DNA from: Candidatus Nomurabacteria bacterium
GTDB taxonomy: Bacteria > Patescibacteriota > Patescibacteriia > UBA1558 > GWA2-36-10
NCBI GenBank assembly: GCA_020632415.1
Contig: JACKFO010000002.1
Span: forward strand, 23,244-87,243
DNA length: 64,000 bases
Direction: 5' to 3'
Shown here: one piece after another, positions 1 through 64,000 of the stretch
Layout of the letters: every line of letters starts with the position of its first letter
Position numbering within the stretch: position 1 is the first letter of the stretch
The notes under the pieces: generated by a model
Database searches by the model: none
The model's input: the letters and a program-made list of their open reading frames with translations, nothing else
Told to the model about the DNA's origin: nothing
Translations under genes and position numbers: made by a program

Positions 1-148
1 AAGTTTAAAAAATTTTGCAGACGTTGGATGAAGATACTGCGGCTACTTGGGCCGAGCATATAATTTTTTCGAGGAATATTATTCAAACCTTCCAACCAAG
101 CGATGTCTTGGTGATAAGTCTCTAAGATTGTTTTCATAGCTTAAGATT

Positions 149-778
149 TTATTTTTTTAGCCAGCGGACTCCTAGATAAACAAAGGGTGTATCGATGACA
201 GCCAGGATTAATTTTAGAGCATAATAAGGTAAAATCAAGTGCCACATAAAGGCAAAGTCAAATTTTGGTGCAATTTGGTAGAACGCTAAGAAGATAAAAA
301 TGCTTGTGTCGATAAACTGACTAACTGCAGTGGATAGATTATTACGCAGCCATAAAAATCGTCCCTTGGTTTTTTCCTTCCAAAAATTAAAAGACCAGAC
401 ATCATGCATTTGGCTAATCAAAAAAGCAACGATGGAAGCCAAAAAGAAACGTGCAGAGTTTTGAAAGATTGTTACAAAAGCTTCGTTATTTGTATATCGT
501 TCAGCAGGATTAAGCCAAACTGTCCATTGAATGAAAAGAAAGCTTAAAAATAAAATAATTGCCGTAGTCCAGATTAAGCTGTTGACTATTTTTTTGCCTT
601 TTACCTCTTCTAAAATATCAGTGATCAAGAAAGTGATTGGCATTAGCCAGATGGTGACGGAAATAGTCAGTGAACCTAAATTATAAACTTTGGCGCCGAC
701 AATATTAGCGAGCATCAAGGAGCTGATAAATAAAGCTTGTAAAAATAAAATTTTATTATCTTGAGTTATTTTAATCAT
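149..778 (-). CDS. yhhQ: YhhQ-family (DUF165/VUT) queuosine-precursor transporter, polytopic membrane protein
   Basis: Blocks co-linear with E. coli YhhQ (e.g. ...QMHDVWSFNFW...NNLSTAVSQFIDTSIFIFLAF...). ATG at 776-778; 4-nt overlap with dprA stop. Confidence 0.75.
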   Translation of the reverse strand: MIKITQDNKILFLQALFISSLMLANIVGAKVYNLGSLTISVTIWLMPITFLITDILEEVKGKKIVNSLIWTTAIILFLSFLFIQWTVWLNPAERYTNNEAFVTIFQNSARFFLASIVAFLISQMHDVWSFNFWKEKTKGRFLWLRNNLSTAVSQFIDTSIFIFLAFYQIAPKFDFAFMWHLILPYYALKLILAVIDTPFVYLGVRWLKK

Positions 779-1845
779 TTGATTTCAAATTCGTTAAATT
801 GATTAAGACTAATTAAGTTCATGATTTCCAGCTGACTCAAAGCTTTATTTAAATCAGAAGTTTTGATGGCTAATTTATTTTGTAATAAATCAAAACTTAA
901 GCTTTCGCTGGCTAGTGTTCCATAAACTTTTTTCTGCTCATTATTTAAATCGAGCATTTTTTTGTCAGTCTTTTTGATCAAATCATATGTTTGTAAAATG
1001 TCACTACTATTTAATAAAATATTTGCTCCTTGATAGATTAGTTGATTTGGTCCTTCGCAGAGTTTGAGATTGATATTGCCTGGTAAGGCAAAAACTTCTC
1101 TTCCATTTTCCAAGGCGCATTGAGCGGTAATTAAAGTGCCAGATTTTTCTGCGCCAGAGACAACGATGCTCGCTGGGCTTAAGCCGGCTAAAATCCGATT
1201 ACGCTTAGGAAATTGATAAAGCGCTGGTTTAGTCAAAGGCGGATATTCAGATAAAATTAAGCCGTCATTTTTTAAAATATCTTGAGCCAGTTTTAGATTT
1301 TGGCGGGGATACAAGACTTTTTGATCAAAGCCTGAGCCCAGGACGGCAATTGTTTTTAGATTGTTTTTCAAAGCGGCCAGATGCGCTGCTGAGTCGATTC
1401 CTAGGGCTAATCCGCTGACAATCACCAGTGGAGTTTGCGCTAAATCAGTAAGTAAAGAATTTAAAGTATTTAAATGGTAAGAAGTCAAAGTTCGCGAACC
1501 AACGATGCTTAATAAATATTTACTCTCTAACAATTTTAAATTACCTTGGTAAAATAAAAAGAGCGGTGGATCAAAAATTGTTTTTAACAACTCTGGGTAA
1601 GCAGGATCTAAAATGCTTAAGGAGTTTTTGTAAACTAGAAAATCTTGGCGGATTTTTGCAACAAAATTTGTATTTAGTTTACTAGCATTGACTAATTTAG
1701 CAATCGCTTTTGGCGGGGAAGCATAAAGTGTCTTGGGCAAAAATCCGTCTTTTAGATATTCCCAAATTAAGCTCTCCTTTAAACCATGGATTGATTTTAA
1801 ATAAAATAAATAATACTCTTCATTTTTTAAATCGCTTTTCATCAT
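775..1845 (-). CDS. dprA: DNA processing protein DprA (Smf)
   Basis: Rossmann-like DprA core (SGLALGIDSAAH...LGSGFD...RNRILAGLS...VVSGAEKSGTLITA); 356 aa. Confidence 0.85.
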   Translation of the reverse strand: MMKSDLKNEEYYLFYLKSIHGLKESLIWEYLKDGFLPKTLYASPPKAIAKLVNASKLNTNFVAKIRQDFLVYKNSLSILDPAYPELLKTIFDPPLFLFYQGNLKLLESKYLLSIVGSRTLTSYHLNTLNSLLTDLAQTPLVIVSGLALGIDSAAHLAALKNNLKTIAVLGSGFDQKVLYPRQNLKLAQDILKNDGLILSEYPPLTKPALYQFPKRNRILAGLSPASIVVSGAEKSGTLITAQCALENGREVFALPGNINLKLCEGPNQLIYQGANILLNSSDILQTYDLIKKTDKKMLDLNNEQKKVYGTLASESLSFDLLQNKLAIKTSDLNKALSQLEIMNLISLNQFNEFEIK

Positions 1846-1956
1846 ATTATGAGTTAATTTTTTTCTTCGCAGTTATAATAATATATAAGAGTGCTTTTGT
1901 AAAATTTAGATACTTGGCAAATTTCTTTTCTTCATATATAATCAATTTACTTAAAA

Positions 1957-2526
1957 GTGATTAATTTTTTATATTTTATGCCAGTCAAAAAAATAACTCC
2001 TAACTCTAGCAAGGCTCAAGCTGTGAAATCTAGAGCTGTAAAAACTAGCTCCAAAGAAGAAGATTTAATGGATTTTGATCAATTTGTTGCTCGCACTCCA
2101 CAAAAAAAATCTTCCAAGTCCTGGTTGTTTGTTACCTTGATTATTGTGATCTTAGCCTTAATCGGCGCTTTGTTGTTTTTATCTAAAGGCGGTTTTGACA
2201 AAGAGATGAAATACAAGGCAGTCTTTTTAGATAACAACCAAGTCTATTTTGCTCATGTTGCCAAAGAAGATAGTTTGAATATTTATCTAGCAGATGTTTA
2301 TTATATTCAAACCCAACAGCAAGTTGTGCCAGCTGAAGATGAAGATAGTGAAGATCAGGTTGTAGAAGTGCCAGTTTTGATCAAGCGTGGTGGTGAATTG
2401 CATCAGCCAAGTGGTTGGATGCAAATTAATCGTAGCAAGATAGTCTCTATTGAAGAAATTGGTGATGATTCAGAAGTTTTAAAAGAAATCCAAAGACAAG
2501 AAAGCTTACCAGCTACTACTAAATAG
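1957..2526 (+). CDS. hypothetical membrane-anchored protein
   Basis: Single TM helix (LFVTLIIVILALIGALLFL) after a basic N-terminus; no recognised domain; followed by a GC-rich terminator. Confidence 0.5.
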   Translation: MINFLYFMPVKKITPNSSKAQAVKSRAVKTSSKEEDLMDFDQFVARTPQKKSSKSWLFVTLIIVILALIGALLFLSKGGFDKEMKYKAVFLDNNQVYFAHVAKEDSLNIYLADVYYIQTQQQVVPAEDEDSEDQVVEVPVLIKRGGELHQPSGWMQINRSKIVSIEEIGDDSEVLKEIQRQESLPATTK

Positions 2527-2542
2527 TTAAAAGAAATTGATT

Positions 2543-2577
2543 CCGCTCGGCGGCTTAGGCCTCGGGCGGTTTTTTAT
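2543..2577 (+). terminator. rho-independent terminator
   Basis: GC-rich hairpin cgctcggcgg...cctcgggcg followed by a T6 run. Confidence 0.6.
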
Positions 2578-2614
2578 TTGTTTTTATTATAAACTATATA
2601 CTATCAAGAAATAC

Positions 2615-2643
2615 TTTACACTTTTTACTTTATGGTTTATAAT
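2615..2643 (+). promoter_or_regulatory. sigma70-like promoter (TTTACA-N17-TATAAT)
   Basis: -35 TTTACA 2615-2620, 17-nt spacer, perfect -10 TATAAT 2638-2643; ~30 nt upstream of the MerR-like gene, which has an AAGAGGA SD. Confidence 0.45.
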
Positions 2644-2674
2644 TAACTACGGTTTCTGAAAAAAGAGGATTTTA

Positions 2675-2929
2675 ATGCGCAAAATAAAAACTGGCAAACT
2701 CACTCCTAATAAAAAATTAGTCAAAATCGGACAATTAGCAGAAATGTTCGATGTTTTGCCATCGACGATCAATTTTTATACTCGCGAAGGTTTATTACCA
2801 GAGGCTGGGCGCTCACGTGGCGGCTATCGTCTTTATGATCCAGAAAAAGCTTTGGCAGCTTTAAATAAAATTGAAAGTTTGCAATTTAAAAAACGTCTGA
2901 GTATTTCAGAGATCAAAAAATTGCTTTAA
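2675..2929 (+). CDS. small MerR-superfamily HTH DNA-binding protein (HTH only, 84 aa)
   Basis: MerR-type HTH (IGQLAEMFDVLPSTINFYTREGLLP...GGYRLYD); SD AAGAGGA; a 13-bp-stem hairpin follows at 2933-2968. Confidence 0.6.
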   Translation: MRKIKTGKLTPNKKLVKIGQLAEMFDVLPSTINFYTREGLLPEAGRSRGGYRLYDPEKALAALNKIESLQFKKRLSISEIKKLL

Positions 2930-3200
2930 TCTCCTTCGAGCCTCATTTCATGCTTTGAGGCTTGAGGGATTTTAAATATATAAGAGATAAAAAATAAAAA
3001 TAATAATTATGAAAAGAAAATTGGATAAAGTTTTCAGTAAGGCTAAGTGTAAACATCGGGTTTACCAGCCTAGACCATGCAAGAAGTCCAAGAAATCTTG
3101 GTGGCAGAGCCTTTATTCTTTATTTTTCTAAAATATTGTCAAACATAGGCTTTTAGGCTAGAATAAATCTTACCTTAAGGGTAAGTAAATACACTATTAT

Positions 3201-6104
3201 ATGGCAAATTTCAAAGATCAAGAAAAAGAAATATTGGATTTTTGGGAAAGTGATCAAACTTTTCAGAAATCTTTAGATAAGACAGCGCCTCTTGGTGACT
3301 ATCTTTTTTATGATGGGCCACCATTTGCTACTGGCACGCCGCATTATGGACACTTGGTAGCTAGTATTATGAAAGATGTTGTGCCTCGTTTTTGGACGAT
3401 GCGTGGTTATCACGTTGAGCGTAAATGGGGTTGGGATTGTCATGGTTTGCCAGTCGAAAATATTGTTGAAAAAGAATTAGGCTCAAAATCTAAGCAAGCA
3501 ATTGAAGAAATGGGCGTCGCTAAATTCAACGAACTTTGTCGTTCTAAAGTCTTGAGTTATGTTACTGAATGGGAAAAGACGGTTAATCGGATGGGACGTT
3601 GGGTTGATATGAAAAATGCTTACCGCACGATGGACATTGAATTCATGGAATCTGTTTGGTGGGTTTTTAAAGAGCTTTGGGATAAAGATTTGATTTATCA
3701 AGATTATCGTTCGATGCATATTTGTCCTCGTTGCGAAACAACTCTTTCTCAACAAGAAGTTTCGGAAGGCTATAAAGACATCAAAGATTTATCGGTTACA
3801 GCGGAGTTTGAATTAATCAATGAGCCCGGTACTTTTGTTTTGGCTTGGACGACCACTCCTTGGACTTTGATTGCTAACGTTGCTTTAGCTGTTGGTGAAA
3901 ATATTGATTATCTAAAAGTAGATACGGGCAAAGATAAATTAATCATTGCCAAAGAGTTAGTTGAAAAATTTTCTAATGATTTAGGTGATTATAAAGTTCT
4001 TGAAGAATTTAAAGGTAAAAATTTAATTGGTCAGAAATACAAACCACTTTTTGGTTATTATGCAAGTGACGAAAATTTAGAAAATAGAGAAAATGGCTGG
4101 CAGATTGTGTCCGCAGATTTTGTGACAACTGAAGAAGGAACTGGCGTTGTCCATATTGCTCCAGCTTTTGGTGAAGATGATATGAGCTTGGGCAAAGAAA
4201 AGAAGCTTCCTTTTGTCCAGCATATCGGAATGGACGGCGTTATTAAAGAAGAAGTTGCAGATTTTAAAGGTTTACATGTCAAGCCAATAGATGATGTGCA
4301 AGCTACTGATGTGGCGATTATCAAATATTTAGCAGGCAAAGAATTATTATTTGCTAAAGAAAAATATGAACATAGCTATCCGCATTGCTGGCGTTGTGAT
4401 ACTCCATTATTGAATTATGCTACTTCGTCTTGGTTTGTAGCCGTGACTAAAGTAAAAACCAAAGCACAAGAAACGGCTAAGAAGATAAATTGGACTCCAG
4501 ATCACATCAAAGAAGGTCGTTTTGGAAAGTGGCTAGAAGGAGCTCGTGATTGGTCTATTTCTCGTCAAAGATTTTGGGCTTCAGTGATGCCAATTTGGCA
4601 ATGTCAAAAGTGTGAGGAAAAAGTAGTATTTGGTTCAGTGGCTGATTTGGAAAAAGCTAGCGGCCAAAAAGTGACTGATTTGCACAAGCATATTGTTGAT
4701 GAAATCACTTTTGCTTGTAAGTGCGGAGCTACGATGAAACGTGTGCCCGATGTTTTGGATACTTGGTTTGATTCTGGCTCGATGCCATATGCGCAGATGC
4801 ATTATCCATTTGAAAATGAAGAAAAATTTAAGAATGTTTTTCCAGCCAAGTTTATTGCCGAAGGAATTGATCAAACTAGAGCTTGGTTTTATTATCTCCA
4901 CATTTTAGCTACTGCTTTGAAGGGCTCTCAAGCTTTTGATAACGTGATTGTCAATGGCATTGTTTTGGCTGAAGATGGCAAGAAGATGTCCAAGAAATTA
5001 CAGAATTATCCAGATCCAAATGAAATAATGGAACAATACGGCGCTGATGCTTTGCGTTTGTATTTATTATCTTCACCCGTAATGTTGTCTGAGAATTTAT
5101 CTTTTGTCGAAAAAGATCTGCAAACAACTTATCGTCGTTTTATTGGCTTGTTGCAAAATGTCTTTAGTTTTTATCAGATGTTTAAAGGTGAGGCCAAAAT
5201 AGATGGAGATAAATTACCACAATTAGATAATGATTTAGATAAATGGATTGTTGCTAAATTTGTTACTTTACAAAAAGAAGTTACGGAAGCAATGGAGGAA
5301 TATAATTTAGTCAAAGCCACTCGTCCTTTGTTTGATTTTGTTGATGAGCTATCTACTTGGTATTTGCGACGTAGTCGCGATCGTTTCAAAGGCGACGATC
5401 AAAAAGATAAGGAGCAAGCTATTCAGACTTTGGCTTTTGTCTTAAAACAATTTGCCCGCACTATTGCACCGTTTACTCCAATGACCGCTGAGATTATCTG
5501 GCAAGAGTTTTCGCCAGAAACTTCTGTGCACTTGGAAAGCTGGGGAGAATATGATGAAAAATTAGTGGATCTTGATATTTCAAAGAAAATGGACGCTGTC
5601 CGTCAGATTGCAGAGGCGGTTCATGCGCTTCGTGCTGGAGCTGGCATGAAAGTGCGTCAGCCATTAGCTAGTTTAGTGGCTGATGAGAAATCTGGTTTAA
5701 CTGGACAAGAAAATTATCTAGAGCTTTTAGCTGATGAATTAAATGTAGAGCAAGTTAAGATTGGCGAAGTAAAAGAAGAGGCTGGTTGGTTAGTTGCTGA
5801 AGTAAATGATTTTAAAGTAGCCTTAGATACAAACTTAACTGACGATTTAAAAGAAAGAGGAGTAATGCGTGAATTAATTCGTTTTATTAATGCTTTAAGA
5901 AAAGACTCTGGTTTACAACCAAGTGATAGCCCAGTAGAAACCTATCAAACTGATTCTCCAGTTTTATTAGCTGTGATTGAAAAGTACAAAGAAGAAATCA
6001 TCAAAGCAACTTCCGCTGGTGATTTAGAAAAAGTAGATTCAAGTCCTGAAAAACAAGTTGTTCAAAAAATAAACAGTGAAGAAATTATTTTAGGTATCAA
6101 ATAA
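3201..6104 (+). CDS. ileS: isoleucyl-tRNA synthetase
   Basis: Class I HIGH (PHYGHL) and KMSKK (KMSKKLQN) motifs, editing domain, CxxC zinc knuckles; 967 aa. Confidence 0.95.
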   Translation: MANFKDQEKEILDFWESDQTFQKSLDKTAPLGDYLFYDGPPFATGTPHYGHLVASIMKDVVPRFWTMRGYHVERKWGWDCHGLPVENIVEKELGSKSKQAIEEMGVAKFNELCRSKVLSYVTEWEKTVNRMGRWVDMKNAYRTMDIEFMESVWWVFKELWDKDLIYQDYRSMHICPRCETTLSQQEVSEGYKDIKDLSVTAEFELINEPGTFVLAWTTTPWTLIANVALAVGENIDYLKVDTGKDKLIIAKELVEKFSNDLGDYKVLEEFKGKNLIGQKYKPLFGYYASDENLENRENGWQIVSADFVTTEEGTGVVHIAPAFGEDDMSLGKEKKLPFVQHIGMDGVIKEEVADFKGLHVKPIDDVQATDVAIIKYLAGKELLFAKEKYEHSYPHCWRCDTPLLNYATSSWFVAVTKVKTKAQETAKKINWTPDHIKEGRFGKWLEGARDWSISRQRFWASVMPIWQCQKCEEKVVFGSVADLEKASGQKVTDLHKHIVDEITFACKCGATMKRVPDVLDTWFDSGSMPYAQMHYPFENEEKFKNVFPAKFIAEGIDQTRAWFYYLHILATALKGSQAFDNVIVNGIVLAEDGKKMSKKLQNYPDPNEIMEQYGADALRLYLLSSPVMLSENLSFVEKDLQTTYRRFIGLLQNVFSFYQMFKGEAKIDGDKLPQLDNDLDKWIVAKFVTLQKEVTEAMEEYNLVKATRPLFDFVDELSTWYLRRSRDRFKGDDQKDKEQAIQTLAFVLKQFARTIAPFTPMTAEIIWQEFSPETSVHLESWGEYDEKLVDLDISKKMDAVRQIAEAVHALRAGAGMKVRQPLASLVADEKSGLTGQENYLELLADELNVEQVKIGEVKEEAGWLVAEVNDFKVALDTNLTDDLKERGVMRELIRFINALRKDSGLQPSDSPVETYQTDSPVLLAVIEKYKEEIIKATSAGDLEKVDSSPEKQVVQKINSEEIILGIK

Positions 6105-6833
6105 ATGATTTTTAAAACAGAAGCTTTTGTTTTGCGCGCCATTCCTTGGCGAGAAGCTGATCGTCTTTATTATTTTTTTACTCCACACGAAGGAGTAATT
6201 ACCGGAGTAGTCAGGGCAGCTGCTAAATCTAGCAGTAAGTTAGCTGGACAGCTTTTGCCTTTTGCTAAAGTACAAATTATGATTGGCCGAGGAAAACTAG
6301 ATCATGTTGCGGGCACTAGTACGATTAAGGATTACCAAAATTTAAGAACGGATTTAAAAAATTTGTCATTAGCCGCTTCAATCGTGGAGTTATTTTTGGG
6401 AGAATTATCCAGCGGCGCCAAACAACAAGAGTTTGATTTATTAGAGGAAGTTTTTACTTTATTAAATGAAGAAAATTTAAAATCAGAGGATAAATTGATT
6501 TTGGTCAGAACTTTTTTGTGGAAATTTTTATCCCTAAGTGGTTGGCAGCCACAGTTAGATGCTTGTTTTGTCTGTCAGAAAAGTATTTCGCAAGGAGCGT
6601 ATTTGCCAGGACGTGGTTTAGTTTGTCATCAGCACAATTTGGCTGGGGCTTTGTTAATTAGTCCAGATTTGCTACAATTTTTAAGAGAGATCTTAAAAAC
6701 ATCATTAAAAGATAGTTTGGATTTAAAATTAAATCCAGAATTAAATAAAGAATGGTTGCAGGCTTCTCAGGCTTATTATCAAGAAGTCTATGATCGACCA
6801 TCAAGAGCATTAAAATTATTTGTTTATGGCTAA
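6105..6833 (+). CDS. recO: DNA repair protein RecO
   Basis: N-terminal OB fold plus C-terminal Cys4 zinc finger (CFVCQ...CHQH); ATG immediately after the ileS stop. Confidence 0.8.
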   Translation: MIFKTEAFVLRAIPWREADRLYYFFTPHEGVITGVVRAAAKSSSKLAGQLLPFAKVQIMIGRGKLDHVAGTSTIKDYQNLRTDLKNLSLAASIVELFLGELSSGAKQQEFDLLEEVFTLLNEENLKSEDKLILVRTFLWKFLSLSGWQPQLDACFVCQKSISQGAYLPGRGLVCHQHNLAGALLISPDLLQFLREILKTSLKDSLDLKLNPELNKEWLQASQAYYQEVYDRPSRALKLFVYG

Positions 6834-8625
6834 TGTAAGAAAGCGCAGCATTGATTCAGTAAAACGTTCAAGTTTGCGAAAACAATCATATGAAGCGCCG
6901 GCAATCAAAAGAAAAACTTCAAGCAAAAGACCAGTGCCTCAAGAATATCGCACTTTCAAAAAAGCGCCCAAAGGCAGAGGCGGCTTGGTTTTTTTCTTGT
7001 TTTTGTTATTTATCGCCGCGATTTCTGGATTTTGGTATTGGAATAACAATGGCTCGACTAATATTACAGATAGTTTAAAACTAGAAATTACTGGACCAGA
7101 AAAAATTGTTTCTGGAGACGAAGTGACTTATCTGGTTGAATACACAAATTTGGATACTGTTGCTTTGACAGCTATGGAGCTTAGTGTTTATTGGCCAGCG
7201 GGATTTTATTTTGATGAGGCTTCTCTTGAGCCAGAAAATGCTAATGCCAAAACTTGGCTCCTTGATGATTTGCCTGCCGGACAAAAAGCTAGCTTGGAAA
7301 TCAAAGGGCAATTGGTTGGTAAAAAAGGTGAAGAACATGATGCAATTTTTAGCTTAGATTATCAGCCAGCAAATTTTCATTCAGATTTTGTAGCTAAGCA
7401 AACAGTAACTACTAAAATTACTGATCAAAAGATTGAGCTTGAAGTTCAAGGACTTGAAAAAACCCTGGTTGATACAGAGCAAGAGATAAAAATAGTTTAT
7501 CGTAATTTGAGTGAAGAAGTTTTGACTGATTTATATTTAGATGTTTTATATCCAGATGATTGGCAGATCGAAAGTGTTGAGCCAGCTAAAGAAGGTCAGT
7601 ACTGGGTCAGTAGCTTAGAGCCAGAAGAAGAAAAAGAAATCGTGCTCAAAGGATATTTTTCCATTGATAGTCGCGCAGATCAGTTGTTAGTGGCTGAAGT
7701 TGGAAATATGTTTGACAATGATTTTCGTCGCTTGATGCGAACTGAGCATCCGATTGTAGTTGTTAATCCACAATTTGATTTAAATTTGACAATCAATGGT
7801 CAAAAGGGTGATCAGCAAGCTAATTGGGGAGATGTTTTGCGTTATCAATTGGAAGTGACCAATGCCAGTGATAGCGATATTGCTGACGTTGAAGTAACTG
7901 CTTTGCTTGCTGGAAAACTTTTGAACTGGGATAGTTTGGATAGTGTCGGACAATATTTAGAAGAACGTATTGTTTGGACCAACGAAGAAGATCAAGGCTT
8001 AGCTTCTTGGTCAGCTGGTGAAAAGAAAATCTTTACTTGGGAAGTAAAGATAGTTTCTAGTCCTCAGCCAGAAAGAAATTTAGAAAATATTATTAAGATT
8101 AATATCGCCGGTCTTAATGACTGGGAGCAATTGGTGACAGTTTCCAAGTTGACAGTGGGCGAAAGTTTGACTTTTAACAATGGAATTTATTGGCATTTGG
8201 GCGGCAGACGTGTTGGTAGTGGTTTGTTGCCACCAAGAGTCGGTGAAGAAACTCAATATTTAGTTGTTTGGTCTTTACCACAATCAACTGGTAATTTTGC
8301 TGATGTAAAAGTAGAAACTGTTTTGCCACCAAATGTTGATTTTGTGGATCAGGCAGAAATTCAAGAAGGAACCTTGTCTTTTGATGAAAGTTCTAGATCA
8401 TTGACTTGGTCTTTGAATGATTTTCAAGACGTTTTGTTACCAGTGACTGCTTCTTTTATGATCTCAATCACTCCAGACAATGAAGACAAAGGACAGACTT
8501 TGACTTTATTAAATCCAGTGACAGTTAGCGCCAGTGGCACTGAAGATGTGGTAGTAAGAAGTAAAATTTTGAAAACTTCAGACGTTGTAGCAGAGAGTTC
8601 TGAGCCAATTGGTATTGTGCAATAA
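6826..8625 (+). CDS. membrane-anchored surface protein with ~110-aa tandem beta-sandwich (DUF11/CARDB-like) repeats
   Basis: Basic cytoplasmic tail, one TM helix, then repeated units (EITGPEKIVSGDEVTYLVEYTN... / ...NLTINGQKGDQQANWGDVLRYQLEVTN...). The track start at 6820 is a TTG; ATG at 6826 (MANVRK) is more likely. Confidence 0.6.
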   Translation: MANVRKRSIDSVKRSSLRKQSYEAPAIKRKTSSKRPVPQEYRTFKKAPKGRGGLVFFLFLLFIAAISGFWYWNNNGSTNITDSLKLEITGPEKIVSGDEVTYLVEYTNLDTVALTAMELSVYWPAGFYFDEASLEPENANAKTWLLDDLPAGQKASLEIKGQLVGKKGEEHDAIFSLDYQPANFHSDFVAKQTVTTKITDQKIELEVQGLEKTLVDTEQEIKIVYRNLSEEVLTDLYLDVLYPDDWQIESVEPAKEGQYWVSSLEPEEEKEIVLKGYFSIDSRADQLLVAEVGNMFDNDFRRLMRTEHPIVVVNPQFDLNLTINGQKGDQQANWGDVLRYQLEVTNASDSDIADVEVTALLAGKLLNWDSLDSVGQYLEERIVWTNEEDQGLASWSAGEKKIFTWEVKIVSSPQPERNLENIIKINIAGLNDWEQLVTVSKLTVGESLTFNNGIYWHLGGRRVGSGLLPPRVGEETQYLVVWSLPQSTGNFADVKVETVLPPNVDFVDQAEIQEGTLSFDESSRSLTWSLNDFQDVLLPVTASFMISITPDNEDKGQTLTLLNPVTVSASGTEDVVVRSKILKTSDVVAESSEPIGIVQ

Positions 8626-9746
8626 TGTTTAAACTAAATAAAACATCAAAAAAATCGCAAGCAAGATTAGGAGTGCTAACCACTGCTCGAGGCAAGGTTA
8701 GTACGCCTTTTTTTATGCCAATCGCTACTAAAGCAGCGATCAAAAGTTTGACTGTTCAGGATGTCCAAGATTTGGGAGCGGAAATAATTTTATCAAACAC
8801 TTATCACAATTATTTAAGGCCCGGTTTGGAAGTGATAAAAAAACACGGTGATCTTCATGATTTTATGGATTGCGATTTACCGATTTTGACTGACAGCGGC
8901 GGTTATCAGGTTTTTAGTTTATCAAAACTTAGAAAGATCAAAGGTGATGATATAGAATTTCAATCACATATTGACGGCAAGACTTATATTTTGAATCCAA
9001 AAAGAGTGATCGACATCCAAAAAGTTTTGGGTTCTGACATTATGATGGTGTTGGATGAATGCGTTGGTCTACCTACTACTCGCGCAGAGGCAGAGATGGC
9101 CCTAGAAAGAACTACCCGTTGGGCCAAGATTGCTTTTGATTATAAACATCGTTTAAATCAAAAATCAGCCAAAATCAAAAAACAATTGATGTTTGGAATT
9201 GTTCAAGGCGCTGATTTCAAAGATTTACGTTTGAGGTCTTTAGAAGAATTGTTGGCTTTGGAGAACAAAACTGCTCATTGGGATGGCTTGGCAGTTGGTG
9301 GCTTGGCAGTTGGTGAGCCGACAAAAGTGATGTACCAGGTGTTAGATGATCTGGTTTTTAAAATGCCAGAAAATCGTCCGCGTTATTTAATGGGCGTTGG
9401 TTATCCAGAAAATATTGTGGAAGCGGTCAAGCGAGGGGTTGATATGTTTGACTGCGTGATCCCAACTCGTGAAGCACGGCACGGCAAATTGTATTTATGG
9501 AAAGGAAAACCAGACCCTACCAAAAAAGATTTTTATCAGACTATTAATATTTCCAATGCAAAATTTGCTAGTGATAAAAAATCAATTAACAATAGCAATC
9601 TCAAAAATTATTCCTTAAGCTATTTACATCATTTATTTAAAACACAAGAGCCTTTGGCTTTGCGACTAGCAACTTTAAATAACCTTAACTTTTATTTAGA
9701 GCTGATGTCCGAGATTAGAAAAGCGATTAAAAGTGGTAAATTATAA
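8625..9746 (+). CDS. tgt: queuine/7-deazaguanine tRNA-ribosyltransferase (TGT fold) lacking the canonical zinc site
   Basis: Catalytic blocks LTDSGGYQVF, DEC, MGVGYPENIVEAVKRGVDMFDC present. The C-terminal CxCxxC...H zinc ligands are replaced (INNSNLKNYSLSYLHHL ... TLNNL). Confidence 0.85.
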   Translation: MFKLNKTSKKSQARLGVLTTARGKVSTPFFMPIATKAAIKSLTVQDVQDLGAEIILSNTYHNYLRPGLEVIKKHGDLHDFMDCDLPILTDSGGYQVFSLSKLRKIKGDDIEFQSHIDGKTYILNPKRVIDIQKVLGSDIMMVLDECVGLPTTRAEAEMALERTTRWAKIAFDYKHRLNQKSAKIKKQLMFGIVQGADFKDLRLRSLEELLALENKTAHWDGLAVGGLAVGEPTKVMYQVLDDLVFKMPENRPRYLMGVGYPENIVEAVKRGVDMFDCVIPTREARHGKLYLWKGKPDPTKKDFYQTINISNAKFASDKKSINNSNLKNYSLSYLHHLFKTQEPLALRLATLNNLNFYLELMSEIRKAIKSGKL

Positions 9747-9748
9747 AG

Positions 9749-9771
9749 CCAGCTAAATAGCTGGTTTTTTT
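9749..9771 (+). terminator. rho-independent terminator (tgt)
   Basis: ccagct-aaat-agctgg hairpin plus T7 run; a second GC hairpin with T-run follows at 9776-9799. Confidence 0.6.
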
Positions 9772-9835
9772 ATCCGCCTCGCCGGCGGGGCTGTTTTTTA
9801 CAAATTTATTTTGTACTGATCATTCAAAAAGTTAA

Positions 9836-9866
9836 AAGCGCTCCGTAGCTCCGGAGCGCTTTTGAG
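9836..9866. terminator. bidirectional hairpin terminator
   Basis: aaagcgctccg-tagc-tccggagcgcttt; A/T runs on both sides. Confidence 0.5.
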
Positions 9867-9880
9867 GGAGAAGCGCTTGG

Positions 9881-10039
9881 TCACTTGCTAGCTTTCTTGG
9901 TAGCAGTCTCTGCGCGAAGCTTCTCAAGTGCGGGCATGATGTACAAAATCATTTCTTCATCGGCTGGTGATACTCGTCTGTTGTTGAATGCATCGACGAC
10001 GATGGTTTCGCCGTTTCTTTCGACAATCTTGCAGCACAT
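9881..10039 (-). CDS. candidate small protein (52 aa), absent from the >=60-aa ORF track
   Basis: ATG preceded by GGAGAAAT SD at ideal spacing; relatively GC-rich; ends just before the bidirectional terminator. Translation: MCCKIVERNGETIVVDAFNNRRVSPADEEMILYIMPALEKLRAETATKKASK. Confidence 0.35.
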   Translation of the reverse strand: MCCKIVERNGETIVVDAFNNRRVSPADEEMILYIMPALEKLRAETATKKASK

Positions 10040-10133
10040 AGTAATTTCTCCTGGATGAACATTCGTTATTAGAAATACTAGGGATTAATTTTTATTTTGT
10101 CAATTGAAGCTAAAAAATGCTATAATAATTTCA

Positions 10134-10505
10134 ATGACAGGAAATATTTTTCTACAAACAATCAAAACTCTCTTCCTAGATTTTCTAGGGGAGATTTTGT
10201 ATTTTCCTTTTTGGTGGTACGGTAGTGGTTTGAAAAAAATTGTTTTATATATCTGGCAAAGTACCAGAAGATTAGCTGGAAATTTGTCTTTGCGCATTAT
10301 GCTCAAAAATCTTTTCCGCCCAATGTACGGTCAGTATGATCGAGCTGGTCGGGCAATTAGTTTTTTTATGCGCATCATTTTATTGTTTAGTCGTTTAGTT
10401 GTTTTTATTGTGCTGAGCATAATGTATCTTTGTATTTTATTAGTCTGGATGATTTTGCCGATTTTGATTCTTTGGCAGTTGCTTAGAAATTTGCATATTT
10501 TATGA
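10134..10505 (+). CDS. hypothetical polytopic membrane protein
   Basis: ATG 7 nt downstream of a perfect TATAAT (10121-10126); 3-4 hydrophobic helices; end overlaps the ClpC-like start. Confidence 0.5.
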   Translation: MTGNIFLQTIKTLFLDFLGEILYFPFWWYGSGLKKIVLYIWQSTRRLAGNLSLRIMLKNLFRPMYGQYDRAGRAISFFMRIILLFSRLVVFIVLSIMYLCILLVWMILPILILWQLLRNLHIL

Positions 10506-13207
10506 AGGCTATCAGATTCAAACAATGTGATCAGTGCCAAGACAAGAGCAAATCCTGTAATGCTTGTTTTGGAATAAAAAACTTTTATTTTTCTAATAAC
10601 AATTTTTTTTATTGGGATAAAAAAATAAATCGCAGCTCAATCTTGGTCAGAGAGTTGAGATTTTTTTTGGACTTGATAATCAATGCAGCTTTGATTGCGG
10701 CGACAATTTTTAGTGTAGTTTTAATTTATCGGATTTTAAATAGCGTTGAGTTTGATCCGAGGAATTTTTTGGATTTTTTGATTAGCCCTAGTCGTAATAA
10801 TTTTACCCTACTGATTTTACTTGTTTTGGACATGTATCTTTTTTATCGACTTTCTTTACCGGCTCAAAAAAGAGATTTGCAAGCCAAGCGACTTAAGGAT
10901 ACTAGTAAATTTACTCGTTATAATTTTGCTGAGAGCTTAAATCAAGAAACGGAAATGATTTTGGACCGAGCTTGGCTTTATGCTTTGCACAAAAAAGTTT
11001 GGCCAGTGACGGTTTGGCATTTACTTTTTGTTTTATTAAATGACAAAGACATTCGAGTTGTTTTAGCTCGCTTGGGAGTTGGTAGTAAAAATTTGCAAGA
11101 AATTATCGATAAGAATTTAGCTAGCTTAGTTGATAAAAATAATAATAATTCTTTAAGCAGAAAAGAAAAATTAGATTTAAGTTTTGAATTAAAAGAAGTT
11201 ATTTTAAACGCCTATTGGCATTCTAGCGTTGTTCGTAAGGATCAATATATCAAAGAGATTGATTTGCTAGCTGGTTTGGTTGCTTTGAGTCAAGATATCA
11301 AAGACTTTTTTTATGATTTTGAAATCGATGATGATAAAATAGACAATGTGATAGCTTGGATTGGTATCAATCTGCGCTTGGCAGAACGCTATCGTCGTTA
11401 TCGTGGTCGCTCGGCTTTTAAGCCAAAAACTGGCATTAATCGTGGCTACACGGCTATTGCCACGCCTCTTTTGGATAGTTTTTCAGCTGATTTAACTCAG
11501 GCCTCGCGCTTTGGTCGTTTGCCACTTTCTGTTGCTAGAGAAGCAGAAATTGCCGAAGTAATGTCAACAATGGAAAGTGATTTGGCTTCAGTAGTTTTGG
11601 TTGGGCCCAATGGAGTTGGTAAAACAAATATTATTGAAGGCATCTCTAATCGAATGATGGCCGAAGAAGTGCCAGCTATTTTTCAAGATAAAAGGTTAGT
11701 TAGTATTTCTTTGCCAATGTTAGTTTCCGGAGCATCAGAATCTGGCCGTTTGGAAGAGAGATTTTTAGGCATTTTAAACGAAGTGGCAATTTCTGGAAAT
11801 ATTATTTTAGCGATTGATAATATTCATAATTTGGTTGGCATCAGCTCAGCAGGACGAGAGGGCGTGGATTTATCAGAAGTTTTGGCTGCTGAAATTAGAA
11901 ACAAAAAAGTTTTGTTAATTGCTTCGACCAATAATCAAGATTATGTAAAATATTTAGAAGGAAGTGAACTTGGTCAAGCTTTGCGTAAAATAAATATCGA
12001 AGAGCCAAATAAAAATCAGGCAATTCAAATCATGGAAGCAAATGTCTCTTGGCTAGAAAATAAATATAAAATTTATTTTACTTACAATGCTCTTGAAAAA
12101 ATTTATCAGCTCACGGATCGTTATTTGCCTGATATGTATTTGCCAACCAAGGCTTTAAATATTATGGAAGAGATTGCCGTCAGAGTTTCTAAGTCAGGAA
12201 GACAGGATATGCTTGTTCGGGCAGAGGATGTAGCAGAATTGATTTCTCATAAAACACAAATTCCATTGACCCAAGTTTCTGATCAGGAATCTGTTAAGTT
12301 ATTAAATTTAGCAGAAGAAATGCATCAAAGAATAGTCGGGCAAGATGAGGCTGTCCAGAAGGTAGCAACTGCTTTACAGCGAGCCAGAGCAGAACTCAGG
12401 GATCAGAGTCGTCCGATTGCTAACTTTTTGTTTTTGGGACCAACTGGTGTTGGTAAAACAGAACTAGCAAAAACTGTGGCTGAGAAATATTTTGGTGCAG
12501 AGGAGAACATGATTCGTTTGGACATGTCTGAATACCAAAACAAAGATAGTTTGGATCGGCTTTTAGGCTCCAATACTCAGAGCACGCCTGGCATTTTGAC
12601 TGAGGCAGTCAGACACAAGCCTTTTGCGTTATTGTTGTTAGATGAGATTGAAAAAGCACACCCAGATATTTTAAATGTTTTTTTACAAGTCATGGAAGAT
12701 GGTCGTTTGACTGACGCTTTGGGCAGAACCGTTGATTTCACCAATGTGATTATGGTTGCTACTTCCAATGCCGGCACAGAGTATATTCAGCAACAAATTG
12801 AAGCTGGTCAAAAGATTGAAGATTTCCAAGAAGATTTAATCAAAACAAAACTACAGGGAATTTTTAGACCAGAATTTTTGAATCGTTTTGACAGTGTAGT
12901 GGTCTTTAGACCGTTAAATGAAAGTGAGATTTTACAAATCGCTGGTTTGATGCTAAATAAAGTTAAAAATAGATTAGAAGCCAAAGGCATTTATTTCGAA
13001 ATTACAGAGTCTGCACAAAAAGAATTAGCTCAACTTGGCTTTGATCCGGTATTTGGCGCTCGTTCTTTAAGAAGAGTGATTCAAGAAAAAGTAGACAATG
13101 CTCTGGCTAAGTTTTTGTTGCAAGGCAAGATTGGTCGACGAGACGTAGTGGTTTATGACCAAGGCGGAGAAATAAGTATCAAAAAAGCAGCTACTTATCA
13201 AAAATAA
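10502..13207 (+). CDS. ClpA/ClpC-like double-AAA+ ATPase with N-terminal Cys4 zinc ribbon and two predicted TM helices
   Basis: CDQCQ...CNAC ribbon; TM segments; Clp_N repeat; Walker A/B x2 (GPNGVGKT/ILAIDNIH; GPTGVGKT/LLLLDEIEKAHPD); sensor and C-terminal domain. Confidence 0.8.
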   Translation: MKAIRFKQCDQCQDKSKSCNACFGIKNFYFSNNNFFYWDKKINRSSILVRELRFFLDLIINAALIAATIFSVVLIYRILNSVEFDPRNFLDFLISPSRNNFTLLILLVLDMYLFYRLSLPAQKRDLQAKRLKDTSKFTRYNFAESLNQETEMILDRAWLYALHKKVWPVTVWHLLFVLLNDKDIRVVLARLGVGSKNLQEIIDKNLASLVDKNNNNSLSRKEKLDLSFELKEVILNAYWHSSVVRKDQYIKEIDLLAGLVALSQDIKDFFYDFEIDDDKIDNVIAWIGINLRLAERYRRYRGRSAFKPKTGINRGYTAIATPLLDSFSADLTQASRFGRLPLSVAREAEIAEVMSTMESDLASVVLVGPNGVGKTNIIEGISNRMMAEEVPAIFQDKRLVSISLPMLVSGASESGRLEERFLGILNEVAISGNIILAIDNIHNLVGISSAGREGVDLSEVLAAEIRNKKVLLIASTNNQDYVKYLEGSELGQALRKINIEEPNKNQAIQIMEANVSWLENKYKIYFTYNALEKIYQLTDRYLPDMYLPTKALNIMEEIAVRVSKSGRQDMLVRAEDVAELISHKTQIPLTQVSDQESVKLLNLAEEMHQRIVGQDEAVQKVATALQRARAELRDQSRPIANFLFLGPTGVGKTELAKTVAEKYFGAEENMIRLDMSEYQNKDSLDRLLGSNTQSTPGILTEAVRHKPFALLLLDEIEKAHPDILNVFLQVMEDGRLTDALGRTVDFTNVIMVATSNAGTEYIQQQIEAGQKIEDFQEDLIKTKLQGIFRPEFLNRFDSVVVFRPLNESEILQIAGLMLNKVKNRLEAKGIYFEITESAQKELAQLGFDPVFGARSLRRVIQEKVDNALAKFLLQGKIGRRDVVVYDQGGEISIKKAATYQK

Positions 13208-13221
13208 TCAAAAAAACTTAA

Positions 13222-13243
13222 GGAAAACCCTTAGGTTTTTTGT
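13222..13243 (+). terminator. AT-rich rho-independent terminator (ClpC-like)
   Basis: aaaccc-tta-gggttt-type hairpin plus T-run. Confidence 0.45.
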
Positions 13244-13307
13244 ATTTTTAGCAAAATTAAGTTATAATAAATTTACTATTGACAAAATTGTCATCTCGTG
13301 GTAATTT
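13238..13307 (+). promoter_or_regulatory. tandem sigma70-like promoters with operator-like dyads upstream of the high-GC island
   Basis: TTGTAT-N17-TATAAT (13238-13268) and TTGACA-N17-TAATTT (13279-13307). Palindrome TGACAAAATTGTCA overlaps the second -35; dyad CTCGTG-N8-CACGAG at 13295-13313. Confidence 0.4.
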
Positions 13308-13398
13308 CACGAGAACTTGTCAAAAGTCCGTTCTTTGACATCAGAGTTCAAAATCAAATTGAATACAACTGGGAAACCAAGAGAGGGAGAGAAATCTC

Positions 13399-14772
13399 AT
13401 GAAGAAGCTCAGTTCGCTCTGCATCGCCTTGCTGGCGATCGTTTTTGCTCTGCGTCCGGCTTCGGCCGAAACCTTCACCGTTCCGGACGATGGGACGATT
13501 CAGGATGGTGTGGATGTCACCGGCAGCGGTGATGATATCTACATCAGTCCGGGCGTGTATACCGAAACGGTGTACTTTGATGCGGACACCGTCAGCATCC
13601 ACGGCTTGGAGGCCGACCTGACCACCATCCGCAACGGCACTTTCGTCTTCAACGGCGGATCCACAATGGAAACCGTGCTTCATGATCTCGGCTTCGATGG
13701 TCCCGATGGCGCGGCGATCAGCCTTTTCAATGGCTCTGGCGTGACGGTTCAGAACGTGTTGATACGTGACAAAGAGGGAACGGCCGCGATTTTCGTGGGC
13801 AGCAATTCACATCTCGTCCTCAGCACGGTCTGGGCCTGGAACAATTCCAACGGTGCTCTGCAGGGCTATGCCACGGCCAGTAGCAATTTCGGTCAAATCG
13901 AGATCTACAACGCTCGTTTCGAAGGTAACGCCTTAAACGGTATTCCGACGATGATTCCGCAGATCGAGAATGGCCTTCTGACCTATCGACCCTACCAAAG
14001 CGATGATCGCAACCAGAACTTTGGTGGCGGCATCTACTTGCCTCTGGGCGGCGGTCGAGTCTCGATCTGGCGCAGTCTCTTGGCCAACAATGACGTGAAT
14101 TTCTTGGGCGGCGCTATCAGTGGCGGCAACGATGCCAACATTGATTCAACGATCGTCGATCTGGATCTCTGCACCATTTTCGGCAACGATGCTGGGCAGA
14201 ATGGATCGTTTTTCTATGGTCGCAATGGGAAAATTCGACTGAACATTTCCAATAGCCTGTTCGTCGACAACGGCATCAACGCCTTCGTCGGCAATGTCAG
14301 CTTCGAGGGGCACAACGTGGCCTGGCCGAACAACTACGACATTCCTGGCCTGATCGTCGAGGATCCTCTTTTCTGCGATCCGGATGGTCGCAATTTTCAG
14401 CTCGGCTACAGCTCCTTCTGCCTCCCCGAAAACAACCAGTGGGGGGAGCAGATCGGCGCCTTCGGCGCCGGTGAATGCGATGGAGTCGGTGTCGAGGCGA
14501 TCCAACAGCCGATCAACTTCGGCCTGACAGCCCATCCCAATCCTTTCAATCCCACGACCACCATCAACTTCAATCTGCAGTCGGCCAACCACGTCTCGCT
14601 GATCATCTACGACCTGGAAGGTCGGCTGGTGGCCAATCTGCTCGATGGCATGCTCGGTTCTGGACAGCACAGCGTCAACTTCGACGCCAGCAAGCTGTCC
14701 AGCGGCAGTTACTTCGTCTACATGACCACCAACGACCAGCAGCAGGTGATGAAGTTGCTGCTGCTCAAGTAG
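13399..14772 (+). CDS. secreted beta-helix-like protein with T9SS (Por) C-terminal sorting domain
   Basis: Signal peptide (LLAIVFALRPASA); Gly/Asn-rich parallel beta-helix-like repeats; C-terminus ...PNPFNPTTTINFNL...IYDLEGRLV...SGSYFVYM...KLLLLK typical of the T9SS CTD; SD GGGAGAG. Confidence 0.7.
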   Translation: MKKLSSLCIALLAIVFALRPASAETFTVPDDGTIQDGVDVTGSGDDIYISPGVYTETVYFDADTVSIHGLEADLTTIRNGTFVFNGGSTMETVLHDLGFDGPDGAAISLFNGSGVTVQNVLIRDKEGTAAIFVGSNSHLVLSTVWAWNNSNGALQGYATASSNFGQIEIYNARFEGNALNGIPTMIPQIENGLLTYRPYQSDDRNQNFGGGIYLPLGGGRVSIWRSLLANNDVNFLGGAISGGNDANIDSTIVDLDLCTIFGNDAGQNGSFFYGRNGKIRLNISNSLFVDNGINAFVGNVSFEGHNVAWPNNYDIPGLIVEDPLFCDPDGRNFQLGYSSFCLPENNQWGEQIGAFGAGECDGVGVEAIQQPINFGLTAHPNPFNPTTTINFNLQSANHVSLIIYDLEGRLVANLLDGMLGSGQHSVNFDASKLSSGSYFVYMTTNDQQQVMKLLLLK

Positions 14773-14827
14773 ATCTCAATCACCCGAAGGGCGGGTGTTG
14801 ACTTTATCTCTATGGAAAGGAGTGAGC

Positions 14828-15340
14828 ATGAGGAAACTCATTGTTCCGCTGCTGGCAGTGTTCTTGCTGCTGGCAGGCTGCGACTGCGTTCAGGCTCGCG
14901 GACCGACCACCGTCGATGAGAGTACGGGTCTGGTCTGCGACAACATGGGCAACTCCTGCGACATCATGATCAGCGGCCTCGGCTACGACGAACTCGCCTG
15001 GGAGGTCGAGTTCTCCGGCGTGGACATCAGCGACAACTCCTTCGTGGCGTCCGATTCCAGTCGGGACCTGCTGATCCTGGCGGTTGACAGCGGCGTCAAC
15101 GAAGGCTGTTTCGAGATCAGCTTCTATCCGGTGCTGATGAATTCGACGATCACCGGCGAGGCCTTCTCGAGCGACAAGATGGACACGGCGACGGCATTCC
15201 TGGCCAACATCGGCGAGGGCATCAACGGCGAAAACGGAGGCCGGCAAGTCCTCAAGTGTCTGATCGACAGCCAGTTCGTCAACGGCTACATGATCTGCCG
15301 CACCGACAACCGCGACGGGACGATCAAGTCCGCCGCCTGA
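14828..15340 (+). CDS. lipoprotein (lipobox LLAGC), unknown function
   Basis: Signal peptide plus lipobox; SD GGAAAGGAG; high GC. The track start at 14795 is a likely upstream extension. Confidence 0.55.
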   Translation: MRKLIVPLLAVFLLLAGCDCVQARGPTTVDESTGLVCDNMGNSCDIMISGLGYDELAWEVEFSGVDISDNSFVASDSSRDLLILAVDSGVNEGCFEISFYPVLMNSTITGEAFSSDKMDTATAFLANIGEGINGENGGRQVLKCLIDSQFVNGYMICRTDNRDGTIKSAA

Positions 15341-15395
15341 CCCAGGCTGTGTGCTAGAGGCGTCTAGTGCACAGCCAGAACTCTGAATTCCGCAC

Positions 15396-15436
15396 CCCCG
15401 CATCCGAGCTTGACTTGGATGCGGGGTTCTTTTTTT
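15396..15436 (+). terminator. GC-rich rho-independent terminator closing the high-GC island
   Basis: ccccgcatcc-(11-nt loop)-ggatgcgggg followed by TTCTTTTTTT; an additional hairpin at 15346-15378. Confidence 0.7.
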
Positions 15437-15528
15437 ACACCGATTATTAGCTTTGGAGTCAATATTGCTAAATATACTGATATTAGTTATAATTTTAATG
15501 ATTTTTATAGATTAAAATATTCTGTTTT

Positions 15529-16917
15529 ATGCAGCAAGAACGCAAATTTGATAAAGTAGTAAGTTTGGCAAAAACCAGAGGCTTTGTTTTTCCTTCTTCT
15601 GAAATTTATGGAGGCTTAGGTTCTATTTATGACTACGGTCCTTTGGGAGTTGAGCTAAAAAATAACATCAAAAAAGCTTGGTGGGATTTTATGAATGCTC
15701 GTCGTGATGTAGTTGGTTTGGATTCTGGAATTTTGATGCATCCAAAGATTTGGGAAGCTTCTGGACACGTTCAAGGCTTCAATGATCCTTTGGTGGATTG
15801 CAAAAAATGCAAAAGCCGTTTTCGAGCTGATCATTTGTTAGAAAATTTAGGAATTAAACCAGATTTTCGTCCGGGCGCCAAAATTGATTTGGCTGATGTA
15901 AGGTGTCCAGAATGTGGCGGAGAATTGACGGACATTCGTCAGTTTAATTTGATGTTCAAAACTTTTATTGGTCCATTAGAAGAAGAAGCAAACCAAATTT
16001 ATTTACGTCCAGAAACTGCTCAAGGAATTTATGTTAACTTTCTAAACGTTAAAGAAAGTATGCGTTTGAAAATGCCTTTTGGTATTGCTCAGATCGGCAA
16101 AGCTTTTCGTAATGAGATTACTCCGGGTAATTTTATTTTCCGTATGCGAGAATTTGAGCAAATGGAAATGCAATATTTTGTTGAAGAAAAAGAAGCTAAA
16201 AAAGTTTTTAAAAATTGGCAAGAATTACGTCGAGAATGGTACTTATCTTTGGGAATCGATCCAAAGAATTTGAAATTCAGAGAGCATGCCAAGGATGAAT
16301 TAGCGCATTATGCTCAAGCGGCAATTGACATTGAATATAATTTTGCTTTTTCAGGAGACGATAGCTTCAAAGAATTAGAAGGCGTGCATCATCGTGGTAC
16401 TTGGGATTTGAGTCAGCATCAGAAATTTTCTGGCCAGAAATTAACAGTCAAAGATGAAGAAAACAAAGACTATCTACCAACCGTGATTGAAACCTCTATT
16501 GGCGCTGATCGAGCTTTTTTAGCATTTTTGATGGACGCTTATACAGAAATTGATGGCGGTCGTAGCACAACTACCGAAAGCATCAAAGAAAAAGAAGTGG
16601 TTTTAAAACTTCATCCAAAATTAGCGCCGATTAAAATTGCTATTTTGCCACTTTCCAAAAAAGAACCACTAGCTGATAAAGCCAAAGAAGTTTATGAGTT
16701 GTTAGTAAAAAATTATCGTATTCAATACGATGAAACTGGTTCAATCGGCAAGCGTTATCGCAGGCAGGATGAAATCGGTACTCCGTATTGTGTGACTGTT
16801 GATTTTGATACTTTGGAAAATAACCAAGTGACGGTTAGAGACAGAGATACAATGCAACAGGAGCATCTTGATATTGCTGAGTTGAAAAATTATTTTCAAA
16901 AGAAGTTTGATTTTTAA
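15529..16917 (+). CDS. glyQS: glycyl-tRNA synthetase (alpha2 type)
   Basis: Class II motifs; Cys4 insertion (CKKCKSRF...CPECGG); anticodon-binding C-terminus. Confidence 0.9.
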
Positions 16918-16947
16918 ATTTTAATTAAAATAAAAAGTTTTTTAAAT

Positions 16948-18216
16948 ATGTATAAACGAATTGTCCGAAAAGATGGCAGTGTAGTGATTTTGATGCCGCA
17001 AAAAGAAACCAAAGCAATCACTTTTGAAGTTCTATATAAAGTAGGAAGTCGCAATGAAAATGACAAAAATAATGGCGTTTCACATTTTGTTGAGCATTTG
17101 ATGTTCAAGGGTACCGAGAAGCGTCCAGATACAGCGACAATTTCTCGTCAGCTCGATGGCATTGGTGCTGAATACAATGCTTTTACCGGTAAAGATCATA
17201 CTGGTTATTATATCAAAGCTGATAATTCTCATTTGGCTTTGGCTGTTGAAATGCTTTCAGACATGCTGCATAATTCTAAATTTGATAAAGCTGAAATTGA
17301 TCGAGAGCGGGGAGTAATTGTCGAAGAAATCAATATGTATGAGGATAATCCGATGATGTACATTGAAGAAGTTTTTGAAGGCTTATTGTATCAGGGAACA
17401 GTTTTAGGCAGAGAGATTGCTGGTCCGCGAGAAAATATCAGAAATATTTCACGTAGTAGTTTATACAATTATTATCAAAAATATTATTACAGCGGTAATT
17501 CAGTTATTGGCGTGGCTGGAAATTTCAAAGAAGCAGAAGTTTTAAAATTATTGGACCTTTATTTTCCAGTAGTTAAAAAACAAAAGCGTGTAGAAAATAA
17601 AAAAGTTGTTTTAAAAAAACAAAGTACACCACAAGTCAAGATTTTGAAGCGTCAGTTAGAACAAGTGCAATTAACCATTGGATTTCCAAGTATCGCCAAA
17701 AATGATCAAAGATTTATTGTTTCACAGGTCTTGGCAAATATCTTGGGCGGTAATATGAGCTCTCGTTTATTTTTACAAATTCGAGAACGCCGAGGTTTAT
17801 GTTATTTTATTCGTGCGGGAGTTGATGGTTTTGAAGATATTTCTAGTTTCAGCATTCATGCGGGATTAAACAAAGAAAAAATTTACGAAGCTCTAGAAGC
17901 AATTAAAGTAGAGCTTAATAAAGCAAAAAATAAAGAAATTACAGAGGAAGAATTAAAACAGGCCAAAGAAAATATTAAAGGCAGATTAATTTTGAGGCTA
18001 GAGGATTCTGGCAGTTATTTGAGTTTATTATCAGGGCAAGAATTATTAGGCAAACCTTTAAAAAATTTAGAACAGATTTTAGTAGACTTGAATAAAATTA
18101 CACTTAAACAGGTTAATGATTTGGCTAGTGAAATTATTGATTGGTCAAGTAGCAATTTGGCAATCATTGGACCTTTTGAAAATAAAGATAAATTTATTAA
18201 AGTTTTAAAAAATTAA
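16948..18216 (+). CDS. M16-family (pitrilysin-like) zinc peptidase
   Basis: Inverted zinc motif HFVEHLMFKGT and a downstream E; two-domain M16 organisation. Confidence 0.8.
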   Translation: MYKRIVRKDGSVVILMPQKETKAITFEVLYKVGSRNENDKNNGVSHFVEHLMFKGTEKRPDTATISRQLDGIGAEYNAFTGKDHTGYYIKADNSHLALAVEMLSDMLHNSKFDKAEIDRERGVIVEEINMYEDNPMMYIEEVFEGLLYQGTVLGREIAGPRENIRNISRSSLYNYYQKYYYSGNSVIGVAGNFKEAEVLKLLDLYFPVVKKQKRVENKKVVLKKQSTPQVKILKRQLEQVQLTIGFPSIAKNDQRFIVSQVLANILGGNMSSRLFLQIRERRGLCYFIRAGVDGFEDISSFSIHAGLNKEKIYEALEAIKVELNKAKNKEITEEELKQAKENIKGRLILRLEDSGSYLSLLSGQELLGKPLKNLEQILVDLNKITLKQVNDLASEIIDWSSSNLAIIGPFENKDKFIKVLKN

Positions 18217-18226
18217 CAAAAAAGTT

Positions 18227-19273
18227 ATGCCGGACTTAAGAAGAGTGTCTATTTCGACAGGCACGATTATCCAAACCATTATTATTTTACTGGTTTTGGG
18301 ATTTTTATTTTTAATTAAAGATGTTTTAGCCTTGCTTTTTGTAGCAGTCATTCTTTCAGCGGCTTTTGATCCCTTGGTTGATTGGTTACAAAAAAAGAGA
18401 ATTCCTCGTGCTTTGAGCATTTTGGGCGTTTACATTATTTTTCTTTCTTTGGTTGCTGGTGCAATTTTCTTACTTTCTGGTCCAGTCGTTCAGCAAATCA
18501 AAGATGTTTCTCGTGACGCTAATACCGCAGAGTTTTATCACAAAATAGAAGATGGTTTGAAAAATATCAATCAATTTAGCTTAGGAAGTCAAAGTGCTAA
18601 TGGTGCTAGTGGATTTTCAGTGATTACTGATAGCTTGTCAAAGGCAACTAATGGCGTCTTTAGTTTCATTGTTTCTTTATTTGGGGGTGTGATTTCTTTC
18701 TTTATTATTTTGGTGATCACTTTCTACTTAGTTGTTGAAGAGGATGGCATGAAACGTTTTATCAAGACTTTGACTCCGATCAAACATCAGCCTTATGTCA
18801 TGCAGCTGATTAATCGTATTCAACAAAGAATGGGTTATTGGTTACGTGGTCAGTTAATCTTATCATTAATTGTTTTTTCTTTAGTTTATTTAGGCTTGAG
18901 TATTTTAGGGATTAAATATGCCTTGATTTTGGCTCTTATTGCTGGTTTGTTTGAAATTATTCCTTATTTAGGTCCGTTAATGTCAGCCATTCCTGCGGTT
19001 TTCTTTGCCTTTGCCCAAGGTCCAACTAGAGCAATCATGGTTGTTGGTTTATACTTTTTGATTCAGCAAGCGGAAAATCATTTGATCGTGCCAAAGGTCA
19101 TGGGAAAAAGCGTTGGCTTAAATCCAATTGTCGTGATCTTGAGTATTTTAGTTGGTGCTCGTTTAGGCGGGGCAGTTGGAGCGATCTTGGCTATTCCAGT
19201 TGCCACGGCCATCGCAGTTTATGTTGAAGACTTAGTAGAAGATAAATCGAAAGCAGATAATAAATTAGAATAA
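18227..19273 (+). CDS. AI-2E family transporter (UPF0118/PerM-like)
   Basis: ~8 TM helices with the conserved family topology; 348 aa. Confidence 0.7.
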   Translation: MPDLRRVSISTGTIIQTIIILLVLGFLFLIKDVLALLFVAVILSAAFDPLVDWLQKKRIPRALSILGVYIIFLSLVAGAIFLLSGPVVQQIKDVSRDANTAEFYHKIEDGLKNINQFSLGSQSANGASGFSVITDSLSKATNGVFSFIVSLFGGVISFFIILVITFYLVVEEDGMKRFIKTLTPIKHQPYVMQLINRIQQRMGYWLRGQLILSLIVFSLVYLGLSILGIKYALILALIAGLFEIIPYLGPLMSAIPAVFFAFAQGPTRAIMVVGLYFLIQQAENHLIVPKVMGKSVGLNPIVVILSILVGARLGGAVGAILAIPVATAIAVYVEDLVEDKSKADNKLE

Positions 19274-19938
19274 TGTCTACTCTTTATTTAGTTGCCACAC
19301 CGATTGGAAATTTAGAAGATTTCACCTATCGAGCTGAAAATACTTTAAATCAAGTAGATGCTATTTTAGCTGAAGATAAAAGAGTAAGCAGTAAATTACT
19401 TAGCCATTACAAAATTAAAAAGCCTTTGCTAGTTTGGCAACAACACAGCAAAGAAAGTGATTGGCAGAGAATTAAAAGTTTACTAGCGGAAGATAAAAAT
19501 TTAGCCTTAGTTACTGATGCTGGAACACCTGGTGTTTCTGACCCTGGTGGACAGTTAATCGCCAAGGTTCTAGAAGAGTTTCCAGAAGTCGATATTGTGC
19601 CAATTCCTGGTGCTTCTGCTTTGACTGCTTTAATGTCTGTTGCTGGCATTGCTTTGGATAAATTTTTATTCTTAGGTTTCTTACCACATAAAAAAGGCAG
19701 ACAAACAATGCTTTTGGAAATCAAAGAGTCAAAAATTCCCGTGATTTTTTTTGAATCAGTACATCGAATTTTGAAGACTCTAGACGCCTTGGTAGATTGT
19801 GATAAACAAATTATCTTAGGCAGGGAACTAACAAAGCAATTCGAAACAATTTATCGTGGAACAGCTAAAGAAATTAAAGAAGTTTTAGAAAAAAATCCTG
19901 GGCAAGTAAAAGGAGAATTTGTCTTAATAGTAAAATAA
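19273..19938 (+). CDS. rsmI: 16S rRNA (cytidine1402-2'-O)-methyltransferase RsmI
   Basis: Tetrapyrrole-methylase fold (LYLVATPIGNLEDFTYRA...DAGTPGVSDPG); start overlaps the upstream stop (TAATG). Confidence 0.85.
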   Translation: MSTLYLVATPIGNLEDFTYRAENTLNQVDAILAEDKRVSSKLLSHYKIKKPLLVWQQHSKESDWQRIKSLLAEDKNLALVTDAGTPGVSDPGGQLIAKVLEEFPEVDIVPIPGASALTALMSVAGIALDKFLFLGFLPHKKGRQTMLLEIKESKIPVIFFESVHRILKTLDALVDCDKQIILGRELTKQFETIYRGTAKEIKEVLEKNPGQVKGEFVLIVK

Positions 19939-19943
19939 AATAT

Positions 19944-20156
19944 ATGGACTTAAAAACAACAATTTACATTTTAAATGTAGTGTTAGCGCTAGGAACAATT
20001 TATGCTTGGTATCAATTTGCTAAAGTAGTGATGAATAAGTGTGATACTTGTTCTGTTGGCTTGCATCAAAATCCTTTCAAATCAAAATGTTTTGTCGGAG
20101 CAGTTTTCTTTTCCTTGGCTTTTGTTTTTGCTTTATACGCTTTAATTATTTTATAA
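19944..20156 (+). CDS. small two-TM membrane protein
   Basis: 70 aa with two hydrophobic helices; no recognised domain. Confidence 0.4.
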   Translation: MDLKTTIYILNVVLALGTIYAWYQFAKVVMNKCDTCSVGLHQNPFKSKCFVGAVFFSLAFVFALYALIIL

Positions 20157-20165
20157 ATTTTATTT

Positions 20166-20825
20166 ATGTCTTTTGAAAATCCTCAAACAATAGAAGATCA
20201 AAAAGAAGAAATTAATATTGAAGAGCTTTTGAAAAAATACAATTTAAAATTAGCCAGCGAACCAAGACCAACTGTTTTGCCAGTTGATGGCCCGACACCA
20301 AAATTTTCTCGACAAAGAACTATGGACGGCGCTTTGAATGCTTTGGCTAATGCCTATCAAAAAGTCACTGATCATCCATCGAAAAAACGTTGGCATTGGG
20401 GAGAAAAAATTGAAGACGCAAAAGAACAACCAACTATATTTCAAGAGTTACAGCGTTTTCTGGTTGGTAAGAAAATCATTTTTGTTGAAAAACCAGACCC
20501 AGAAATATTAAGACAAGCAGAAGAGGAAACTGGTGAGGTGGCTATATTTACTTGGCCTGGTCAAAGCTTATTAGAACTTTCTGAGCAGATTGATCATTTG
20601 ATTTTAAAGGAAGAACAAAGAGTTACTGTTGAAGAAGGGGCTGCTGAAAAGCATCGAGGAGTTACTTGGGATTTTCAGGGGGAGCCAATTATGTACTCTA
20701 GTTTTTGGCAAGAAAAACAAGTGATGAAAGCTAGGGGACTTGATTTGTTATCTGGAACAATTGAGTCAAGATTTGATAATCAAGGTGATGTAGAGAAAAT
20801 GCCAACTTATGCAGATACTTTATAG
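20166..20825 (+). CDS. hypothetical protein
   Basis: 219-aa acidic soluble protein; no domain recognised. Confidence 0.45.
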   Translation: MSFENPQTIEDQKEEINIEELLKKYNLKLASEPRPTVLPVDGPTPKFSRQRTMDGALNALANAYQKVTDHPSKKRWHWGEKIEDAKEQPTIFQELQRFLVGKKIIFVEKPDPEILRQAEEETGEVAIFTWPGQSLLELSEQIDHLILKEEQRVTVEEGAAEKHRGVTWDFQGEPIMYSSFWQEKQVMKARGLDLLSGTIESRFDNQGDVEKMPTYADTL

Positions 20826-20829
20826 TTTT

Positions 20830-22314
20830 ATGGAAAATTTGAAAAAATATTATATTACAACTCCTATTTATTATGTAAACGACCAACCACACATTGGCCA
20901 TGCTTATACAACTATTGTTGCTGATGTTTTGGCTCGTTTTTATCGTGAAAAAATTGGCACTGAGAATGTTTATTTTTTGACTGGTACCGATGAGCATGGC
21001 GCGAAGATTGCTGAAAGCGCAGCAAAAGCAGGAATTGATCCGCAAAAATTTACAGACATGGTCAGTCAAAAGTTTCAAGTCACTTGGCAAAATTTAGACA
21101 TTGCTTATGATCAGTTTATTCGCACCACAGATATTCAGCATCAAAAAATTGTTCAAGATATTCTATTAAAATTAAAAGAAGCAAAAACTCCTCAAGGACA
21201 AGATGTTATTTATCAGGCAGAGTATCAAGGTCTTTACTGTGTAGGTTGCGAAAAATTTATTTTAGAAAGTGAATTGGTCGAAGGACTTTGTCCGGATCAT
21301 CACAAAAAGCCAGAACAACTAGCTGAACAAAACTGGTTTTTTCGCTTGCAGGATTATTTGGAGATTATCGCTCAAAAGATTAAGAGCGAAGAATTAAAAA
21401 TTTATCCAGACTCTCGTAAAAATGAAGTTTTAGGTTTGTTAGAAAAACAAAATTTACCAGATTTTTCTATTTCTCGTTCCAAAAAATCTGTGCCTTGGGG
21501 GATTGATTTGCCTTGGGATGAGACGCAAAAAGCTTATGTCTGGGTTGATGCCTTATCAAATTATATTACGGCTTTAGATTATCCTGATGGTGAAAAATTT
21601 CAAAAATTTTGGCCAGCTGATTGTCAATTAATGGCTTTAGATATCTTGAAATTTCATGCGCTCTATTGGCCGGCAATTTTACTTGCTTTGGATTTGCCCT
21701 TACCAAAACAGCTAAATATCCATGGTTTTTTTACAATCAATGGTCAAAAAATGTCCAAAACTTTAGGCAACGTTATTGACCCAAATGAATTAGTAAAAAT
21801 TTATGGTGCAGAAAGTACTAAGTATTTGATTTTGTCTCAGTTTTCTTTTGGCGCAGAATCGGACATTAAAGTAGAGGATTTTCCTGCCAAGTACAACGCG
21901 GACTTAGTTAATGGCTTAGGAAATTTAGTCAATCGAGTGACTAATATGATCGAGCAGTATTTAGGTGGAGAAATAAATTTAAAAGCGGAGTTGGAAACTG
22001 AATTTTTACAGGATTTAGAAATAGATCTTCAGAGTTTAAAGTTTAGAGATGCTTTGTTGAAAATTTGGGATTTAATCCAAGAGGCAAATATTTTTGTTGA
22101 TCAAAATAAACCTTGGCTTTTAAGTAAATCAGAAAAAAAAGAAGACCAAGAAAAATTAAAAATAGTTTTAGAAAAATTATTTTCAAAACTTTATAATATA
22201 GCTCAAGCCTTAAAACCTTTTATGCCAGAAAAATCTCAAGAAATTTTAGCTATTCTATCAGCTGATAAGATTCAAAAACCAAGTGAACCTTTGTTTAAAA
22301 GATTAGAAAATTAG
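20830..22314 (+). CDS. metG: methionyl-tRNA synthetase
   Basis: HIGH (PHIGHAYT) and KMSKT motifs, CxxC...CPDHH knuckle. ATG at 20830 (MENLKKYYITTPIYY) is preferred over the track's 20809, which would overlap the upstream gene. Confidence 0.9.
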   Translation: MENLKKYYITTPIYYVNDQPHIGHAYTTIVADVLARFYREKIGTENVYFLTGTDEHGAKIAESAAKAGIDPQKFTDMVSQKFQVTWQNLDIAYDQFIRTTDIQHQKIVQDILLKLKEAKTPQGQDVIYQAEYQGLYCVGCEKFILESELVEGLCPDHHKKPEQLAEQNWFFRLQDYLEIIAQKIKSEELKIYPDSRKNEVLGLLEKQNLPDFSISRSKKSVPWGIDLPWDETQKAYVWVDALSNYITALDYPDGEKFQKFWPADCQLMALDILKFHALYWPAILLALDLPLPKQLNIHGFFTINGQKMSKTLGNVIDPNELVKIYGAESTKYLILSQFSFGAESDIKVEDFPAKYNADLVNGLGNLVNRVTNMIEQYLGGEINLKAELETEFLQDLEIDLQSLKFRDALLKIWDLIQEANIFVDQNKPWLLSKSEKKEDQEKLKIVLEKLFSKLYNIAQALKPFMPEKSQEILAILSADKIQKPSEPLFKRLEN

Positions 22315-22454
22315 ATTAATCATATGAAAAGAAAAGCCATTTTATTAATTTTAATTTTAAGCATCTTTACTCTTTCTGCCTGTAGTTTGCGACCAGTAGA
22401 AGAAACAGGCGCTTTTGATGCGGTTTTATTAAACTAAAATAAAAAACTAAAAAT

Positions 22455-22961
22455 ATGAATTGGTTAGACATTATTATCGTGGTCCTTGTTTTATTTTTTG
22501 TCTTCAAAGGTTTTCGCGCTGGTTTAGTCGGGGCGATTGGCGGTTTTTTGGGAATTATTTTAGGTATTTGGGCAGGCTCACATTTCATGTCAAACTGGGC
22601 CGCTTGGATTATGTCGTCTTTTAATCTTGAAAATCAGCCCTTGGCAAATATTTTGGCTTTTGTAGGAATTTTTGTGGCAATTAATTTGGTGATTAGCATT
22701 GGGGTTTGGATTGTCAACAAAATTTTTCATATAATTCCTTTTATTAATCTAGCTAATAAACTATTAGGAGCTTTAATTGGTTTTATCGGAGGAGTATTAG
22801 CAGTCTCAGCTTTAGTTTACTTGTTGTCTTTGTTTCCTTTTTCTCAGAGTATCAATGACGTTTTGATTAGTTCTCAGTTTGCTGATTGGGCAGTAAAAAT
22901 TGCGATTGTTGTGAAGCCTTTGATTCCCGAGGCGATTAAAAGTTTAAAATCTATTGTTTAA
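22455..22961 (+). CDS. CvpA-family membrane protein
   Basis: N-terminus MNWLDIIIVVLVLFFVFKGFRAG, 4 TM helices. Confidence 0.65.
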   Translation: MNWLDIIIVVLVLFFVFKGFRAGLVGAIGGFLGIILGIWAGSHFMSNWAAWIMSSFNLENQPLANILAFVGIFVAINLVISIGVWIVNKIFHIIPFINLANKLLGALIGFIGGVLAVSALVYLLSLFPFSQSINDVLISSQFADWAVKIAIVVKPLIPEAIKSLKSIV

Positions 22962-22964
22962 AAA

Positions 22965-23780
22965 ATGTTATTTGACTCACATACTCATTTAAATTTTCAA
23001 GCTTACGATGAAGATCGAGAAGAAGTGATAAAACGCTGCCTTGATTTTCCAATGAGCTTAGTCAACATTGGCGCAGCTTTCGCCACAAGTCTCAAGGCTG
23101 TAGAATTGGCAAAAAATAATCAGAATTTTTACGCGGCCTTAGGTTTGCATCCGATTCATGTTTTTGATGAAGAATTTAAGATAACCGATTATCAAAAATT
23201 AATCACTGCCAATTCGGAAAAAGTTGTTGCTATGGGAGAAAGTGGTTTGGATTATTATCATTTTAATGAAGTTGAAGAAAAATATGGCGTTGATTTTGCT
23301 AAAATGCAGGCCAAACAACGGGAAATTTTTATTAAGCATATCCAGCTTGCCAAAGATAATAATCTAGCCTTAGTTGTCCATGGCAGAAATGATCAAGAAA
23401 GCAAACTCAATGTTTATCAAGATATTTTTAATGTTTTAGTCGAACAAAAAGTAGAGCGAGCAGTTATTCATTGTTTTGGTGGTTCTTTAGAAGAAGCTAA
23501 GAAATTTGTTGACAAGGGTTTTTATTTAGGCTTTACTGGAATTATTACCTTTGATAAAACTGGCGTTTTAGAAAGCATTATCAAAATAATGCCGAGGGAT
23601 AAAATTTTGATTGAAACTGACGCTCCTTATTTGACTCCGGTGCCAAATAGAGGAAAGCGCAATGAGCCGGTCTATGTCGAACATGTTGCTGTCAAAATTG
23701 CTGAAATTTTAGAAATGAGCAAAGAAGAAGTGATTGAATTGACGGGAAATAACGCTAAAAATTTGTTTAATTTAAAATAA
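22965..23780 (+). CDS. tatD: TatD-family metal-dependent DNase/hydrolase
   Basis: FDSHTHL...GESGLDYY...VVHGRN...IETDAPYL signature blocks. Confidence 0.85.
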   Translation: MLFDSHTHLNFQAYDEDREEVIKRCLDFPMSLVNIGAAFATSLKAVELAKNNQNFYAALGLHPIHVFDEEFKITDYQKLITANSEKVVAMGESGLDYYHFNEVEEKYGVDFAKMQAKQREIFIKHIQLAKDNNLALVVHGRNDQESKLNVYQDIFNVLVEQKVERAVIHCFGGSLEEAKKFVDKGFYLGFTGIITFDKTGVLESIIKIMPRDKILIETDAPYLTPVPNRGKRNEPVYVEHVAVKIAEILEMSKEEVIELTGNNAKNLFNLK

Positions 23781-23782
23781 AT

Positions 23783-24826
23783 ATGGATATTGCTTTGTTA
23801 ATAATTTTTGTTGTCGGTTTTGCAGGTGTGATTTTTTTCTTATGGAAAAATAATCAACCAAAGACAAAAGAAGAAGATAAATCAGTTTTAATGTTGCAAC
23901 AGCAGATTTCTGATTTGACCACTCAGCTAAATCAAAAATTTGATGACTCTAGTCGTCACTCTTCCAAAATGTTGCAAGATCAGTTTATGGAAACTTCTCG
24001 ACTTTCCAAAGAAGTGACCGAAAAATTACTGAAATTAGAAGAGACCAATAAGCAAGTTGTCGGCTTTACGGATCAATTACAAAATTTAGAAAAAGTTTTA
24101 TCCAATTCTAAAAATAGAGGATCTTTGGGCGAGGCTAGTTTGGAAATGATTTTATCAAACATTTTGCCACCACAAAGTTATGAAATGCAATACCATTTTA
24201 AAAATGGCGAAGCAGTAGATGCAGCGGTAAAAATCAAAGACAAAATTTTGCCAGTAGATGCTAAGTTCTCTTTGGAAAATTATCGTCGAATTATTTCTGA
24301 AACCGATGAGGAAAAGAAAAAGGTTTTGGAAAAAGAATTCAAAAACGATTTGAAAAAAAGAATAGATGAAACAGCGAAGTATATCAGACCGGCAGAAAAT
24401 ACTTTGGATTTTGCTTTTATGTTTATTCCAGCGGAAGGAATTTATTATGATTTGTTGATCAATGAAGTTGGCGCTGTAAAAGTAAACACCAGAAGCTTGA
24501 TTGACTATGCTTTTAATGAACGAAAAGTAATCATCGTTTCCCCAACTACCTTTGCTGCTTATTTGCAAACTGTTTTACAAGGCTTACGAGCTTTGCAGAT
24601 CGAGGAGTCAGCTAAGGAAATTCGTTCTAACGTAGAAAAATTACAAAAACACATGTCGGCTTTTGCTCAGTTTCAACAAAAATTAGGCTCTCAATTGGGC
24701 ACGGTGGTGAATACTTATAACATTAGCAACAAAGAATTTAAAAAAATTGATAAAGATATTTTGAAAGTTAGTGGCCAAGGAGGGGAAATCGAGCTTGAAG
24801 ATTTAGACCGTCCACGCTTAGAATAA
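23783..24826 (+). CDS. rmuC: DNA recombination protein RmuC
   Basis: N-terminal TM helix and coiled coil, then the C-terminal RmuC nuclease-like region. Confidence 0.75.
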   Translation: MDIALLIIFVVGFAGVIFFLWKNNQPKTKEEDKSVLMLQQQISDLTTQLNQKFDDSSRHSSKMLQDQFMETSRLSKEVTEKLLKLEETNKQVVGFTDQLQNLEKVLSNSKNRGSLGEASLEMILSNILPPQSYEMQYHFKNGEAVDAAVKIKDKILPVDAKFSLENYRRIISETDEEKKKVLEKEFKNDLKKRIDETAKYIRPAENTLDFAFMFIPAEGIYYDLLINEVGAVKVNTRSLIDYAFNERKVIIVSPTTFAAYLQTVLQGLRALQIEESAKEIRSNVEKLQKHMSAFAQFQQKLGSQLGTVVNTYNISNKEFKKIDKDILKVSGQGGEIELEDLDRPRLE

Positions 24827-24869
24827 GCTAATCTTAGCTGAAAATAAGCCAAAATAACAAAAAAACATC

Positions 24870-24898
24870 TTGACTTATAGCTAGTTTTGGTATATACT
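24870..24898 (+). promoter_or_regulatory. sigma70-like promoter of the ATP synthase operon (TTGACT-N17-TATACT)
   Basis: Near-consensus hexamers with a 17-nt spacer, upstream of the small membrane ORF/atpI. Confidence 0.5.
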
Positions 24899-24925
24899 GT
24901 CAGCGTCTTGAATTTTTAAGAATTT

Positions 24926-25207
24926 ATGTCTAAAAAAAGAAAGTCGCCGGTCAGTTTTTTTATCCTTCGTTTATTAAGCATTGTTGCTTTTTTTGTTCTG
25001 CTTAGTTTATATGGCTGTCGTTTGAATTTTTTCAGCACTATTTGTCAGGAGCATCTTTGGTTTAAAGTTGTTCTGATTATTTTAGCAATTATTGTTGCTT
25101 TATTAAGTTTATTTTTAGTGATCAGAGCAGAGATCAATGGCTTACTTGGTACTTATTCTGATGATTTGGCCAAGATTGGTAAGGCCGATGATTTGAAAGA
25201 AGAATAA
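24926..25207 (+). CDS. small membrane protein preceding the atp operon
   Basis: Two TM helices, 93 aa. Confidence 0.4.
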   Translation: MSKKRKSPVSFFILRLLSIVAFFVLLSLYGCRLNFFSTICQEHLWFKVVLIILAIIVALLSLFLVIRAEINGLLGTYSDDLAKIGKADDLKEE

Positions 25208-25208
25208 T

Positions 25209-25514
25209 ATGTCATTTTTTTCCAAAGACAATAAACAAGAAGATAAAGAATTAATGCGCTTAGGTTTGACAGCTTTTGCTGAGATGAGTGGTTGGATTGC
25301 TTTTCCGATTATCGGTGCTTTATTCTTGGGACGTTTTTTAGATCAAAAATACGAAACAGGATATTTATATTTTTTAAGTTTAACCGCTCTAGCCTTTATT
25401 ATTTCTATGATTGGCATTGGCTTGGTCGGTATGAAATATTTGAAGCAAATCAACAAGGAAGATAAATTACAAAAAGAAAGTAAAGAAGATAAAATCAATG
25501 ACAGTAGAAGATAA
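25209..25514 (+). CDS. AtpI/AtpZ-like ATP synthase-associated membrane protein
   Basis: Position immediately upstream of atpB; two TM helices (LGLTAFAEMSGWIAFPIIGALFLGRFLD). Confidence 0.5.
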   Translation: MSFFSKDNKQEDKELMRLGLTAFAEMSGWIAFPIIGALFLGRFLDQKYETGYLYFLSLTALAFIISMIGIGLVGMKYLKQINKEDKLQKESKEDKINDSRR

Positions 25515-26382
25515 TAGTCATCAGTCAGAACAAAATATCGAAAATCAAGAAGCTGTTCATCAAACAGATGCGCAAGCAGAACATTTAACTGAGACCGAAC
25601 ATGAAGAGTCTCACGAGATAACTTTGTATGCCGAGCCGATTGCCCATATCGGAAATTTTCCGGTAACTAATTCTTTAGTTACTTCTTGGGTAGCGGTTTT
25701 TTTAATTATTATTTTATCAATTGTCATTCGTAAAAAAACCAAAAGAATCCCTGCAATTTTTCAAAGTGCTATTGAAATAGTGATTGAAGGTGCTTTAGAT
25801 ATGATGGATTTGGTTACCAATGATCGTCAGAAGAGTAAAAAAGCTTTTCCGATTGTTTTTTCAATTTTTGTTTTTATTTTGATTAACAATTGGCTCGGGC
25901 TTGTTCCGGGTATTGGCACGATTAGCTTTAATGGGCATCATATTTTCCGTGGCGGAACAGCTGATCTAAATGCCACTTTAGCCTTGGGTTTGTTTTCTGT
26001 AATTGCTGCTAATATTTTTGGTATTTTGTCTGTTGGTTTTTGGGATTATTTTAATAAATTTATCAACATCAAAGCGCTTTTAGAAATTCCTAAGAAAATT
26101 AGAAAAGAACCAACGATTATTTTGGTTAATCCAATTACTTTTTTTGTGGGCTTGATTGAGATTATTTCTGAGTTTGCTAAAGTTGCTTCTTTGTCATTTC
26201 GTTTGTTTGGCAACGTCTTTGCTGGAGAAGTATTGCTCGCGTCAATTTCGGCTATGGTTGCCTGGGGCGTTCCTTTGCCATTTATGTTTTTGGAGCTAAT
26301 CGTCGGAGTTATTCAGGCTTTGATTTTTGCCATTTTAACTTTAGTTTATTTCACTATCGCTTCAACTAGTCACGAACACTAA
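25498..26382 (+). CDS. atpB: F0F1 ATP synthase subunit a
   Basis: Conserved Arg helix (...SLSFRLFGNVFAGEVLL...); acidic N-terminal extension. Confidence 0.85.
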   Translation: MTVEDNSHQSEQNIENQEAVHQTDAQAEHLTETEHEESHEITLYAEPIAHIGNFPVTNSLVTSWVAVFLIIILSIVIRKKTKRIPAIFQSAIEIVIEGALDMMDLVTNDRQKSKKAFPIVFSIFVFILINNWLGLVPGIGTISFNGHHIFRGGTADLNATLALGLFSVIAANIFGILSVGFWDYFNKFINIKALLEIPKKIRKEPTIILVNPITFFVGLIEIISEFAKVASLSFRLFGNVFAGEVLLASISAMVAWGVPLPFMFLELIVGVIQALIFAILTLVYFTIASTSHEH

Positions 26383-26484
26383 TTTTTAATACTTGATAGT
26401 TGCTGACTGAAAAATTATTTTTAGTCACTAATTATTAAGATCAGTAATCTAACGACTAAAAACAAATAAAAAAATAAAGTCTAA

Positions 26485-26724
<240 letters not shown>

Positions 26725-26789
26725 TTTGATTGTTTTTTCTGTTCCGCTTTTCAGTGGAACAGTCTAAAGCAATTAAAAAATAATATTTT

Positions 26790-27293
26790 ATGGAAATTTT
26801 AGATTTATTTGGAGTTAATTGGAAATTGATGCTAGCACAGCTTGTAAACTTTGCTATTGTTGTTTTTGTTTTATGGCGCTTTGCAATCAAACCTTTGATG
26901 AAAGTAATGGAAGAAAGAAACAAAGAAATTTCTCAAGGCTTGGAAGATGCAAATTCTGCTGCTGAAAAATTACAGAACACTGAAAAAGAAGTCAAAGCTC
27001 AGTTAAATGAAGCTAAGCAAGAAGCAATGAGTATTTTAGAAAAAGGACACAAACAAGCCGAAGCTGACAGACAAACAAGCATTGATCAAACCAAGGAGGA
27101 TGTGAAGCAAATCGTTGAAAAAGCCAAAGATCAAATTTCTGCTGAAAAAACAAAGATGGTTCAAGAAGTAAAAAAAGAAGCAGCAGCTTTGATTACCGAA
27201 AGTTTGAATAAAATTTTACTTGATGGTTTGAGTAAAGAAGTTGATCAGAAATATATTAAAAAAAGTTTAGCAGAACTGGAAAATGAAAAATAA
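26790..27293 (+). CDS. atpF: ATP synthase subunit b
   Basis: Single N-terminal TM helix plus a long charged helix. Confidence 0.8.
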   Translation: MEILDLFGVNWKLMLAQLVNFAIVVFVLWRFAIKPLMKVMEERNKEISQGLEDANSAAEKLQNTEKEVKAQLNEAKQEAMSILEKGHKQAEADRQTSIDQTKEDVKQIVEKAKDQISAEKTKMVQEVKKEAAALITESLNKILLDGLSKEVDQKYIKKSLAELENEK

Positions 27294-27690
27294 GAATTCT
27301 CAAGCAAACATTTTAGCTCAGAGCATTTATCAGGCAATTGAAGAGGCTAAAGGTAAAAAAACAGAGCAAGTAGTTGATAACTTTCTTGTTTATTTGCGCG
27401 AGCATCATTTATTAAATCTTTTGCCTCTTATTTTAGCAGAACTGAAAAATATCAGAAATCAAGAATTAGGTATCGTATCGGTCAAAGTCAAATCAGCACA
27501 TGATTTGAGTAAAGAGACGATGAAAGATTTAGAGAAATTTATTTTTAAGCGACTTGATAAAAAAGTAGAGCTAGAAATAGAAGAAGAAAAATCTTTACTT
27601 GGCGGTGTGGTTTTATCTTTTCAAGATAAGCAAATTGATTTATCTTTGAAAAATCGCTTAAATCACTTATTTAAAAAATTATCCAATTAA
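27283..27690 (+). CDS. atpH: ATP synthase subunit delta (short)
   Basis: Operon position between b and alpha; OSCP-like C-terminus (SLLGGVVLSFQDKQIDLS). Confidence 0.7.
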   Translation: MKNKNSQANILAQSIYQAIEEAKGKKTEQVVDNFLVYLREHHLLNLLPLILAELKNIRNQELGIVSVKVKSAHDLSKETMKDLEKFIFKRLDKKVELEIEEEKSLLGGVVLSFQDKQIDLSLKNRLNHLFKKLSN

Positions 27691-27701
27691 TAAAATAAAT
27701 T

Positions 27702-29222
27702 ATGTCTTACGATTATTTGATTAAAAATTTGCAAAAACAACTAAGCGATTTTCAAAGTCAGGCTAAAGAGGAGGAGATCGGCGAGGTTATTGAGCTTGGC
27801 GATGGTATTGCTAAAGTTTCCGGTTTATCTTCAGTCATGTCTTCAGAGATGTTAGAGTTTGAAGCGGCAAACGGTGATAAAGTTTACGGCGTAGTTTTAA
27901 ACTTGGAAGAATTTTCAATTGGTGCAGTTATTTTAGGTGATTACCAAAAATTACAAGAAGGAAACATTGTCCGTCGCACCAAAAGAATTTTGGAAGTGCC
28001 GGTAGGCGAAGCTGTTTTAGGTAGAGTGTTAAATCCACTTGGACAAGCTTTGGATGGTCAAGGTGAATTAAAAACCAAAGTTTTTTATCCAGTTGAAAAA
28101 ATTGCTCCCGGCGTGATTAATCGTCAGTCAGTACATCAACCATTAGAAACTGGAATCAAAGTTATTGACTCCATTATTCCGATTGGTAAAGGACAACGTG
28201 AGTTAATCATTGGCGATCGTCAAACTGGAAAAACAGCCTTGGCAATTGATACAATTATCAATCAAAAAGGTAAAGATGTCGTTTGTATTTATGTGGCTAT
28301 TGGTCAAAAAGAATCAAAAATTGCTCGTATTGTTGCCAAGCTAGAAGAAACTGGCGCTATGGAATATACAACTGTAGTTTTAGCTGGAGCTTCTGATTCA
28401 GCGGCCTTGTCTTATATTGCTCCTTACTCAGGAACAGCAATGGGCGAATATTTTATGGATCAAGGTAAAGATGTTTTGGTGATCTACGATGATCTATCAA
28501 AACACGCCGTTGCTTATCGTCAGATTTCTTTGCTTTTACGTCGTCCTCCAGGACGTGAAGCTTATCCTGGTGATGTTTTTTATTTACATTCCAGATTACT
28601 TGAACGTTCAGCTAAGATGAGCGCTGAGTTGGGTGGTGGTTCTTTGACTGCTTTGCCAATCATCGAAACTCAGGCTGGAGACATCTCAGCTTATATTCCA
28701 ACCAATGTTATTTCGATTACTGATGGACAGATCTTTTTGGAAACAGATTTATTCTACAAAGGTGTTCGTCCAGCTTTGAATGCTGGTTTGTCAGTTTCTC
28801 GTGTTGGTTCAGCTGCTCAAATTAAAGCCATGAAAAAAGTAGCTGGTAAATTAAAATTATCTTTAGCGCAATATCGAGAATTAGAAGCTTTTGCTCAATT
28901 TGGTTCAGACTTGGATGAAAATACCAAACAACAGCTTAATCGTGGTGCTCGGATTACTGAAATTTTGAAACAAGGTCAATTTTCACCACTTTCTCAGAGT
29001 AAACAAGTAGCAATTATTTATGCTGTTTCCAATGGCTTTTGTGATCAGATTGCTTTGGAAGATATTAATAAATTTGAAAGTCAATTATTTTCTAGGTTAG
29101 AAGCAGAAGGTCAAGATTTTATTAAACACATTGAGAAAGAAGGAACCCTAACAGAAGATATTGAAGAAAAATTAAAAGCGATAATTGAAGATTTAGTGTC
29201 AACTTTTTCTAAAGTAGAATAA
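27702..29222 (+). CDS. atpA: ATP synthase subunit alpha
   Basis: GDRQTGKT P-loop; 506 aa. Confidence 0.95.
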
Positions 29223-29234
29223 TCAAAATTAATT

Positions 29235-30146
29235 ATGCCTCAAGGTTCAAACGATATTAAAAGAAGAATCAAGTCCGTCAAAAATACGAACAAGATTACC
29301 AAAGCAATGGAATTGGTTTCTGCTGCTAAAATGCGTAAAGCAGTAGCTCGTGTTTTGAGTACTCGTACTTATGCTGATTTGACCTGGGAGACAATTATGC
29401 ATTTGGTTAAAAAAGTAGATACTACTAAGCATCCTTTTTTTCGAGAAGAAAAAGATGTTAAAAATGTAGCAATTGTTTTGGTCAGTACCAATCGTGGTTT
29501 GTGTGGCAGTTTTAATTCACAGATTGCTCAAAAAGTTATTGACTCGATCAAACTTCATCATCCAGAAGTGGTAAAAACAGATATCATTACTTTTGGCAGC
29601 AAAGGCAAAGACGAGGCTCGCCGTCGCAAATTAAATCTAATTGCTGACTTTCCCAAAAATGATATTACTGATAATTCAGCAGATATTCATCCGATTGTCA
29701 GTATGTTAGTCAAAGATTTTAGCCAGGCTAAATATGATAAAGTTTTTGTTGCTTATACTGATTTTATGTCTTCTTTAAAACAATTGCCTCATGTCAAACA
29801 GCTTTTACCGTTTTCAGCAACTTTAGATGAGCGATTAGGCCATATTATTCATGAAAAAGAAGCTGAAAAAAATAATTTAGAAAATATTTCAGAATTTAAA
29901 TTTGAACCAAGCGAAGAAAAAGTATTAGACACTTTTTTGCCACGTCTATTGGAAGTTCAGTTGTATCAAGCGGTTTTGGAAAGTGAGGCTTCAGAACATT
30001 CGGCTCGAATGTTCTCCATGCGCAATGCCAGCGATGCAGCCACGGAAATGATTGATGAATTAACCTTAATATATAATCAAGTTCGACAAGCTAGCATTAC
30101 TGCTGAAATTGCAGAAATTTCCGCAGGTTCTGCCGCCTTAGAATAA
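29235..30146 (+). CDS. atpG: ATP synthase subunit gamma
   Basis: N-terminus IKRRIKSVKNTNKITKAMELVSAAKMRKA; C-terminal helix. Confidence 0.85.
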   Translation: MPQGSNDIKRRIKSVKNTNKITKAMELVSAAKMRKAVARVLSTRTYADLTWETIMHLVKKVDTTKHPFFREEKDVKNVAIVLVSTNRGLCGSFNSQIAQKVIDSIKLHHPEVVKTDIITFGSKGKDEARRRKLNLIADFPKNDITDNSADIHPIVSMLVKDFSQAKYDKVFVAYTDFMSSLKQLPHVKQLLPFSATLDERLGHIIHEKEAEKNNLENISEFKFEPSEEKVLDTFLPRLLEVQLYQAVLESEASEHSARMFSMRNASDAATEMIDELTLIYNQVRQASITAEIAEISAGSAALE

Positions 30147-30163
30147 ATATAATCAAAAATTAA

Positions 30164-31546
<1,383 letters not shown>

Positions 31547-31578
31547 AAGGATTAAGCTAAACCGGCTTTGTTATTTTT

Positions 31579-32016
31579 ATGAAACATTTTAAGTTAAAAA
31601 TAGTTAGTCCTGAAAAGGTCTTATTTTCAGAAGAAGTAAGTCAAGTTTCAGTTGCAACAACTACTGGGCAAATCACTATTCTAGCAAATCATCTGCCATT
31701 GGTCAGCACTTTAGCGGCTGGTGAAATAGTAATTAAGAAAGATTCAAAAAACGAATCAGTCATGGCTGTTGCCGGTGGCTTGGTTGAAGTTTTGGATCAA
31801 GAAGTGGTGATTTTGGCTGATCGAGTAGAATACGCAACTGAGATTGATGAAGAGCGTGCTGAAGAAGCGAAAAAACGCGCAGAGCTTGCTTTGAAAGAAA
31901 AGCATCTCGACAGTGAAGAATTTGCGATCTTGTCTGCTAACTTAGAAAAAGAAATGAATCGTTTGCGAGTTGCTCGCAAGTATAAAATGCAAGGCATTAG
32001 AACTGGTCAAAATTAA
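31579..32016 (+). CDS. atpC: ATP synthase subunit epsilon
   Basis: Beta-sandwich plus C-terminal helices; operon position. Confidence 0.8.
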   Translation: MKHFKLKIVSPEKVLFSEEVSQVSVATTTGQITILANHLPLVSTLAAGEIVIKKDSKNESVMAVAGGLVEVLDQEVVILADRVEYATEIDEERAEEAKKRAELALKEKHLDSEEFAILSANLEKEMNRLRVARKYKMQGIRTGQN

Positions 32017-32025
32017 ATTAATTTT

Positions 32026-32433
32026 ATGAATTTTATTAGCCCACATCAGATATCAGAGACAGAAGATTGTCCCTTGTTGGTGATCAGTGATTCGGATTGG
32101 CGATTTCGTAAAGCTGATCAAGAGTTCGTAGAGCACGATTTGGCTTATACTGAATTTGATTTTTACTCTTGGCCAAATACCATTAAGGGAATTTTACGTC
32201 AAAATGGTTTTAAAAAAGAATTAGTAGAGAAAATTGTTTCTGTTGCCAGGGGTTTGCACAATATCAAAAAGATACTTTTGTTAAGTCATCATTTAGAAGA
32301 AAGCGAAGATTTTGTAAAAAATTTATTAGCCGCTAGAGATATTTTGGCAAAAGAATTGCCAGATAATTTAGAAATAATCTTGGCTTATTCTAAAAATTCT
32401 CCTCAAGGACTTGAATATAAAATAGTTGAATAA
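32026..32433 (+). CDS. hypothetical protein
   Basis: 135 aa, no recognised domain; followed by a terminator at 32441-32465. Confidence 0.45.
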   Translation: MNFISPHQISETEDCPLLVISDSDWRFRKADQEFVEHDLAYTEFDFYSWPNTIKGILRQNGFKKELVEKIVSVARGLHNIKKILLLSHHLEESEDFVKNLLAARDILAKELPDNLEIILAYSKNSPQGLEYKIVE

Positions 32434-32549
32434 ATATGCTAGCCGCCTTTTAGGCGGTTTTTGTTTTATTAAAAAATATGTTATAATTATGTTTTAGGTA
32501 AGCTAAAATTTATTTATTTGACATATATTTACATTAAGTTATTAGCTTT

Positions 32550-35500
32550 ATGTTTAAAAATCAAGAAAAAAAGAAAAAAAAGCTTAAGGAGCCTGTTTTT
32601 TTGTTATTTAAATTAAAAAAAAGTTTGATCTTTGGTTTAATTTTAGGTTTAATTTTTCAGACCTTTAGCCTTAATGCTCCTCAAGTACAAGCTGCCACTT
32701 TATTAAGCGATGATTTTACGGGTACAACTATTGATACCGCTAAGTGGGTAGAATATGATGCGGCAGGTAGCGGTGGAGAGGCTGGTAATATTCAGCAAAA
32801 TGATTCTTTATCAGTTACTAGTAGTAATAATGGAACCACAGCTCTTGTGTCAGTGGATAGTTTTTCTGCGGATGGTTTAGAAATTTCTTCTGTGATTACT
32901 ACAAGTAATGGTAAGTTCATTTTGGGATACGGAGATCGTGAGTGGTCATTGGCAGGACATAGAGGATATTTACTTTATAATTCTGGTTCTAATATTCTGG
33001 GTTTAGCTTGGAATAATAATGTATTAAAGCAAAATGTTGCTTGTGGCACGATGACCAGTGGAGCCAACTATAAAATGAAAATTATTCCTACTGGTTTTGA
33101 GGTCTATAAAAATGATGCTTTGCAATGTACCGTTACCCCACTTACTGCTGATTTGGTAGATGGTTATTCAATATTTTTAGAATCAAATGATGCGATTTCT
33201 TATTTTGATGATCTTTTAGTCGTTGGTACTGTCAGTGAGGAAGCAACTGTGCCGGCCGCTCCTACTATTGGTACGGCTATAGCTGGTGATACAGAAGCAA
33301 GTATAAGTTTTACTCCGGGATCAAATGGTGGTTCAGCAATTACGGGTTATACTGTGACTTCAAATCCAGGAGCCATTACAGCAACAGGTTCTGCTTCGCC
33401 GATTACAGTCACTGGTCTCACTAATGATACAGAATATACTTTTACAGTGACTGCTACTAACGCCATTGGCACTTCTGATCCTTCGGCTGCTTCTAATGCT
33501 GTGACGCCACACGTAACAGATATTTTTGACGAAGCAGCTTTGTGGCTCAAAGCAGATGCAATTACTGGCTTAAATGATGGCGATGCAGTTACTACTTGGG
33601 GAGATAGCTCTGTCTATGCTTTGGACGCAACACAATCAACAGTAGATTATAAACCAACTTATAAAACAAATATCATAAATTCTCAGCCGATAGTTAGATT
33701 TGACGGTATCAATGATTTATTGCTTACTCCTTCTACAGCCGCCGCTGCTGGTATCACGGTTTTTACGGTTGTGAAAAGTACAGATACGAGTTCTGGCTAT
33801 TTTGCTGCTTTTGGTGGTAATAATAATGCAATTATTACGGGTTTTAGTAATGCTTTATGGGAATATTATAGCAGCCCGAGAACTACTTTGGGCAATATAT
33901 CTACTTCTGAATTTCAAATTATCACCTCAAGAGTGGGCTCGAGTTTGACGAATCCAATTAGTTTGGGTGCAGATGCTGGTAGAGTCGCTCCTTGGGCAGG
34001 AGATGTGGCAGAATTTCTTGTATTCAAATCAGTTTTGTCAGATACTGACTATAATACCGTGTATGATTATTTAAATAATAAATATTTTTCAGCCGTCGAT
34101 CCAGTTGAGCCAGATGCGCCAAGCGAATTAGTAGCTACGCCAGCTAGTGAACAAATGTTGCTTTCTTGGACAGCACCGGCAAGTGATGGCGGAGCAACAA
34201 TTACAGATTATGTTGTAGAATACAAATTAAGTTCTGAGCCTACTACTTGGACTACTTTTGATGATGGTGTTTCTACTGAAACTACTGCTACGGTCACGGG
34301 GCTAACTAATAATTTGAGTTATGATTTTAGAGTGTCGGCAACTAATTCAGTAGGCACAGGTGCTGTTTCAGATACAGCAACGGAAACGCCAGCGCTCAGC
34401 GTACCCTCAGCACCTATTAGTTTGTCAGCTAGTGGTGGTAATAGTGATGCTACTCTTTCTTGGACAGCTCCCGCAAGCGATGGTGGAGCAGCGATTACAG
34501 ATTATGTTGTAGAATATAAACTAAGTTCTGAGCCTACTACTTGGACTACTTTTGACGATGGTGTTTCTACTGAAACTACTGCGACGGTTACGGGGCTAAC
34601 TAATAATTTGAGTTATGATTTTAGAGTGTCGGCAACTAATTCAGTAGGCACAGGTGCTGTTTCAGATACAGCTACTGCCACAGTAGAGTATGTTTTGTTA
34701 ATAGATGATTTTACTGGCACAACTATTGATTCTAGCAAATGGCTGGAGATCGATACTGCTGGCGACGGTGGTGATACTGGCAATGTCCAACAAAATGATT
34801 CTTTGTCGGTTGCTAACAGTGAATCTGGTAGCGACGAAGGGCTTAATGCTTTAGTTTCAGTAGATAGTTTTGATGATAACGATTTAGAGATTTCTGCCAA
34901 ACTGACCGCCGGAGGCCTGACCTTATTTGGCTATGGTGATCGTCAGTGGAATTTGGCTGGCAATAAAGCATATATAATTTATTTAAGTGGCGGCACCTTA
35001 ATGGGCTTGACTTGGCATGACGCTTCTTACGCCAATTCTAATACAAGCTGCGGTACTTATTCCGCTGGGGCAACTTATAAAATGACGATTATTTCCACTG
35101 GCTTTGAAGTTTATAAAAATGATGTGTTGCAGTGCACGGTTAGTCCGGGAGACGGTAATTTGGTAAATAATAAGCCAATATTTTTAGAGTCCAATGGCGC
35201 TACTGCTAGTACTTTTGATGATGTTTATGTAACTGGTACTTATACTGAGCCGACCGCACCAGAGGCTCCGACTATTGGTACTGCTACAGCGGACAATGCG
35301 CAAGCAACTATAACGTTTACCCCTGGTTCATCAGGAGGTTCTCCGATCACCAGCTACACTGTCAGCTCAGATCCAGGTGGCATTACTGCTACTGGTAGCT
35401 CTTCGCCTATTACAGTGACTGGGCTAACTAATGACACTGAATATACTTTTACAGTAACTGCTACTAATGCTATTGGTACCTCTGATCCGTCAGCGGCCTC

Positions 35501-38500
35501 AAATGCGGTTACTCCTACTGTGCCAACCGTTCCTGATCAAGTAACTGACTTGATAGCTTATGGGTATAATCAGCAGGCCTTACTTAGTTGGACTGCTCCA
35601 GACAATGGTGGCGCACCTATTTCAGACTATATAGTAGAGTACAAACCTTCATCAGGAAGCGAGTGGGGAATTTTTGATGATGGTACATCTGCAACTCTTA
35701 AAGCGATCGTTACTGGTTTGGAAAACGATATTCAATATGATTTGAGAGTTTCAGCAGTCAATAGTGGTGGCGCTGGTCTGGCTTCTGATCTTGCCACTGC
35801 CACTCCTAGGGCTTTAACAGAATTGGTAGTTGTCATTAACGGTGAAAGTAATTCTGGTGGACAAGCTCATAATAGCGAGGCAACAGAAGAAGAGCTGTCT
35901 CCTACAGAAGAAGTGCAAATATTAAATAATACATCTTTTGTTTTTGAAGATTTAGACATTGGAACTAATAATAATATTGATCATTGTTGTTGGTTGAATT
36001 CAGCGACACAACATGGTTTAGAATTAGAATTAGCTAGTTCCACAAAGGCTAATAATTTTCCAGATAATCCTCAAATTCATTTGATCAAAACTGGCCAAGG
36101 TGGTTCACGTCTTGCTCAGTGGAATGTTGGCGGTACATATTGGACTAAATTTTTAGAAAGAGTAAATGCCGCTAAAACACAATTATCCGCCAATCCCCAA
36201 TGGATAACGTGGATTAGTATAGGTATTAATGACTATTTGGCCGGGACAACGGTTTCGACTTTTAAGACAGAGTTGATTGCTCATATTAATAAAATAAAAG
36301 ATGAATTACCCGGAACCATAGTCATCTTAACTCAATTTCAAGCAATGAGCGCTAACTCTGGGTACCCAACATATAATGTGGTCATGGACGAAATAGCGGC
36401 TTCTGAAAATAATGTTTTTGTTGTCGATTCTACAGGAGCTGCTTTAGACGATGGTAATCATTGGAGTTATTCTGGGCTAAAAGTCGTTGCCGATAGAATG
36501 GTTACGATCACAAACACCCAACTAGGCCTGATCTACCCGGGAGTACCTACTGACCTTAGTGTGAATCCTGGCGCTACTTCTGCCGATCTAACATGGACTG
36601 CTCCAATAGCAAATGGTGGAGAAACTATCACAGATTATCTTATTGAATACAAAACTTCAGCAGAAAGTTCTTGGACTACTTTTTCTGATGGCACTTCTAC
36701 TGACACCACTGCCACTGTCACTGGTTTAGAAGATAGTACAGATTATAATTTTAGGGTTTCAACAGTAAATAGTAATGGAGCAGGAAATCCTTCTTTAACA
36801 GATGCTACTACTACCGATGGCACAGCCCCAGTAAACTCTAGTGTCACTGCTACTCCGACAGATAATTCAGCTACTATCACTTGGACTACAGATGAAGCAG
36901 GATCAAGTATTGTAGATCATGGATTAAATTCTAGTTATGGATCTTCTACTTCAGAGACTGATACTTCTCCTAGAGTCACAGATCATAGTGTCACTCTTTC
37001 CAATCTTCTCTCTTGTACCACTTACCATTACAGAGTCAGATCAAAAGATCTTGCTCAAAACCAAGGTACTTCTTCAGACTCTACTTTCATGACCACAGGA
37101 TGTACTGGAGATGCAGAAGTAGAACAGACTACCAATGACTCTGTTGCCACTTCTACTGGTGCTACAATTAATTTAAATTCAGGCACAGCCAATCTTACTT
37201 TAGATATTCCAGCAGGTTTTGATGAAGATGCTGCAAGTGATGTCGAATTCCAAGTCAATCAATTAACGACTAATACTTTGCTTTTAACTACAGGTAGCCC
37301 TAGTAGCAGAAGCGTTATTGGTTCGCATACTTATGACCTTTCAGCTTTTAGTGACGCTAACACAGCCTTAACTAATTTTGATCAAGCATTAACTCTCACC
37401 TTTACTTATCTAGATAGTGAAGTAGAGGGAATGGATGAATCAAGTCTAGTCATTTACTACTGGGATGGTGATTCTTGGGAAACACTAGATAACTGTTCAG
37501 TTAACACTACAGCCAACACTGTCTCTTGCACCACTACTCACTTTACAACCTTTGCTTTATTTGGGTCAGCTGCCGCAGAAGAATCAGCTGAAGAAGATGT
37601 ATCTGCTGGAGGCGGAGGAATGGCTATAATCCCTTCTCAAGGAGAAGGACAAGCAGACATTCATATTGGCATGCACCAAACAAAGGCAGGAGTAATCTTA
37701 GATAGTCAAAGCATTAATCTTTTAATGTACATTAATTCAGAGTTAGACTTTCAATTAAAAAATACAAACTTTAACAAAAAATTAATCATCAAAGATCTAA
37801 ACATGTTAAGCTCTGAAGCAGAAATAGAGCTTGCTAACCAAATACTAAAATTAAAGCCAGGACAGTCAGCGCTACTAGATCTTAACCACAACCAAATAGA
37901 TGATCTTAAATTAACTTTTAACACTTTACTTAACAATCGTTTAGATTTAACCTTAACATTCTTAACCTCTAGTGATCTCATTAATTTTGCCAATTATAAT
38001 CTTTTAGTTAAAAGATCAGACGATCCAGCAGTTTATTTGATTGAAAGTGGTCAAAAAAGACTTATTCCAAGCGAAAGTGTTTTCTTAAGTTATGGCTTTC
38101 AATGGTCGGATATTGAAATAGATGATGATCTAGAGCAGTATCCTACAGGAGAGGTACTTACTTATCCAGAACATAACTTTCCAGACGGAACTTTAGTTAA
38201 AGAAAAAAACAAACCACAAGTCTATTTATTGGAAGATCATCAAAAAAGATATATTACTAGCGAACAAATCTTCTTAAGCCATAACTTCAAATGGTCAGAT
38301 ATTATTGAAGTAGATACTCTAAGTTCTTATCCTATTGGGCAAGACCTCAGTATTAAGCAACAAAATAATCTCAATATTACTAGAAGTTTAAACTTAGGTA
38401 TGACCGGAGAAGATGTCAGACAATTACAAACATTACTTGCTCAAGACAAAACAGTGTACCCAGAAGGCAAAATAACCGGATACTTTGGACCTCTTACCGA

Positions 38501-38609
38501 ACAAGCTATTCAAAGATTCCAGCTTAAATACCAGATAGTTAACTCAGCGCAAGAGCAGGGCTATGGAGTGTTTGGACCAAAGACTAGAGCTAAAATTAAT
38601 TCCTTATAA
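32550..38609 (+). CDS. giant (2019 aa) multidomain cell-surface protein: 2x LamG-like, several FN3 repeats, SGNH/SASA-type esterase-like domain, C-terminal PG_binding_1 domain
   Basis: N-terminal signal/anchor; two LamG-like modules (LLSDDFTGTTIDTAKW... / LLIDDFTGTTIDSSKW...); FN3 repeats (SWTAP...YDFRVSATN); SGNH blocks GESNSGG / GINDY / DDGNHW (nt ~35826-36510); C-terminal PG-binding repeat (nt ~38391-38606). Confidence 0.8.
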   Translation: MFKNQEKKKKKLKEPVFLLFKLKKSLIFGLILGLIFQTFSLNAPQVQAATLLSDDFTGTTIDTAKWVEYDAAGSGGEAGNIQQNDSLSVTSSNNGTTALVSVDSFSADGLEISSVITTSNGKFILGYGDREWSLAGHRGYLLYNSGSNILGLAWNNNVLKQNVACGTMTSGANYKMKIIPTGFEVYKNDALQCTVTPLTADLVDGYSIFLESNDAISYFDDLLVVGTVSEEATVPAAPTIGTAIAGDTEASISFTPGSNGGSAITGYTVTSNPGAITATGSASPITVTGLTNDTEYTFTVTATNAIGTSDPSAASNAVTPHVTDIFDEAALWLKADAITGLNDGDAVTTWGDSSVYALDATQSTVDYKPTYKTNIINSQPIVRFDGINDLLLTPSTAAAAGITVFTVVKSTDTSSGYFAAFGGNNNAIITGFSNALWEYYSSPRTTLGNISTSEFQIITSRVGSSLTNPISLGADAGRVAPWAGDVAEFLVFKSVLSDTDYNTVYDYLNNKYFSAVDPVEPDAPSELVATPASEQMLLSWTAPASDGGATITDYVVEYKLSSEPTTWTTFDDGVSTETTATVTGLTNNLSYDFRVSATNSVGTGAVSDTATETPALSVPSAPISLSASGGNSDATLSWTAPASDGGAAITDYVVEYKLSSEPTTWTTFDDGVSTETTATVTGLTNNLSYDFRVSATNSVGTGAVSDTATATVEYVLLIDDFTGTTIDSSKWLEIDTAGDGGDTGNVQQNDSLSVANSESGSDEGLNALVSVDSFDDNDLEISAKLTAGGLTLFGYGDRQWNLAGNKAYIIYLSGGTLMGLTWHDASYANSNTSCGTYSAGATYKMTIISTGFEVYKNDVLQCTVSPGDGNLVNNKPIFLESNGATASTFDDVYVTGTYTEPTAPEAPTIGTATADNAQATITFTPGSSGGSPITSYTVSSDPGGITATGSSSPITVTGLTNDTEYTFTVTATNAIGTSDPSAASNAVTPTVPTVPDQVTDLIAYGYNQQALLSWTAPDNGGAPISDYIVEYKPSSGSEWGIFDDGTSATLKAIVTGLENDIQYDLRVSAVNSGGAGLASDLATATPRALTELVVVINGESNSGGQAHNSEATEEELSPTEEVQILNNTSFVFEDLDIGTNNNIDHCCWLNSATQHGLELELASSTKANNFPDNPQIHLIKTGQGGSRLAQWNVGGTYWTKFLERVNAAKTQLSANPQWITWISIGINDYLAGTTVSTFKTELIAHINKIKDELPGTIVILTQFQAMSANSGYPTYNVVMDEIAASENNVFVVDSTGAALDDGNHWSYSGLKVVADRMVTITNTQLGLIYPGVPTDLSVNPGATSADLTWTAPIANGGETITDYLIEYKTSAESSWTTFSDGTSTDTTATVTGLEDSTDYNFRVSTVNSNGAGNPSLTDATTTDGTAPVNSSVTATPTDNSATITWTTDEAGSSIVDHGLNSSYGSSTSETDTSPRVTDHSVTLSNLLSCTTYHYRVRSKDLAQNQGTSSDSTFMTTGCTGDAEVEQTTNDSVATSTGATINLNSGTANLTLDIPAGFDEDAASDVEFQVNQLTTNTLLLTTGSPSSRSVIGSHTYDLSAFSDANTALTNFDQALTLTFTYLDSEVEGMDESSLVIYYWDGDSWETLDNCSVNTTANTVSCTTTHFTTFALFGSAAAEESAEEDVSAGGGGMAIIPSQGEGQADIHIGMHQTKAGVILDSQSINLLMYINSELDFQLKNTNFNKKLIIKDLNMLSSEAEIELANQILKLKPGQSALLDLNHNQIDDLKLTFNTLLNNRLDLTLTFLTSSDLINFANYNLLVKRSDDPAVYLIESGQKRLIPSESVFLSYGFQWSDIEIDDDLEQYPTGEVLTYPEHNFPDGTLVKEKNKPQVYLLEDHQKRYITSEQIFLSHNFKWSDIIEVDTLSSYPIGQDLSIKQQNNLNITRSLNLGMTGEDVRQLQTLLAQDKTVYPEGKITGYFGPLTEQAIQRFQLKYQIVNSAQEQGYGVFGPKTRAKINSL
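32697..33510 (+). repeat. LamG-like+FN3 module, copy 1 of an intragenic duplication
   Basis: Co-linear protein similarity to the copy at 34695-35535 (same LamG-like order; FN3 ending ...TEYTFTVTATNAIGTSDPSAASNAVTP in both); DNA diverged. Confidence 0.7.
34164..34690 (+). repeat. two tandem ~294-bp FN3-encoding repeats, near-identical at DNA level
   Basis: 34199-34388 vs 34493-34682 differ at only a handful of positions (mostly synonymous wobble changes). Confidence 0.8.
34695..35535 (+). repeat. LamG-like+FN3 module, copy 2
   Basis: See copy 1. Confidence 0.7.
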
Positions 38610-38620
38610 GAATAATAAAA

Positions 38621-38647
38621 AATAGTCTCTTGAAGAGATTATTTTTT
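38621..38647 (+). terminator. rho-independent terminator of the giant gene
   Basis: tctctt-ga-agaga hairpin extended by flanking AT pairs, then a T6 run. Confidence 0.55.
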
Positions 38648-38762
38648 ATTTGCATAAAAGAAACAATTTTCTTAATTTATGTTAAGCGAACTAGACAAAT
38701 TTTTGTTTTTAGCTTAGGCTTAAATTAAGAAAAAGAACCTTGTTTAATTTGGAGTCAGAGCA

Positions 38763-38906
38763 ATGCAACGGAAACCGAAGAAGCCTACGTCCCTGATTCA
38801 ACAGGAGATTATTGAAAGACGTTGGATTCAGGTAGTGCCAGGATTTCCTGACAAGTACGGTAGAAGGAGTAGAAAGAGGAGTCAGTCTAAGAAGCGGGAG
38901 GGCTAA
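38763..38906 (+). CDS. tiny basic protein (47 aa), first gene of a three-gene micro-island
   Basis: GGAG SD 8 nt upstream; stop TAA 2 nt before the next ATG; MQRKPKKPTSLIQQEIIERRWIQVVPGFPDKYGRRSRKRSQSKKREG. Confidence 0.35.
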   Translation: MQRKPKKPTSLIQQEIIERRWIQVVPGFPDKYGRRSRKRSQSKKREG

Positions 38907-38908
38907 TC

Positions 38909-39160
38909 ATGTTTTGGAAAATCATGTTAGTATTGGCAGCGTTGTTATTTGTCCTTTTTTGCCTTAAAGCCTTGAAAGGATTCATTTCACGTATGTGCCA
39001 TACCGAAGGCTGTCCTCGTTGTAATGGTCTTTGCTATGCTGAGCGTCGAGATGATCTTTATGTAGAATGCGACAATTGTCATGCCATCTATCATCCTGTT
39101 ACCGGGACATTACACCCAAGCGAGGCTAACAACAATTCGGTTTCTCAGGCAACCATTTAG
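38909..39160 (+). CDS. small membrane-anchored Cys-rich (zinc-ribbon-like) protein
   Basis: SD GGGAGGG; N-terminal TM helix; C-x4-C-x2-C-x3-C...C-x2-C-H cluster. Confidence 0.45.
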   Translation: MFWKIMLVLAALLFVLFCLKALKGFISRMCHTEGCPRCNGLCYAERRDDLYVECDNCHAIYHPVTGTLHPSEANNNSVSQATI

Positions 39161-39174
39161 AAGGAGTGACGATC

Positions 39175-39345
39175 ATGTCAAAACTTTTGTTGGGACTCGC
39201 GGTCTTTGTGCTTGTTTGCATTGTTTGCGGACATTTTCAGCGTAAGACACCCGGAGGACGCGAAGCGATTGATTGGGAAAGGAGCTTTGGCGATCTGAAA
39301 CCAAGATTCAAGTGGAGGATTTCTCCCAAACCACCAGAGGCTTAG
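39175..39345 (+). CDS. tiny membrane protein (56 aa)
   Basis: SD GAAGGAG; N-terminal TM helix (LLLGLAVFVLVCIVC) plus basic tail; terminator-like structure at 39326-39363. Confidence 0.35.
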   Translation: MSKLLLGLAVFVLVCIVCGHFQRKTPGGREAIDWERSFGDLKPRFKWRISPKPPEA

Positions 39346-39412
39346 AGCCGGGTGGTTTTTATTTTTTCTCGAGGCTAGCCAAAAAATGCTTTTTTCTGCT
39401 AAAATAGACTAT

Positions 39413-42337
39413 ATGTCATTAGACTTAAAACAACTAAATAAAGCGCAAAAACAGGCGGTTTTGCATGATCAGGGACCAGCGATGTTGATTGCTGGCGCTG
39501 GGACTGGAAAAACTACGGTAATCACCCAACGCATTGCTTGTTTGATTGAAAAAGCTAAGGCTAAGCCGGAGGATATTTTGGCCGTGACTTTTACAGAAAA
39601 AGCTGCGGGAGAAATGGAAGAGCGCGTTGATCAACTTTTACCTTTGGGTTATTCAGAATTATGGATTCATACTTTTCATGGTTTTGCTGAAAAAATTTTG
39701 AAAGATTATGCTTTGGACATTGGTTTAGCAAATGATTTTAAGTTACTTGATTCCACCGCTGCTTGGATGCTGGTGCGAAACAATTTAGAAAAATTTGATT
39801 TAGATTATTATCGTCCGCTTGGCAATCCAACTAAATTTATTCATGCTTTGCTTTCTCATTTTTCTCGTTGCAAAGATGAGGTTATTTATCCCGAGGATTA
39901 TTTAGCTTATGTAGAAAACTTACAACTTGACCAAGATTCGGCGGCTGACCGGGAAGATGTCGAAAGTGAAATCAAGAGACAAAAAGAAATCGCTAACGCT
40001 TATCATACTTATCAGCAACTTTTGCTTGATCATAGTGCTTTGGATTTTGGCGATTTGATTAATTATACGCTTAAACTTTTTCAAACTCGCCCAAAGATTT
40101 TGAAAAAATTTCGTGAACAATTTAAGTATATTTTAGTTGATGAATTTCAAGATACTAATTGGGCGCAATACGAGCTGATCAAATTACTAGCTGCTCCAAA
40201 TAATAATTTGATGGTTGTCGGAGATGATGATCAAGCGATTTATAAGTTTAGAGGAGCGGCAATTTCTAATATTTTAAGTTTTCAAAAAGATTATCCAGCT
40301 GCCGCTCAAATTTTTTTAACCGACAATTATCGCTCTGGTCAGAAAATTTTGGATACAGCTTACAATTTTATCAAAGCCAATGATCCTGATCGCTTAGAGG
40401 CGCAGCTAAAGGTTGGCAAGAAAAAATTAGATAAAAAATTAACCAGCCACAGTGAAAATGAAGGTGAAGTAAAGGTTTTATCTTTTGCTGATAAAAATTC
40501 TGAAGTAGATGGTATTTTAAATAAAATATTTTCTTTAAAGAAAAAAAACAAAGATTTAAACTGGTCTGATTTTGCTATTTTAGTTAGAGCAAATGATCAA
40601 GCGGCGCCTTTTGTTAGCATGCTTAGAAAAGTTGGCTGGCCACATCAGTTTTTGGCCTCCCGTGGTTTGTATGCTCAAGATATTGTTTTGGATATTTTGG
40701 CTTATTTAAAGATGCTGGATAATTATCATGAGTCAGCTGCTTTATTTCGAATTTTAAGTTTGCCCTGTGTTAATTTAGACATTAAGACCTTGATTAATTT
40801 AAATCATTTGGCTTATAAAAAATCTTGGAGTTTGTATTATACTTTGCAGAGTTATCCAGGTCATTTGAATTTGAATTTAGCTGAACAAAGAACGATTAAT
40901 GAGCTTTTGGAACTAATCAAAAAACATACGGAAATTGTCAAAACAAAATCAGTTTCTCAGATTATTTATATTTGGCTGGAAGAAAGCGGATATTTAAAAT
41001 TATTGACTTTAGAGGACAGTGTTTACAGCCGTGAGCAGTTGCATTTTTTAAATCAGTTTTTTAAAAAAGTTCGTTCTTGGGAAGAGGAGTCGCTGGAGCC
41101 GACAATCAAGCAATTTTTGCAATCAATGGAAATGGAGCTTGAGTCCGGTGAACAAGGCGCCTTAAAACAAGATCAAGAAGCCGGGCCTGATGCGATCAAA
41201 ATTATGACAGTTCATGGCTCAAAGGGTTTGGAGTTCAAGTATGTTTTTATTACAAATTTAGTTCATTTACGTTTTCCAAGTACCGAGCGTCGTGATCCAA
41301 TTGAAATTCCAGAAAATTTTATCAAAGAAATTTTGCCGAGTGGTGACGCACATTTGCAGGAAGAAAGACGCTTATTTTATGTAGCTTTGACTCGCGCTAA
41401 AGAAGCTGTTTATTTAACTTATGCCAAAGATTACGGCGGAACGCGTGAGCGTAAGCCTTCTCGTTTTATTGAAGAAATAAAAATTGCCGCTCAAGATATC
41501 GCAGCTAAAGAAATCAAAGAGCCACCGACAGTTGATCAGAACATTGAGAAAGTAAAAAATGTTATTCCAAAAAGTTTTTCTTTTTCTCAGCTCAAGGCTT
41601 ATGAAACTTGTCCGCGGCAATATTATTATTCTCATGTCGTCAAATTACAAAGCAAAGGAAAGGCAAGCTTTAGTTTTGGTAAAACTATGCATAGCACTTT
41701 GCAAAAGTTTTTTTCCGATATTATTTTGAGTCGTGAAAAACAGCAGGCTGATTTGTTTGGCGAAAAAGCAAAGACTCTTGAGCCAAGCTTAAAAGATTTG
41801 TTGCAATTTTATCAAGATTCTTGGATTGATGATTGGTTTGATGGAGCAGAAGAAAAAGAAAAATATCATCAAGAAGGCGAAAAAATCTTGAAAGAATTTT
41901 ATCAAAAATTTGAGGGCCACTGGCCAGTGCCTTTATTTTTGGAAAAAGGATTTAATCTTAAATTTGGTGAACATTCTTTTAAAGGTGTTTTTGATCGAGT
42001 TGATGTTGATTCTCAAGGTGATTGGGAAATAGTTGATTATAAAACTGGTAAACCAAAAAGTGAAAAAATTACTTTTGAAGATAAAAAACAATTGTTGATT
42101 TATCAGATTGCGGCAACTGAAGTTTTTAATGTTCCAGTGAAAGCTTTGACTTTTTATTATCTAAATAATAATACGCCAATATCTTTTCTTGGCACCGAAA
42201 AAGAAATCGACAAAACCAAAACTTGGATTTTAGAAACCATTGCGTCAATTTTATCTGGAGATTTTACAGCTACTCCAGGGTTTGCTTGTCAAACTTGTGA
42301 TTTTAAGCAGATTTGTCCTTTTGCCAAAAAGAATTAA
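39413..42337 (+). CDS. UvrD/PcrA-type SF1 helicase fused to a C-terminal PD-(D/E)xK nuclease with 4-Cys (Fe-S-type) cluster (AddB/Cas4-like)
   Basis: Helicase motifs I (GAGTGKTT), II (DEFQDT), VI; C-terminus C-x(n)-DRVD...EIVDYKTGK...CQTCDFKQIC. Start at the second in-frame ATG (MSLDLKQLN); the track ORF begins 27 nt earlier. Confidence 0.8.
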   Translation: MSLDLKQLNKAQKQAVLHDQGPAMLIAGAGTGKTTVITQRIACLIEKAKAKPEDILAVTFTEKAAGEMEERVDQLLPLGYSELWIHTFHGFAEKILKDYALDIGLANDFKLLDSTAAWMLVRNNLEKFDLDYYRPLGNPTKFIHALLSHFSRCKDEVIYPEDYLAYVENLQLDQDSAADREDVESEIKRQKEIANAYHTYQQLLLDHSALDFGDLINYTLKLFQTRPKILKKFREQFKYILVDEFQDTNWAQYELIKLLAAPNNNLMVVGDDDQAIYKFRGAAISNILSFQKDYPAAAQIFLTDNYRSGQKILDTAYNFIKANDPDRLEAQLKVGKKKLDKKLTSHSENEGEVKVLSFADKNSEVDGILNKIFSLKKKNKDLNWSDFAILVRANDQAAPFVSMLRKVGWPHQFLASRGLYAQDIVLDILAYLKMLDNYHESAALFRILSLPCVNLDIKTLINLNHLAYKKSWSLYYTLQSYPGHLNLNLAEQRTINELLELIKKHTEIVKTKSVSQIIYIWLEESGYLKLLTLEDSVYSREQLHFLNQFFKKVRSWEEESLEPTIKQFLQSMEMELESGEQGALKQDQEAGPDAIKIMTVHGSKGLEFKYVFITNLVHLRFPSTERRDPIEIPENFIKEILPSGDAHLQEERRLFYVALTRAKEAVYLTYAKDYGGTRERKPSRFIEEIKIAAQDIAAKEIKEPPTVDQNIEKVKNVIPKSFSFSQLKAYETCPRQYYYSHVVKLQSKGKASFSFGKTMHSTLQKFFSDIILSREKQQADLFGEKAKTLEPSLKDLLQFYQDSWIDDWFDGAEEKEKYHQEGEKILKEFYQKFEGHWPVPLFLEKGFNLKFGEHSFKGVFDRVDVDSQGDWEIVDYKTGKPKSEKITFEDKKQLLIYQIAATEVFNVPVKALTFYYLNNNTPISFLGTEKEIDKTKTWILETIASILSGDFTATPGFACQTCDFKQICPFAKKN

Positions 42338-42350
42338 TAATATCATCAAT

Positions 42351-42647
42351 ATGCCTTGGGATAGTTTTAAAGCAGTCGCTTCGGGAAGAGTCGGGAAAAA
42401 TCAGCTTTGGCAACAAGCCACGGAAGCTTTGGTTTTGGAAAAAGCCAATGCCTTGTTGCTAGAATTTTTTGGCCAAAATCTTGATCATTTAGCGCGAGCT
42501 GTTTATTTGAAAAAGAAAATTTTGACGATTGCTATTTTATCAGATCAGGTCTTAGCTGATTTGGAAATCAAGCAAAGTGAATTTATCGAAGCAATTAACC
42601 TTAGTTTTCAAACCGAAGTAGTAAGGTCGCTTTATTTTTTGAGCTAA
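42351..42647 (+). CDS. DUF721-family (DciA-like) small protein
   Basis: 98 aa with the DUF721 pattern (...ILTIAILSDQVLADLEIKQSEFIEAINL...). The track ORF 42240.. is an upstream extension overlapping the helicase. Confidence 0.5.
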   Translation: MPWDSFKAVASGRVGKNQLWQQATEALVLEKANALLLEFFGQNLDHLARAVYLKKKILTIAILSDQVLADLEIKQSEFIEAINLSFQTEVVRSLYFLS

Positions 42648-42723
42648 AATATCATAAAATCAGCCTTTTTTCTTTGAATGCCTGGGTTGATTTTTTAGGT
42701 TATTTTTAGTATATTTAATCCAT

Positions 42724-43116
42724 ATGCAATTAAAAACTTACAATTATTCTATGCTCGGTGCGACCGTGGTTGCCTGGCTGGGCTTTTTCTTGGTTATCAG
42801 CAATTTTGATCCCGATCAAGCCAATGTAGTGGTTTTCGTTTTTCTATACTTTTCTTTATTTTTAAGCATTTTAGGCACGCTTTCTTTGTTGGGATTTTTG
42901 TTACGTAAATTGTTGCAAAGAAAAAAAGAGCAGTCTTACAAAGTTGCCACTGAATCATTTCGTCAAGCTTTTATTTTTGCGACAGTAGTAGTAGTTGCTT
43001 TGATTCTACAGGCAACTCGCTTATTAAATTGGTGGAATATTTTGTTATTAATTATTTTTGCTACTTTATTGGAATTTATTATTTTAAGTTTTCGCAAAGA
43101 TTTGGAGATTAAATAG
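42724..43116 (+). CDS. hypothetical 4-TM membrane protein
   Basis: Hydrophobic helices, 130 aa. Confidence 0.5.
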   Translation: MQLKTYNYSMLGATVVAWLGFFLVISNFDPDQANVVVFVFLYFSLFLSILGTLSLLGFLLRKLLQRKKEQSYKVATESFRQAFIFATVVVVALILQATRLLNWWNILLLIIFATLLEFIILSFRKDLEIK

Positions 43117-43122
43117 AATTTT

Positions 43123-44136
43123 ATGGAAAGTAAATTAAAAAATTTAAAAGATTCAGTTTTGAAAGATTTGGCAGAAATCAAAGATAGCCAGATTTTAGCT
43201 GATCTTAAAAATAAATATTTAGGTCGCAAAGGCGAATTAAACGAACTTTTAAAGTCTTTGAAAGATTTGTCAGTTGAAGAAAAACCAAAGATCGGAAAAT
43301 TAGCCAATGAAGTAAAAGAAGAACTTGTTGTTTTGTTTTCTAAAGCCGAGAAAATTATCAGTGGAGACAAAAAAGAATCCGAAGATTTAGATTTTGATCC
43401 AACTTTACCAGGAATAAAAAAAGAGATCGGACATCTTAACCCATCTACTATTGTCCAATATGAAATTGAAGATGCTTTTTTGGCTATGGGTTTTTCGATT
43501 TACGATGGTCCACAATTAGAATCAGATTATTATAATTTTACAGCTTTAAATATCCCAGATGATCATCCGGCTCGTGATACTCAAGATACTTTTTGGTTAG
43601 AGGGTGATAATTTATTAAGAACTCATACCTCTAATTTGCAAGTTAGAATGTTAGAAAAATACGGTGCTCCGTTTAGAGGTATTTTTCCTGGACGAGTTTT
43701 TCGTTATGAAGCGACAGATGCCTCTCATGATCATACTTTTTATCAGCTAGAAGGTTTAATGGTTGATGAGGATATTAATATCGGCAATTTAATTGCGACG
43801 ATGAAAACTTTATTGTCAGCAGTTTTTAGAAGAGAAGTAGATGTGCGTTTACGTCCAGGATTTTTTCCTTTTGTTGAGCCTGGTTTCGAAATGGATATTA
43901 AATGTTTGGTTTGTTCTGGTGATGGTTGTTCGGTCTGTAAACAGTCTGGTTGGCTAGAATTGATGCCTTGCGGCATGGTTCATCCAAAAGTTTTGGAAGC
44001 TGGTGGTGTCGATTCAAAAAAATATTCTGGTTTTGCTTTTGGGCTTGGTTTGACTAGAATGACGATGATGAAATATCGAATCAATGATATTCGTTTGTTA
44101 GAGTCTGGCGATTTAAGATTTTTAAAACAGTTTTAA
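43123..44136 (+). CDS. pheS: phenylalanyl-tRNA synthetase alpha subunit
   Basis: Class II motifs (FRYEATDASHDHTFYQLEGL...GFAFGLGLTR). Confidence 0.9.
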   Translation: MESKLKNLKDSVLKDLAEIKDSQILADLKNKYLGRKGELNELLKSLKDLSVEEKPKIGKLANEVKEELVVLFSKAEKIISGDKKESEDLDFDPTLPGIKKEIGHLNPSTIVQYEIEDAFLAMGFSIYDGPQLESDYYNFTALNIPDDHPARDTQDTFWLEGDNLLRTHTSNLQVRMLEKYGAPFRGIFPGRVFRYEATDASHDHTFYQLEGLMVDEDINIGNLIATMKTLLSAVFRREVDVRLRPGFFPFVEPGFEMDIKCLVCSGDGCSVCKQSGWLELMPCGMVHPKVLEAGGVDSKKYSGFAFGLGLTRMTMMKYRINDIRLLESGDLRFLKQF

Positions 44137-44140
44137 TTAT

Positions 44141-46570
44141 ATGTATTTATCAGTTAATTGGCTTAAAAGTTGGCTAAAATTACCAAGTGATTTAAGTGCT
44201 CAAGATTTAGCGCATCAGTTAACCATGTCCACGGTAGAAGTAGAAGAGGTACTTGATCAGTCAGCAAGTCTAGCAGGTGTGGTAGTCGGAAAAATCAAAG
44301 AGCTGGCCGAACATCCTGATGCTGATCGTTTGCAAGTTTGTCAGGTTGACTTAGGTTCAAGTGTTGAGCAAATTGTTTGCGGTGGTACAAATTTAAGCAA
44401 AGGAATGTTAGTTGCTGTAGCGACAGTTGGTTCTCAAGTCAAATGGCACGGAGAAGGGGAATTAGTTACTTTAGAAAAAGTAAAAATTCGCGGTATTGAA
44501 AGCAACGGCATGATTGCTGCTTCTTCGGAAATTGGTCTGAACAATTTATTTCCAGCAAAATCTGAAAAAGAAATTTTAGACTTAAGCAGTTTTAATTTGA
44601 AAGTTGGTCAAAATTTATCTCAAGCTTTGCAGCTTAATGATTTTGTCATTGATATCGATAACAAGTCTATTAATCATCGTCCAGATCTTTGGGGGCAATA
44701 TGGCTTAGCTCGGGAAGTAGCGGCGATTTATCGTTTGAAATTAAAAGAATATCAAGTTTCAGAACTAAAAATCAAAGAAGAGGAAAAATTAAAAGTCACT
44801 GTCAAAGATAAAGATAAATGTTTTCGTTATTTAGGTTTAGTGATTAAAAATGTTAAGATCGCTCCTTCTCCTTGGTGGCTCAAGGTGCGCTTAGAGGCGG
44901 TTGGTTTAAGGCCGATTAATAATATTGTTGATGTCACTAATTATGTAATGTACGAACTTGGTCAGCCAATGCATGCTTTTGATGCGAAAATGATTGAGGG
45001 TCAAGAGATCCAAGTGCTTAGCGCTAAAAAAGGAGAAAAATTTGTGACTTTAGATGGCGTCAAAAGGCGCTTGAATGAAAATAGTTTGATGATTTCTGAT
45101 GGTAAAAAGTACGTGGCCTTAGCTGGAATTATGGGCGGTCAAAATAGTGAAATTAGCCTTGAAACAGAAAATATTATTTTAGAGTCAGCAAATTTTCAAG
45201 CTTCAAATATCAGACGTACTTCTACAGCCCTTGGTTTGAGATCAGAAAGTTCGTCTCGTTTTGAAAAATCTTTGGACCCAGAAATAGCAGAATTAGCGAT
45301 CAAAAAAGCAGCAGAATTAATTTTAGCTTTAAATGAAGAAGCTTATGTTGCGAGTCGGCTAGTTGATGTTAACAATAGTCCTTTTTCAGAAATAACTTTG
45401 AGTGTGCCAGAGGATTTGATCAATAAGCGTTTTGGTGTAGTGATTCCGACTAAAGAAATCAAAGATATCTTAGGAAGATTACAGTTTAAAGTAACTTATA
45501 AAAATAAAATTTTTGAAATCAAAGTTCCATCTTTTAGAGCAACCAAAGATATTTCTATCCCTGAAGACATTGTTGAAGAAGTAGCAAGAATTTATGGCTA
45601 CGACAATATTCAAGCTTCTTTGCCAGAGGCTAAAATTCAAACGCCACAAATTGATTTGGCGCACACCACGACCAAGGATTTGCGTTATTGGCTTAGTCTG
45701 GCGCAAGAATATACAGAGGTTTATAATTATCCATTTACCAATGTTTCTTGGGCAGAAAAGTTAGGCTTAAATTTAACTGAACATATCAAAGTTAAAAATA
45801 CAATCAGTGCTGATCAGGCTTATTTAAACTTATCTTTGTTGCCAAATTTACTTGCTAAAGCTGAAGAGAATTTTCGTTTTTTTGATGAAATAAGAATTTT
45901 TGAATTAGAAAGGGTTTTTGATAAAAATAAAAAAGGAGTTTATCATGTTGACCCTGCCAAGAAAAAATATTTACCAGCGCAAGACAAACAGATCAGCGGA
46001 GTCAAGGTGACGGTCAAAGATGAACAAGTGGCATTTTTGGAGGTCAAAGGTTTATTAGAGTCTTTGGGTGAGTATTTGGGCTTAAATTTTATTTTAGAAA
46101 AAACAACCAATAATTTTAGCAAGCTAGTTTACAACATCAAAGAGCAAGATGTTATTTTGGGGCAGTTTGGGTTATTAAAAGAATCTTTGTTTGATAGTGG
46201 TCCGACAAAAGTTCAAGTAGCCTGGTGGCAATTAAATTTTTCTAGTTTGGTAAAATATATTAATCAAAATACAAGCTATCAATCCTTAGCTAAGTTTCCT
46301 AGTGTTAATCGTGATTTGGCAATTTTAGTTGGAAAAAATGTTTTGTGGGAAGATTTAGTTAAAGAAATAGTCAAAGTCTCTCCTTTGTTAATTAATGTTG
46401 AGCCTTTTGATGTTTTTATGGGTAAAGGTGTGCCAGAAAACAAAAAATCAATTGCTTTTCATTTAGAGTTTCGTAGCCCTGAAAAGACTTTAGAATCAGA
46501 AGACGTTGAACAATTAATCAAGAAAATCTTGGATATTTTAAATAAAAAATTTCAGGCTCAAATACGTTAG
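44141..46570 (+). CDS. pheT: phenylalanyl-tRNA synthetase beta subunit
   Basis: tRNA-binding OB, B3/4, B5 and FDX-ACB domains; 809 aa. Confidence 0.9.
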   Translation: MYLSVNWLKSWLKLPSDLSAQDLAHQLTMSTVEVEEVLDQSASLAGVVVGKIKELAEHPDADRLQVCQVDLGSSVEQIVCGGTNLSKGMLVAVATVGSQVKWHGEGELVTLEKVKIRGIESNGMIAASSEIGLNNLFPAKSEKEILDLSSFNLKVGQNLSQALQLNDFVIDIDNKSINHRPDLWGQYGLAREVAAIYRLKLKEYQVSELKIKEEEKLKVTVKDKDKCFRYLGLVIKNVKIAPSPWWLKVRLEAVGLRPINNIVDVTNYVMYELGQPMHAFDAKMIEGQEIQVLSAKKGEKFVTLDGVKRRLNENSLMISDGKKYVALAGIMGGQNSEISLETENIILESANFQASNIRRTSTALGLRSESSSRFEKSLDPEIAELAIKKAAELILALNEEAYVASRLVDVNNSPFSEITLSVPEDLINKRFGVVIPTKEIKDILGRLQFKVTYKNKIFEIKVPSFRATKDISIPEDIVEEVARIYGYDNIQASLPEAKIQTPQIDLAHTTTKDLRYWLSLAQEYTEVYNYPFTNVSWAEKLGLNLTEHIKVKNTISADQAYLNLSLLPNLLAKAEENFRFFDEIRIFELERVFDKNKKGVYHVDPAKKKYLPAQDKQISGVKVTVKDEQVAFLEVKGLLESLGEYLGLNFILEKTTNNFSKLVYNIKEQDVILGQFGLLKESLFDSGPTKVQVAWWQLNFSSLVKYINQNTSYQSLAKFPSVNRDLAILVGKNVLWEDLVKEIVKVSPLLINVEPFDVFMGKGVPENKKSIAFHLEFRSPEKTLESEDVEQLIKKILDILNKKFQAQIR

Positions 46571-46643
46571 TTTTTGGCTGAAATTAGGTAAAAAAACAGG
46601 TCAATTTTGGCTTGTTTTTTTGCTCTTTTTGTGTTAAAATTAG

Positions 46644-48698
<2,055 letters not shown>

Positions 48699-48702
48699 AG
48701 AA

Positions 48703-48727
48703 AAGCCCCTGAATTGGGGCTTTTTTG
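48703..48727 (+). terminator. rho-independent terminator (gyrB)
   Basis: agcccc-tgaatt-ggggct plus T6. Confidence 0.65.
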
Positions 48728-48775
48728 GACTTTTTGTTATTTTTCTGGGCTTTTTTGAGATTTTAGCTTTTAGGC

Positions 48776-48804
48776 TTGACTAAAGATATTTTTTTTGCTA
48801 TAGT
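48776..48804 (+). promoter_or_regulatory. sigma70-like promoter of secE-nusG-rplKA (TTGACT-N17-TATAGT)
   Basis: Near-consensus hexamers; followed by a leader hairpin aacagct-N8-agctgtt at 48808-48832. Confidence 0.5.
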
Positions 48805-48860
48805 TTTGGCAAGATAACAGCTCCCTCAACAGCTGTTTTAAAATACAAAGATCAGCAAAT

Positions 48861-49040
48861 ATGAGTAAACTTATAAATTATCTCAAAGAATCAAGAACGG
48901 AGTTGGCTAAGGTTTCCTGGCCATCCAAACAAACCACCTTACAGCATACAGGAATCGTTATTGTTATTTCTTTGTTAGTTGCTATTTTTTTGGGTGGAAT
49001 TGACTTTTTGTTGAATAAAATTTTAGAGTTATTTATCTAA
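48861..49040 (+). CDS. secE: preprotein translocase subunit SecE (59 aa; absent from the ORF track)
   Basis: Single C-terminal TM helix; conserved position immediately upstream of nusG; MSKLINYLKESRTELAKVSWPSKQTTLQHTGIVIVISLLVAIFLGGIDFLLNKILELFI. Confidence 0.7.
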   Translation: MSKLINYLKESRTELAKVSWPSKQTTLQHTGIVIVISLLVAIFLGGIDFLLNKILELFI

Positions 49041-49063
49041 ATTTAAAATTATAAATATCAAAT

Positions 49064-49609
49064 ATGCCTAAGCAAACATCACAACAAGGCAGACGGTGGT
49101 ATGTATTACATACTTATTCTGGGTACGAAGAAAATGTATCGAGAAATTTGCGTCAAAGAATTGAATCCATGGATATGGAGGATAAGATTTTTGATGTTTT
49201 AATTCCAACAGAAACAAAAATCAAAATTAAAAATGGCAAGCGTAAAATGGTTAAAGAAAAAATCTTTCCAGGTTATGTTTTGGTCAATATGATTGTCACT
49301 GATGCTTCTTGGTACGTCGTACGTAACACACCAAATGTCACTGGTTTTATTGGTTCAGGAACCACTCCTTCTCCAGTTTCCGAAGAAGAAATTTCTTCTT
49401 TGCTGGATCGAATGGGTGAAGAAGAGCCAGAATACAAAGTAGACATTGAAGTTGGTGAGTCAGTGAAGATCACCGATGGTCCATTTAAAGAATACGAAGG
49501 TAAGATTTCAGAAGTTGACGAAGCTCGTGGTAAGGCCAAAGTTTTGGTTTCCATGTTTGGTCGTGAAACCCCGGTTGAGTTAGACTTTTTACAAATTAAA
49601 AAAATATAA
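49064..49609 (+). CDS. nusG: transcription termination/antitermination factor NusG
   Basis: NGN ([11 protein letters not shown]...) and KOW domains. Confidence 0.9.
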
Positions 49610-49625
49610 TTGATAATAAATTTTT

Positions 49626-50051
49626 ATGGCAAAAGAAGTAAAACAGATTGTCAAATTGCAGATCCAGGCCGGCAAAGCAACTCCTGCTCCGCCAGTCGGT
49701 ACTGCTTTAGGGCCACATGGTTTGAATATTCAGGATTTTTGTAGTCAATTTAATGAGGCTTCAAAAGATAGAATGGGGGAAGTTGTTCCAGTAGAATTAT
49801 CCATCTATGAAGATCGTACTTTTAGTTTTATTTTAAAAACTGCCCCTGCTGCTGAAATGATCAAAGATAAACTTGGTTTAAAAAAAGGATCTGGTTCACC
49901 TTTGCAAATGAAAGTCGGTAAATTGACCCAAAGTCAACTAGCTGAGATTGCAGAAAAGAAAATGCCAGATTTAAACACCAATGATCTTGAGCAAGCAAAA
50001 AAAATCATCGCTGGCACTGCTCGTCAAATGGGCATTAGCATTCAAGAGTAA
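49626..50051 (+). CDS. rplK: 50S ribosomal protein L11
   Basis: ...[22 protein letters not shown]... Confidence 0.95.
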
Positions 50052-50114
50052 TTAATTTTTGAGGGAGTTTATCAAAAGTCCAATAAACGTTATTACCTCG
50101 CAAATAATATAACT

Positions 50115-50798
50115 ATGAAAATAAGCAAAAGATTAAAAGAAGCAAAAGCAAAAATTGAAGCAGATAAAGTTTATGATCTTCCTGAGGCTATTGCCTTGGT
50201 TAAAGAAACTTCTAAGGTCAAATTTGATGCTTCCGTAGAGGTTCATGCTAAATTAGGCATTGATCCAAAAAAGAGCGATCAAATTATCAGAGATTCAGTA
50301 ATTTTGCCACACGGCACTGGTAAAACTGTCAGAGTAGCTGCTTTTGTTCCTACTGAACAAATCAAAGAGGCTCAAGCTGCTGGCGCTGATGTTGTTGGTG
50401 ACAATGAGCTTGTAGAAGAAATCAAAAAAACTGGAAAATGTGATTTTGATGTTGCAATTACTACTCCAGCTTTTATGAAAACCTTAGCTGTTGTTGCTCG
50501 TGTTTTGGGACAAAAAGGTTTGATGCCTAATCCAAAAACAGGGACAATTGGCGAAGATGTTTCTAAAATGATCAGTGAATTAAAAAAAGGTAAAGTCTCC
50601 TATAAAAACGACGACACCTCAAATGTTCATTTGACTATCGGCAAGGTTTCTTTTGAAAGTTCTGCTTTAGAAGAAAACTTTAAGTTATTTTTAGAAACTC
50701 TGAAGAAAAATAAACCAAGCTCTGTTAAAGGAACCTATATCAAATCTCTTACCATCAGCTCTTCTATGGGGCCCGGAGTCAGAGTAAATGTCAAATAA
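50115..50798 (+). CDS. rplA: 50S ribosomal protein L1
   Basis: 227 aa with the L1 signature; terminator at 50824-50857. Confidence 0.95.
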   Translation: MKISKRLKEAKAKIEADKVYDLPEAIALVKETSKVKFDASVEVHAKLGIDPKKSDQIIRDSVILPHGTGKTVRVAAFVPTEQIKEAQAAGADVVGDNELVEEIKKTGKCDFDVAITTPAFMKTLAVVARVLGQKGLMPNPKTGTIGEDVSKMISELKKGKVSYKNDDTSNVHLTIGKVSFESSALEENFKLFLETLKKNKPSSVKGTYIKSLTISSSMGPGVRVNVK

Positions 50799-50914
50799 TT
50801 AAATTATTATCGTTTTTGATACAAAAACCTCTCGTTGAATTCGTGAGGTTTTTTGTTTATTTGCCAGATTTAGTGGCTTATGATAGTTTAAATTAGATAA
50901 TTAATAGTAAATAT

Positions 50915-52399
50915 ATGGAATTAAAATTTTGTAAATCAAATACAATAGAACAGGGAACGGATTTGTTGTTTTATCCGGTCTTAAATGACCAGATAAAAAT
51001 AAATCTTTTGCTAAAAAATTTGACCACAGATCAGAGTGTTTTAAGTCGTTTGGACAAAGAAAAATTTACTGGCAAAAAAGCTCAGATTTTTAGTTTTCAA
51101 ATTTCTGAAACAACAGTTATTTTTTATGGTACAGGAAATGAGCAAAAAATGAATCAAGAAGATTGGCGTCAAGCTAGTGGATTTTTAGGTAATTATATTT
51201 TAAATAACAAAATTAAAAGTTTAGCCTTAGAGCCAAGCGCTTGGTTTAAATCTGCGACTGAAATAGAAAAATTAGCTCAAAGCATCTCAGAGGGTTTAAA
51301 CTTGGCTTTGTATAATTTTGATAAGTATCAGAACAAAAAAGAAAAAGAAAATAATCTAGAAGTAATTTTTGTTTGTCTTGATGCCAAGAAAAGAAATCTG
51401 TTTAAGAAGTTTTGGGAGAGAGGATTATTTTTTGCTCAAGGAACAATGCTTGCTCGTGATTTAATCAATGAACCAGCGGGTGTAATGACGCCAACTTTTT
51501 TGGCTAAGCAAGCCGAGGAGATTGCTAATAAAAATCATAAAGAAATTAAATTGAAAATTTTAGAAAAAGAAGCAGTAGAAAAATTAGGTATGCAGGCTTT
51601 TTTGGGGGTTGATCGTGGCTCAGAAGAACCTTTGAAGTTTATTCATTTAAAGTATTTACCCAAACAAAAAGCCAAGGATAAGGTTGCTATTGTTGGCAAG
51701 GGAATCACTTTTGATAGCGGAGGTTTAAATATCAAAGTTGGTGAAGGTATGACCGATATGAAGATGGATATGGGCGGTGCAGCAACTGTTTTAGGTTTAT
51801 TTTCAGTTTTAGCAGAACTGAAGCCAAAAATAGAAGTTCACGGCATTATTGCTGCTTGTGAAAATATGCCTTCAGGATCTGCTTTAAAACCCGGTGATGT
51901 AGTTACTAATTTGCAGGGCAAGACAATTGAAATTGGCAATACTGACGCAGAAGGTCGAGTGACCTTAGCTGATTCTTTGGCTTATGCTCAAAAGCAAAAA
52001 GTCAGCACGGTAGTTGATTTGGCAACTTTGACTGGCGCTTGTATCGTTGCCTTGGGAAGCGAGTATGCCGCTTTGTATGCTAATCAAGATCTTTTAGCCA
52101 AAGATTTATTAAAAGCAGCAGAGACCAGTGGAGAAAAAATGTGGCTGATGCCTTTGCCGGAAGAGTATAGAGAATTAAATAAAAGCAGCATTGCTGATAT
52201 TCGCAATATTCCTAATTCTCGTGGCGGAGGTTCAATTACCGCAGCTTTATTTTTGAGCGAATTTATTGAGGCAGGCACAGCTTGGGCGCACTTAGATATT
52301 GCTGGTCCTGCTTATGCTGAGAAAGCTTTGAATACTTATACGCCAATTGGTGGTGTTGGCTACGGAGTACGAACTCTTTTGGAATGGCTAGATAACTAA
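50915..52399 (+). CDS. pepA: leucyl aminopeptidase (M17)
   Basis: NTDAEGRVTLADSLAYA motif and metal ligands. Confidence 0.85.
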   Translation: MELKFCKSNTIEQGTDLLFYPVLNDQIKINLLLKNLTTDQSVLSRLDKEKFTGKKAQIFSFQISETTVIFYGTGNEQKMNQEDWRQASGFLGNYILNNKIKSLALEPSAWFKSATEIEKLAQSISEGLNLALYNFDKYQNKKEKENNLEVIFVCLDAKKRNLFKKFWERGLFFAQGTMLARDLINEPAGVMTPTFLAKQAEEIANKNHKEIKLKILEKEAVEKLGMQAFLGVDRGSEEPLKFIHLKYLPKQKAKDKVAIVGKGITFDSGGLNIKVGEGMTDMKMDMGGAATVLGLFSVLAELKPKIEVHGIIAACENMPSGSALKPGDVVTNLQGKTIEIGNTDAEGRVTLADSLAYAQKQKVSTVVDLATLTGACIVALGSEYAALYANQDLLAKDLLKAAETSGEKMWLMPLPEEYRELNKSSIADIRNIPNSRGGGSITAALFLSEFIEAGTAWAHLDIAGPAYAEKALNTYTPIGGVGYGVRTLLEWLDN

Positions 52400-52429
52400 A
52401 TTGACATTTAGTTTTAATAATGTTAGCTT

Positions 52430-52716
52430 AAAGTCGAATTTAAGCACATTCCCACCTTGAGTTACTCATTCTGGTTCCACCCACCCAAAGGCACGCCCTT
52501 ATCCACTATTTACCACGATTTGTCCTGTGTCCAGAATGCGTTGACTCAAAAATCCTCCCCAAAGGTCCCCGGGGAGGATTTTATATTTGACAGGAAATTA
52601 AAACTATGTTATTTTAGCAAAGTCAGATTCTAATGAATCATTCGCCCCTTCCTTAGGCCGCATTGCCGGCCGTTCCGTGTACCTGGGGACCCTTGCTTCG
52701 CGCGGGGGTCCCTATT
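52430..52716. ncRNA. GC-rich, hairpin-dense intergenic block between convergent genes (pepA + / pth -); candidate structured RNA of unknown class, or stacked terminators
   Basis: GC visibly higher than the flanks. Hairpins tcctcccc...ggggagga+TTTT (52553-52582), ggccg-cattg-ccggcc (~52655-52670), gggaccc...gggtccc+TTTT (~52685-52717). No confident ORF; no match to tRNA/tmRNA/RNase P/SRP motifs found by eye. Confidence 0.25.
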
Positions 52717-53271
52717 TTAATTATATTTATTTGCAGCCAACTCTTTGCCTTCTTTCAAGATATTTTCTAGAGCCAAATGACTAGTGTCGATAATTTCAGT
52801 TAGTTGTTTTTTTTGAGCAACTGAAAATTTTTGTAAAACAAACTTTTCCGCTGGTCCTTTTTGAGGGGCAATTCCTAAACGGAGACGAATAAATTCTTTG
52901 CTTTTTAAGTATTGAATAATCGAGCTTACACCATTGTGTCCGCCGGCAGAACGGTTATAAGAAATTTTTATTTTCCCAAAATCAAGATCCAAGTCATCGT
53001 AAATAATTACGATATTTTCAGTTTTAATTTTATAGAACCTTTTCAAATTAGCAACCGCAAATCCAGAATCATTCATAAAAGTCAGTGGTCTTGCGAGAAT
53101 GATCTTTTCTTTTCCTAAAATAAATTCACAAGTTTCAGCTTTTTCTTTTTTGCGTTCTTGCCATTTTAGCTGATGTTTTTTGGCCAATTCTTCTAAGGCT
53201 AAAAAGCCAAAATTATGACGAGTAAGTTGGTATTCTGTTCCAGGATTTCCTAAGCCAATGATTAATTTCAT
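52717..53271 (-). CDS. pth: peptidyl-tRNA hydrolase
   Basis: MKLIIGLGNPG...TRHNFGF signature. Confidence 0.9.
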   Translation of the reverse strand: MKLIIGLGNPGTEYQLTRHNFGFLALEELAKKHQLKWQERKKEKAETCEFILGKEKIILARPLTFMNDSGFAVANLKRFYKIKTENIVIIYDDLDLDFGKIKISYNRSAGGHNGVSSIIQYLKSKEFIRLRLGIAPQKGPAEKFVLQKFSVAQKKQLTEIIDTSHLALENILKEGKELAANKYN

Positions 53272-53291
53272 ATGCTTTTTGCTTAAAGATT

Positions 53292-54647
53292 TTATTTGTC
53301 TTGAGCGTTCTGAGATTTTTGTTGATGAATTCTGATCGGTACACCAACAAAACCAAATTTATATCTTAAGTTATTTTCAATAAAATTAAGATAAGAAAGA
53401 TGCATCGTGGCTTTGAAGTCTACTTTGACGGCGAAAGTTGGCGGATTAGTTTTTAGTTGTTTTAGAGAATAAATGTAAGGATGTTTAGTGCCTTTTCCTC
53501 TGGCTGGTTTGTGTTTTTTGACTAGTTTTTTTAACAACTTATCTAAAGCATTTTCATCTATTTTTTTAAATTTTTCTTTATAAACTTCGACAATAGTTGG
53601 AAAAATTTTGTGGAGATTATTTTTTGTTTCAGCAGAAGTAAAGAAGATAGGAGCCCAAGGAAGATAAGGCAATTGTGCTCGGTAATAGTCGGTAAATTTT
53701 TGTGCAGTATCAGTGTCTTTGTCTGGTACTAAGTCCCATTTATTAACTAAGATAATAATGCCCACACCAGCTTCTTCTAATTCTTTGGCTAGTCTTTTAT
53801 CTTGAAAGCCTATCTTTTCCTGAGCGTCTAGTACAAAAATAGCGATATCTGCTTTTTTGATGCTTTCTAAGCTTTGCTCAACACTTTGTTTTTCAAAAGG
53901 GTCGATTGCCTTGCGACTTCGGCGACGCATGCCCGCAGTGTCAATAAAAGTGATGCTTTGTTTAAAATAGCTTACTTTAATATCTTGTGAGTCACGGGTA
54001 GTGTGTGGCGTTGGTGAAACAATTACTCTTTCTTGTCCCAAGAGAGCATTGATCAAAGAAGATTTTCCGACATTTGGCTGACCAACTAAAGCTACTTTGA
54101 TAATGTCCACATCTTCAGTTTTGGTTATTTTGGTACTTGGTTTTTTGATTTTTTTTAATTTTTTGACAACTTGGTCCAATAAGTCGCCGGTACCAACTCC
54201 ACTAGCTGCTGAAATTAAATGTGGGTCGCCGATGTTTAGTTGGTAAAATTCAGCGCTTTGATTACGTAGTTTATTATTATCTGCTTTATTGGCAACTAAT
54301 AAAACTTCTTTTTTTAATGGTCGGAGTATTTTTAAAATATTTCGATCATCAGGCATGATGCCGGTTTTGACATCGACTACAAATAAGATCAAATCAGCCT
54401 CTTTGGCGGCAATCAGTATTTGTTTGGTGATCTCTTCGTCGATCTCATTTTCTGCTTTAGCTAGACCACCGGTATCGATAATTTCAAAATCAAGATCACG
54501 CCAAGAACAAATGGCATAATTACGATCACGAGTTGTACCGGCAACTTTTGAGGTAATGGCTTTTTTTTCAGAAATCAAAACATTAAACAAACTTGATTTG
54601 CCGACGTTGACCCTACCAATGATAGCTACTTTATAAAGTTTAGACAT
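53292..54647 (-). CDS. der: ribosome-biogenesis GTPase Der (EngA)
   Basis: Two tandem G domains (GRVNVGKSSLFN / GQPNVGKSSLIN) plus a KH-like C-terminus. Confidence 0.9.
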   Translation of the reverse strand: MSKLYKVAIIGRVNVGKSSLFNVLISEKKAITSKVAGTTRDRNYAICSWRDLDFEIIDTGGLAKAENEIDEEITKQILIAAKEADLILFVVDVKTGIMPDDRNILKILRPLKKEVLLVANKADNNKLRNQSAEFYQLNIGDPHLISAASGVGTGDLLDQVVKKLKKIKKPSTKITKTEDVDIIKVALVGQPNVGKSSLINALLGQERVIVSPTPHTTRDSQDIKVSYFKQSITFIDTAGMRRRSRKAIDPFEKQSVEQSLESIKKADIAIFVLDAQEKIGFQDKRLAKELEEAGVGIIILVNKWDLVPDKDTDTAQKFTDYYRAQLPYLPWAPIFFTSAETKNNLHKIFPTIVEVYKEKFKKIDENALDKLLKKLVKKHKPARGKGTKHPYIYSLKQLKTNPPTFAVKVDFKATMHLSYLNFIENNLRYKFGFVGVPIRIHQQKSQNAQDK

Positions 54648-54651
54648 TTTT

Positions 54652-56238
54652 TTATTCTTGATCTTGATTAGTTGCTTCTATTGAAGAGCTTGTAGTGCTA
54701 GTATTAAATAAACTTGGATCAATTGTGGTAACAATTTCTAAATTCTCATCAATTACCTGATCTTGACCTAAAATAATTAAAAAATCTAAATCAGCAAATT
54801 CATTATTTTCATCTCTGATGTCCCAAGCCTCTGTTATTTTTTGATTAGAATATTCATCCGGAATATTAGTCAGAGCTTTGGTGGCAAAGATTTTTTCTAG
54901 AGTTTTACGAGTGTTTTCTTTATTTCCAGAGTAATCATACAGGATTGTCTGCTTTTTGTCTTGCTCCAAAGCATTGCCATATCTTAAGACTGAGTAGCCC
55001 ATATAGTTTAAATGATTGACGCCTTGCAGGGCTAATCCTGGAACTTCGGTGCCGTTTTGGATGACAATGTTGGCTTTTTCTTCACTGACTTCTTGTAAGT
55101 CAAAGATATTGGCGGCTAATTTTTGGATTTGCTCAAAGTTACCAGTGACTGGTTGTAAAATATAAGCCCCGTCTAGAGCAATGCCAGCTTTTAAAAATCC
55201 ACCTGGACGAGCATCAATTGATTGACTGACAATTTGTTGACTGTCTAGTCCTTTGACCATGTGAACTAATTTTACAGCCTCCCAAGGCTCTAAATCAGTT
55301 TGAGTGTATTGATTAACCAAAGAAAAAAGATCGGTAATTTTTTTGGGGTTAATCAAAGTGTTGAAAGAAGTAATTTTATCTTTTAAGGCGCTTAATATTT
55401 TTTGTTGTCTGATACTACGAGAAAAGTCAGATCCTTCGCCATTGTTGCCGTGACGGGACCTGGCAAAACGTAAGGCAGTTAAACCATCCATTTCTTGTTC
55501 GCCTTGTTCAAAAGAAATTACTTGATATTTATAATCTTCAGTTGGAAATTGATAATCAGTAAAATCTCGATCAACAGTGACATCGACGCCACCAAGAGAA
55601 TCGATGATCTCCACAAAGCCTTGAAAATCAACAGAAACAAAATAGTGAATTGGCAAGCCTAATGTTTCGCTGACAATTTCTTTGGTGAAAGCACCGCCGT
55701 CTCCAGTTTGGTTTTTGCCAATAGTATAAACACTATTAATTTTTTTATAGTTATTTTTAGAAACTGGCACAATCATGTCACGAGGGATAGAAATTAGAGC
55801 AGCTTTTTTACTTGATGGTTGAAAACTAGCCAAAATGATTGTGTCGGTTAAATATGGACCACTATGTCCTTCTCCGCCCATTCCCAAGATCAAAAAGTTA
55901 ATTCGATCTTCTTGTTCACCTTGTAAATATTTTTCAGCAGGGGAGACAATATTGAAAATTTGTCTAAGTAAATAACTATGTTTAATTCCAGACAAAAAGC
56001 TGTTATTTCCATCGGCTAAAATATTACTCAATAAACCCAAAAAAATTATTGAAAAGATAAAAAAATAGGAAATTTTTTTCCTGCGTTTGGAGTTTTTTGA
56101 AGTAGTACGATTTGCTTGAGGGGTTTTTGTTGAGCTTGTTTGGTGAATGATTTCTGGTCTTTTTTGAAGCTCTATTTGATGTTCTTCTTCAATGAAGTTT
56201 ATCTTCTTTTTTGTAAAATCAGAGGCAGCCATTGGCAA
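54652..56238 (-). CDS. LytR-CpsA-Psr (LCP) family cell-envelope phosphotransferase with C-terminal extension
   Basis: N-terminal anchor; LCP core (RINFLILGMGGEG...ALISIPRDMIVPV...). Confidence 0.8.
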   Translation of the reverse strand: MPMAASDFTKKKINFIEEEHQIELQKRPEIIHQTSSTKTPQANRTTSKNSKRRKKISYFFIFSIIFLGLLSNILADGNNSFLSGIKHSYLLRQIFNIVSPAEKYLQGEQEDRINFLILGMGGEGHSGPYLTDTIILASFQPSSKKAALISIPRDMIVPVSKNNYKKINSVYTIGKNQTGDGGAFTKEIVSETLGLPIHYFVSVDFQGFVEIIDSLGGVDVTVDRDFTDYQFPTEDYKYQVISFEQGEQEMDGLTALRFARSRHGNNGEGSDFSRSIRQQKILSALKDKITSFNTLINPKKITDLFSLVNQYTQTDLEPWEAVKLVHMVKGLDSQQIVSQSIDARPGGFLKAGIALDGAYILQPVTGNFEQIQKLAANIFDLQEVSEEKANIVIQNGTEVPGLALQGVNHLNYMGYSVLRYGNALEQDKKQTILYDYSGNKENTRKTLEKIFATKALTNIPDEYSNQKITEAWDIRDENNEFADLDFLIILGQDQVIDENLEIVTTIDPSLFNTSTTSSSIEATNQDQE

Positions 56239-56386
56239 TATAAAATGCTTATTATTTTAAATAAAAGTACTTGCATTATACAAGAAATAAGGGCCTAAAG
56301 TCAATGCCTTGAGATTAGAGTAAAAAGTCTAAGTTTGCCTTAAATTTGGGCATTGTGTATAATGATTTTGTTTAATTTATATATTT

Positions 56387-57049
56387 ATGGAAAATGAAAA
56401 ATATTCAGTTGAAGCAGAAAATAATTCAGCTGATCCCTTAGAAAATATTAAAGAGGTAGAAAGCCAAGATTTAAATTTGGATAATTTTTCCTCTGATAAT
56501 GAAAATATTGTTTTGGTTTGGGCTAAGAAATTTGGTCTTTTGGTCTTTGAGGTTTTAAAAGTAGTTTTGATTTCCTTGGCTATTATTTTGCCAGTTAGAA
56601 TGTTTTTGATTCAACCTTTCTACGTTGAAGGTGCTTCGATGGAGCCAAATTTTTATGACAAAGAATATTTAATCATCGATGAAATATCTTATCGTTTTGA
56701 TCAACCAGAGCGGGGAGAGGTAATTGTTTTTCGCAATCCAAAAAATACTAAACAATATTATATCAAAAGAGTAATTGGCTTGCCTGGTGAAACAATAGAA
56801 ATTCATTCTGGCGATGTTTTTATCAATGGTCAGCAGATTTCCGAACCTTATGTTAAAGATTTGTCTAGCCAAAGTTTTCCAGAATTAACTTTAGCAGACG
56901 ATGAATATTTTGTTTTAGGTGATAATCGACAGGTCAGTCAAGACTCTCGGTATTTTAAAGCGCTAAATGAAAAATATATTATTGGTAAAGTTTGGTTTCG
57001 TGGTTGGCCAATAGATCGAATAGCCACTTTTAATCCGCCAAGCTACTAA
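56387..57049 (+). CDS. lepB: signal peptidase I
   Basis: Catalytic Ser box (GASMEPNF), KR box (YIKRVIGLPGE), GDNRQVSQDSRYF. Confidence 0.85.
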   Translation: MENEKYSVEAENNSADPLENIKEVESQDLNLDNFSSDNENIVLVWAKKFGLLVFEVLKVVLISLAIILPVRMFLIQPFYVEGASMEPNFYDKEYLIIDEISYRFDQPERGEVIVFRNPKNTKQYYIKRVIGLPGETIEIHSGDVFINGQQISEPYVKDLSSQSFPELTLADDEYFVLGDNRQVSQDSRYFKALNEKYIIGKVWFRGWPIDRIATFNPPSY

Positions 57050-57070
57050 AAATTTTTAAGTCAAAATTTT

Positions 57071-58405
57071 ATGGCCAGCAAAAAAAAATCTAAAAAAACT
57101 CAAGTACAATTAATCAAGGGGATGAAAGATATTCTTCCTTCTGAGCAATTGATTTGGGATTTTATCAAGAAACAAGTATTTTCTCTTGCTCGAGATTATG
57201 GCTTTTCTTTGATCGAAACACCAATTGTTGAATCAACTCAGCTTTTTAAACGAGCGGTTGGTGAAGAAACTGATGCTGTTTCAAAAGAAATGTATTCTTT
57301 TGTTGATCAAGGTGGTGAGAAATTATCTTTACGTCCAGAAAATACTGCCGGAGTAGTCAGGGCTTACATTGAACACGGCATGCTTAATTTACCTCAACCA
57401 GTAAAATTGTTTTATTTTGCTCCACAATTTAGGCACGACAAACCGCAAGCTGGACGTTATCGTCAGTTTTGGCAATTTGGTTTTGAAGTAATTGGTGAAA
57501 AAGATCCGATTATTGATGCGCAATTAATAAGTATGTCCTATGTTATTTTGCAAGAATTAGGAATTACAGCCCAAATTCAGATTAATAGCATTGGTGATGA
57601 GAATTGCCGTCCGAGATATATCAAAGCTTTAACTCAATATTTTAAAGAACACAAAAAAGATTTGTGTGCTGATTGTCAAAAACGTTTATTAAAAAATCCA
57701 CTTCGTTTGTTAGATTGTAAAGTAAAAAAATGTCAGGATATTGGACAAGCGGCTCCGCAAATGATTGATTATCTTTGTGAAGATTGTAATAAAGATTTTA
57801 CTGCCGTTTTAGAATATTTAGATGAATTAGATATTAATTACACTTTGAATCCAAAAATAGTCAGAGGTTTAGATTATTACACCAAAACTGCTTGGGAGAT
57901 CGTTGAGGGCGATGAAGAAGGAAAGTTGCAGGCTTTAGGTGGCGGAGGACGTTATGATGACTTGGTGGCAAATTTGGGCGGAAGAGAAACACCGGCCATT
58001 GGCTTTGCTATGGGAGTTGAGAGAGTGATTAATAAAATGAAAGAAAAGAAAGTAGAATTACCAGCTGCGCATCGTCCAGATGTTTATCTTGCTCAATTAG
58101 GTGAAGAAGCAAGGAAAAAAAGTTTGCGTCTAATGAAAGAATTAAGAGAGGCTGGAATTTCAATTTCAGAAGATGTTTATAAAAATGGTTTAAAAAATCA
58201 GTTAGAGCTCGCTGATCATCGTCATGCAAAATATGCTTTGATCATGGGGCAGAAAGAGATTTCTGACGAAACAATTTTGATTAGAGATATGGAGAGTGGC
58301 GTTCAGGAAACCGTTGATTATAAAAAAGTAGTCAAAGAAGTCCAAAAGCGTTTAAATGCTCGGGTTGTGGAAAAAGTTTTAAAAATCAAAGCAGTCAAAA
58401 AATAA
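57071..58405 (+). CDS. hisS: histidyl-tRNA synthetase (with Cys-rich insertion)
   Basis: Class II motifs and HisA/HisB peptides; six Cys in aa ~199-239; terminator hairpin at 58428-58464. Confidence 0.9.
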   Translation: MASKKKSKKTQVQLIKGMKDILPSEQLIWDFIKKQVFSLARDYGFSLIETPIVESTQLFKRAVGEETDAVSKEMYSFVDQGGEKLSLRPENTAGVVRAYIEHGMLNLPQPVKLFYFAPQFRHDKPQAGRYRQFWQFGFEVIGEKDPIIDAQLISMSYVILQELGITAQIQINSIGDENCRPRYIKALTQYFKEHKKDLCADCQKRLLKNPLRLLDCKVKKCQDIGQAAPQMIDYLCEDCNKDFTAVLEYLDELDINYTLNPKIVRGLDYYTKTAWEIVEGDEEGKLQALGGGGRYDDLVANLGGRETPAIGFAMGVERVINKMKEKKVELPAAHRPDVYLAQLGEEARKKSLRLMKELREAGISISEDVYKNGLKNQLELADHRHAKYALIMGQKEISDETILIRDMESGVQETVDYKKVVKEVQKRLNARVVEKVLKIKAVKK

Positions 58406-58551
58406 CATTTTTTCAGTTAAATTTTAGTCCCAGCAAGCAAATGCTTGTTGGGATTGACTTTTTGCAAAAAATTTGTCATTATAATAGAAGAATAAAGTCT
58501 GAGATTTTATTCTAAGAATAATTTAGATAATACAGAAAGAGAGGTGCTAAT

Positions 58552-58794
58552 ATGCTAGAAGTTAAGAAAAAAGACAATGAGTCTTTTGAGAGTTTGATCC
58601 GAAGATTTACCAAGAAAACCATTCAAAGTGGTAAGATTTTGCAAGCGAAAAAAGTACGTTTTCATACTGGCAAAAGTTCAAGACGTGAACAAAAAGAAAC
58701 TGCTTTACGTCGCATTGACATGACCGATAAGATTGACTACTTAAAACGCGTTGGCAAATTAGATGATTTCTTTAATCGTCGTTATAATAAATAG
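58552..58794 (+). CDS. rpsU: 30S ribosomal protein S21
   Basis: Basic 80-aa protein with the S21 pattern (...RRFTKK...KVRFHTGKSSRREQKE...); SD GAGAGGTG. Confidence 0.8.
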   Translation: MLEVKKKDNESFESLIRRFTKKTIQSGKILQAKKVRFHTGKSSRREQKETALRRIDMTDKIDYLKRVGKLDDFFNRRYNK

Positions 58795-58849
58795 TCTTTA
58801 GTTTCTGCTTAGATGAATCTTTATCTAAGCAGCATATTGATGATTATCT

Positions 58850-59293
58850 ATGGAATTATTAGAAAAAATTGAGCAAGATTTTAAAGAAGCGCTTAGAACT
58901 AAACAAGAGTTAAAATTGTCGGTTTTGAGAATGTTAAAAACTTCTTTGAAAAATCAAGCCATTGCTGATAAAAAACCAGAGACAGAAATGTCAGAACAGG
59001 ATATTTTTTTAGTTTTAAAAAGAGAGCTTAAAAAACGTAATGATGCTGTAGCCTCTTTTGAACAAGGAAATCGTCCAGAACTTGCCGCTCAAGAAAGGCA
59101 AGAGGCTGAAATTTTATCAGCTTATTTGCCAGCCGCAATGTCTGAAGAGGAGCTACAAAAAATAGTTGACGAAGTAATTGCTGGCGGTGTAGAAAATTTT
59201 GGCCAAGCAATGAAAGAAATAATGCAAAGAACTCAAGGCCAGGCTGACGGACAAGTTGTTCAAGCTTTGGTGAAAGCTAAACTAGCTAATTAG
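58850..59293 (+). CDS. GatB/YqeY domain protein
   Basis: YqeY-like helical domain; conserved rpsU-yqeY gene order. Confidence 0.75.
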   Translation: MELLEKIEQDFKEALRTKQELKLSVLRMLKTSLKNQAIADKKPETEMSEQDIFLVLKRELKKRNDAVASFEQGNRPELAAQERQEAEILSAYLPAAMSEEELQKIVDEVIAGGVENFGQAMKEIMQRTQGQADGQVVQALVKAKLAN

Positions 59294-59319
59294 TTTTTTA
59301 TTTTTTAACTTACAATCCC

Positions 59320-60915
59320 ATGCTAACAAAAAGAAAGATAACTGTTTTTCTAATTATTTTAACAGCAGTTATTTTTTTGTTGCCAGATTTAGTCTCGGCT
59401 CAAACCGTCAGTAATTTTGGTGTTAATGATTTAGTTGATACTGGCTTAGGTACTAGAGACATTAGAGAAACAATTGCTTTGATTATCAATGTTATCCTTG
59501 GTTTCTTAGGAATTTTGGCAACTCTAATTATAATTTACGCTGGTTGGACCTGGATGACTTCTCAGGGTGAGGCTGATAAGATTGAAAAAGCTAAAAAAAC
59601 CATAGTCAGCGCAGTGATTGGTCTGGTAATTATTTTAGCTTCTTATGGAATTGCTCGTTTTATTTTAAAACAAATTTCTGACGCTACTGGCTATGATGGC
59701 CCAGGAAGTGGCGGCGGCTATGTTGGTGGAGTTGGTATTGGTGGTGGAATAATCGAGAGTCATTATCCAGCTAGAAACGCCACCGATGTTCCTCGCAATA
59801 CTAATATCTATATTACTTTTAAAGAGCCAATGAATCTTGATGATTTAACGACTGCTGTTGATTGTGATTTTGATTTGTGTGCCAAAGTAGATAATTTAAT
59901 CCTTACTGATCGGACAAATAGCACTGTTTTTGATAATACAAAGTTAAAAGTAATAGTCAGCGCTGATCATAAGGTTTTTGCCTTTAATCCTTATGACACA
60001 GATGCAGGCTTACATCTAGGAAACGCTAATGGTGAGACAGAATATAATTTTGCTTTAAGTAATAATATCCACAAAGAAAACGGGGACTTAGCCTTTGGTT
60101 TAAACGGTTATGATTGGGATTTCACAATTAGCAATGAAATAGACTTGACTCCACCAACAGTGACTTCAGTTATTCCGGTAGCAAGCTCTGTTAATCCTCG
60201 TAATACTGTAGTTCAAGTTAATTTTTCAGAAGCAGTTAATCCAATGCTCGCTTCTGGTGTTTATCCGGATTTTACTAATTTGACAACTAAAAATAGCACA
60301 GCAACAATCATTAGCGGTCAATATTTGATTTCTAATCAATATCAGACTGTAGAATTTTTGACCAATGATTTATGTGGAACAAATTCTTGTGGCGGTGATG
60401 TTTATTGTTTGCCAGCTAATGAAAGTTTGACTTCAGAAGTGACTGACTTAATCAAAGATATGGCTGATAATCAGCTTGATGGAAATGGCGATGGAATAGC
60501 TGGTGGAAATTATATTTGGTCTTTTTCGACTAATGATACGATTGATTTGTCACCTCCAGAAATTAGCTCAATGCAAAGTGTTTCTGATGTTGATCTATCT
60601 GCTCCAGTTCAAGTAAGTTTTAATAAGAATCTTTTGACTTCCTCGGTTAATTCTGAGCATGTTAAATTAGTCAAAACTCCAGCTACGGCGATAAATTATT
60701 GGTTAAACGTCGTTTCTGGAAAAGCGATTAGAATTTCTCATGATAAATTTGATTCTTTGACTCAATATAAACCAACTTTGTTATCTGGCATTCAAGATGT
60801 CTATCAGAATTGTTGGTACCCTTGCGCTTGTGATGACCCAACCGGGCATTCTTGTGCTTGTGATACTGACTTTAGTTTGGAGTGCGCTTCTGGCTTGCAT
60901 TGTGAAGAAAATTAA
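59320..60915 (+). CDS. secreted/membrane protein with N-terminal TrbC/VirB2-like pilin domain and Cys-rich C-terminal extracellular region
   Basis: Signal peptide; two hydrophobic helices split by the short polar loop GWTWMTSQGEADKIEKAKK; Gly-rich linker; paralogous to the next gene. Confidence 0.55.
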   Translation: MLTKRKITVFLIILTAVIFLLPDLVSAQTVSNFGVNDLVDTGLGTRDIRETIALIINVILGFLGILATLIIIYAGWTWMTSQGEADKIEKAKKTIVSAVIGLVIILASYGIARFILKQISDATGYDGPGSGGGYVGGVGIGGGIIESHYPARNATDVPRNTNIYITFKEPMNLDDLTTAVDCDFDLCAKVDNLILTDRTNSTVFDNTKLKVIVSADHKVFAFNPYDTDAGLHLGNANGETEYNFALSNNIHKENGDLAFGLNGYDWDFTISNEIDLTPPTVTSVIPVASSVNPRNTVVQVNFSEAVNPMLASGVYPDFTNLTTKNSTATIISGQYLISNQYQTVEFLTNDLCGTNSCGGDVYCLPANESLTSEVTDLIKDMADNQLDGNGDGIAGGNYIWSFSTNDTIDLSPPEISSMQSVSDVDLSAPVQVSFNKNLLTSSVNSEHVKLVKTPATAINYWLNVVSGKAIRISHDKFDSLTQYKPTLLSGIQDVYQNCWYPCACDDPTGHSCACDTDFSLECASGLHCEEN

Positions 60916-60952
60916 TTTTGATAAATAAAAAATAAAAAGATAATCTAAAAAA

Positions 60953-63900
60953 ATGTTGAAAAAATTACTAGCCACATTTTTACCGCTTAGCATCATCTTC
61001 TTTTGGCGAGCAGAACAAGTTTTTGCTCAAGCCACTGATGGTTTTGGGGTTAATGATTTAGTTAATTCCAATTTAGGGACCAGAGACGTTGTTGGCATCG
61101 TCAATAGCTTAATTAACATCTTCTTGGGTTTCTTGGGGATTATTGCAGTAATTTTGATTATTTACGGTGGCTGGCTCTGGATGACTTCTCAAGGAAGCGC
61201 AGAGCAAATTCAAAAAGCAAAGTTGTTGATCACTAGCGCAGTCATTGGTTTGATCATTATCATGTCTTCTTATTTGATTGCTCGTTTTGTAATTTCTAAG
61301 ATTGTTGACGCAACAGGAGCCGGCGGGGGTGAAGGTGGCTCAGTGGTGATTATTCCACCACCAGTAACTATTCCGACCTGCCCTGAACCGATGGACGGAG
61401 ATGAGGTTAAAATTTGTAAAGTCAGGCCAGATGCTGATAGCGCGCCAGTTGGACAGTACATTACGATTGAAGGTTGGCATTTTGATGCTTATGGAGCTAA
61501 TAGCGCAGTAAAATTTGATAGTTTTTCAGCGGATTTAGTTTCTTGTGGCGGTATTGTTCGTTGGCAAGAAATTGATCCGGTCCATTATCCGGGATATTTT
61601 AGAGTTAAGGCAATTGTTCCGAATATTGCTTTGGGTGATTATAAAATAAATGTTTTTAGCAACGATGGTTGGAATGGTTCTTACCCAGAAGGCCCAGTAG
61701 ATTTTTTTGAAGTTGTTGCTGGAACGCCTGGTCCAGGAATCGCTTGTCTGGTGCCAAACGTTCAAGAACGTGGTTTAGCTATAGATATTCAAGGAATTGG
61801 TTTTTCTTCTGCTGGTACGATTACAATGACTGGTTGGGACGGTAACAATCAAGTTGATCTTGATTTTGATGATTTTGATTCCTGGTCAGACACTTTGATT
61901 AATAATGCGATTATTCCAATTTCTGCTTTATCAAGTGACCTGACAGTGACAGTGAGTGGTTTGACTTCAGGCCCAGAGTGGCTTCAAGTTTATTGTGGAG
62001 ATGCGAGTTTTTGTGCCTCTGGCTGTTGCGCTGCTAATTCTTGTGTTGATGCTAGCGCTTGCTTCACTGCCGCGATTCTTGAAGAAGGTGGTCCAATTAT
62101 TGATCGTATTTCACCAGAGCAAGGTGCTGAAGGAAATATTATTACTGTTTATGGTCGTAACTTTGGCGATAATCCTGGCTCAGTAGTTTTTGAAAACAAT
62201 GTCGGCGGAGAAGTTTCCGGCCTTAATCCAGCAGATGTTAACGCAGAATGTACGCAATATTGGAGCGATGAAATGATCGTTGTCGTTGTACCGGATAACC
62301 TTAGAGATTCAGAGGCAAAAGTTTGGGTTAGAGATCAAGATGGAAATGATAGTAATTTTAAATTTTTTGATGACAGTTTTGGATCTTTGCCAAGTCTTTG
62401 TCGTTTAGAGCCTTTGTCTGGTTCTTTTGAGGATTTAATCACTTTATACGGCATAAAATTCAATGTTGGAGACAAAGCTTCTTTTGGTGGCGTCTTAGAT
62501 CACGATACAGTAATCTTAAGCGACGAAAAAGCCGAGACTAAAGTACCAAATTTAGAAGCTGGAGAGCTTGCGCTTGTTTTGCAAACAGCAAGCGGTGATA
62601 AGGGCAATGCCTTGCCATTTACAGCAGAAGATCAAGCAGGGGGCGATCCGGTGATTAATCAAATTAGTCCAGACAATGGTCCAAAAGGACAATATTTAAC
62701 TATCTTTGGCGCTAATTTCGGTAATGCCATCGGAACAGTTACTTTCAAAAGAGGTGGCGTAGATACTCTGGGAGACTTTAGTTTTCCAGCACAATGTTCT
62801 GACTCTTATTGGAGTAACTCTAGCATTGTTGTTAAAGTGCCAAGTAGTTTGTCGGCAGCAAATGACTATCAGATAGTTGTCAAAAGAAGTAGTGATGGAA
62901 AAATTAGTAACCAAAAGCAATTTGCTGTTGTTTTAGGAACTGCCGGTCCTGGCTTATGTTCATTGCAGCCAGACAATGGTCCGGCTAACGATTCTTTTGC
63001 GATTAATTTAGCAGGAGATAATTTTGGCAACTCCAGTGATGTTGTTAGATTTTTTGATAATCAAACAGCAAATATTAATACTTGGGAAAATCAATATATT
63101 AATGCTCGCGTTCCGCTTAATGCTCAGACTGGTCCGGTAGTAGTTGAGAATGATGGAGTAGTAAGTAATGCTTTAAATTTTGAAGTTGGCTCTTGTAGTG
63201 TTGATAGTGACTGCGGAGCAGGCTATGAATGTTGTTTTCAGGGTACGGGAAATTATTGTGCTTTAGCTGGCTCTTGTCCAGGAGCGCAAAGTTGTGAGTA
63301 TTCATGGACTTTGACGACTGTTGCTGATCCTTTTGGTCTTAAAAAAACTTATCAATGTGAAAATAATTTGCAATCGCCATCTCCTTGGCCTGACGCTTTG
63401 GACGGAGAAGAGTCTCGGTCAGCTTATTTGGATGCAAATGTCGCAGCTTTGTTTACTAGAGATGTTTTGGATAGTGATATCAACTCGACAAATGTCAGAG
63501 TGCAGGCCTGTAATTTTGGTGGTGAATTTGACCCATCTGCCTGTTCTGGTCTGCTTGTTGGTGATTTGTCAATCATTAATCATGATAGCGATCAAGAAGG
63601 TTTTGTTTTTAATCCAGCTGCCAATCTGGATCCTAATCGTTGGTATGTTGTAAAGTTAGGAGTTTTTCATAGTCAGCTTGGCTTTGACATTTGGGATGGT
63701 AATAGTTTTGATTGGCATTTTAGAACACAGGATACAACTTGTCAGGTAACAAGCATTCAAGTCACACCAACGCTTAGTCCGCAAGCTGATCTTTACCTTG
63801 GTGATAGTAAATTTTTCTATGCTACACCACAGGGATCAAATTGTAATGTTTGTGGATCAAATTATAATTGGGAAGATTGGGAGTTGCCAGTGCCAATTGA

Positions 63901-64000
63901 TAATTCTCGAGCAAATATTATTTTTCAAGAAACCGCGAATGTAAATATTTCTCGAGCGCTTTTAGAAGGTCTGCAGGTTACTGAAAATTCTCCAGTGCCG
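60953..64000 (+). CDS. large paralogous pilin-domain surface protein (5' partial; continues past window end) with IPT/TIG-like repeats
   Basis: N-terminus AQATDGFGVNDLV...GGWLWMTSQGSAEQIQKAK...SYLIARF is homologous to 59320; an uninterrupted ORF of >1000 codons to the window edge; repeated ISP(E/D)xGxxGxxxTxxGxNFG units. Confidence 0.6.
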   Translation, partial: MLKKLLATFLPLSIIFFWRAEQVFAQATDGFGVNDLVNSNLGTRDVVGIVNSLINIFLGFLGIIAVILIIYGGWLWMTSQGSAEQIQKAKLLITSAVIGLIIIMSSYLIARFVISKIVDATGAGGGEGGSVVIIPPPVTIPTCPEPMDGDEVKICKVRPDADSAPVGQYITIEGWHFDAYGANSAVKFDSFSADLVSCGGIVRWQEIDPVHYPGYFRVKAIVPNIALGDYKINVFSNDGWNGSYPEGPVDFFEVVAGTPGPGIACLVPNVQERGLAIDIQGIGFSSAGTITMTGWDGNNQVDLDFDDFDSWSDTLINNAIIPISALSSDLTVTVSGLTSGPEWLQVYCGDASFCASGCCAANSCVDASACFTAAILEEGGPIIDRISPEQGAEGNIITVYGRNFGDNPGSVVFENNVGGEVSGLNPADVNAECTQYWSDEMIVVVVPDNLRDSEAKVWVRDQDGNDSNFKFFDDSFGSLPSLCRLEPLSGSFEDLITLYGIKFNVGDKASFGGVLDHDTVILSDEKAETKVPNLEAGELALVLQTASGDKGNALPFTAEDQAGGDPVINQISPDNGPKGQYLTIFGANFGNAIGTVTFKRGGVDTLGDFSFPAQCSDSYWSNSSIVVKVPSSLSAANDYQIVVKRSSDGKISNQKQFAVVLGTAGPGLCSLQPDNGPANDSFAINLAGDNFGNSSDVVRFFDNQTANINTWENQYINARVPLNAQTGPVVVENDGVVSNALNFEVGSCSVDSDCGAGYECCFQGTGNYCALAGSCPGAQSCEYSWTLTTVADPFGLKKTYQCENNLQSPSPWPDALDGEESRSAYLDANVAALFTRDVLDSDINSTNVRVQACNFGGEFDPSACSGLLVGDLSIINHDSDQEGFVFNPAANLDPNRWYVVKLGVFHSQLGFDIWDGNSFDWHFRTQDTTCQVTSIQVTPTLSPQADLYLGDSKFFYATPQGSNCNVCGSNYNWEDWELPVPIDNSRANIIFQETANVNISRALLEGLQVTENSPVP

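Follow-up and report, generated by a model that had tools for sequence, protein, structure and literature searches.

Small proteins that carry a C4 zinc ribbon are the closest described systems to the locus presented here, through the second (ORF2) of its three small reading frames. Generic C4 zinc ribbons, such as the C-terminal ribbon of RNA polymerase subunit M/TFS, eS27 and eL43/L37Ae (Pfam Zn_ribbon clans), have two CxxC knuckles about 15 residues apart on beta-hairpins; ORF2 shares this arrangement and differs by an N-terminal TM anchor and a family-specific YxPxTGxLHPxE tail. The CPxCG zinc-finger micro-proteins of archaea (CPxCG_zf, PF19769), which annotation frequently misses, are similar in their very small size and in the first knuckle, CP-x-C-(G/N/E), and they exist in one- and two-domain versions, comparable to the double ribbon found in one ORF2 orthologue (locus L086). 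However, the ORF2 family matches this Pfam model with an E-value of 0.12, in two of five members, and it is bacterial (Patescibacteria) and membrane-anchored; common descent is not supported. Lar (PF14354, restriction alleviation) is also a small zinc-ribbon protein and gives the top weak Pfam match of ORF2 (E 0.045), but the match reaches 14.4 bits against a cut-off of 28.6 bits, and Lar itself is prophage-encoded and has no TM helix, whereas the ORF2 locus has no phage context.

Concerning the third frame (ORF3, 56 aa), its size, N-terminal TM helix and charged tail recall type I toxins and single-TM holins (Hok/Fst-like, class III). It differs from them in showing no sequence similarity, in having no endolysin or phage neighbourhood, and in the lack of an antisense promoter in a crude consensus scan of the minus strand at 38400-39600, from which the promoters of this organism may differ. 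Moreover, type I toxins are translationally silenced, while ORF3 has a strong SD and is predicted to follow ORF2 in the transcript.

The locus as a whole can be compared, from general knowledge, with flexible genomic islets, in which variable surface-protein genes lie between core genes that are conserved. The locus is bordered by such core genes, atpC/g135 at one end and the helicase and pheST at the other, its content differs in each lineage, and promoter and terminator segments are locally repeated; unlike such islets, the ORF2 locus is only 0.3-7 kb long and has no content of the glycosyltransferase or O-antigen type. A literature search found nothing relevant.

The reading that we favour, with a probability of about 0.6, is that the block is a self-contained operon of three micro-protein genes at an indel-prone islet, in which ORF2 would be a membrane-tethered zinc-ribbon adaptor; the operon would not be tied to the helicase, and it would not be a recognisable phage, plasmid, toxin or defence element.

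Layout and composition of the small-gene block

The block was analysed within a window of 64,000 nt (the whole stretch of DNA studied, forward strand) of contig JACKFO010000002.1 from Candidatus Nomurabacteria (GCA_020632415.1). Three ORFs lie head to tail on the + strand and are flanked on both sides by intrinsic terminators. The neighbouring genes encode a 2019-aa surface protein (fn3/SASA/PG-binding) and a UvrD/PcrA + PD-(D/E)XK protein, the helicase-nuclease. The features are the following:

38614-38650, + strand: upstream intrinsic terminator, ending the giant surface-protein gene (18-nt inverted repeat; -15.3 kcal/mol, z -5.0)
38653-38762, + strand: promoter/leader region of the small operon (leader hairpin and candidate promoter)
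38751-38754, + strand: SD of ORF1, GGAG, 8 nt spacer to ATG
38763-38906, + strand: ORF1, 47 aa
38896-38902, + strand: SD of ORF2, GGGAGGG, 6 nt spacer to ATG
38909-39160, + strand: ORF2, 83 aa
39161-39166, + strand: SD of ORF3, AAGGAG, 8 nt spacer to ATG
39175-39345, + strand: ORF3, 56 aa counted from ATG
39328-39366, + strand: downstream intrinsic terminator, ending the small operon (hairpin 39328-39358 and U-tract; -15.6 kcal/mol, z -3.2)
39376-39415, + strand: promoter of the helicase-nuclease gene, TAGCCA-18-TAAAAT, from the promoter scan, 7 nt before ATG 39413 and outside the block

The upstream terminator is the 5' boundary of the unit. It is followed by a leader hairpin (38661-38745; -25.4 kcal/mol, z -2.5) that contains a perfect 13-nt inverted repeat (38667-38679 / 38721-38733). 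A sequence spotted by eye at about 38653-38681, TTGCAT-17-TAATTT, may be the promoter; a consensus promoter scan of the leader region detected none. Upstream of 38730 the sequence of contig L003 departs from that of the window. The TAA of ORF1 (38904-38906) lies 2 nt upstream of the ORF2 ATG, the SD of ORF2 is embedded in the final codons of ORF1, and 14 nt separate the ORF2 stop from the ORF3 start, for which an in-frame GTG at 39166 offers an alternative (59 aa). The stop codon of ORF3 sits inside the loop of the downstream terminator, whose T-tract, TTTTTATTTTT(T/A)CTCG, is also present 3' of the ORF2 orthologue of L088. In our reading the small operon would thus have its own leader, SD-dependent initiation, translational coupling from ORF1 to ORF2 and a Rho-independent terminator at each end.

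The composition of the block is also distinct. With 45.4% GC it is at the 96.6th percentile of 614-nt segments, the mean of the window being 36.5%; both GC and GC skew exceed those of the flanks, and intergenic DNA has about 30% GC. GC3 is about 0.52-0.53 in ORF1, 0.39 in ORF2 and 0.46 in ORF3, with a host mean of 0.287, and in each ORF it exceeds the value predicted from host codon usage for the same peptide (P<0.01; 0.26 expected for ORF1). An SD is found in only one of the 46 long ORFs of the window, itself within another foreign-looking GC-rich block; S21 and a MerR-family gene, both small host genes, have GAGG sites as well. None of 2000 dinucleotide shuffles yielded three ATG ORFs that each have an SD and 40 aa or more and together span 567 of 634 nt. 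The original prediction had described three such head-to-tail ORFs (47, 83 and 56 aa, with a 2-nt gap between the first two), strong SDs in an SD-poor host, a GC content higher than that of the flanks and a closing terminator, and the analysis bears it out on all of these.

ORF2 and its orthologues

By sequence comparison, ORF2 is a real gene and the only conserved member of the block. Its TM helix spans roughly residues 2-26 and precedes a C4 zinc ribbon, C35-P-x-C38 ... C54-x-x-C57, which is followed by the tail motif Y61-x-P63-x-T-G-x-L-H-P-x-E72, which is conserved in the family. C35, P36, C54, C57 and P63 are invariant, while C38 is present in four of five domain copies (the 87-aa orthologue has CPxxxC instead); the orthologues keep both the TM helix and the putative Cys ligands. 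The family profile matches the PDB zinc ribbons RpoM, eS27 and L37Ae (E 1e-4 to 1e-2). In the AF2 model (pLDDT 75.5) helix 2-26 is followed by beta-strands at 31-35, 40-46 and 52-54, with pLDDT 74-84 across the domain, and the predicted structure fits a C4 zinc-ribbon fold with paired Cys knuckles and a beta-hairpin (rubredoxin-knuckle) architecture. Foldseek with the whole model gave no significant structural match, viral folds included. The family is below threshold in Pfam, NCBIfam, PHROG and PADLOC, its best curated scores being 14.3-14.4 bits against cut-offs of 24-28.6 (Pfam Lar_restr_allev, Zn_ribbon_4/5, CPxCG_zf and Zn_ribbon_RPB9; NCBIfam). The N-terminal TM helix and the zinc-ribbon-like cluster that had been proposed for ORF2 are supported by a hydrophobic peak, invariant Cys and profile matches to PDB ribbons; the cluster, which had been described as Cys/His, has predicted C4 ligands, and its family assignment stays below all curated cut-offs.

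Orthologues of ORF2 were found at the identical locus in four related Patescibacteria lineages, their ribbons being 26-60% identical. On one side is either the ATP-synthase operon or a gene for a surface protein, and on the other the leaderless PcrA/UvrD-nuclease gene, in the common order atpA-G-D-C, g135/149, variable region, helicase, pheS. In L006 a 73-aa copy is immediately upstream of the helicase and the preceding gene does not encode a surface protein; in L085, L088 and L099 an 87-aa copy follows a PG-binding surface protein and precedes the helicase; in L086 the copy has at least 100 aa and two ribbons and is immediately upstream of the helicase. The gene is absent from the close relative L005, even though the first 215 aa of its helicase show 94% identity to those of L006. 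The rest of the variable region changes by lineage (a surface protein of 2019 aa or about 620 aa, SulP + g179, g188, differing small ORFs). The two sides of the L006 module carry a 40-nt direct repeat in which the terminator tail is joined to the helicase promoter, and in L088 the same 23-nt repeat precedes each of two modules.

Every orthologue retains an SD and a terminator and is GC-richer than its neighbours. The helicase N-terminus is 80-94% identical and AtpD about 90%, against 26-60% in the ribbon; by these values, ORF2 evolves much faster than the neighbouring genes, and it is restricted to a narrow clade. It is conserved between lineages as a protein and not as DNA, and when the loci were aligned together as DNA, only the helicase promoter was informative. 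As a separate observation, the raised synonymous GC is seen in all lineages and is not explained by simple old vertical inheritance.

Other searches gave few additional sequences. Word-index protein searches with all three peptides returned self-matches only, and a degenerate motif scan of metagenomes recovered L088, L099 and 12 unrelated zinc-knuckle proteins. The exhaustive HMM search placed giant adhesins at the top (E 1e-47), whose 173 bits are summed over 26 weak stretches falling on an 'LYVDG..YDPxTGTLTP' repeat; they were rejected as homologues because the Cys positions are unmatched. That search also listed DUF4379-like multi-ribbon proteins, which were judged non-specific.

The original prediction also expected automated annotation to overlook two of these genes, and in the NCBI annotation only one of the three peptides appears, namely ORF2 as a 55-aa copy without its N-terminus, a truncation that is corrected here; ORF1 is not called as a gene in any of four metagenome contigs. 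The samples SRR12358676, SRR14234111, ERZ28655857 and ERZ27309364 carry this strain. With ORF2, the micro-proteome of Patescibacteria, most of which lacks annotation, gains a comparatively validated small-protein family (TM anchor, zinc ribbon and tail motif). Only a handful of uncultured lineages have the family, and unless it can be tied to a partner or phenotype, its general importance is limited.

ORF1 and ORF3

The two companions of ORF2 are orphans. No homologue of ORF1 was found in any of the searches, GenBank phages included, and for ORF3 only identical copies were recovered and no diverged relative, IMG/VR and GenBank phages included; conservation in relatives thus holds for ORF2 and fails for the other two. 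Relatives have other small SD-led ORFs at these positions, such as an unrelated 57-aa ORF at the position of ORF3 in L088, and pairwise similarity among the companion ORFs (ORF1, ORF3, L088 ORFb and the 36- and 55-aa ORFs of L006) is not above that of shuffles. As ORF1 and ORF3 have no homologues, purifying selection on them cannot be demonstrated.

It is possible, though we regard it as clearly less probable than our main reading, that only ORF2 is a gene, ORF1 being a structured leader that is not translated, or else an upstream ORF without function, and ORF3 a chance ORF in the 3' UTR. Besides the lack of homologues and the presence of nothing, or of unrelated sequence, at the corresponding positions in relatives, this would agree with the hairpin in the leader and with the codon-position GC profile of ORF1, which is flat or inverted (GC3 > GC1), and with ORF1 never being called by a gene caller; single ORFs of 47-56 codons are, by estimate, not rare at 45% GC. 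However, each ORF has its SD at 6-8 nt and the three tile one strand almost without gaps, as no shuffle did. ORF3 is called as a gene in three metagenome contigs, and non-coding DNA at 45% GC would be odd where intergenic DNA has about 30%.

The peptides themselves also argue against chance. ORF1 has a pI of 11.6 and a net charge of +11, a charge density attained by 0.26% of random ORFs, and ORF3 has an N-terminal TM helix (LLLGLAVFVLVCIVC) and a basic tail (pI 9.9), so that both are as the original prediction described them. ORF2 and ORF3 each have a 15-residue hydrophobic peak of 3.3 on the Kyte-Doolittle (KD) scale, and none of 3838 random ORFs of matching composition contains a TM-grade peak. 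Since the charge and hydrophobicity of ORF1 and ORF3 are far from random, they are probably coding genes that are young or rapidly replaced and lineage-specific. In the three-gene operon that we favour, the basic peptide and the single-pass TM protein with its basic tail would be companions of this kind.

A derivation of the 3' end and terminator of ORF3 from an ancestral ORF2 3' end was also considered and rejected, the alignments (against L006 and against the 3' end of the window's own ORF2) scoring at shuffle level. The T-tract shared with the ORF2 terminator of L088 scores 27, against a shuffle maximum of 23, and is of low complexity.

The module being present, absent, duplicated or replaced in relatives, the birth and loss of small genes and the two modes of initiation in reduced genomes become testable at this locus, which is a compact natural case of fast turnover of SD-led micro-genes beside leaderless core genes.

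Topology, neighbours and origin

In the favoured reading ORF2 would be bitopic, with its N-terminal helix in the cytoplasmic membrane anchoring the C4 ribbon and the YxPxTGxLHPxE tail. The ribbon would be on the cytoplasmic side, where Cys4-Zn sites are stable, and, as the fold suggests, ribbon and tail may bind a protein or nucleic acid while tethered to the membrane.

The opposite topology, somewhat less probable again than ORF2 being the only gene, would make the helix a signal anchor and the Cys-rich domain extracellular (with disulfides or metal), a partner of the variable surface protein in host-cell attachment or phage evasion. ORF2 follows directly on the gene of a PG-binding surface protein, both in the window and in L085/L088; its rapid divergence is frequent among surface-exposed proteins, and the window and 87-aa copies have Cys residues additional to the four ligands. 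The flanking charges, near balance in the window and L006 copies and, by eye, favouring N-in/C-out in the 87-aa orthologue, give no clear C-in preference and leave the predicted topology ambiguous. Nevertheless, the four-Cys pattern is that of canonical zinc ribbons, typical of cytoplasmic proteins, a terminator separates ORF2 from surface-protein transcription, and in L006 the preceding gene is of another kind.

The original prediction had placed the block among phage- or plasmid-derived cassettes, as small membrane toxins or holins or as accessory subunits of a defence module; a recent mobile origin of this kind, with any defence system built around the helicase-nuclease, appears unlikely. 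It would account for the synonymous-site GC above host expectation in all three ORFs, the SD sites in an SD-poor genome, the small TM proteins, the variable gene content of the locus, the direct repeat around the L006 module and the difference between L005 and L006. However, the peptides have no relative in IMG/VR viral contigs, GenBank phages, PLSDB plasmids, PHROGs or viral folds and match no PADLOC model, and no integrase, transposase, endolysin or other mobility gene is found at any syntenic locus. A holin is further disfavoured by the lack of PHROG or Pfam holin matches and by neighbours that are a surface protein and a helicase. An integron cassette with attC also appears unlikely: there are no inter-ORF hairpins, and by eye no RYYYAAC/GTTRRRY cores. 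Finally, diverged orthologues at one chromosomal locus in several related lineages imply that ORF2 was not recently imported as it stands.

The link to the helicase, for which a look at co-occurrence had been suggested, is not supported either. The helicase does score on GajB HMMs, but matches to PcrA, UvrD and Rep are equally good and there is no adjacent GajA-like gene, as would be expected of Gabija or similar helicase-based defence. It is a core gene, syntenic with pheST in more than 80 Patescibacteria loci that have no ORF2 relative, and it has its own promoter behind the terminator of the block. Judging from this genomic context, the block is probably not functionally tied to the helicase. 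In the favoured reading the operon would lie in an indel-prone islet of a Parcubacteria-type Patescibacteria chromosome, with the atp operon or surface-protein gene on one side and the leaderless pcrA/uvrD-nuclease gene on the other.

Equally doubtful is a variant in which the ORF2 module would be an exchangeable mini-cassette without a recombinase, repeatedly swapped upstream of the helicase from a GC-richer pool of these Patescibacteria or their phages, with a product engaged in conflict and with ORF1 and ORF3 as newborn riders. The unit would be a promoter copy, SD, small membrane zinc-ribbon gene and terminator, and the site would be the terminator/promoter junction. If true, it would explain the foreign codon composition, the flanking direct repeats and the presence/absence polymorphism between near-identical relatives, and the fast-evolving ORF2 product would act in phage exclusion or in episymbiont-host interaction.

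The least probable explanation by far is that the GC-rich, purine-rich stretch is a structured RNA with incidental ORFs, which the original prediction had named as the alternative source of the GC and SD pattern: GC and GC skew do exceed the flanks, but Rfam gives 0 matches in the window at the gathering score and none at E<0.1 inside the ORFs (a permissive search gave chance-level matches only, mostly over the upstream terminator), no tRNA or tmRNA is present, and ORF2 is conserved at the protein level.

Concerning the helicase gene itself, the same promoter sequence is found in L005, L006, L086 and L088, with the consensus TTGCCA/TAGCCA-17/18-TAAAAT-7 nt-ATG, leaderless and behind a terminator. 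A metagenome DNA scan for this promoter/start pattern gave no match, as it asked for too exact a sequence; L088 differs by one base. As the conserved promoter lies 7 nt before ATG 39413, the true start of the helicase is likely 39413 and not 39386.

An operon of three small genes

The block between the giant surface-protein gene and the helicase-nuclease gene is a real small-gene operon of three ORFs, each led by a Shine-Dalgarno sequence (SD), with a terminator on either side:

38614-38650: upstream terminator (hairpin plus U-tract), -15.3 kcal/mol
38763-38906, plus strand: ORF1, 47 aa; SD GGAG, 8 nt to the ATG
38909-39160, plus strand: ORF2, 83 aa; SD GGGAGGG, 6 nt to the ATG
39175-39345, plus strand: ORF3, 56 aa; SD AAGGAG, 8 nt to the ATG
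39328-39358: downstream terminator (hairpin plus U-tract), -15.6 kcal/mol; ORF3 stop codon in its loop

ORF, SD, GC and shuffle analyses thus confirmed three head-to-tail, SD-led ORFs in a GC-richer block, as originally predicted, and the terminator-like structure closing it is also real. The ATG of ORF2 lies 2 nt past the ORF1 stop, with its SD within the final ORF1 codons. GC content is 45.4% in the block versus 36.5% in the window (96.6th percentile), and synonymous-site GC is higher in all three ORFs than expected for the same peptides under host codon usage (P<0.01 each). Three SD-led ORFs tiling the stretch never arose in 2000 dinucleotide shuffles, and an SD precedes only one of the 46 long ORFs in the window, itself located in another GC-rich block. 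Among 3838 composition-matched random ORFs, none had hydrophobic peaks like those of ORF2 and ORF3 (Kyte-Doolittle 3.3), while 0.26% reached the charge density of ORF1. The presumed leader or promoter region ahead of ORF1 folds into a long hairpin (38661-38745; -25.4 kcal/mol, z -2.5), whose core is a perfect 13-nt inverted repeat (38667-38679 / 38721-38733).

Most long ORFs in the window lack an SD and have a TAAAAT/TATAAT-like -10 box 6-14 nt ahead of the start codon, a placement implying that host mRNAs would be leaderless. Two small genes left out by a 100-aa ORF filter, encoding a MerR-family regulator (2675-2929, 84 aa) and ribosomal protein S21 (58552-58794, 80 aa), are led by an SD (GAGG) and follow host codon usage; presumably, then, SD-led initiation works in this host.

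ORF2, a clade-restricted membrane zinc-ribbon family

For ORF2 we found nothing above threshold in curated libraries, and a word-index protein search returned only ORF2 itself. A helicase-based synteny search collected 80 Patescibacteria loci, on which the peptides were run by tblastn. In one of them, L006, a 73-aa ORF2 orthologue lies immediately upstream of the helicase. An exhaustive HMM search added a full-length homologue of 87 aa (42% identity over 69 aa, pairwise E 7e-16) and a protein of 100 aa that carries two ribbons in tandem. The 87-aa gene precedes the helicase, with atp genes upstream, in two JGI contigs of 108 and 428 kb (L088 and L099), and comes after the PG-binding C-terminal end of a surface protein in L085; the double-ribbon gene is immediately upstream of the helicase in L086. 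Locus L005 has no ORF2 gene, although L005 and L006 share 94% identity in the helicase N-terminus, and the other approximately 75, more distant loci gave no ORF2 relative.

The alignment conserves the TM helix, C35, P36, C54, C57, P63 and a tail motif, [YF]-x-P-x-T-G-x-L-H-P-x-E; ORF2 is a conserved gene. Identity between lineages is 26-60% in the ribbon domain versus 80-94% in the helicase, indicating that the family evolves fast. NCBI annotates ORF2 only as the 55-aa H6761_00300, begun at internal Met29 and lacking the conserved helix. The conservation of this helix, together with an SD ahead of the longer version in all lineages, shows the start of the 83-aa protein to be right; the NCBI model is truncated.

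The predicted N-terminal TM helix and zinc-ribbon-like cluster were upheld by the alignment, by matches of the family profile to solved zinc ribbons (RpoM, eS27, L37Ae) and by AlphaFold2, which places a helix at residues 2-26 and short strands after it (mean pLDDT 75.5); searches of the PDB and of viral models gave no significant structural neighbour of the whole model. This core of the operon belongs to a membrane zinc-ribbon family that is unclassified and clade-restricted, with a known fold and a plausible architecture. ORF2 would be a bitopic membrane protein whose ribbon serves as a tethered binding module, most likely on the cytoplasmic side. The topology is genuinely uncertain because the charges flanking the helix are roughly balanced, and this same balance keeps an extracytoplasmic Cys-rich domain a live alternative.

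The ORF2 tail (residues 50-71, 'LYVECDNCHAIYHPVTGTLHP') resembles the repeat 'LYVDGxxVxxxYDPxTGTLTP' of four Ig-like giant adhesins matched in the HMM search (P0003, P0004, P0008, P0009), with 11 of 22 positions identical; summation over repeats inflates the HMM E-values. Cys positions are not shared, and the likeness is therefore probably a convergent beta-hairpin motif.

ORF1 and ORF3 have no relative in an index of 5.8 billion proteins, in the 100 fetched loci or among GenBank phages, nor has ORF3 any in viral contigs. L088 has no ORF1 equivalent and carries, after its ORF2 orthologue, a different 57-aa SD-led ORF with Cys residues and a TM segment (ORFb); in L006 a 36-aa TM ORF may precede the orthologue. 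These companions do not resemble each other or those of the window. The SD, tiling, charge and hydrophobicity statistics suggest that both ORF1 and ORF3 code for proteins. That ORF3 is a functional gene is somewhat favoured, and it would encode a companion single-pass peptide; for ORF1, possibly a basic peptide whose translation is coupled to that of ORF2, the odds are about even.

Turnover between the atp genes and the helicase

Upstream of the operon the order is atpA, atpG, atpD, atpC, a 135-aa gene and the 2019-aa surface protein (fn3, SASA esterase and PG-binding domains); downstream are the PcrA/UvrD helicase fused to a PD-(D/E)XK nuclease, a 130-aa gene and pheST. From the conserved 135/149-aa gene to the helicase, content varies by lineage:

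Window: 2019-aa surface protein, ORF1, ORF2, ORF3
L088: surface protein of about 620 aa, ORF2 orthologue, ORFb
L006: 188-aa gene, possibly the 36-aa ORF, ORF2 orthologue
L005: SulP transporter, 179-aa gene

The 188- and 179-aa genes (L006 4932-5498, L005 5393-5932) are GC-rich (44-48%) paralogues of the conserved post-atpC gene. In L006 a 40-nt direct repeat of terminator tail and helicase promoter (5658-5697 / 5977-6016) flanks the ORF2 module, and in L088 the same 23-nt repeat precedes each small ORF (6045-6067 / 6425-6447), which suggests module gain or loss through duplication or repeat-mediated recombination. The ORF2 family is GC-richer than its own genome in every lineage, a persistence more readily accounted for by repeated replacement from a different gene pool than by plain vertical descent.

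The locus is a hot-spot of turnover and not a mobile element. The proposal that the cassette is an accessory of a helicase-nuclease defence module is unsupported: a terminator separates the two, the helicase has its own promoter, and it is a core gene adjoining pheST also in distant relatives without the cassette. That promoter, TTGCCA/TAGCCA-17/18-TAAAAT (in the window TAGCCA-18-TAAAAT, 39376-39415), is conserved in relatives 7 nt before the ATG at 39413, implying that the gene truly starts here, not at 39386 where the longest ORF begins, and that the mRNA is probably leaderless. Matches of the helicase to Gabija GajB reflect generic UvrD similarity, as PcrA, UvrD and Rep models score as well. 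A phage or plasmid origin was likewise not borne out, no integrase, transposase, phage gene or plasmid relative being found (PHROGs, viral contigs, GenBank phages, plasmids and viral models included), and the toxin-like reading is unsupported.

Related contigs and other features of the window

The exact ORF2 sequence is present in an 842-kb NCBI contig of 'Candidatus Nomurabacteria bacterium' and in four essentially identical metagenome contigs. From 38730 on, ENA contig ERZ28655857 scaffold_90117 (L003) is a 99.7% match to the window, while its nt 1-53 match nowhere in the 64 kb; either strains differ structurally immediately ahead of ORF1, or the contig end is chimeric.

At 13350-15420 lies a 2-kb block with sharp edges and 52-62% GC, in a genome of 36.5% GC; it resembles foreign DNA or a product of chimeric assembly:

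13399-14772: SD-led ORF, 457 aa, GC3 (GC at third codon positions) 0.72, with a sorting domain characteristic of Bacteroidota (T9SS Por_Secre_tail)
14810-15403, minus strand: second ORF, no Pfam match

Finally, 59320-60915 and 60944-64000 encode adjacent paralogous secreted proteins with a common N-terminal motif, 'FGVNDLV..LGTRD'; the second is missing from ORF lists because the gene runs past the window end.

Follow-up and report, generated by a model that had tools for sequence, protein, structure and literature searches.

What does a pilin-like module do at the base of two large, predicted surface proteins? The question arises at the end of the window that we analyzed, a 64,000-nt stretch of the genome of Candidatus Nomurabacteria, an ultra-small bacterium of the Patescibacteria (CPR). 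Two tandem ORFs on the same strand, here called S (ORF1) and G (ORF2), begin there with a common N-terminal module (Table 1), as the initial annotation had noted. This arrangement is borne out by blastp, in which the first 119 residues of S and G form an ungapped alignment of 52% identity (E 4e-36) and nothing else in the two proteins is alignable (next best E 1.6). At the DNA level, the module is the sole long direct repeat of the region (70-71% identity, 1627 nt spacing), and no third copy occurs in any frame of the 64-kb window. The products are recorded at NCBI as an "Ig-like domain-containing protein" of Ca. Nomurabacteria (S, MCB9802462.1) and an "IPT/TIG domain-containing protein" (G, MCB9802463.1). 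The window holds the first 1015 of the 2520 codons of G. The downstream sequence that was needed to complete this gene comes from a public contig, L001, which matches the window base for base over 14,681 nt and carries the whole of G at 11634-19196 (window position = L001 + 49319).

Table 1. Coordinates of the S-G pair, its parts and its upstream neighbors in the window.
Feature	Position	Strand	Basis or description
Gene S (ORF1)	59320..60915	+	531-aa pilin fused to Big_5 Ig-like domains
S signal peptide, aa 1-27	59320..59400	+	KRK n-region, hydrophobic core, AxA-type site
S mature pilin module, aa 28-123	59401..59688	+	pre-helix motif, helix-loop-helix
S Gly-rich flexible linker, aa 124-142	59689..59745	+	starts where free pilins stop
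S ectodomain, three Big_5 Ig-like beta domains	59746..60804	+	Pfam and structure model
S C-terminal Cys-rich knob, aa 496-531	60805..60912	+	motif QNCWYPCxC...C
Gene G (ORF2), 5' part	60953..64000	+	ATG at 60953, frame open to base 64000
G signal peptide, aa 1-25	60953..61027	+	alignment to S and free pilins
G mature pilin module, aa 26-121	61028..61315	+	likeness to S, PF18895, NF045849
G linker (GAGGGEGG...PPP) and proximal stalk	61316..64000	+	at least three TIG/IPT, Cys-rich aa ~745-785, Big_5
Terminator-like hairpin after hisS, 15-bp stem	58424..58482 (L001 9105-9163)	+	promoter-like site overlaps, ahead of rpsU
rpsU (S21)	58552-58794	+	conserved upstream neighbor of the pair
yqeY	58850-59293	+	conserved upstream neighbor of the pair
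rpsU and yqeY jointly	58552..59293	+	

Hydropathy and an AlphaFold2 model of S both agree with the signal peptide and the two hydrophobic helices, split by a short polar loop, that the initial annotation had described. The signal peptide is modeled as a helix (residues 2-26) and lines up with those of free pilins; cleavage is predicted between VSA and Q in S and between VFA and Q in G. In S, the pre-helix motif GVNDL..LGTRD leads into a first long hydrophobic helix (48-79), the 5-residue loop SQGEA and a second helix (85-122). This hairpin has a pLDDT of ~90 in a model that averages 88 overall, and confidence falls below 50 in the linker at residues 124-135. Beyond the linker, what had been taken for a Cys-rich region of ~400 aa consists instead of three Big_5 domains (E 4.8e-20 in 3 stretches, pLDDT >90): S has 12 cysteines in total (2.3%), and 7 of them lie within the last 34 residues. 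Across orthologues, Q496, N497 and C498 of this terminal knob are invariant, and C502 and C528 are nearly so. Foldseek searches of the PDB with the full S model retrieved generic Ig strings only (LdtMt2 Ig domains, titin, SbsC; TM-scores 0.13-0.19) and gave no functional lead.

ORF2 had been described as a >1000-aa TIG-like array. In the complete gene, the predicted extracytoplasmic part of G contains TIG domains (at least three), Big_5, fn3, Cys-rich repeats and a distinct distal domain. Past the window end, G runs through Big_5, fn3 and CGDG Cys-rich repeats to a lineage-specific C-terminus of ~220 aa. Because Big_5 domains occur in both proteins, S and G do not, contrary to the earlier claim, diverge completely at the level of the fold. 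A phmmer search of the PDB with full-length G returned only a designed fn3. Variability in G is confined to the distal ~220 aa, which are common to only 1-4 of 119 homologues, whereas the base and stalk are shared. Elsewhere among G orthologues, that end is replaced by VWA, LamG, C-type lectin or sialidase domains. For the last 224 aa of G, a DUF1554/endostatin-like fold is a hint at most (14 bits, E 0.047). We also rejected a diversity-generating retroelement acting on the G C-terminus, having found neither a template/variable repeat pair nor a reverse transcriptase nearby.

Judged by its sequence, the module that S and G have in common is a complete type IV secretion pilin of Patescibacteria (PF18895). 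Its best 120 matches are all free PF18895 pilins of Patescibacteria, 101-144 aa in length and 42-62% identical to it. The C-termini of these free pilins coincide exactly with the start of the Gly-rich linker in S and G, and both S (531 aa) and G (2520 aa) far outsize stand-alone pilins (~100-190 aa). Invariant columns common to the free pilins and the S family include L63/G64, G75, W78, G83, A91 and G101, and the pre-helix LGT[KR]D, GFLG, GG[FW]xWMTSxG and AK motifs are retained as in free pilins. Additionally, the free-pilin HMM recognizes the G modules of 73 other genomes (E<=1e-19).

The HMM check proposed in the initial annotation came out divided. S exceeds the Pfam cut-off for PF18895 (31.5 bits over aa 46-115, cut-off 26.6), and G falls just under it (24.2 bits over aa 44-113). 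Against TrbC (PF04956), S is just below the cut-off (26.8 bits, E 6e-6, aa 3-114; cut-off 27.9) and G gave no match in the Pfam HMM search. Precomputed matches to PF18895 are carried by G orthologues and those to PF04956 by many orthologues. A profile-profile comparison in hhalign against genuine VirB2/TrbC proteins, that is, proteins encoded between virB1 and virB3, aligned 54 co-linear helix-loop-helix columns (P 3.6e-4, probability 37%), and the link to the classical family appears weak but consistent. The best-scoring named small-pilin model is that of the Mycoplasma ICE Mbov_0395 family pilin-like protein (NF045849). All 80 of its positions are matched by S and G at 36 and 34 bits (G 34.3; E ~4e-9 to 1e-8), both under the 40-bit cut-off of a model that describes small ICE-borne proteins. 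This match fits the MPF_FATA ancestry reported for the T4SS of the CPR (PMC12102498). Taken together, the PF18895 score, the NF045849 matches and the kinship with free pilins support the TrbC/VirB2-like pilin module originally suggested and argue against an unrelated signal-anchor.

The initial annotation had viewed the two copies as a diversifying adhesin family. The distribution of the pair indicates otherwise. S orthologues form a conserved family, with at least 120 full-length matches at 39-64% identity and 36 invariant columns; many invariant residues lie in the ectodomain, which is conserved as well. Matches to S fall into 2043 clusters at E<=1e-30. A giant pilin fusion follows S in 73/73 loci (species representatives with room downstream), and the pair is present in at least 367 species-level genomes. 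With variation restricted to the distal part of G, S and G appear to be an ancient, strictly conserved couple rather than a fast-diversifying family.

The two pilin modules evidently evolve in concert within genomes. Identity between S and G modules is 57.5% within a genome compared to 41.5% across genomes, and the same-genome value is the higher one in 71/72 genomes (p 2.6e-13). Synonymous identity between the modules is also raised, at 47% within genomes versus 35% in the control, which suggests that gene conversion accounts for part of the effect. Concerted evolution is so no proof that S and G interact physically.

The pair occupies a fixed position in a conserved housekeeping block with the order lepB-hisS-rpsU-yqeY-S-G-...-ybeY. 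Among 51 related loci with >9 kb of upstream sequence, rpsU and yqeY precede the pair on the same strand in 43-48. Gaps of only 26 nt (yqeY-S) and 37 nt (S-G) separate the genes, and no terminator-like sites lie between rpsU, yqeY, S and G. The hairpin after hisS likely marks the start of a transcription unit rpsU-yqeY-S-G, in which the pair would be co-transcribed with its two neighbors. We rejected a mobile conjugative island as the setting, since housekeeping genes fill the entire window and the synteny is ancient. Rfam and tRNA scans of the window gave no matches.

How might a pilin come to carry such cargo? We tentatively favor a reading in which S and G are surface proteins that leave the cell through Sec, are anchored by the pilin module and may serve as minor or tip subunits of a T4SS pilus, each with a stalk that presents a variable binding tip. 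Sec would export both proteins and their signal peptides would be removed. The two hydrophobic helices would then enter the membrane as a hairpin with its short K-rich loop on the cytoplasmic side, a topology that would leave the C-terminus and all fused parts outside the cell. There, the Gly-rich linker would tether the ectodomain, which is a conserved three-Ig stalk with a Cys knob in S and a long TIG/Big_5/fn3 stalk with the lineage-specific distal domain at its end in G. Because the hairpin keeps all the free-pilin motifs and the S and G modules co-evolve, we propose that it does not merely anchor the proteins but would let them join the free-pilin assembly. Their most plausible places would be as minor or tip subunits of the T4SS pilus, or at the membrane base of the pilus. 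The pair would thereby display a host-binding tip, an adhesin role like that of VirB5, PrgB or type IV pilus tip pilins.

Incorporation into a pilus is supported by the pilin identity and fold of the module, the conservation of the pair, concerted evolution and the modularity of G. Other observations count against it. No gene for VirB4, VirB6 or VirD4 occurs in the 64-kb window or, in four annotated relatives, less than 10 kb from the pair, and the PF18895 score of G is under the cut-off. Searching PDB sequences with the module HMM retrieved no solved pilin, and Foldseek of the module model found generic hairpins only, with neither VirB2 nor TraA among them. Additionally, an appendage of 400-2400 aa would be sterically demanding on a tightly packed pilus subunit, and we know of no VirB2-type pilus with subunit appendages of this size. 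The strong conservation of the S ectodomain is also easier to reconcile with a structural or adaptor role than with adhesion to particular hosts. A more specific proposal, which we regard as doubtful, is that the pair constitutes a tip or adaptor complex on the T4SS pilus of Patescibacteria, with S as the adaptor and G bearing a lineage-specific host-recognition domain. If true, these would be the first VirB2-type pilins covalently joined to adhesin ectodomains. They would supply CPR T4SSs with the adhesin that has reportedly escaped detection there, and offer a clue to host choice in Parcubacteria-type CPR.

The hairpin could also be merely a two-helix membrane anchor. S and G would then stay on the surface of the cell body, outside any pilus and with no need for a T4SS, as adhesins or as stalks that span the wall. 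The very large ectodomains would suit such an arrangement, as would the core housekeeping block around the pair, which is well removed from T4SS genes, and the two conserved downstream genes for single-pass membrane proteins that bear TSP3 Ca-binding repeats. Pilin fusions of other sizes exist too, including one of 211 aa in which a Cys-rich tail follows the pilin (L006). However, a passive anchor should keep its hydrophobicity and not its sequence, whereas here the predicted extracellular LGT[KR]D together with GFLG, GG[FW]xWMTSxG and AK are all kept, and the S and G modules of one genome are held alike. We consider a simple anchor unlikely. The sharp boundary of the module raises a different prospect. 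C-terminal processing of TrbC/VirB2 pro-pilins is established, and by analogy S and G might be cut at the linker to yield a normal mature pilin, or to free an ectodomain that ends up secreted or bound to the wall. The junction coincides exactly with the point at which free pilins end, preceded by a nearly invariant Thr and followed by the disordered Gly-rich linker, and a signal-peptidase gene (S26, lepB) is a conserved neighbor four genes upstream. Yet the simplest view of this lepB is that it encodes the housekeeping signal peptidase, and no conserved cleavage motif was identified at the linker. Synthesizing 2400 aa to discard or release them would be costly for a genome of ~0.84 Mb (842 kb), and processing of this kind, which we regard as improbable, would leave the conserved pairing unexplained.

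As membrane-tethered Ig strings, S and G might otherwise be structural parts of an S-layer-like coat and not adhesins at all. The conserved S ectodomain would be in keeping with a coat, the Foldseek matches include the S-layer proteins SbsC and that of Nitrosopumilus, and the neighborhood holds an LCP wall-polymer ligase and, in one relative, also ftsA and ftsZ. But the fold matches are generic Ig strings with the low TM-scores given above, and the distal domain of G is lineage-specific, with lectin or VWA-type binding domains in its orthologues. We regard a purely structural coat as very improbable.

The closest known relatives of the module are the Patescibacteria PF18895 pilins, such as the essential array SEML1_0014-0019 of Southlakia epibionticum, which share its Pfam family, layout and invariant residues at 45-62% identity. 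The known members are stand-alone proteins of 100-190 aa, in contrast to S and G with their C-terminal ectodomains of 400 aa and 2400 aa, and the two genes form an invariant couple in a putative housekeeping operon rather than an array in or near a virB4 cluster. Members of this family typically occur as tandem, sequence-divergent copies, and proximity to virB4 is not universal: a pilin gene is near virB4 in 1135 of 1948 assemblies that have both (PMC12102498). PF18895 pilins are essential for the epibiotic growth of a Saccharibacterium (PMC10633639). Classical TrbC/VirB2 proteins (PF04956; Agrobacterium VirB2, RP4 TrbC) likewise combine a signal peptide with a hydrophobic helical hairpin. S and G differ from them in the sub-threshold Pfam score of S, the monoderm host and the large C-terminal extension, and neither virB1 nor virB3 adjoins the pair, unlike in the eight plasmid VirB2 genes compared.

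Adhesins are borne at the tip or on minor subunits of several pili, including VirB5 on the T-pilus, the type IVb minor pilins CofB/TcpB, PilY1 and the VWA tip adhesins of sortase pili. Their likeness to S and G is a functional analogy only, in which a pilin-type base or pilus-associated protein presents a large binding domain at the tip of the fiber, since the pilin folds and assembly machines are unrelated; VWA domains also occur in some G orthologues. In VirB2-type pili, we know of no subunit that is covalently fused to an adhesin. Gram-positive conjugation adhesins, namely PrgB of pCF10 and the thioester-domain adhesin of pLS20 (PMC8092201), resemble S and G as large surface proteins with multiple Ig-like domains. 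They provide cell contact for a monoderm T4SS, a function that S and G may share. These adhesins are LPXTG wall-anchored and encoded in the transfer operon, whereas S and G are pilin-anchored and chromosomal, and no PrgB-type adhesin or homologue was detected in Patescibacteria (PMC12102498).

Pilin-ectodomain fusions were said to have been described in CPR/Saccharibacteria-like genomes. Our full-text literature searches found none, returning only short VirB2-like pilins and pilin arrays, and a 2015 paper mentions large adhesin-like OD1 proteins without a pilin link. The only Patescibacterium open to genetics cannot live as an epibiont without VirB2-like pilins and a T4SS, and the S-G pair provides concrete candidates for a host-contact device in the largely uncultivated Parcubacteria/ABY1 lineages. 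The variable distal domain of G could serve in predictions or comparisons of host range. What VirB2-type pilins are known to do would also widen, to include either very large C-terminal cargo or a role as a surface-display anchor in monoderm cells. Free pilins are also present in one genome examined, where one of them is 64% identical to the G module of that same genome.

The window closes on two neighbouring genes, S and G, each joining an N-terminal pilin module to a large ectodomain (see table). An exact-protein look-up of S retrieved a public contig, L001, which equals the window across the entire 14,681-nt overlap (window position = L001 + 49319) and extends downstream, where G completes at 2520 aa. 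Database annotation of both is generic only: "Ig-like domain-containing protein" (S, MCB9802462.1) and "IPT/TIG domain-containing protein" (G, MCB9802463.1), on the same 842-kb Candidatus Nomurabacteria bacterium contig. A strong terminator-like hairpin lies 3' of hisS and none was found between rpsU, yqeY, S and G, so S and G are likely co-transcribed with rpsU and yqeY. Beyond G, L001 encodes a 288-aa and then a 438-aa single-pass membrane protein, followed by ybeY. In both, the N-terminus is cytoplasmic, of low complexity and rich in N/Q/D, and the bacterial TSP3 (Ca-binding) repeats lie on the outer side of the membrane; the two proteins are kept after G in many genomes and may form one functional unit with S and G.

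Locations of the features discussed (window coordinates unless a locus or contig is named)
Feature	Location	Strand	Description
S	59320-60915	+	ORF, 531 aa
G	60953 (ATG), open at base 64000	+	starts 37 nt 3' of S stop
Pilin modules	59320-59700; 60953-61333		N-termini of S and G
288-aa and 438-aa proteins	68541-70732 (L001 19222-21413)		just past window end; TSP3 repeats
GC-rich island	13350-15450		50-60% GC
Island ORF	13399-14772	+	
Island ORF	14795-15340	+	overlaps next
Island ORF	14810-15403	-	overlaps previous
Giant surface protein	32550-38609	+	2019 aa
DUF11-repeat protein	6820-8625	+	601 aa
Pilin array	L006 8919-10813		four genes: 211, 106, 116, 131 aa
Two-module ORF	L093 9911-12424		838 aa, stop to stop

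The initial annotation described two tandem ORFs sharing a TrbC/VirB2-like pilin domain, and the shared module is borne out: residues 1-119 of the two proteins are 52% identical in an ungapped alignment (E 4e-36; 70-71% at the DNA level). No alignment exists beyond residue 119, and no third copy occurs in any frame of the window. The pilin call also stands. PF18895 (T4SS_pilin, cut-off 26.6 bits) scores S at 31.5 and G at 24.2; PF04956 (TrbC/VirB2, cut-off 27.9) gives S 26.8 bits (E 6e-6) and does not hit G; NF045849 (Mycoplasma ICE pilin-like, cut-off 40) gives 36 and 34 bits. A module-only search of 5.8 billion proteins returned 359 matches, the best 120 of which are all free, stand-alone PF18895 pilins of Patescibacteria (101-144 aa, 42-62% identity). 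In the alignment, these free pilins end 1-10 residues past a nearly invariant Thr that closes helix 2, exactly where the Gly-rich linker of S and G begins. S and G therefore hold a whole pilin (signal peptide, LGT[KR]D pre-helix motif, helix, short loop, helix) and not merely something pilin-like. In an AlphaFold2 model of S built on a 79-sequence alignment (mean pLDDT 88.4), the signal peptide is helical and the pre-helix segment after it disordered; helices 48-79 and 85-122 pair as a hairpin (pLDDT about 90), and a disordered linker leads on to three Ig-like beta domains and, at the C-terminus, a small Cys-rich knob.

We also examined the link to classical VirB2. No PDB chain matched the module profile by sequence, even at E<=10, and Foldseek with a module-only model went no further than generic helical hairpins (ATP synthase subunit c, for example); a supplementary table in Wang et al. 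2023 lists equally generic structural matches for the accepted, essential Southlakia epibionticum pilins. For profile-profile comparison we used eight plasmid VirB2/TrbC genes, seven of them annotated between a virB1-type gene (lytic transglycosylase) and virB3, the eighth flanked by virB3 on its 3' side and, on its 5' side, by a gene labelled unspecifically as "type IV secretion protein". With the CPR pilin profile, hhalign aligned 54 co-linear columns spanning helix 1, loop and helix 2 (P 3.6e-4, probability 37%). Taken together, these outcomes leave membership in the CPR pilin family firm, and homology to TrbC/VirB2 plausible but weakly supported. NF045849 (E about 4e-9) fits the module better than TrbC does, which suggests that monoderm MPF_FATA-type systems have VirB2-like pilins, against the usual statement that they are absent.

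A full-length search with S found at least 120 full-length relatives (413-654 aa, 38-64% identity); those listed are all at least 514 aa except two partial entries, and nearly all carry PF18895 and Big_5. The 79-sequence family alignment has 36 invariant columns distributed across the ectodomain, and the S profile matched 2043 clusters at E<=1e-30 among 1.84 billion cluster representatives, the best 150 all above 440 bits. We then surveyed one genome per GTDB species, retaining 80 loci from 367 genomes with an S relative. Downstream of S, a same-strand second ORF with an N-terminal pilin module was present in all 73 loci with room for it, directly adjacent in 71 and about 3 kb away in two. It measured 907-3390 aa when complete, the longest incomplete ones exceeding 3497 aa. 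The order lepB-hisS-rpsU-yqeY precedes S in 43-48 of the 51 loci whose flank is long enough, and TSP3 proteins follow G wherever sequence reaches. The earlier view of S and G as diversifying paralogues is thus mistaken. Genes for VirB4, VirB6 and VirD4, also sought, were found neither in the window nor within 10 kb of the pair in four annotated relatives.

Two observations concern individual loci. The L093 ORF carries pilin modules at about aa 34 and 511 and may have arisen by duplication or fusion of an S-type gene, or the ORF-calling method may have run two genes together. Many pair-bearing public MAGs (L018, L019 and L022 among them) are titled "uncultured Gammaproteobacteria bacterium" and one "Chlamydiae bacterium"; for this CPR-specific pair, such titles are probably placeholder or mis-binned taxonomy.

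Relatives of G range from 1392 to 4410 aa, and PF18895 is present in nearly all of them. Their ectodomains vary, with Big_5, TIG, fn3, VWA, LamG, DUF4215 Cys repeats, C-type lectin and sialidase-type domains. The pilin module is common to 99 of 119 homologues and aa 400-2000 to about 37-111 (mostly 59-111), the last ~220 aa being shared by only 1-4, so G combines a conserved base and stalk with a lineage-specific distal domain. DGR-type diversification of the distal end was rejected, as there is no DGR-type repeat pair. We conclude that S and G, both Ig-stalk proteins anchored through a pilin, form a fixed pair in which S is conserved and G, the giant, has a variable tip.

Under a single ancient duplication of S and G, the distance from an S module to the G module of its own genome should equal that to the G module of any other. 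This was not seen: S-G module identity is 57.5% within genomes vs 41.5% across them, a direction that holds in 71 of 72 genomes (Wilcoxon p 2.6e-13). Among close relatives the nearest neighbour is usually of the same type (S to S, 59/72; G to G, 54/72). Four-fold synonymous-site identity is also raised within genomes (46.9% vs 35.3% in a GC-matched cross-genome control; above 70% in three genomes), and gene conversion therefore contributes to the similarity. In the one comparable genome, the G module shares 64% identity with a free pilin encoded in an array of four genes. That the modules are kept alike fits a shared partner or co-assembly and proves neither. The L006 array, in the same genome as locus L004, adjoins polysaccharide-synthesis genes, not virB4. 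Its 211-aa member is a small fusion of a pilin and a ~100-aa Cys-rich tail, so pilin fusions span a range of sizes.

After signal-peptide removal, VirB2/TraA has both termini outside the membrane and its inter-helix loop toward the cytoplasm, and assembly into a VirB2-type fibre leaves both ends exposed on its outer face. If S and G share this topology, a C-terminal fusion would be displayed outside in either state. We favour a model in which the hairpin would recruit S and G into the free-pilin assembly, where they would serve as minor or tip subunits or sit at the pilus base, because the hairpin and extracellular pre-helix motif are conserved like those of a working pilin and not a generic anchor. 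The main rival is that the hairpin is just such an anchor, passively holding cell-body surface proteins by two helices; in its favour are the remoteness of the pair from T4SS genes and the steric cost of appendages this large. We consider linker cleavage, or a role akin to that of an S-layer, less likely than either recruitment or anchoring.

Patescibacteria are known to have short VirB2-like pilins, in arrays of 2-11 genes, that are essential in S. epibionticum, and no PrgB-type adhesin was detected in them (PMC12102498, PMC10633639, PMC12857230). A 2015 study noted that OD1 genomes encode large proteins resembling adhesins and drew no connection to pilins (PMC4508563). We found no description of pilin-ectodomain fusions or of a conserved S-G pair in the literature on Patescibacteria pilins; the pair is a widespread, ancient, uncharacterised variant of the CPR T4SS pilin.

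Elsewhere in the window, one product of a sharp GC-rich island (about 35% GC outside it) is a secreted protein of 457 aa, which at its C-terminus matches the sorting domain of type IX secretion (Por_Secre_tail, E 6e-11). Such domains are characteristic of Bacteroidota-like diderms, and one would not be expected in a monoderm CPR genome; horizontal transfer or a chimeric assembly could account for it. A second giant surface protein lacks a pilin module; it combines six fn3 domains with a SASA/GDSL-type sialate O-acetylesterase-like domain and carries a peptidoglycan-binding domain at its C-terminus. A protein with DUF11 repeats, of surface-protein type, lies between recO and tgt.
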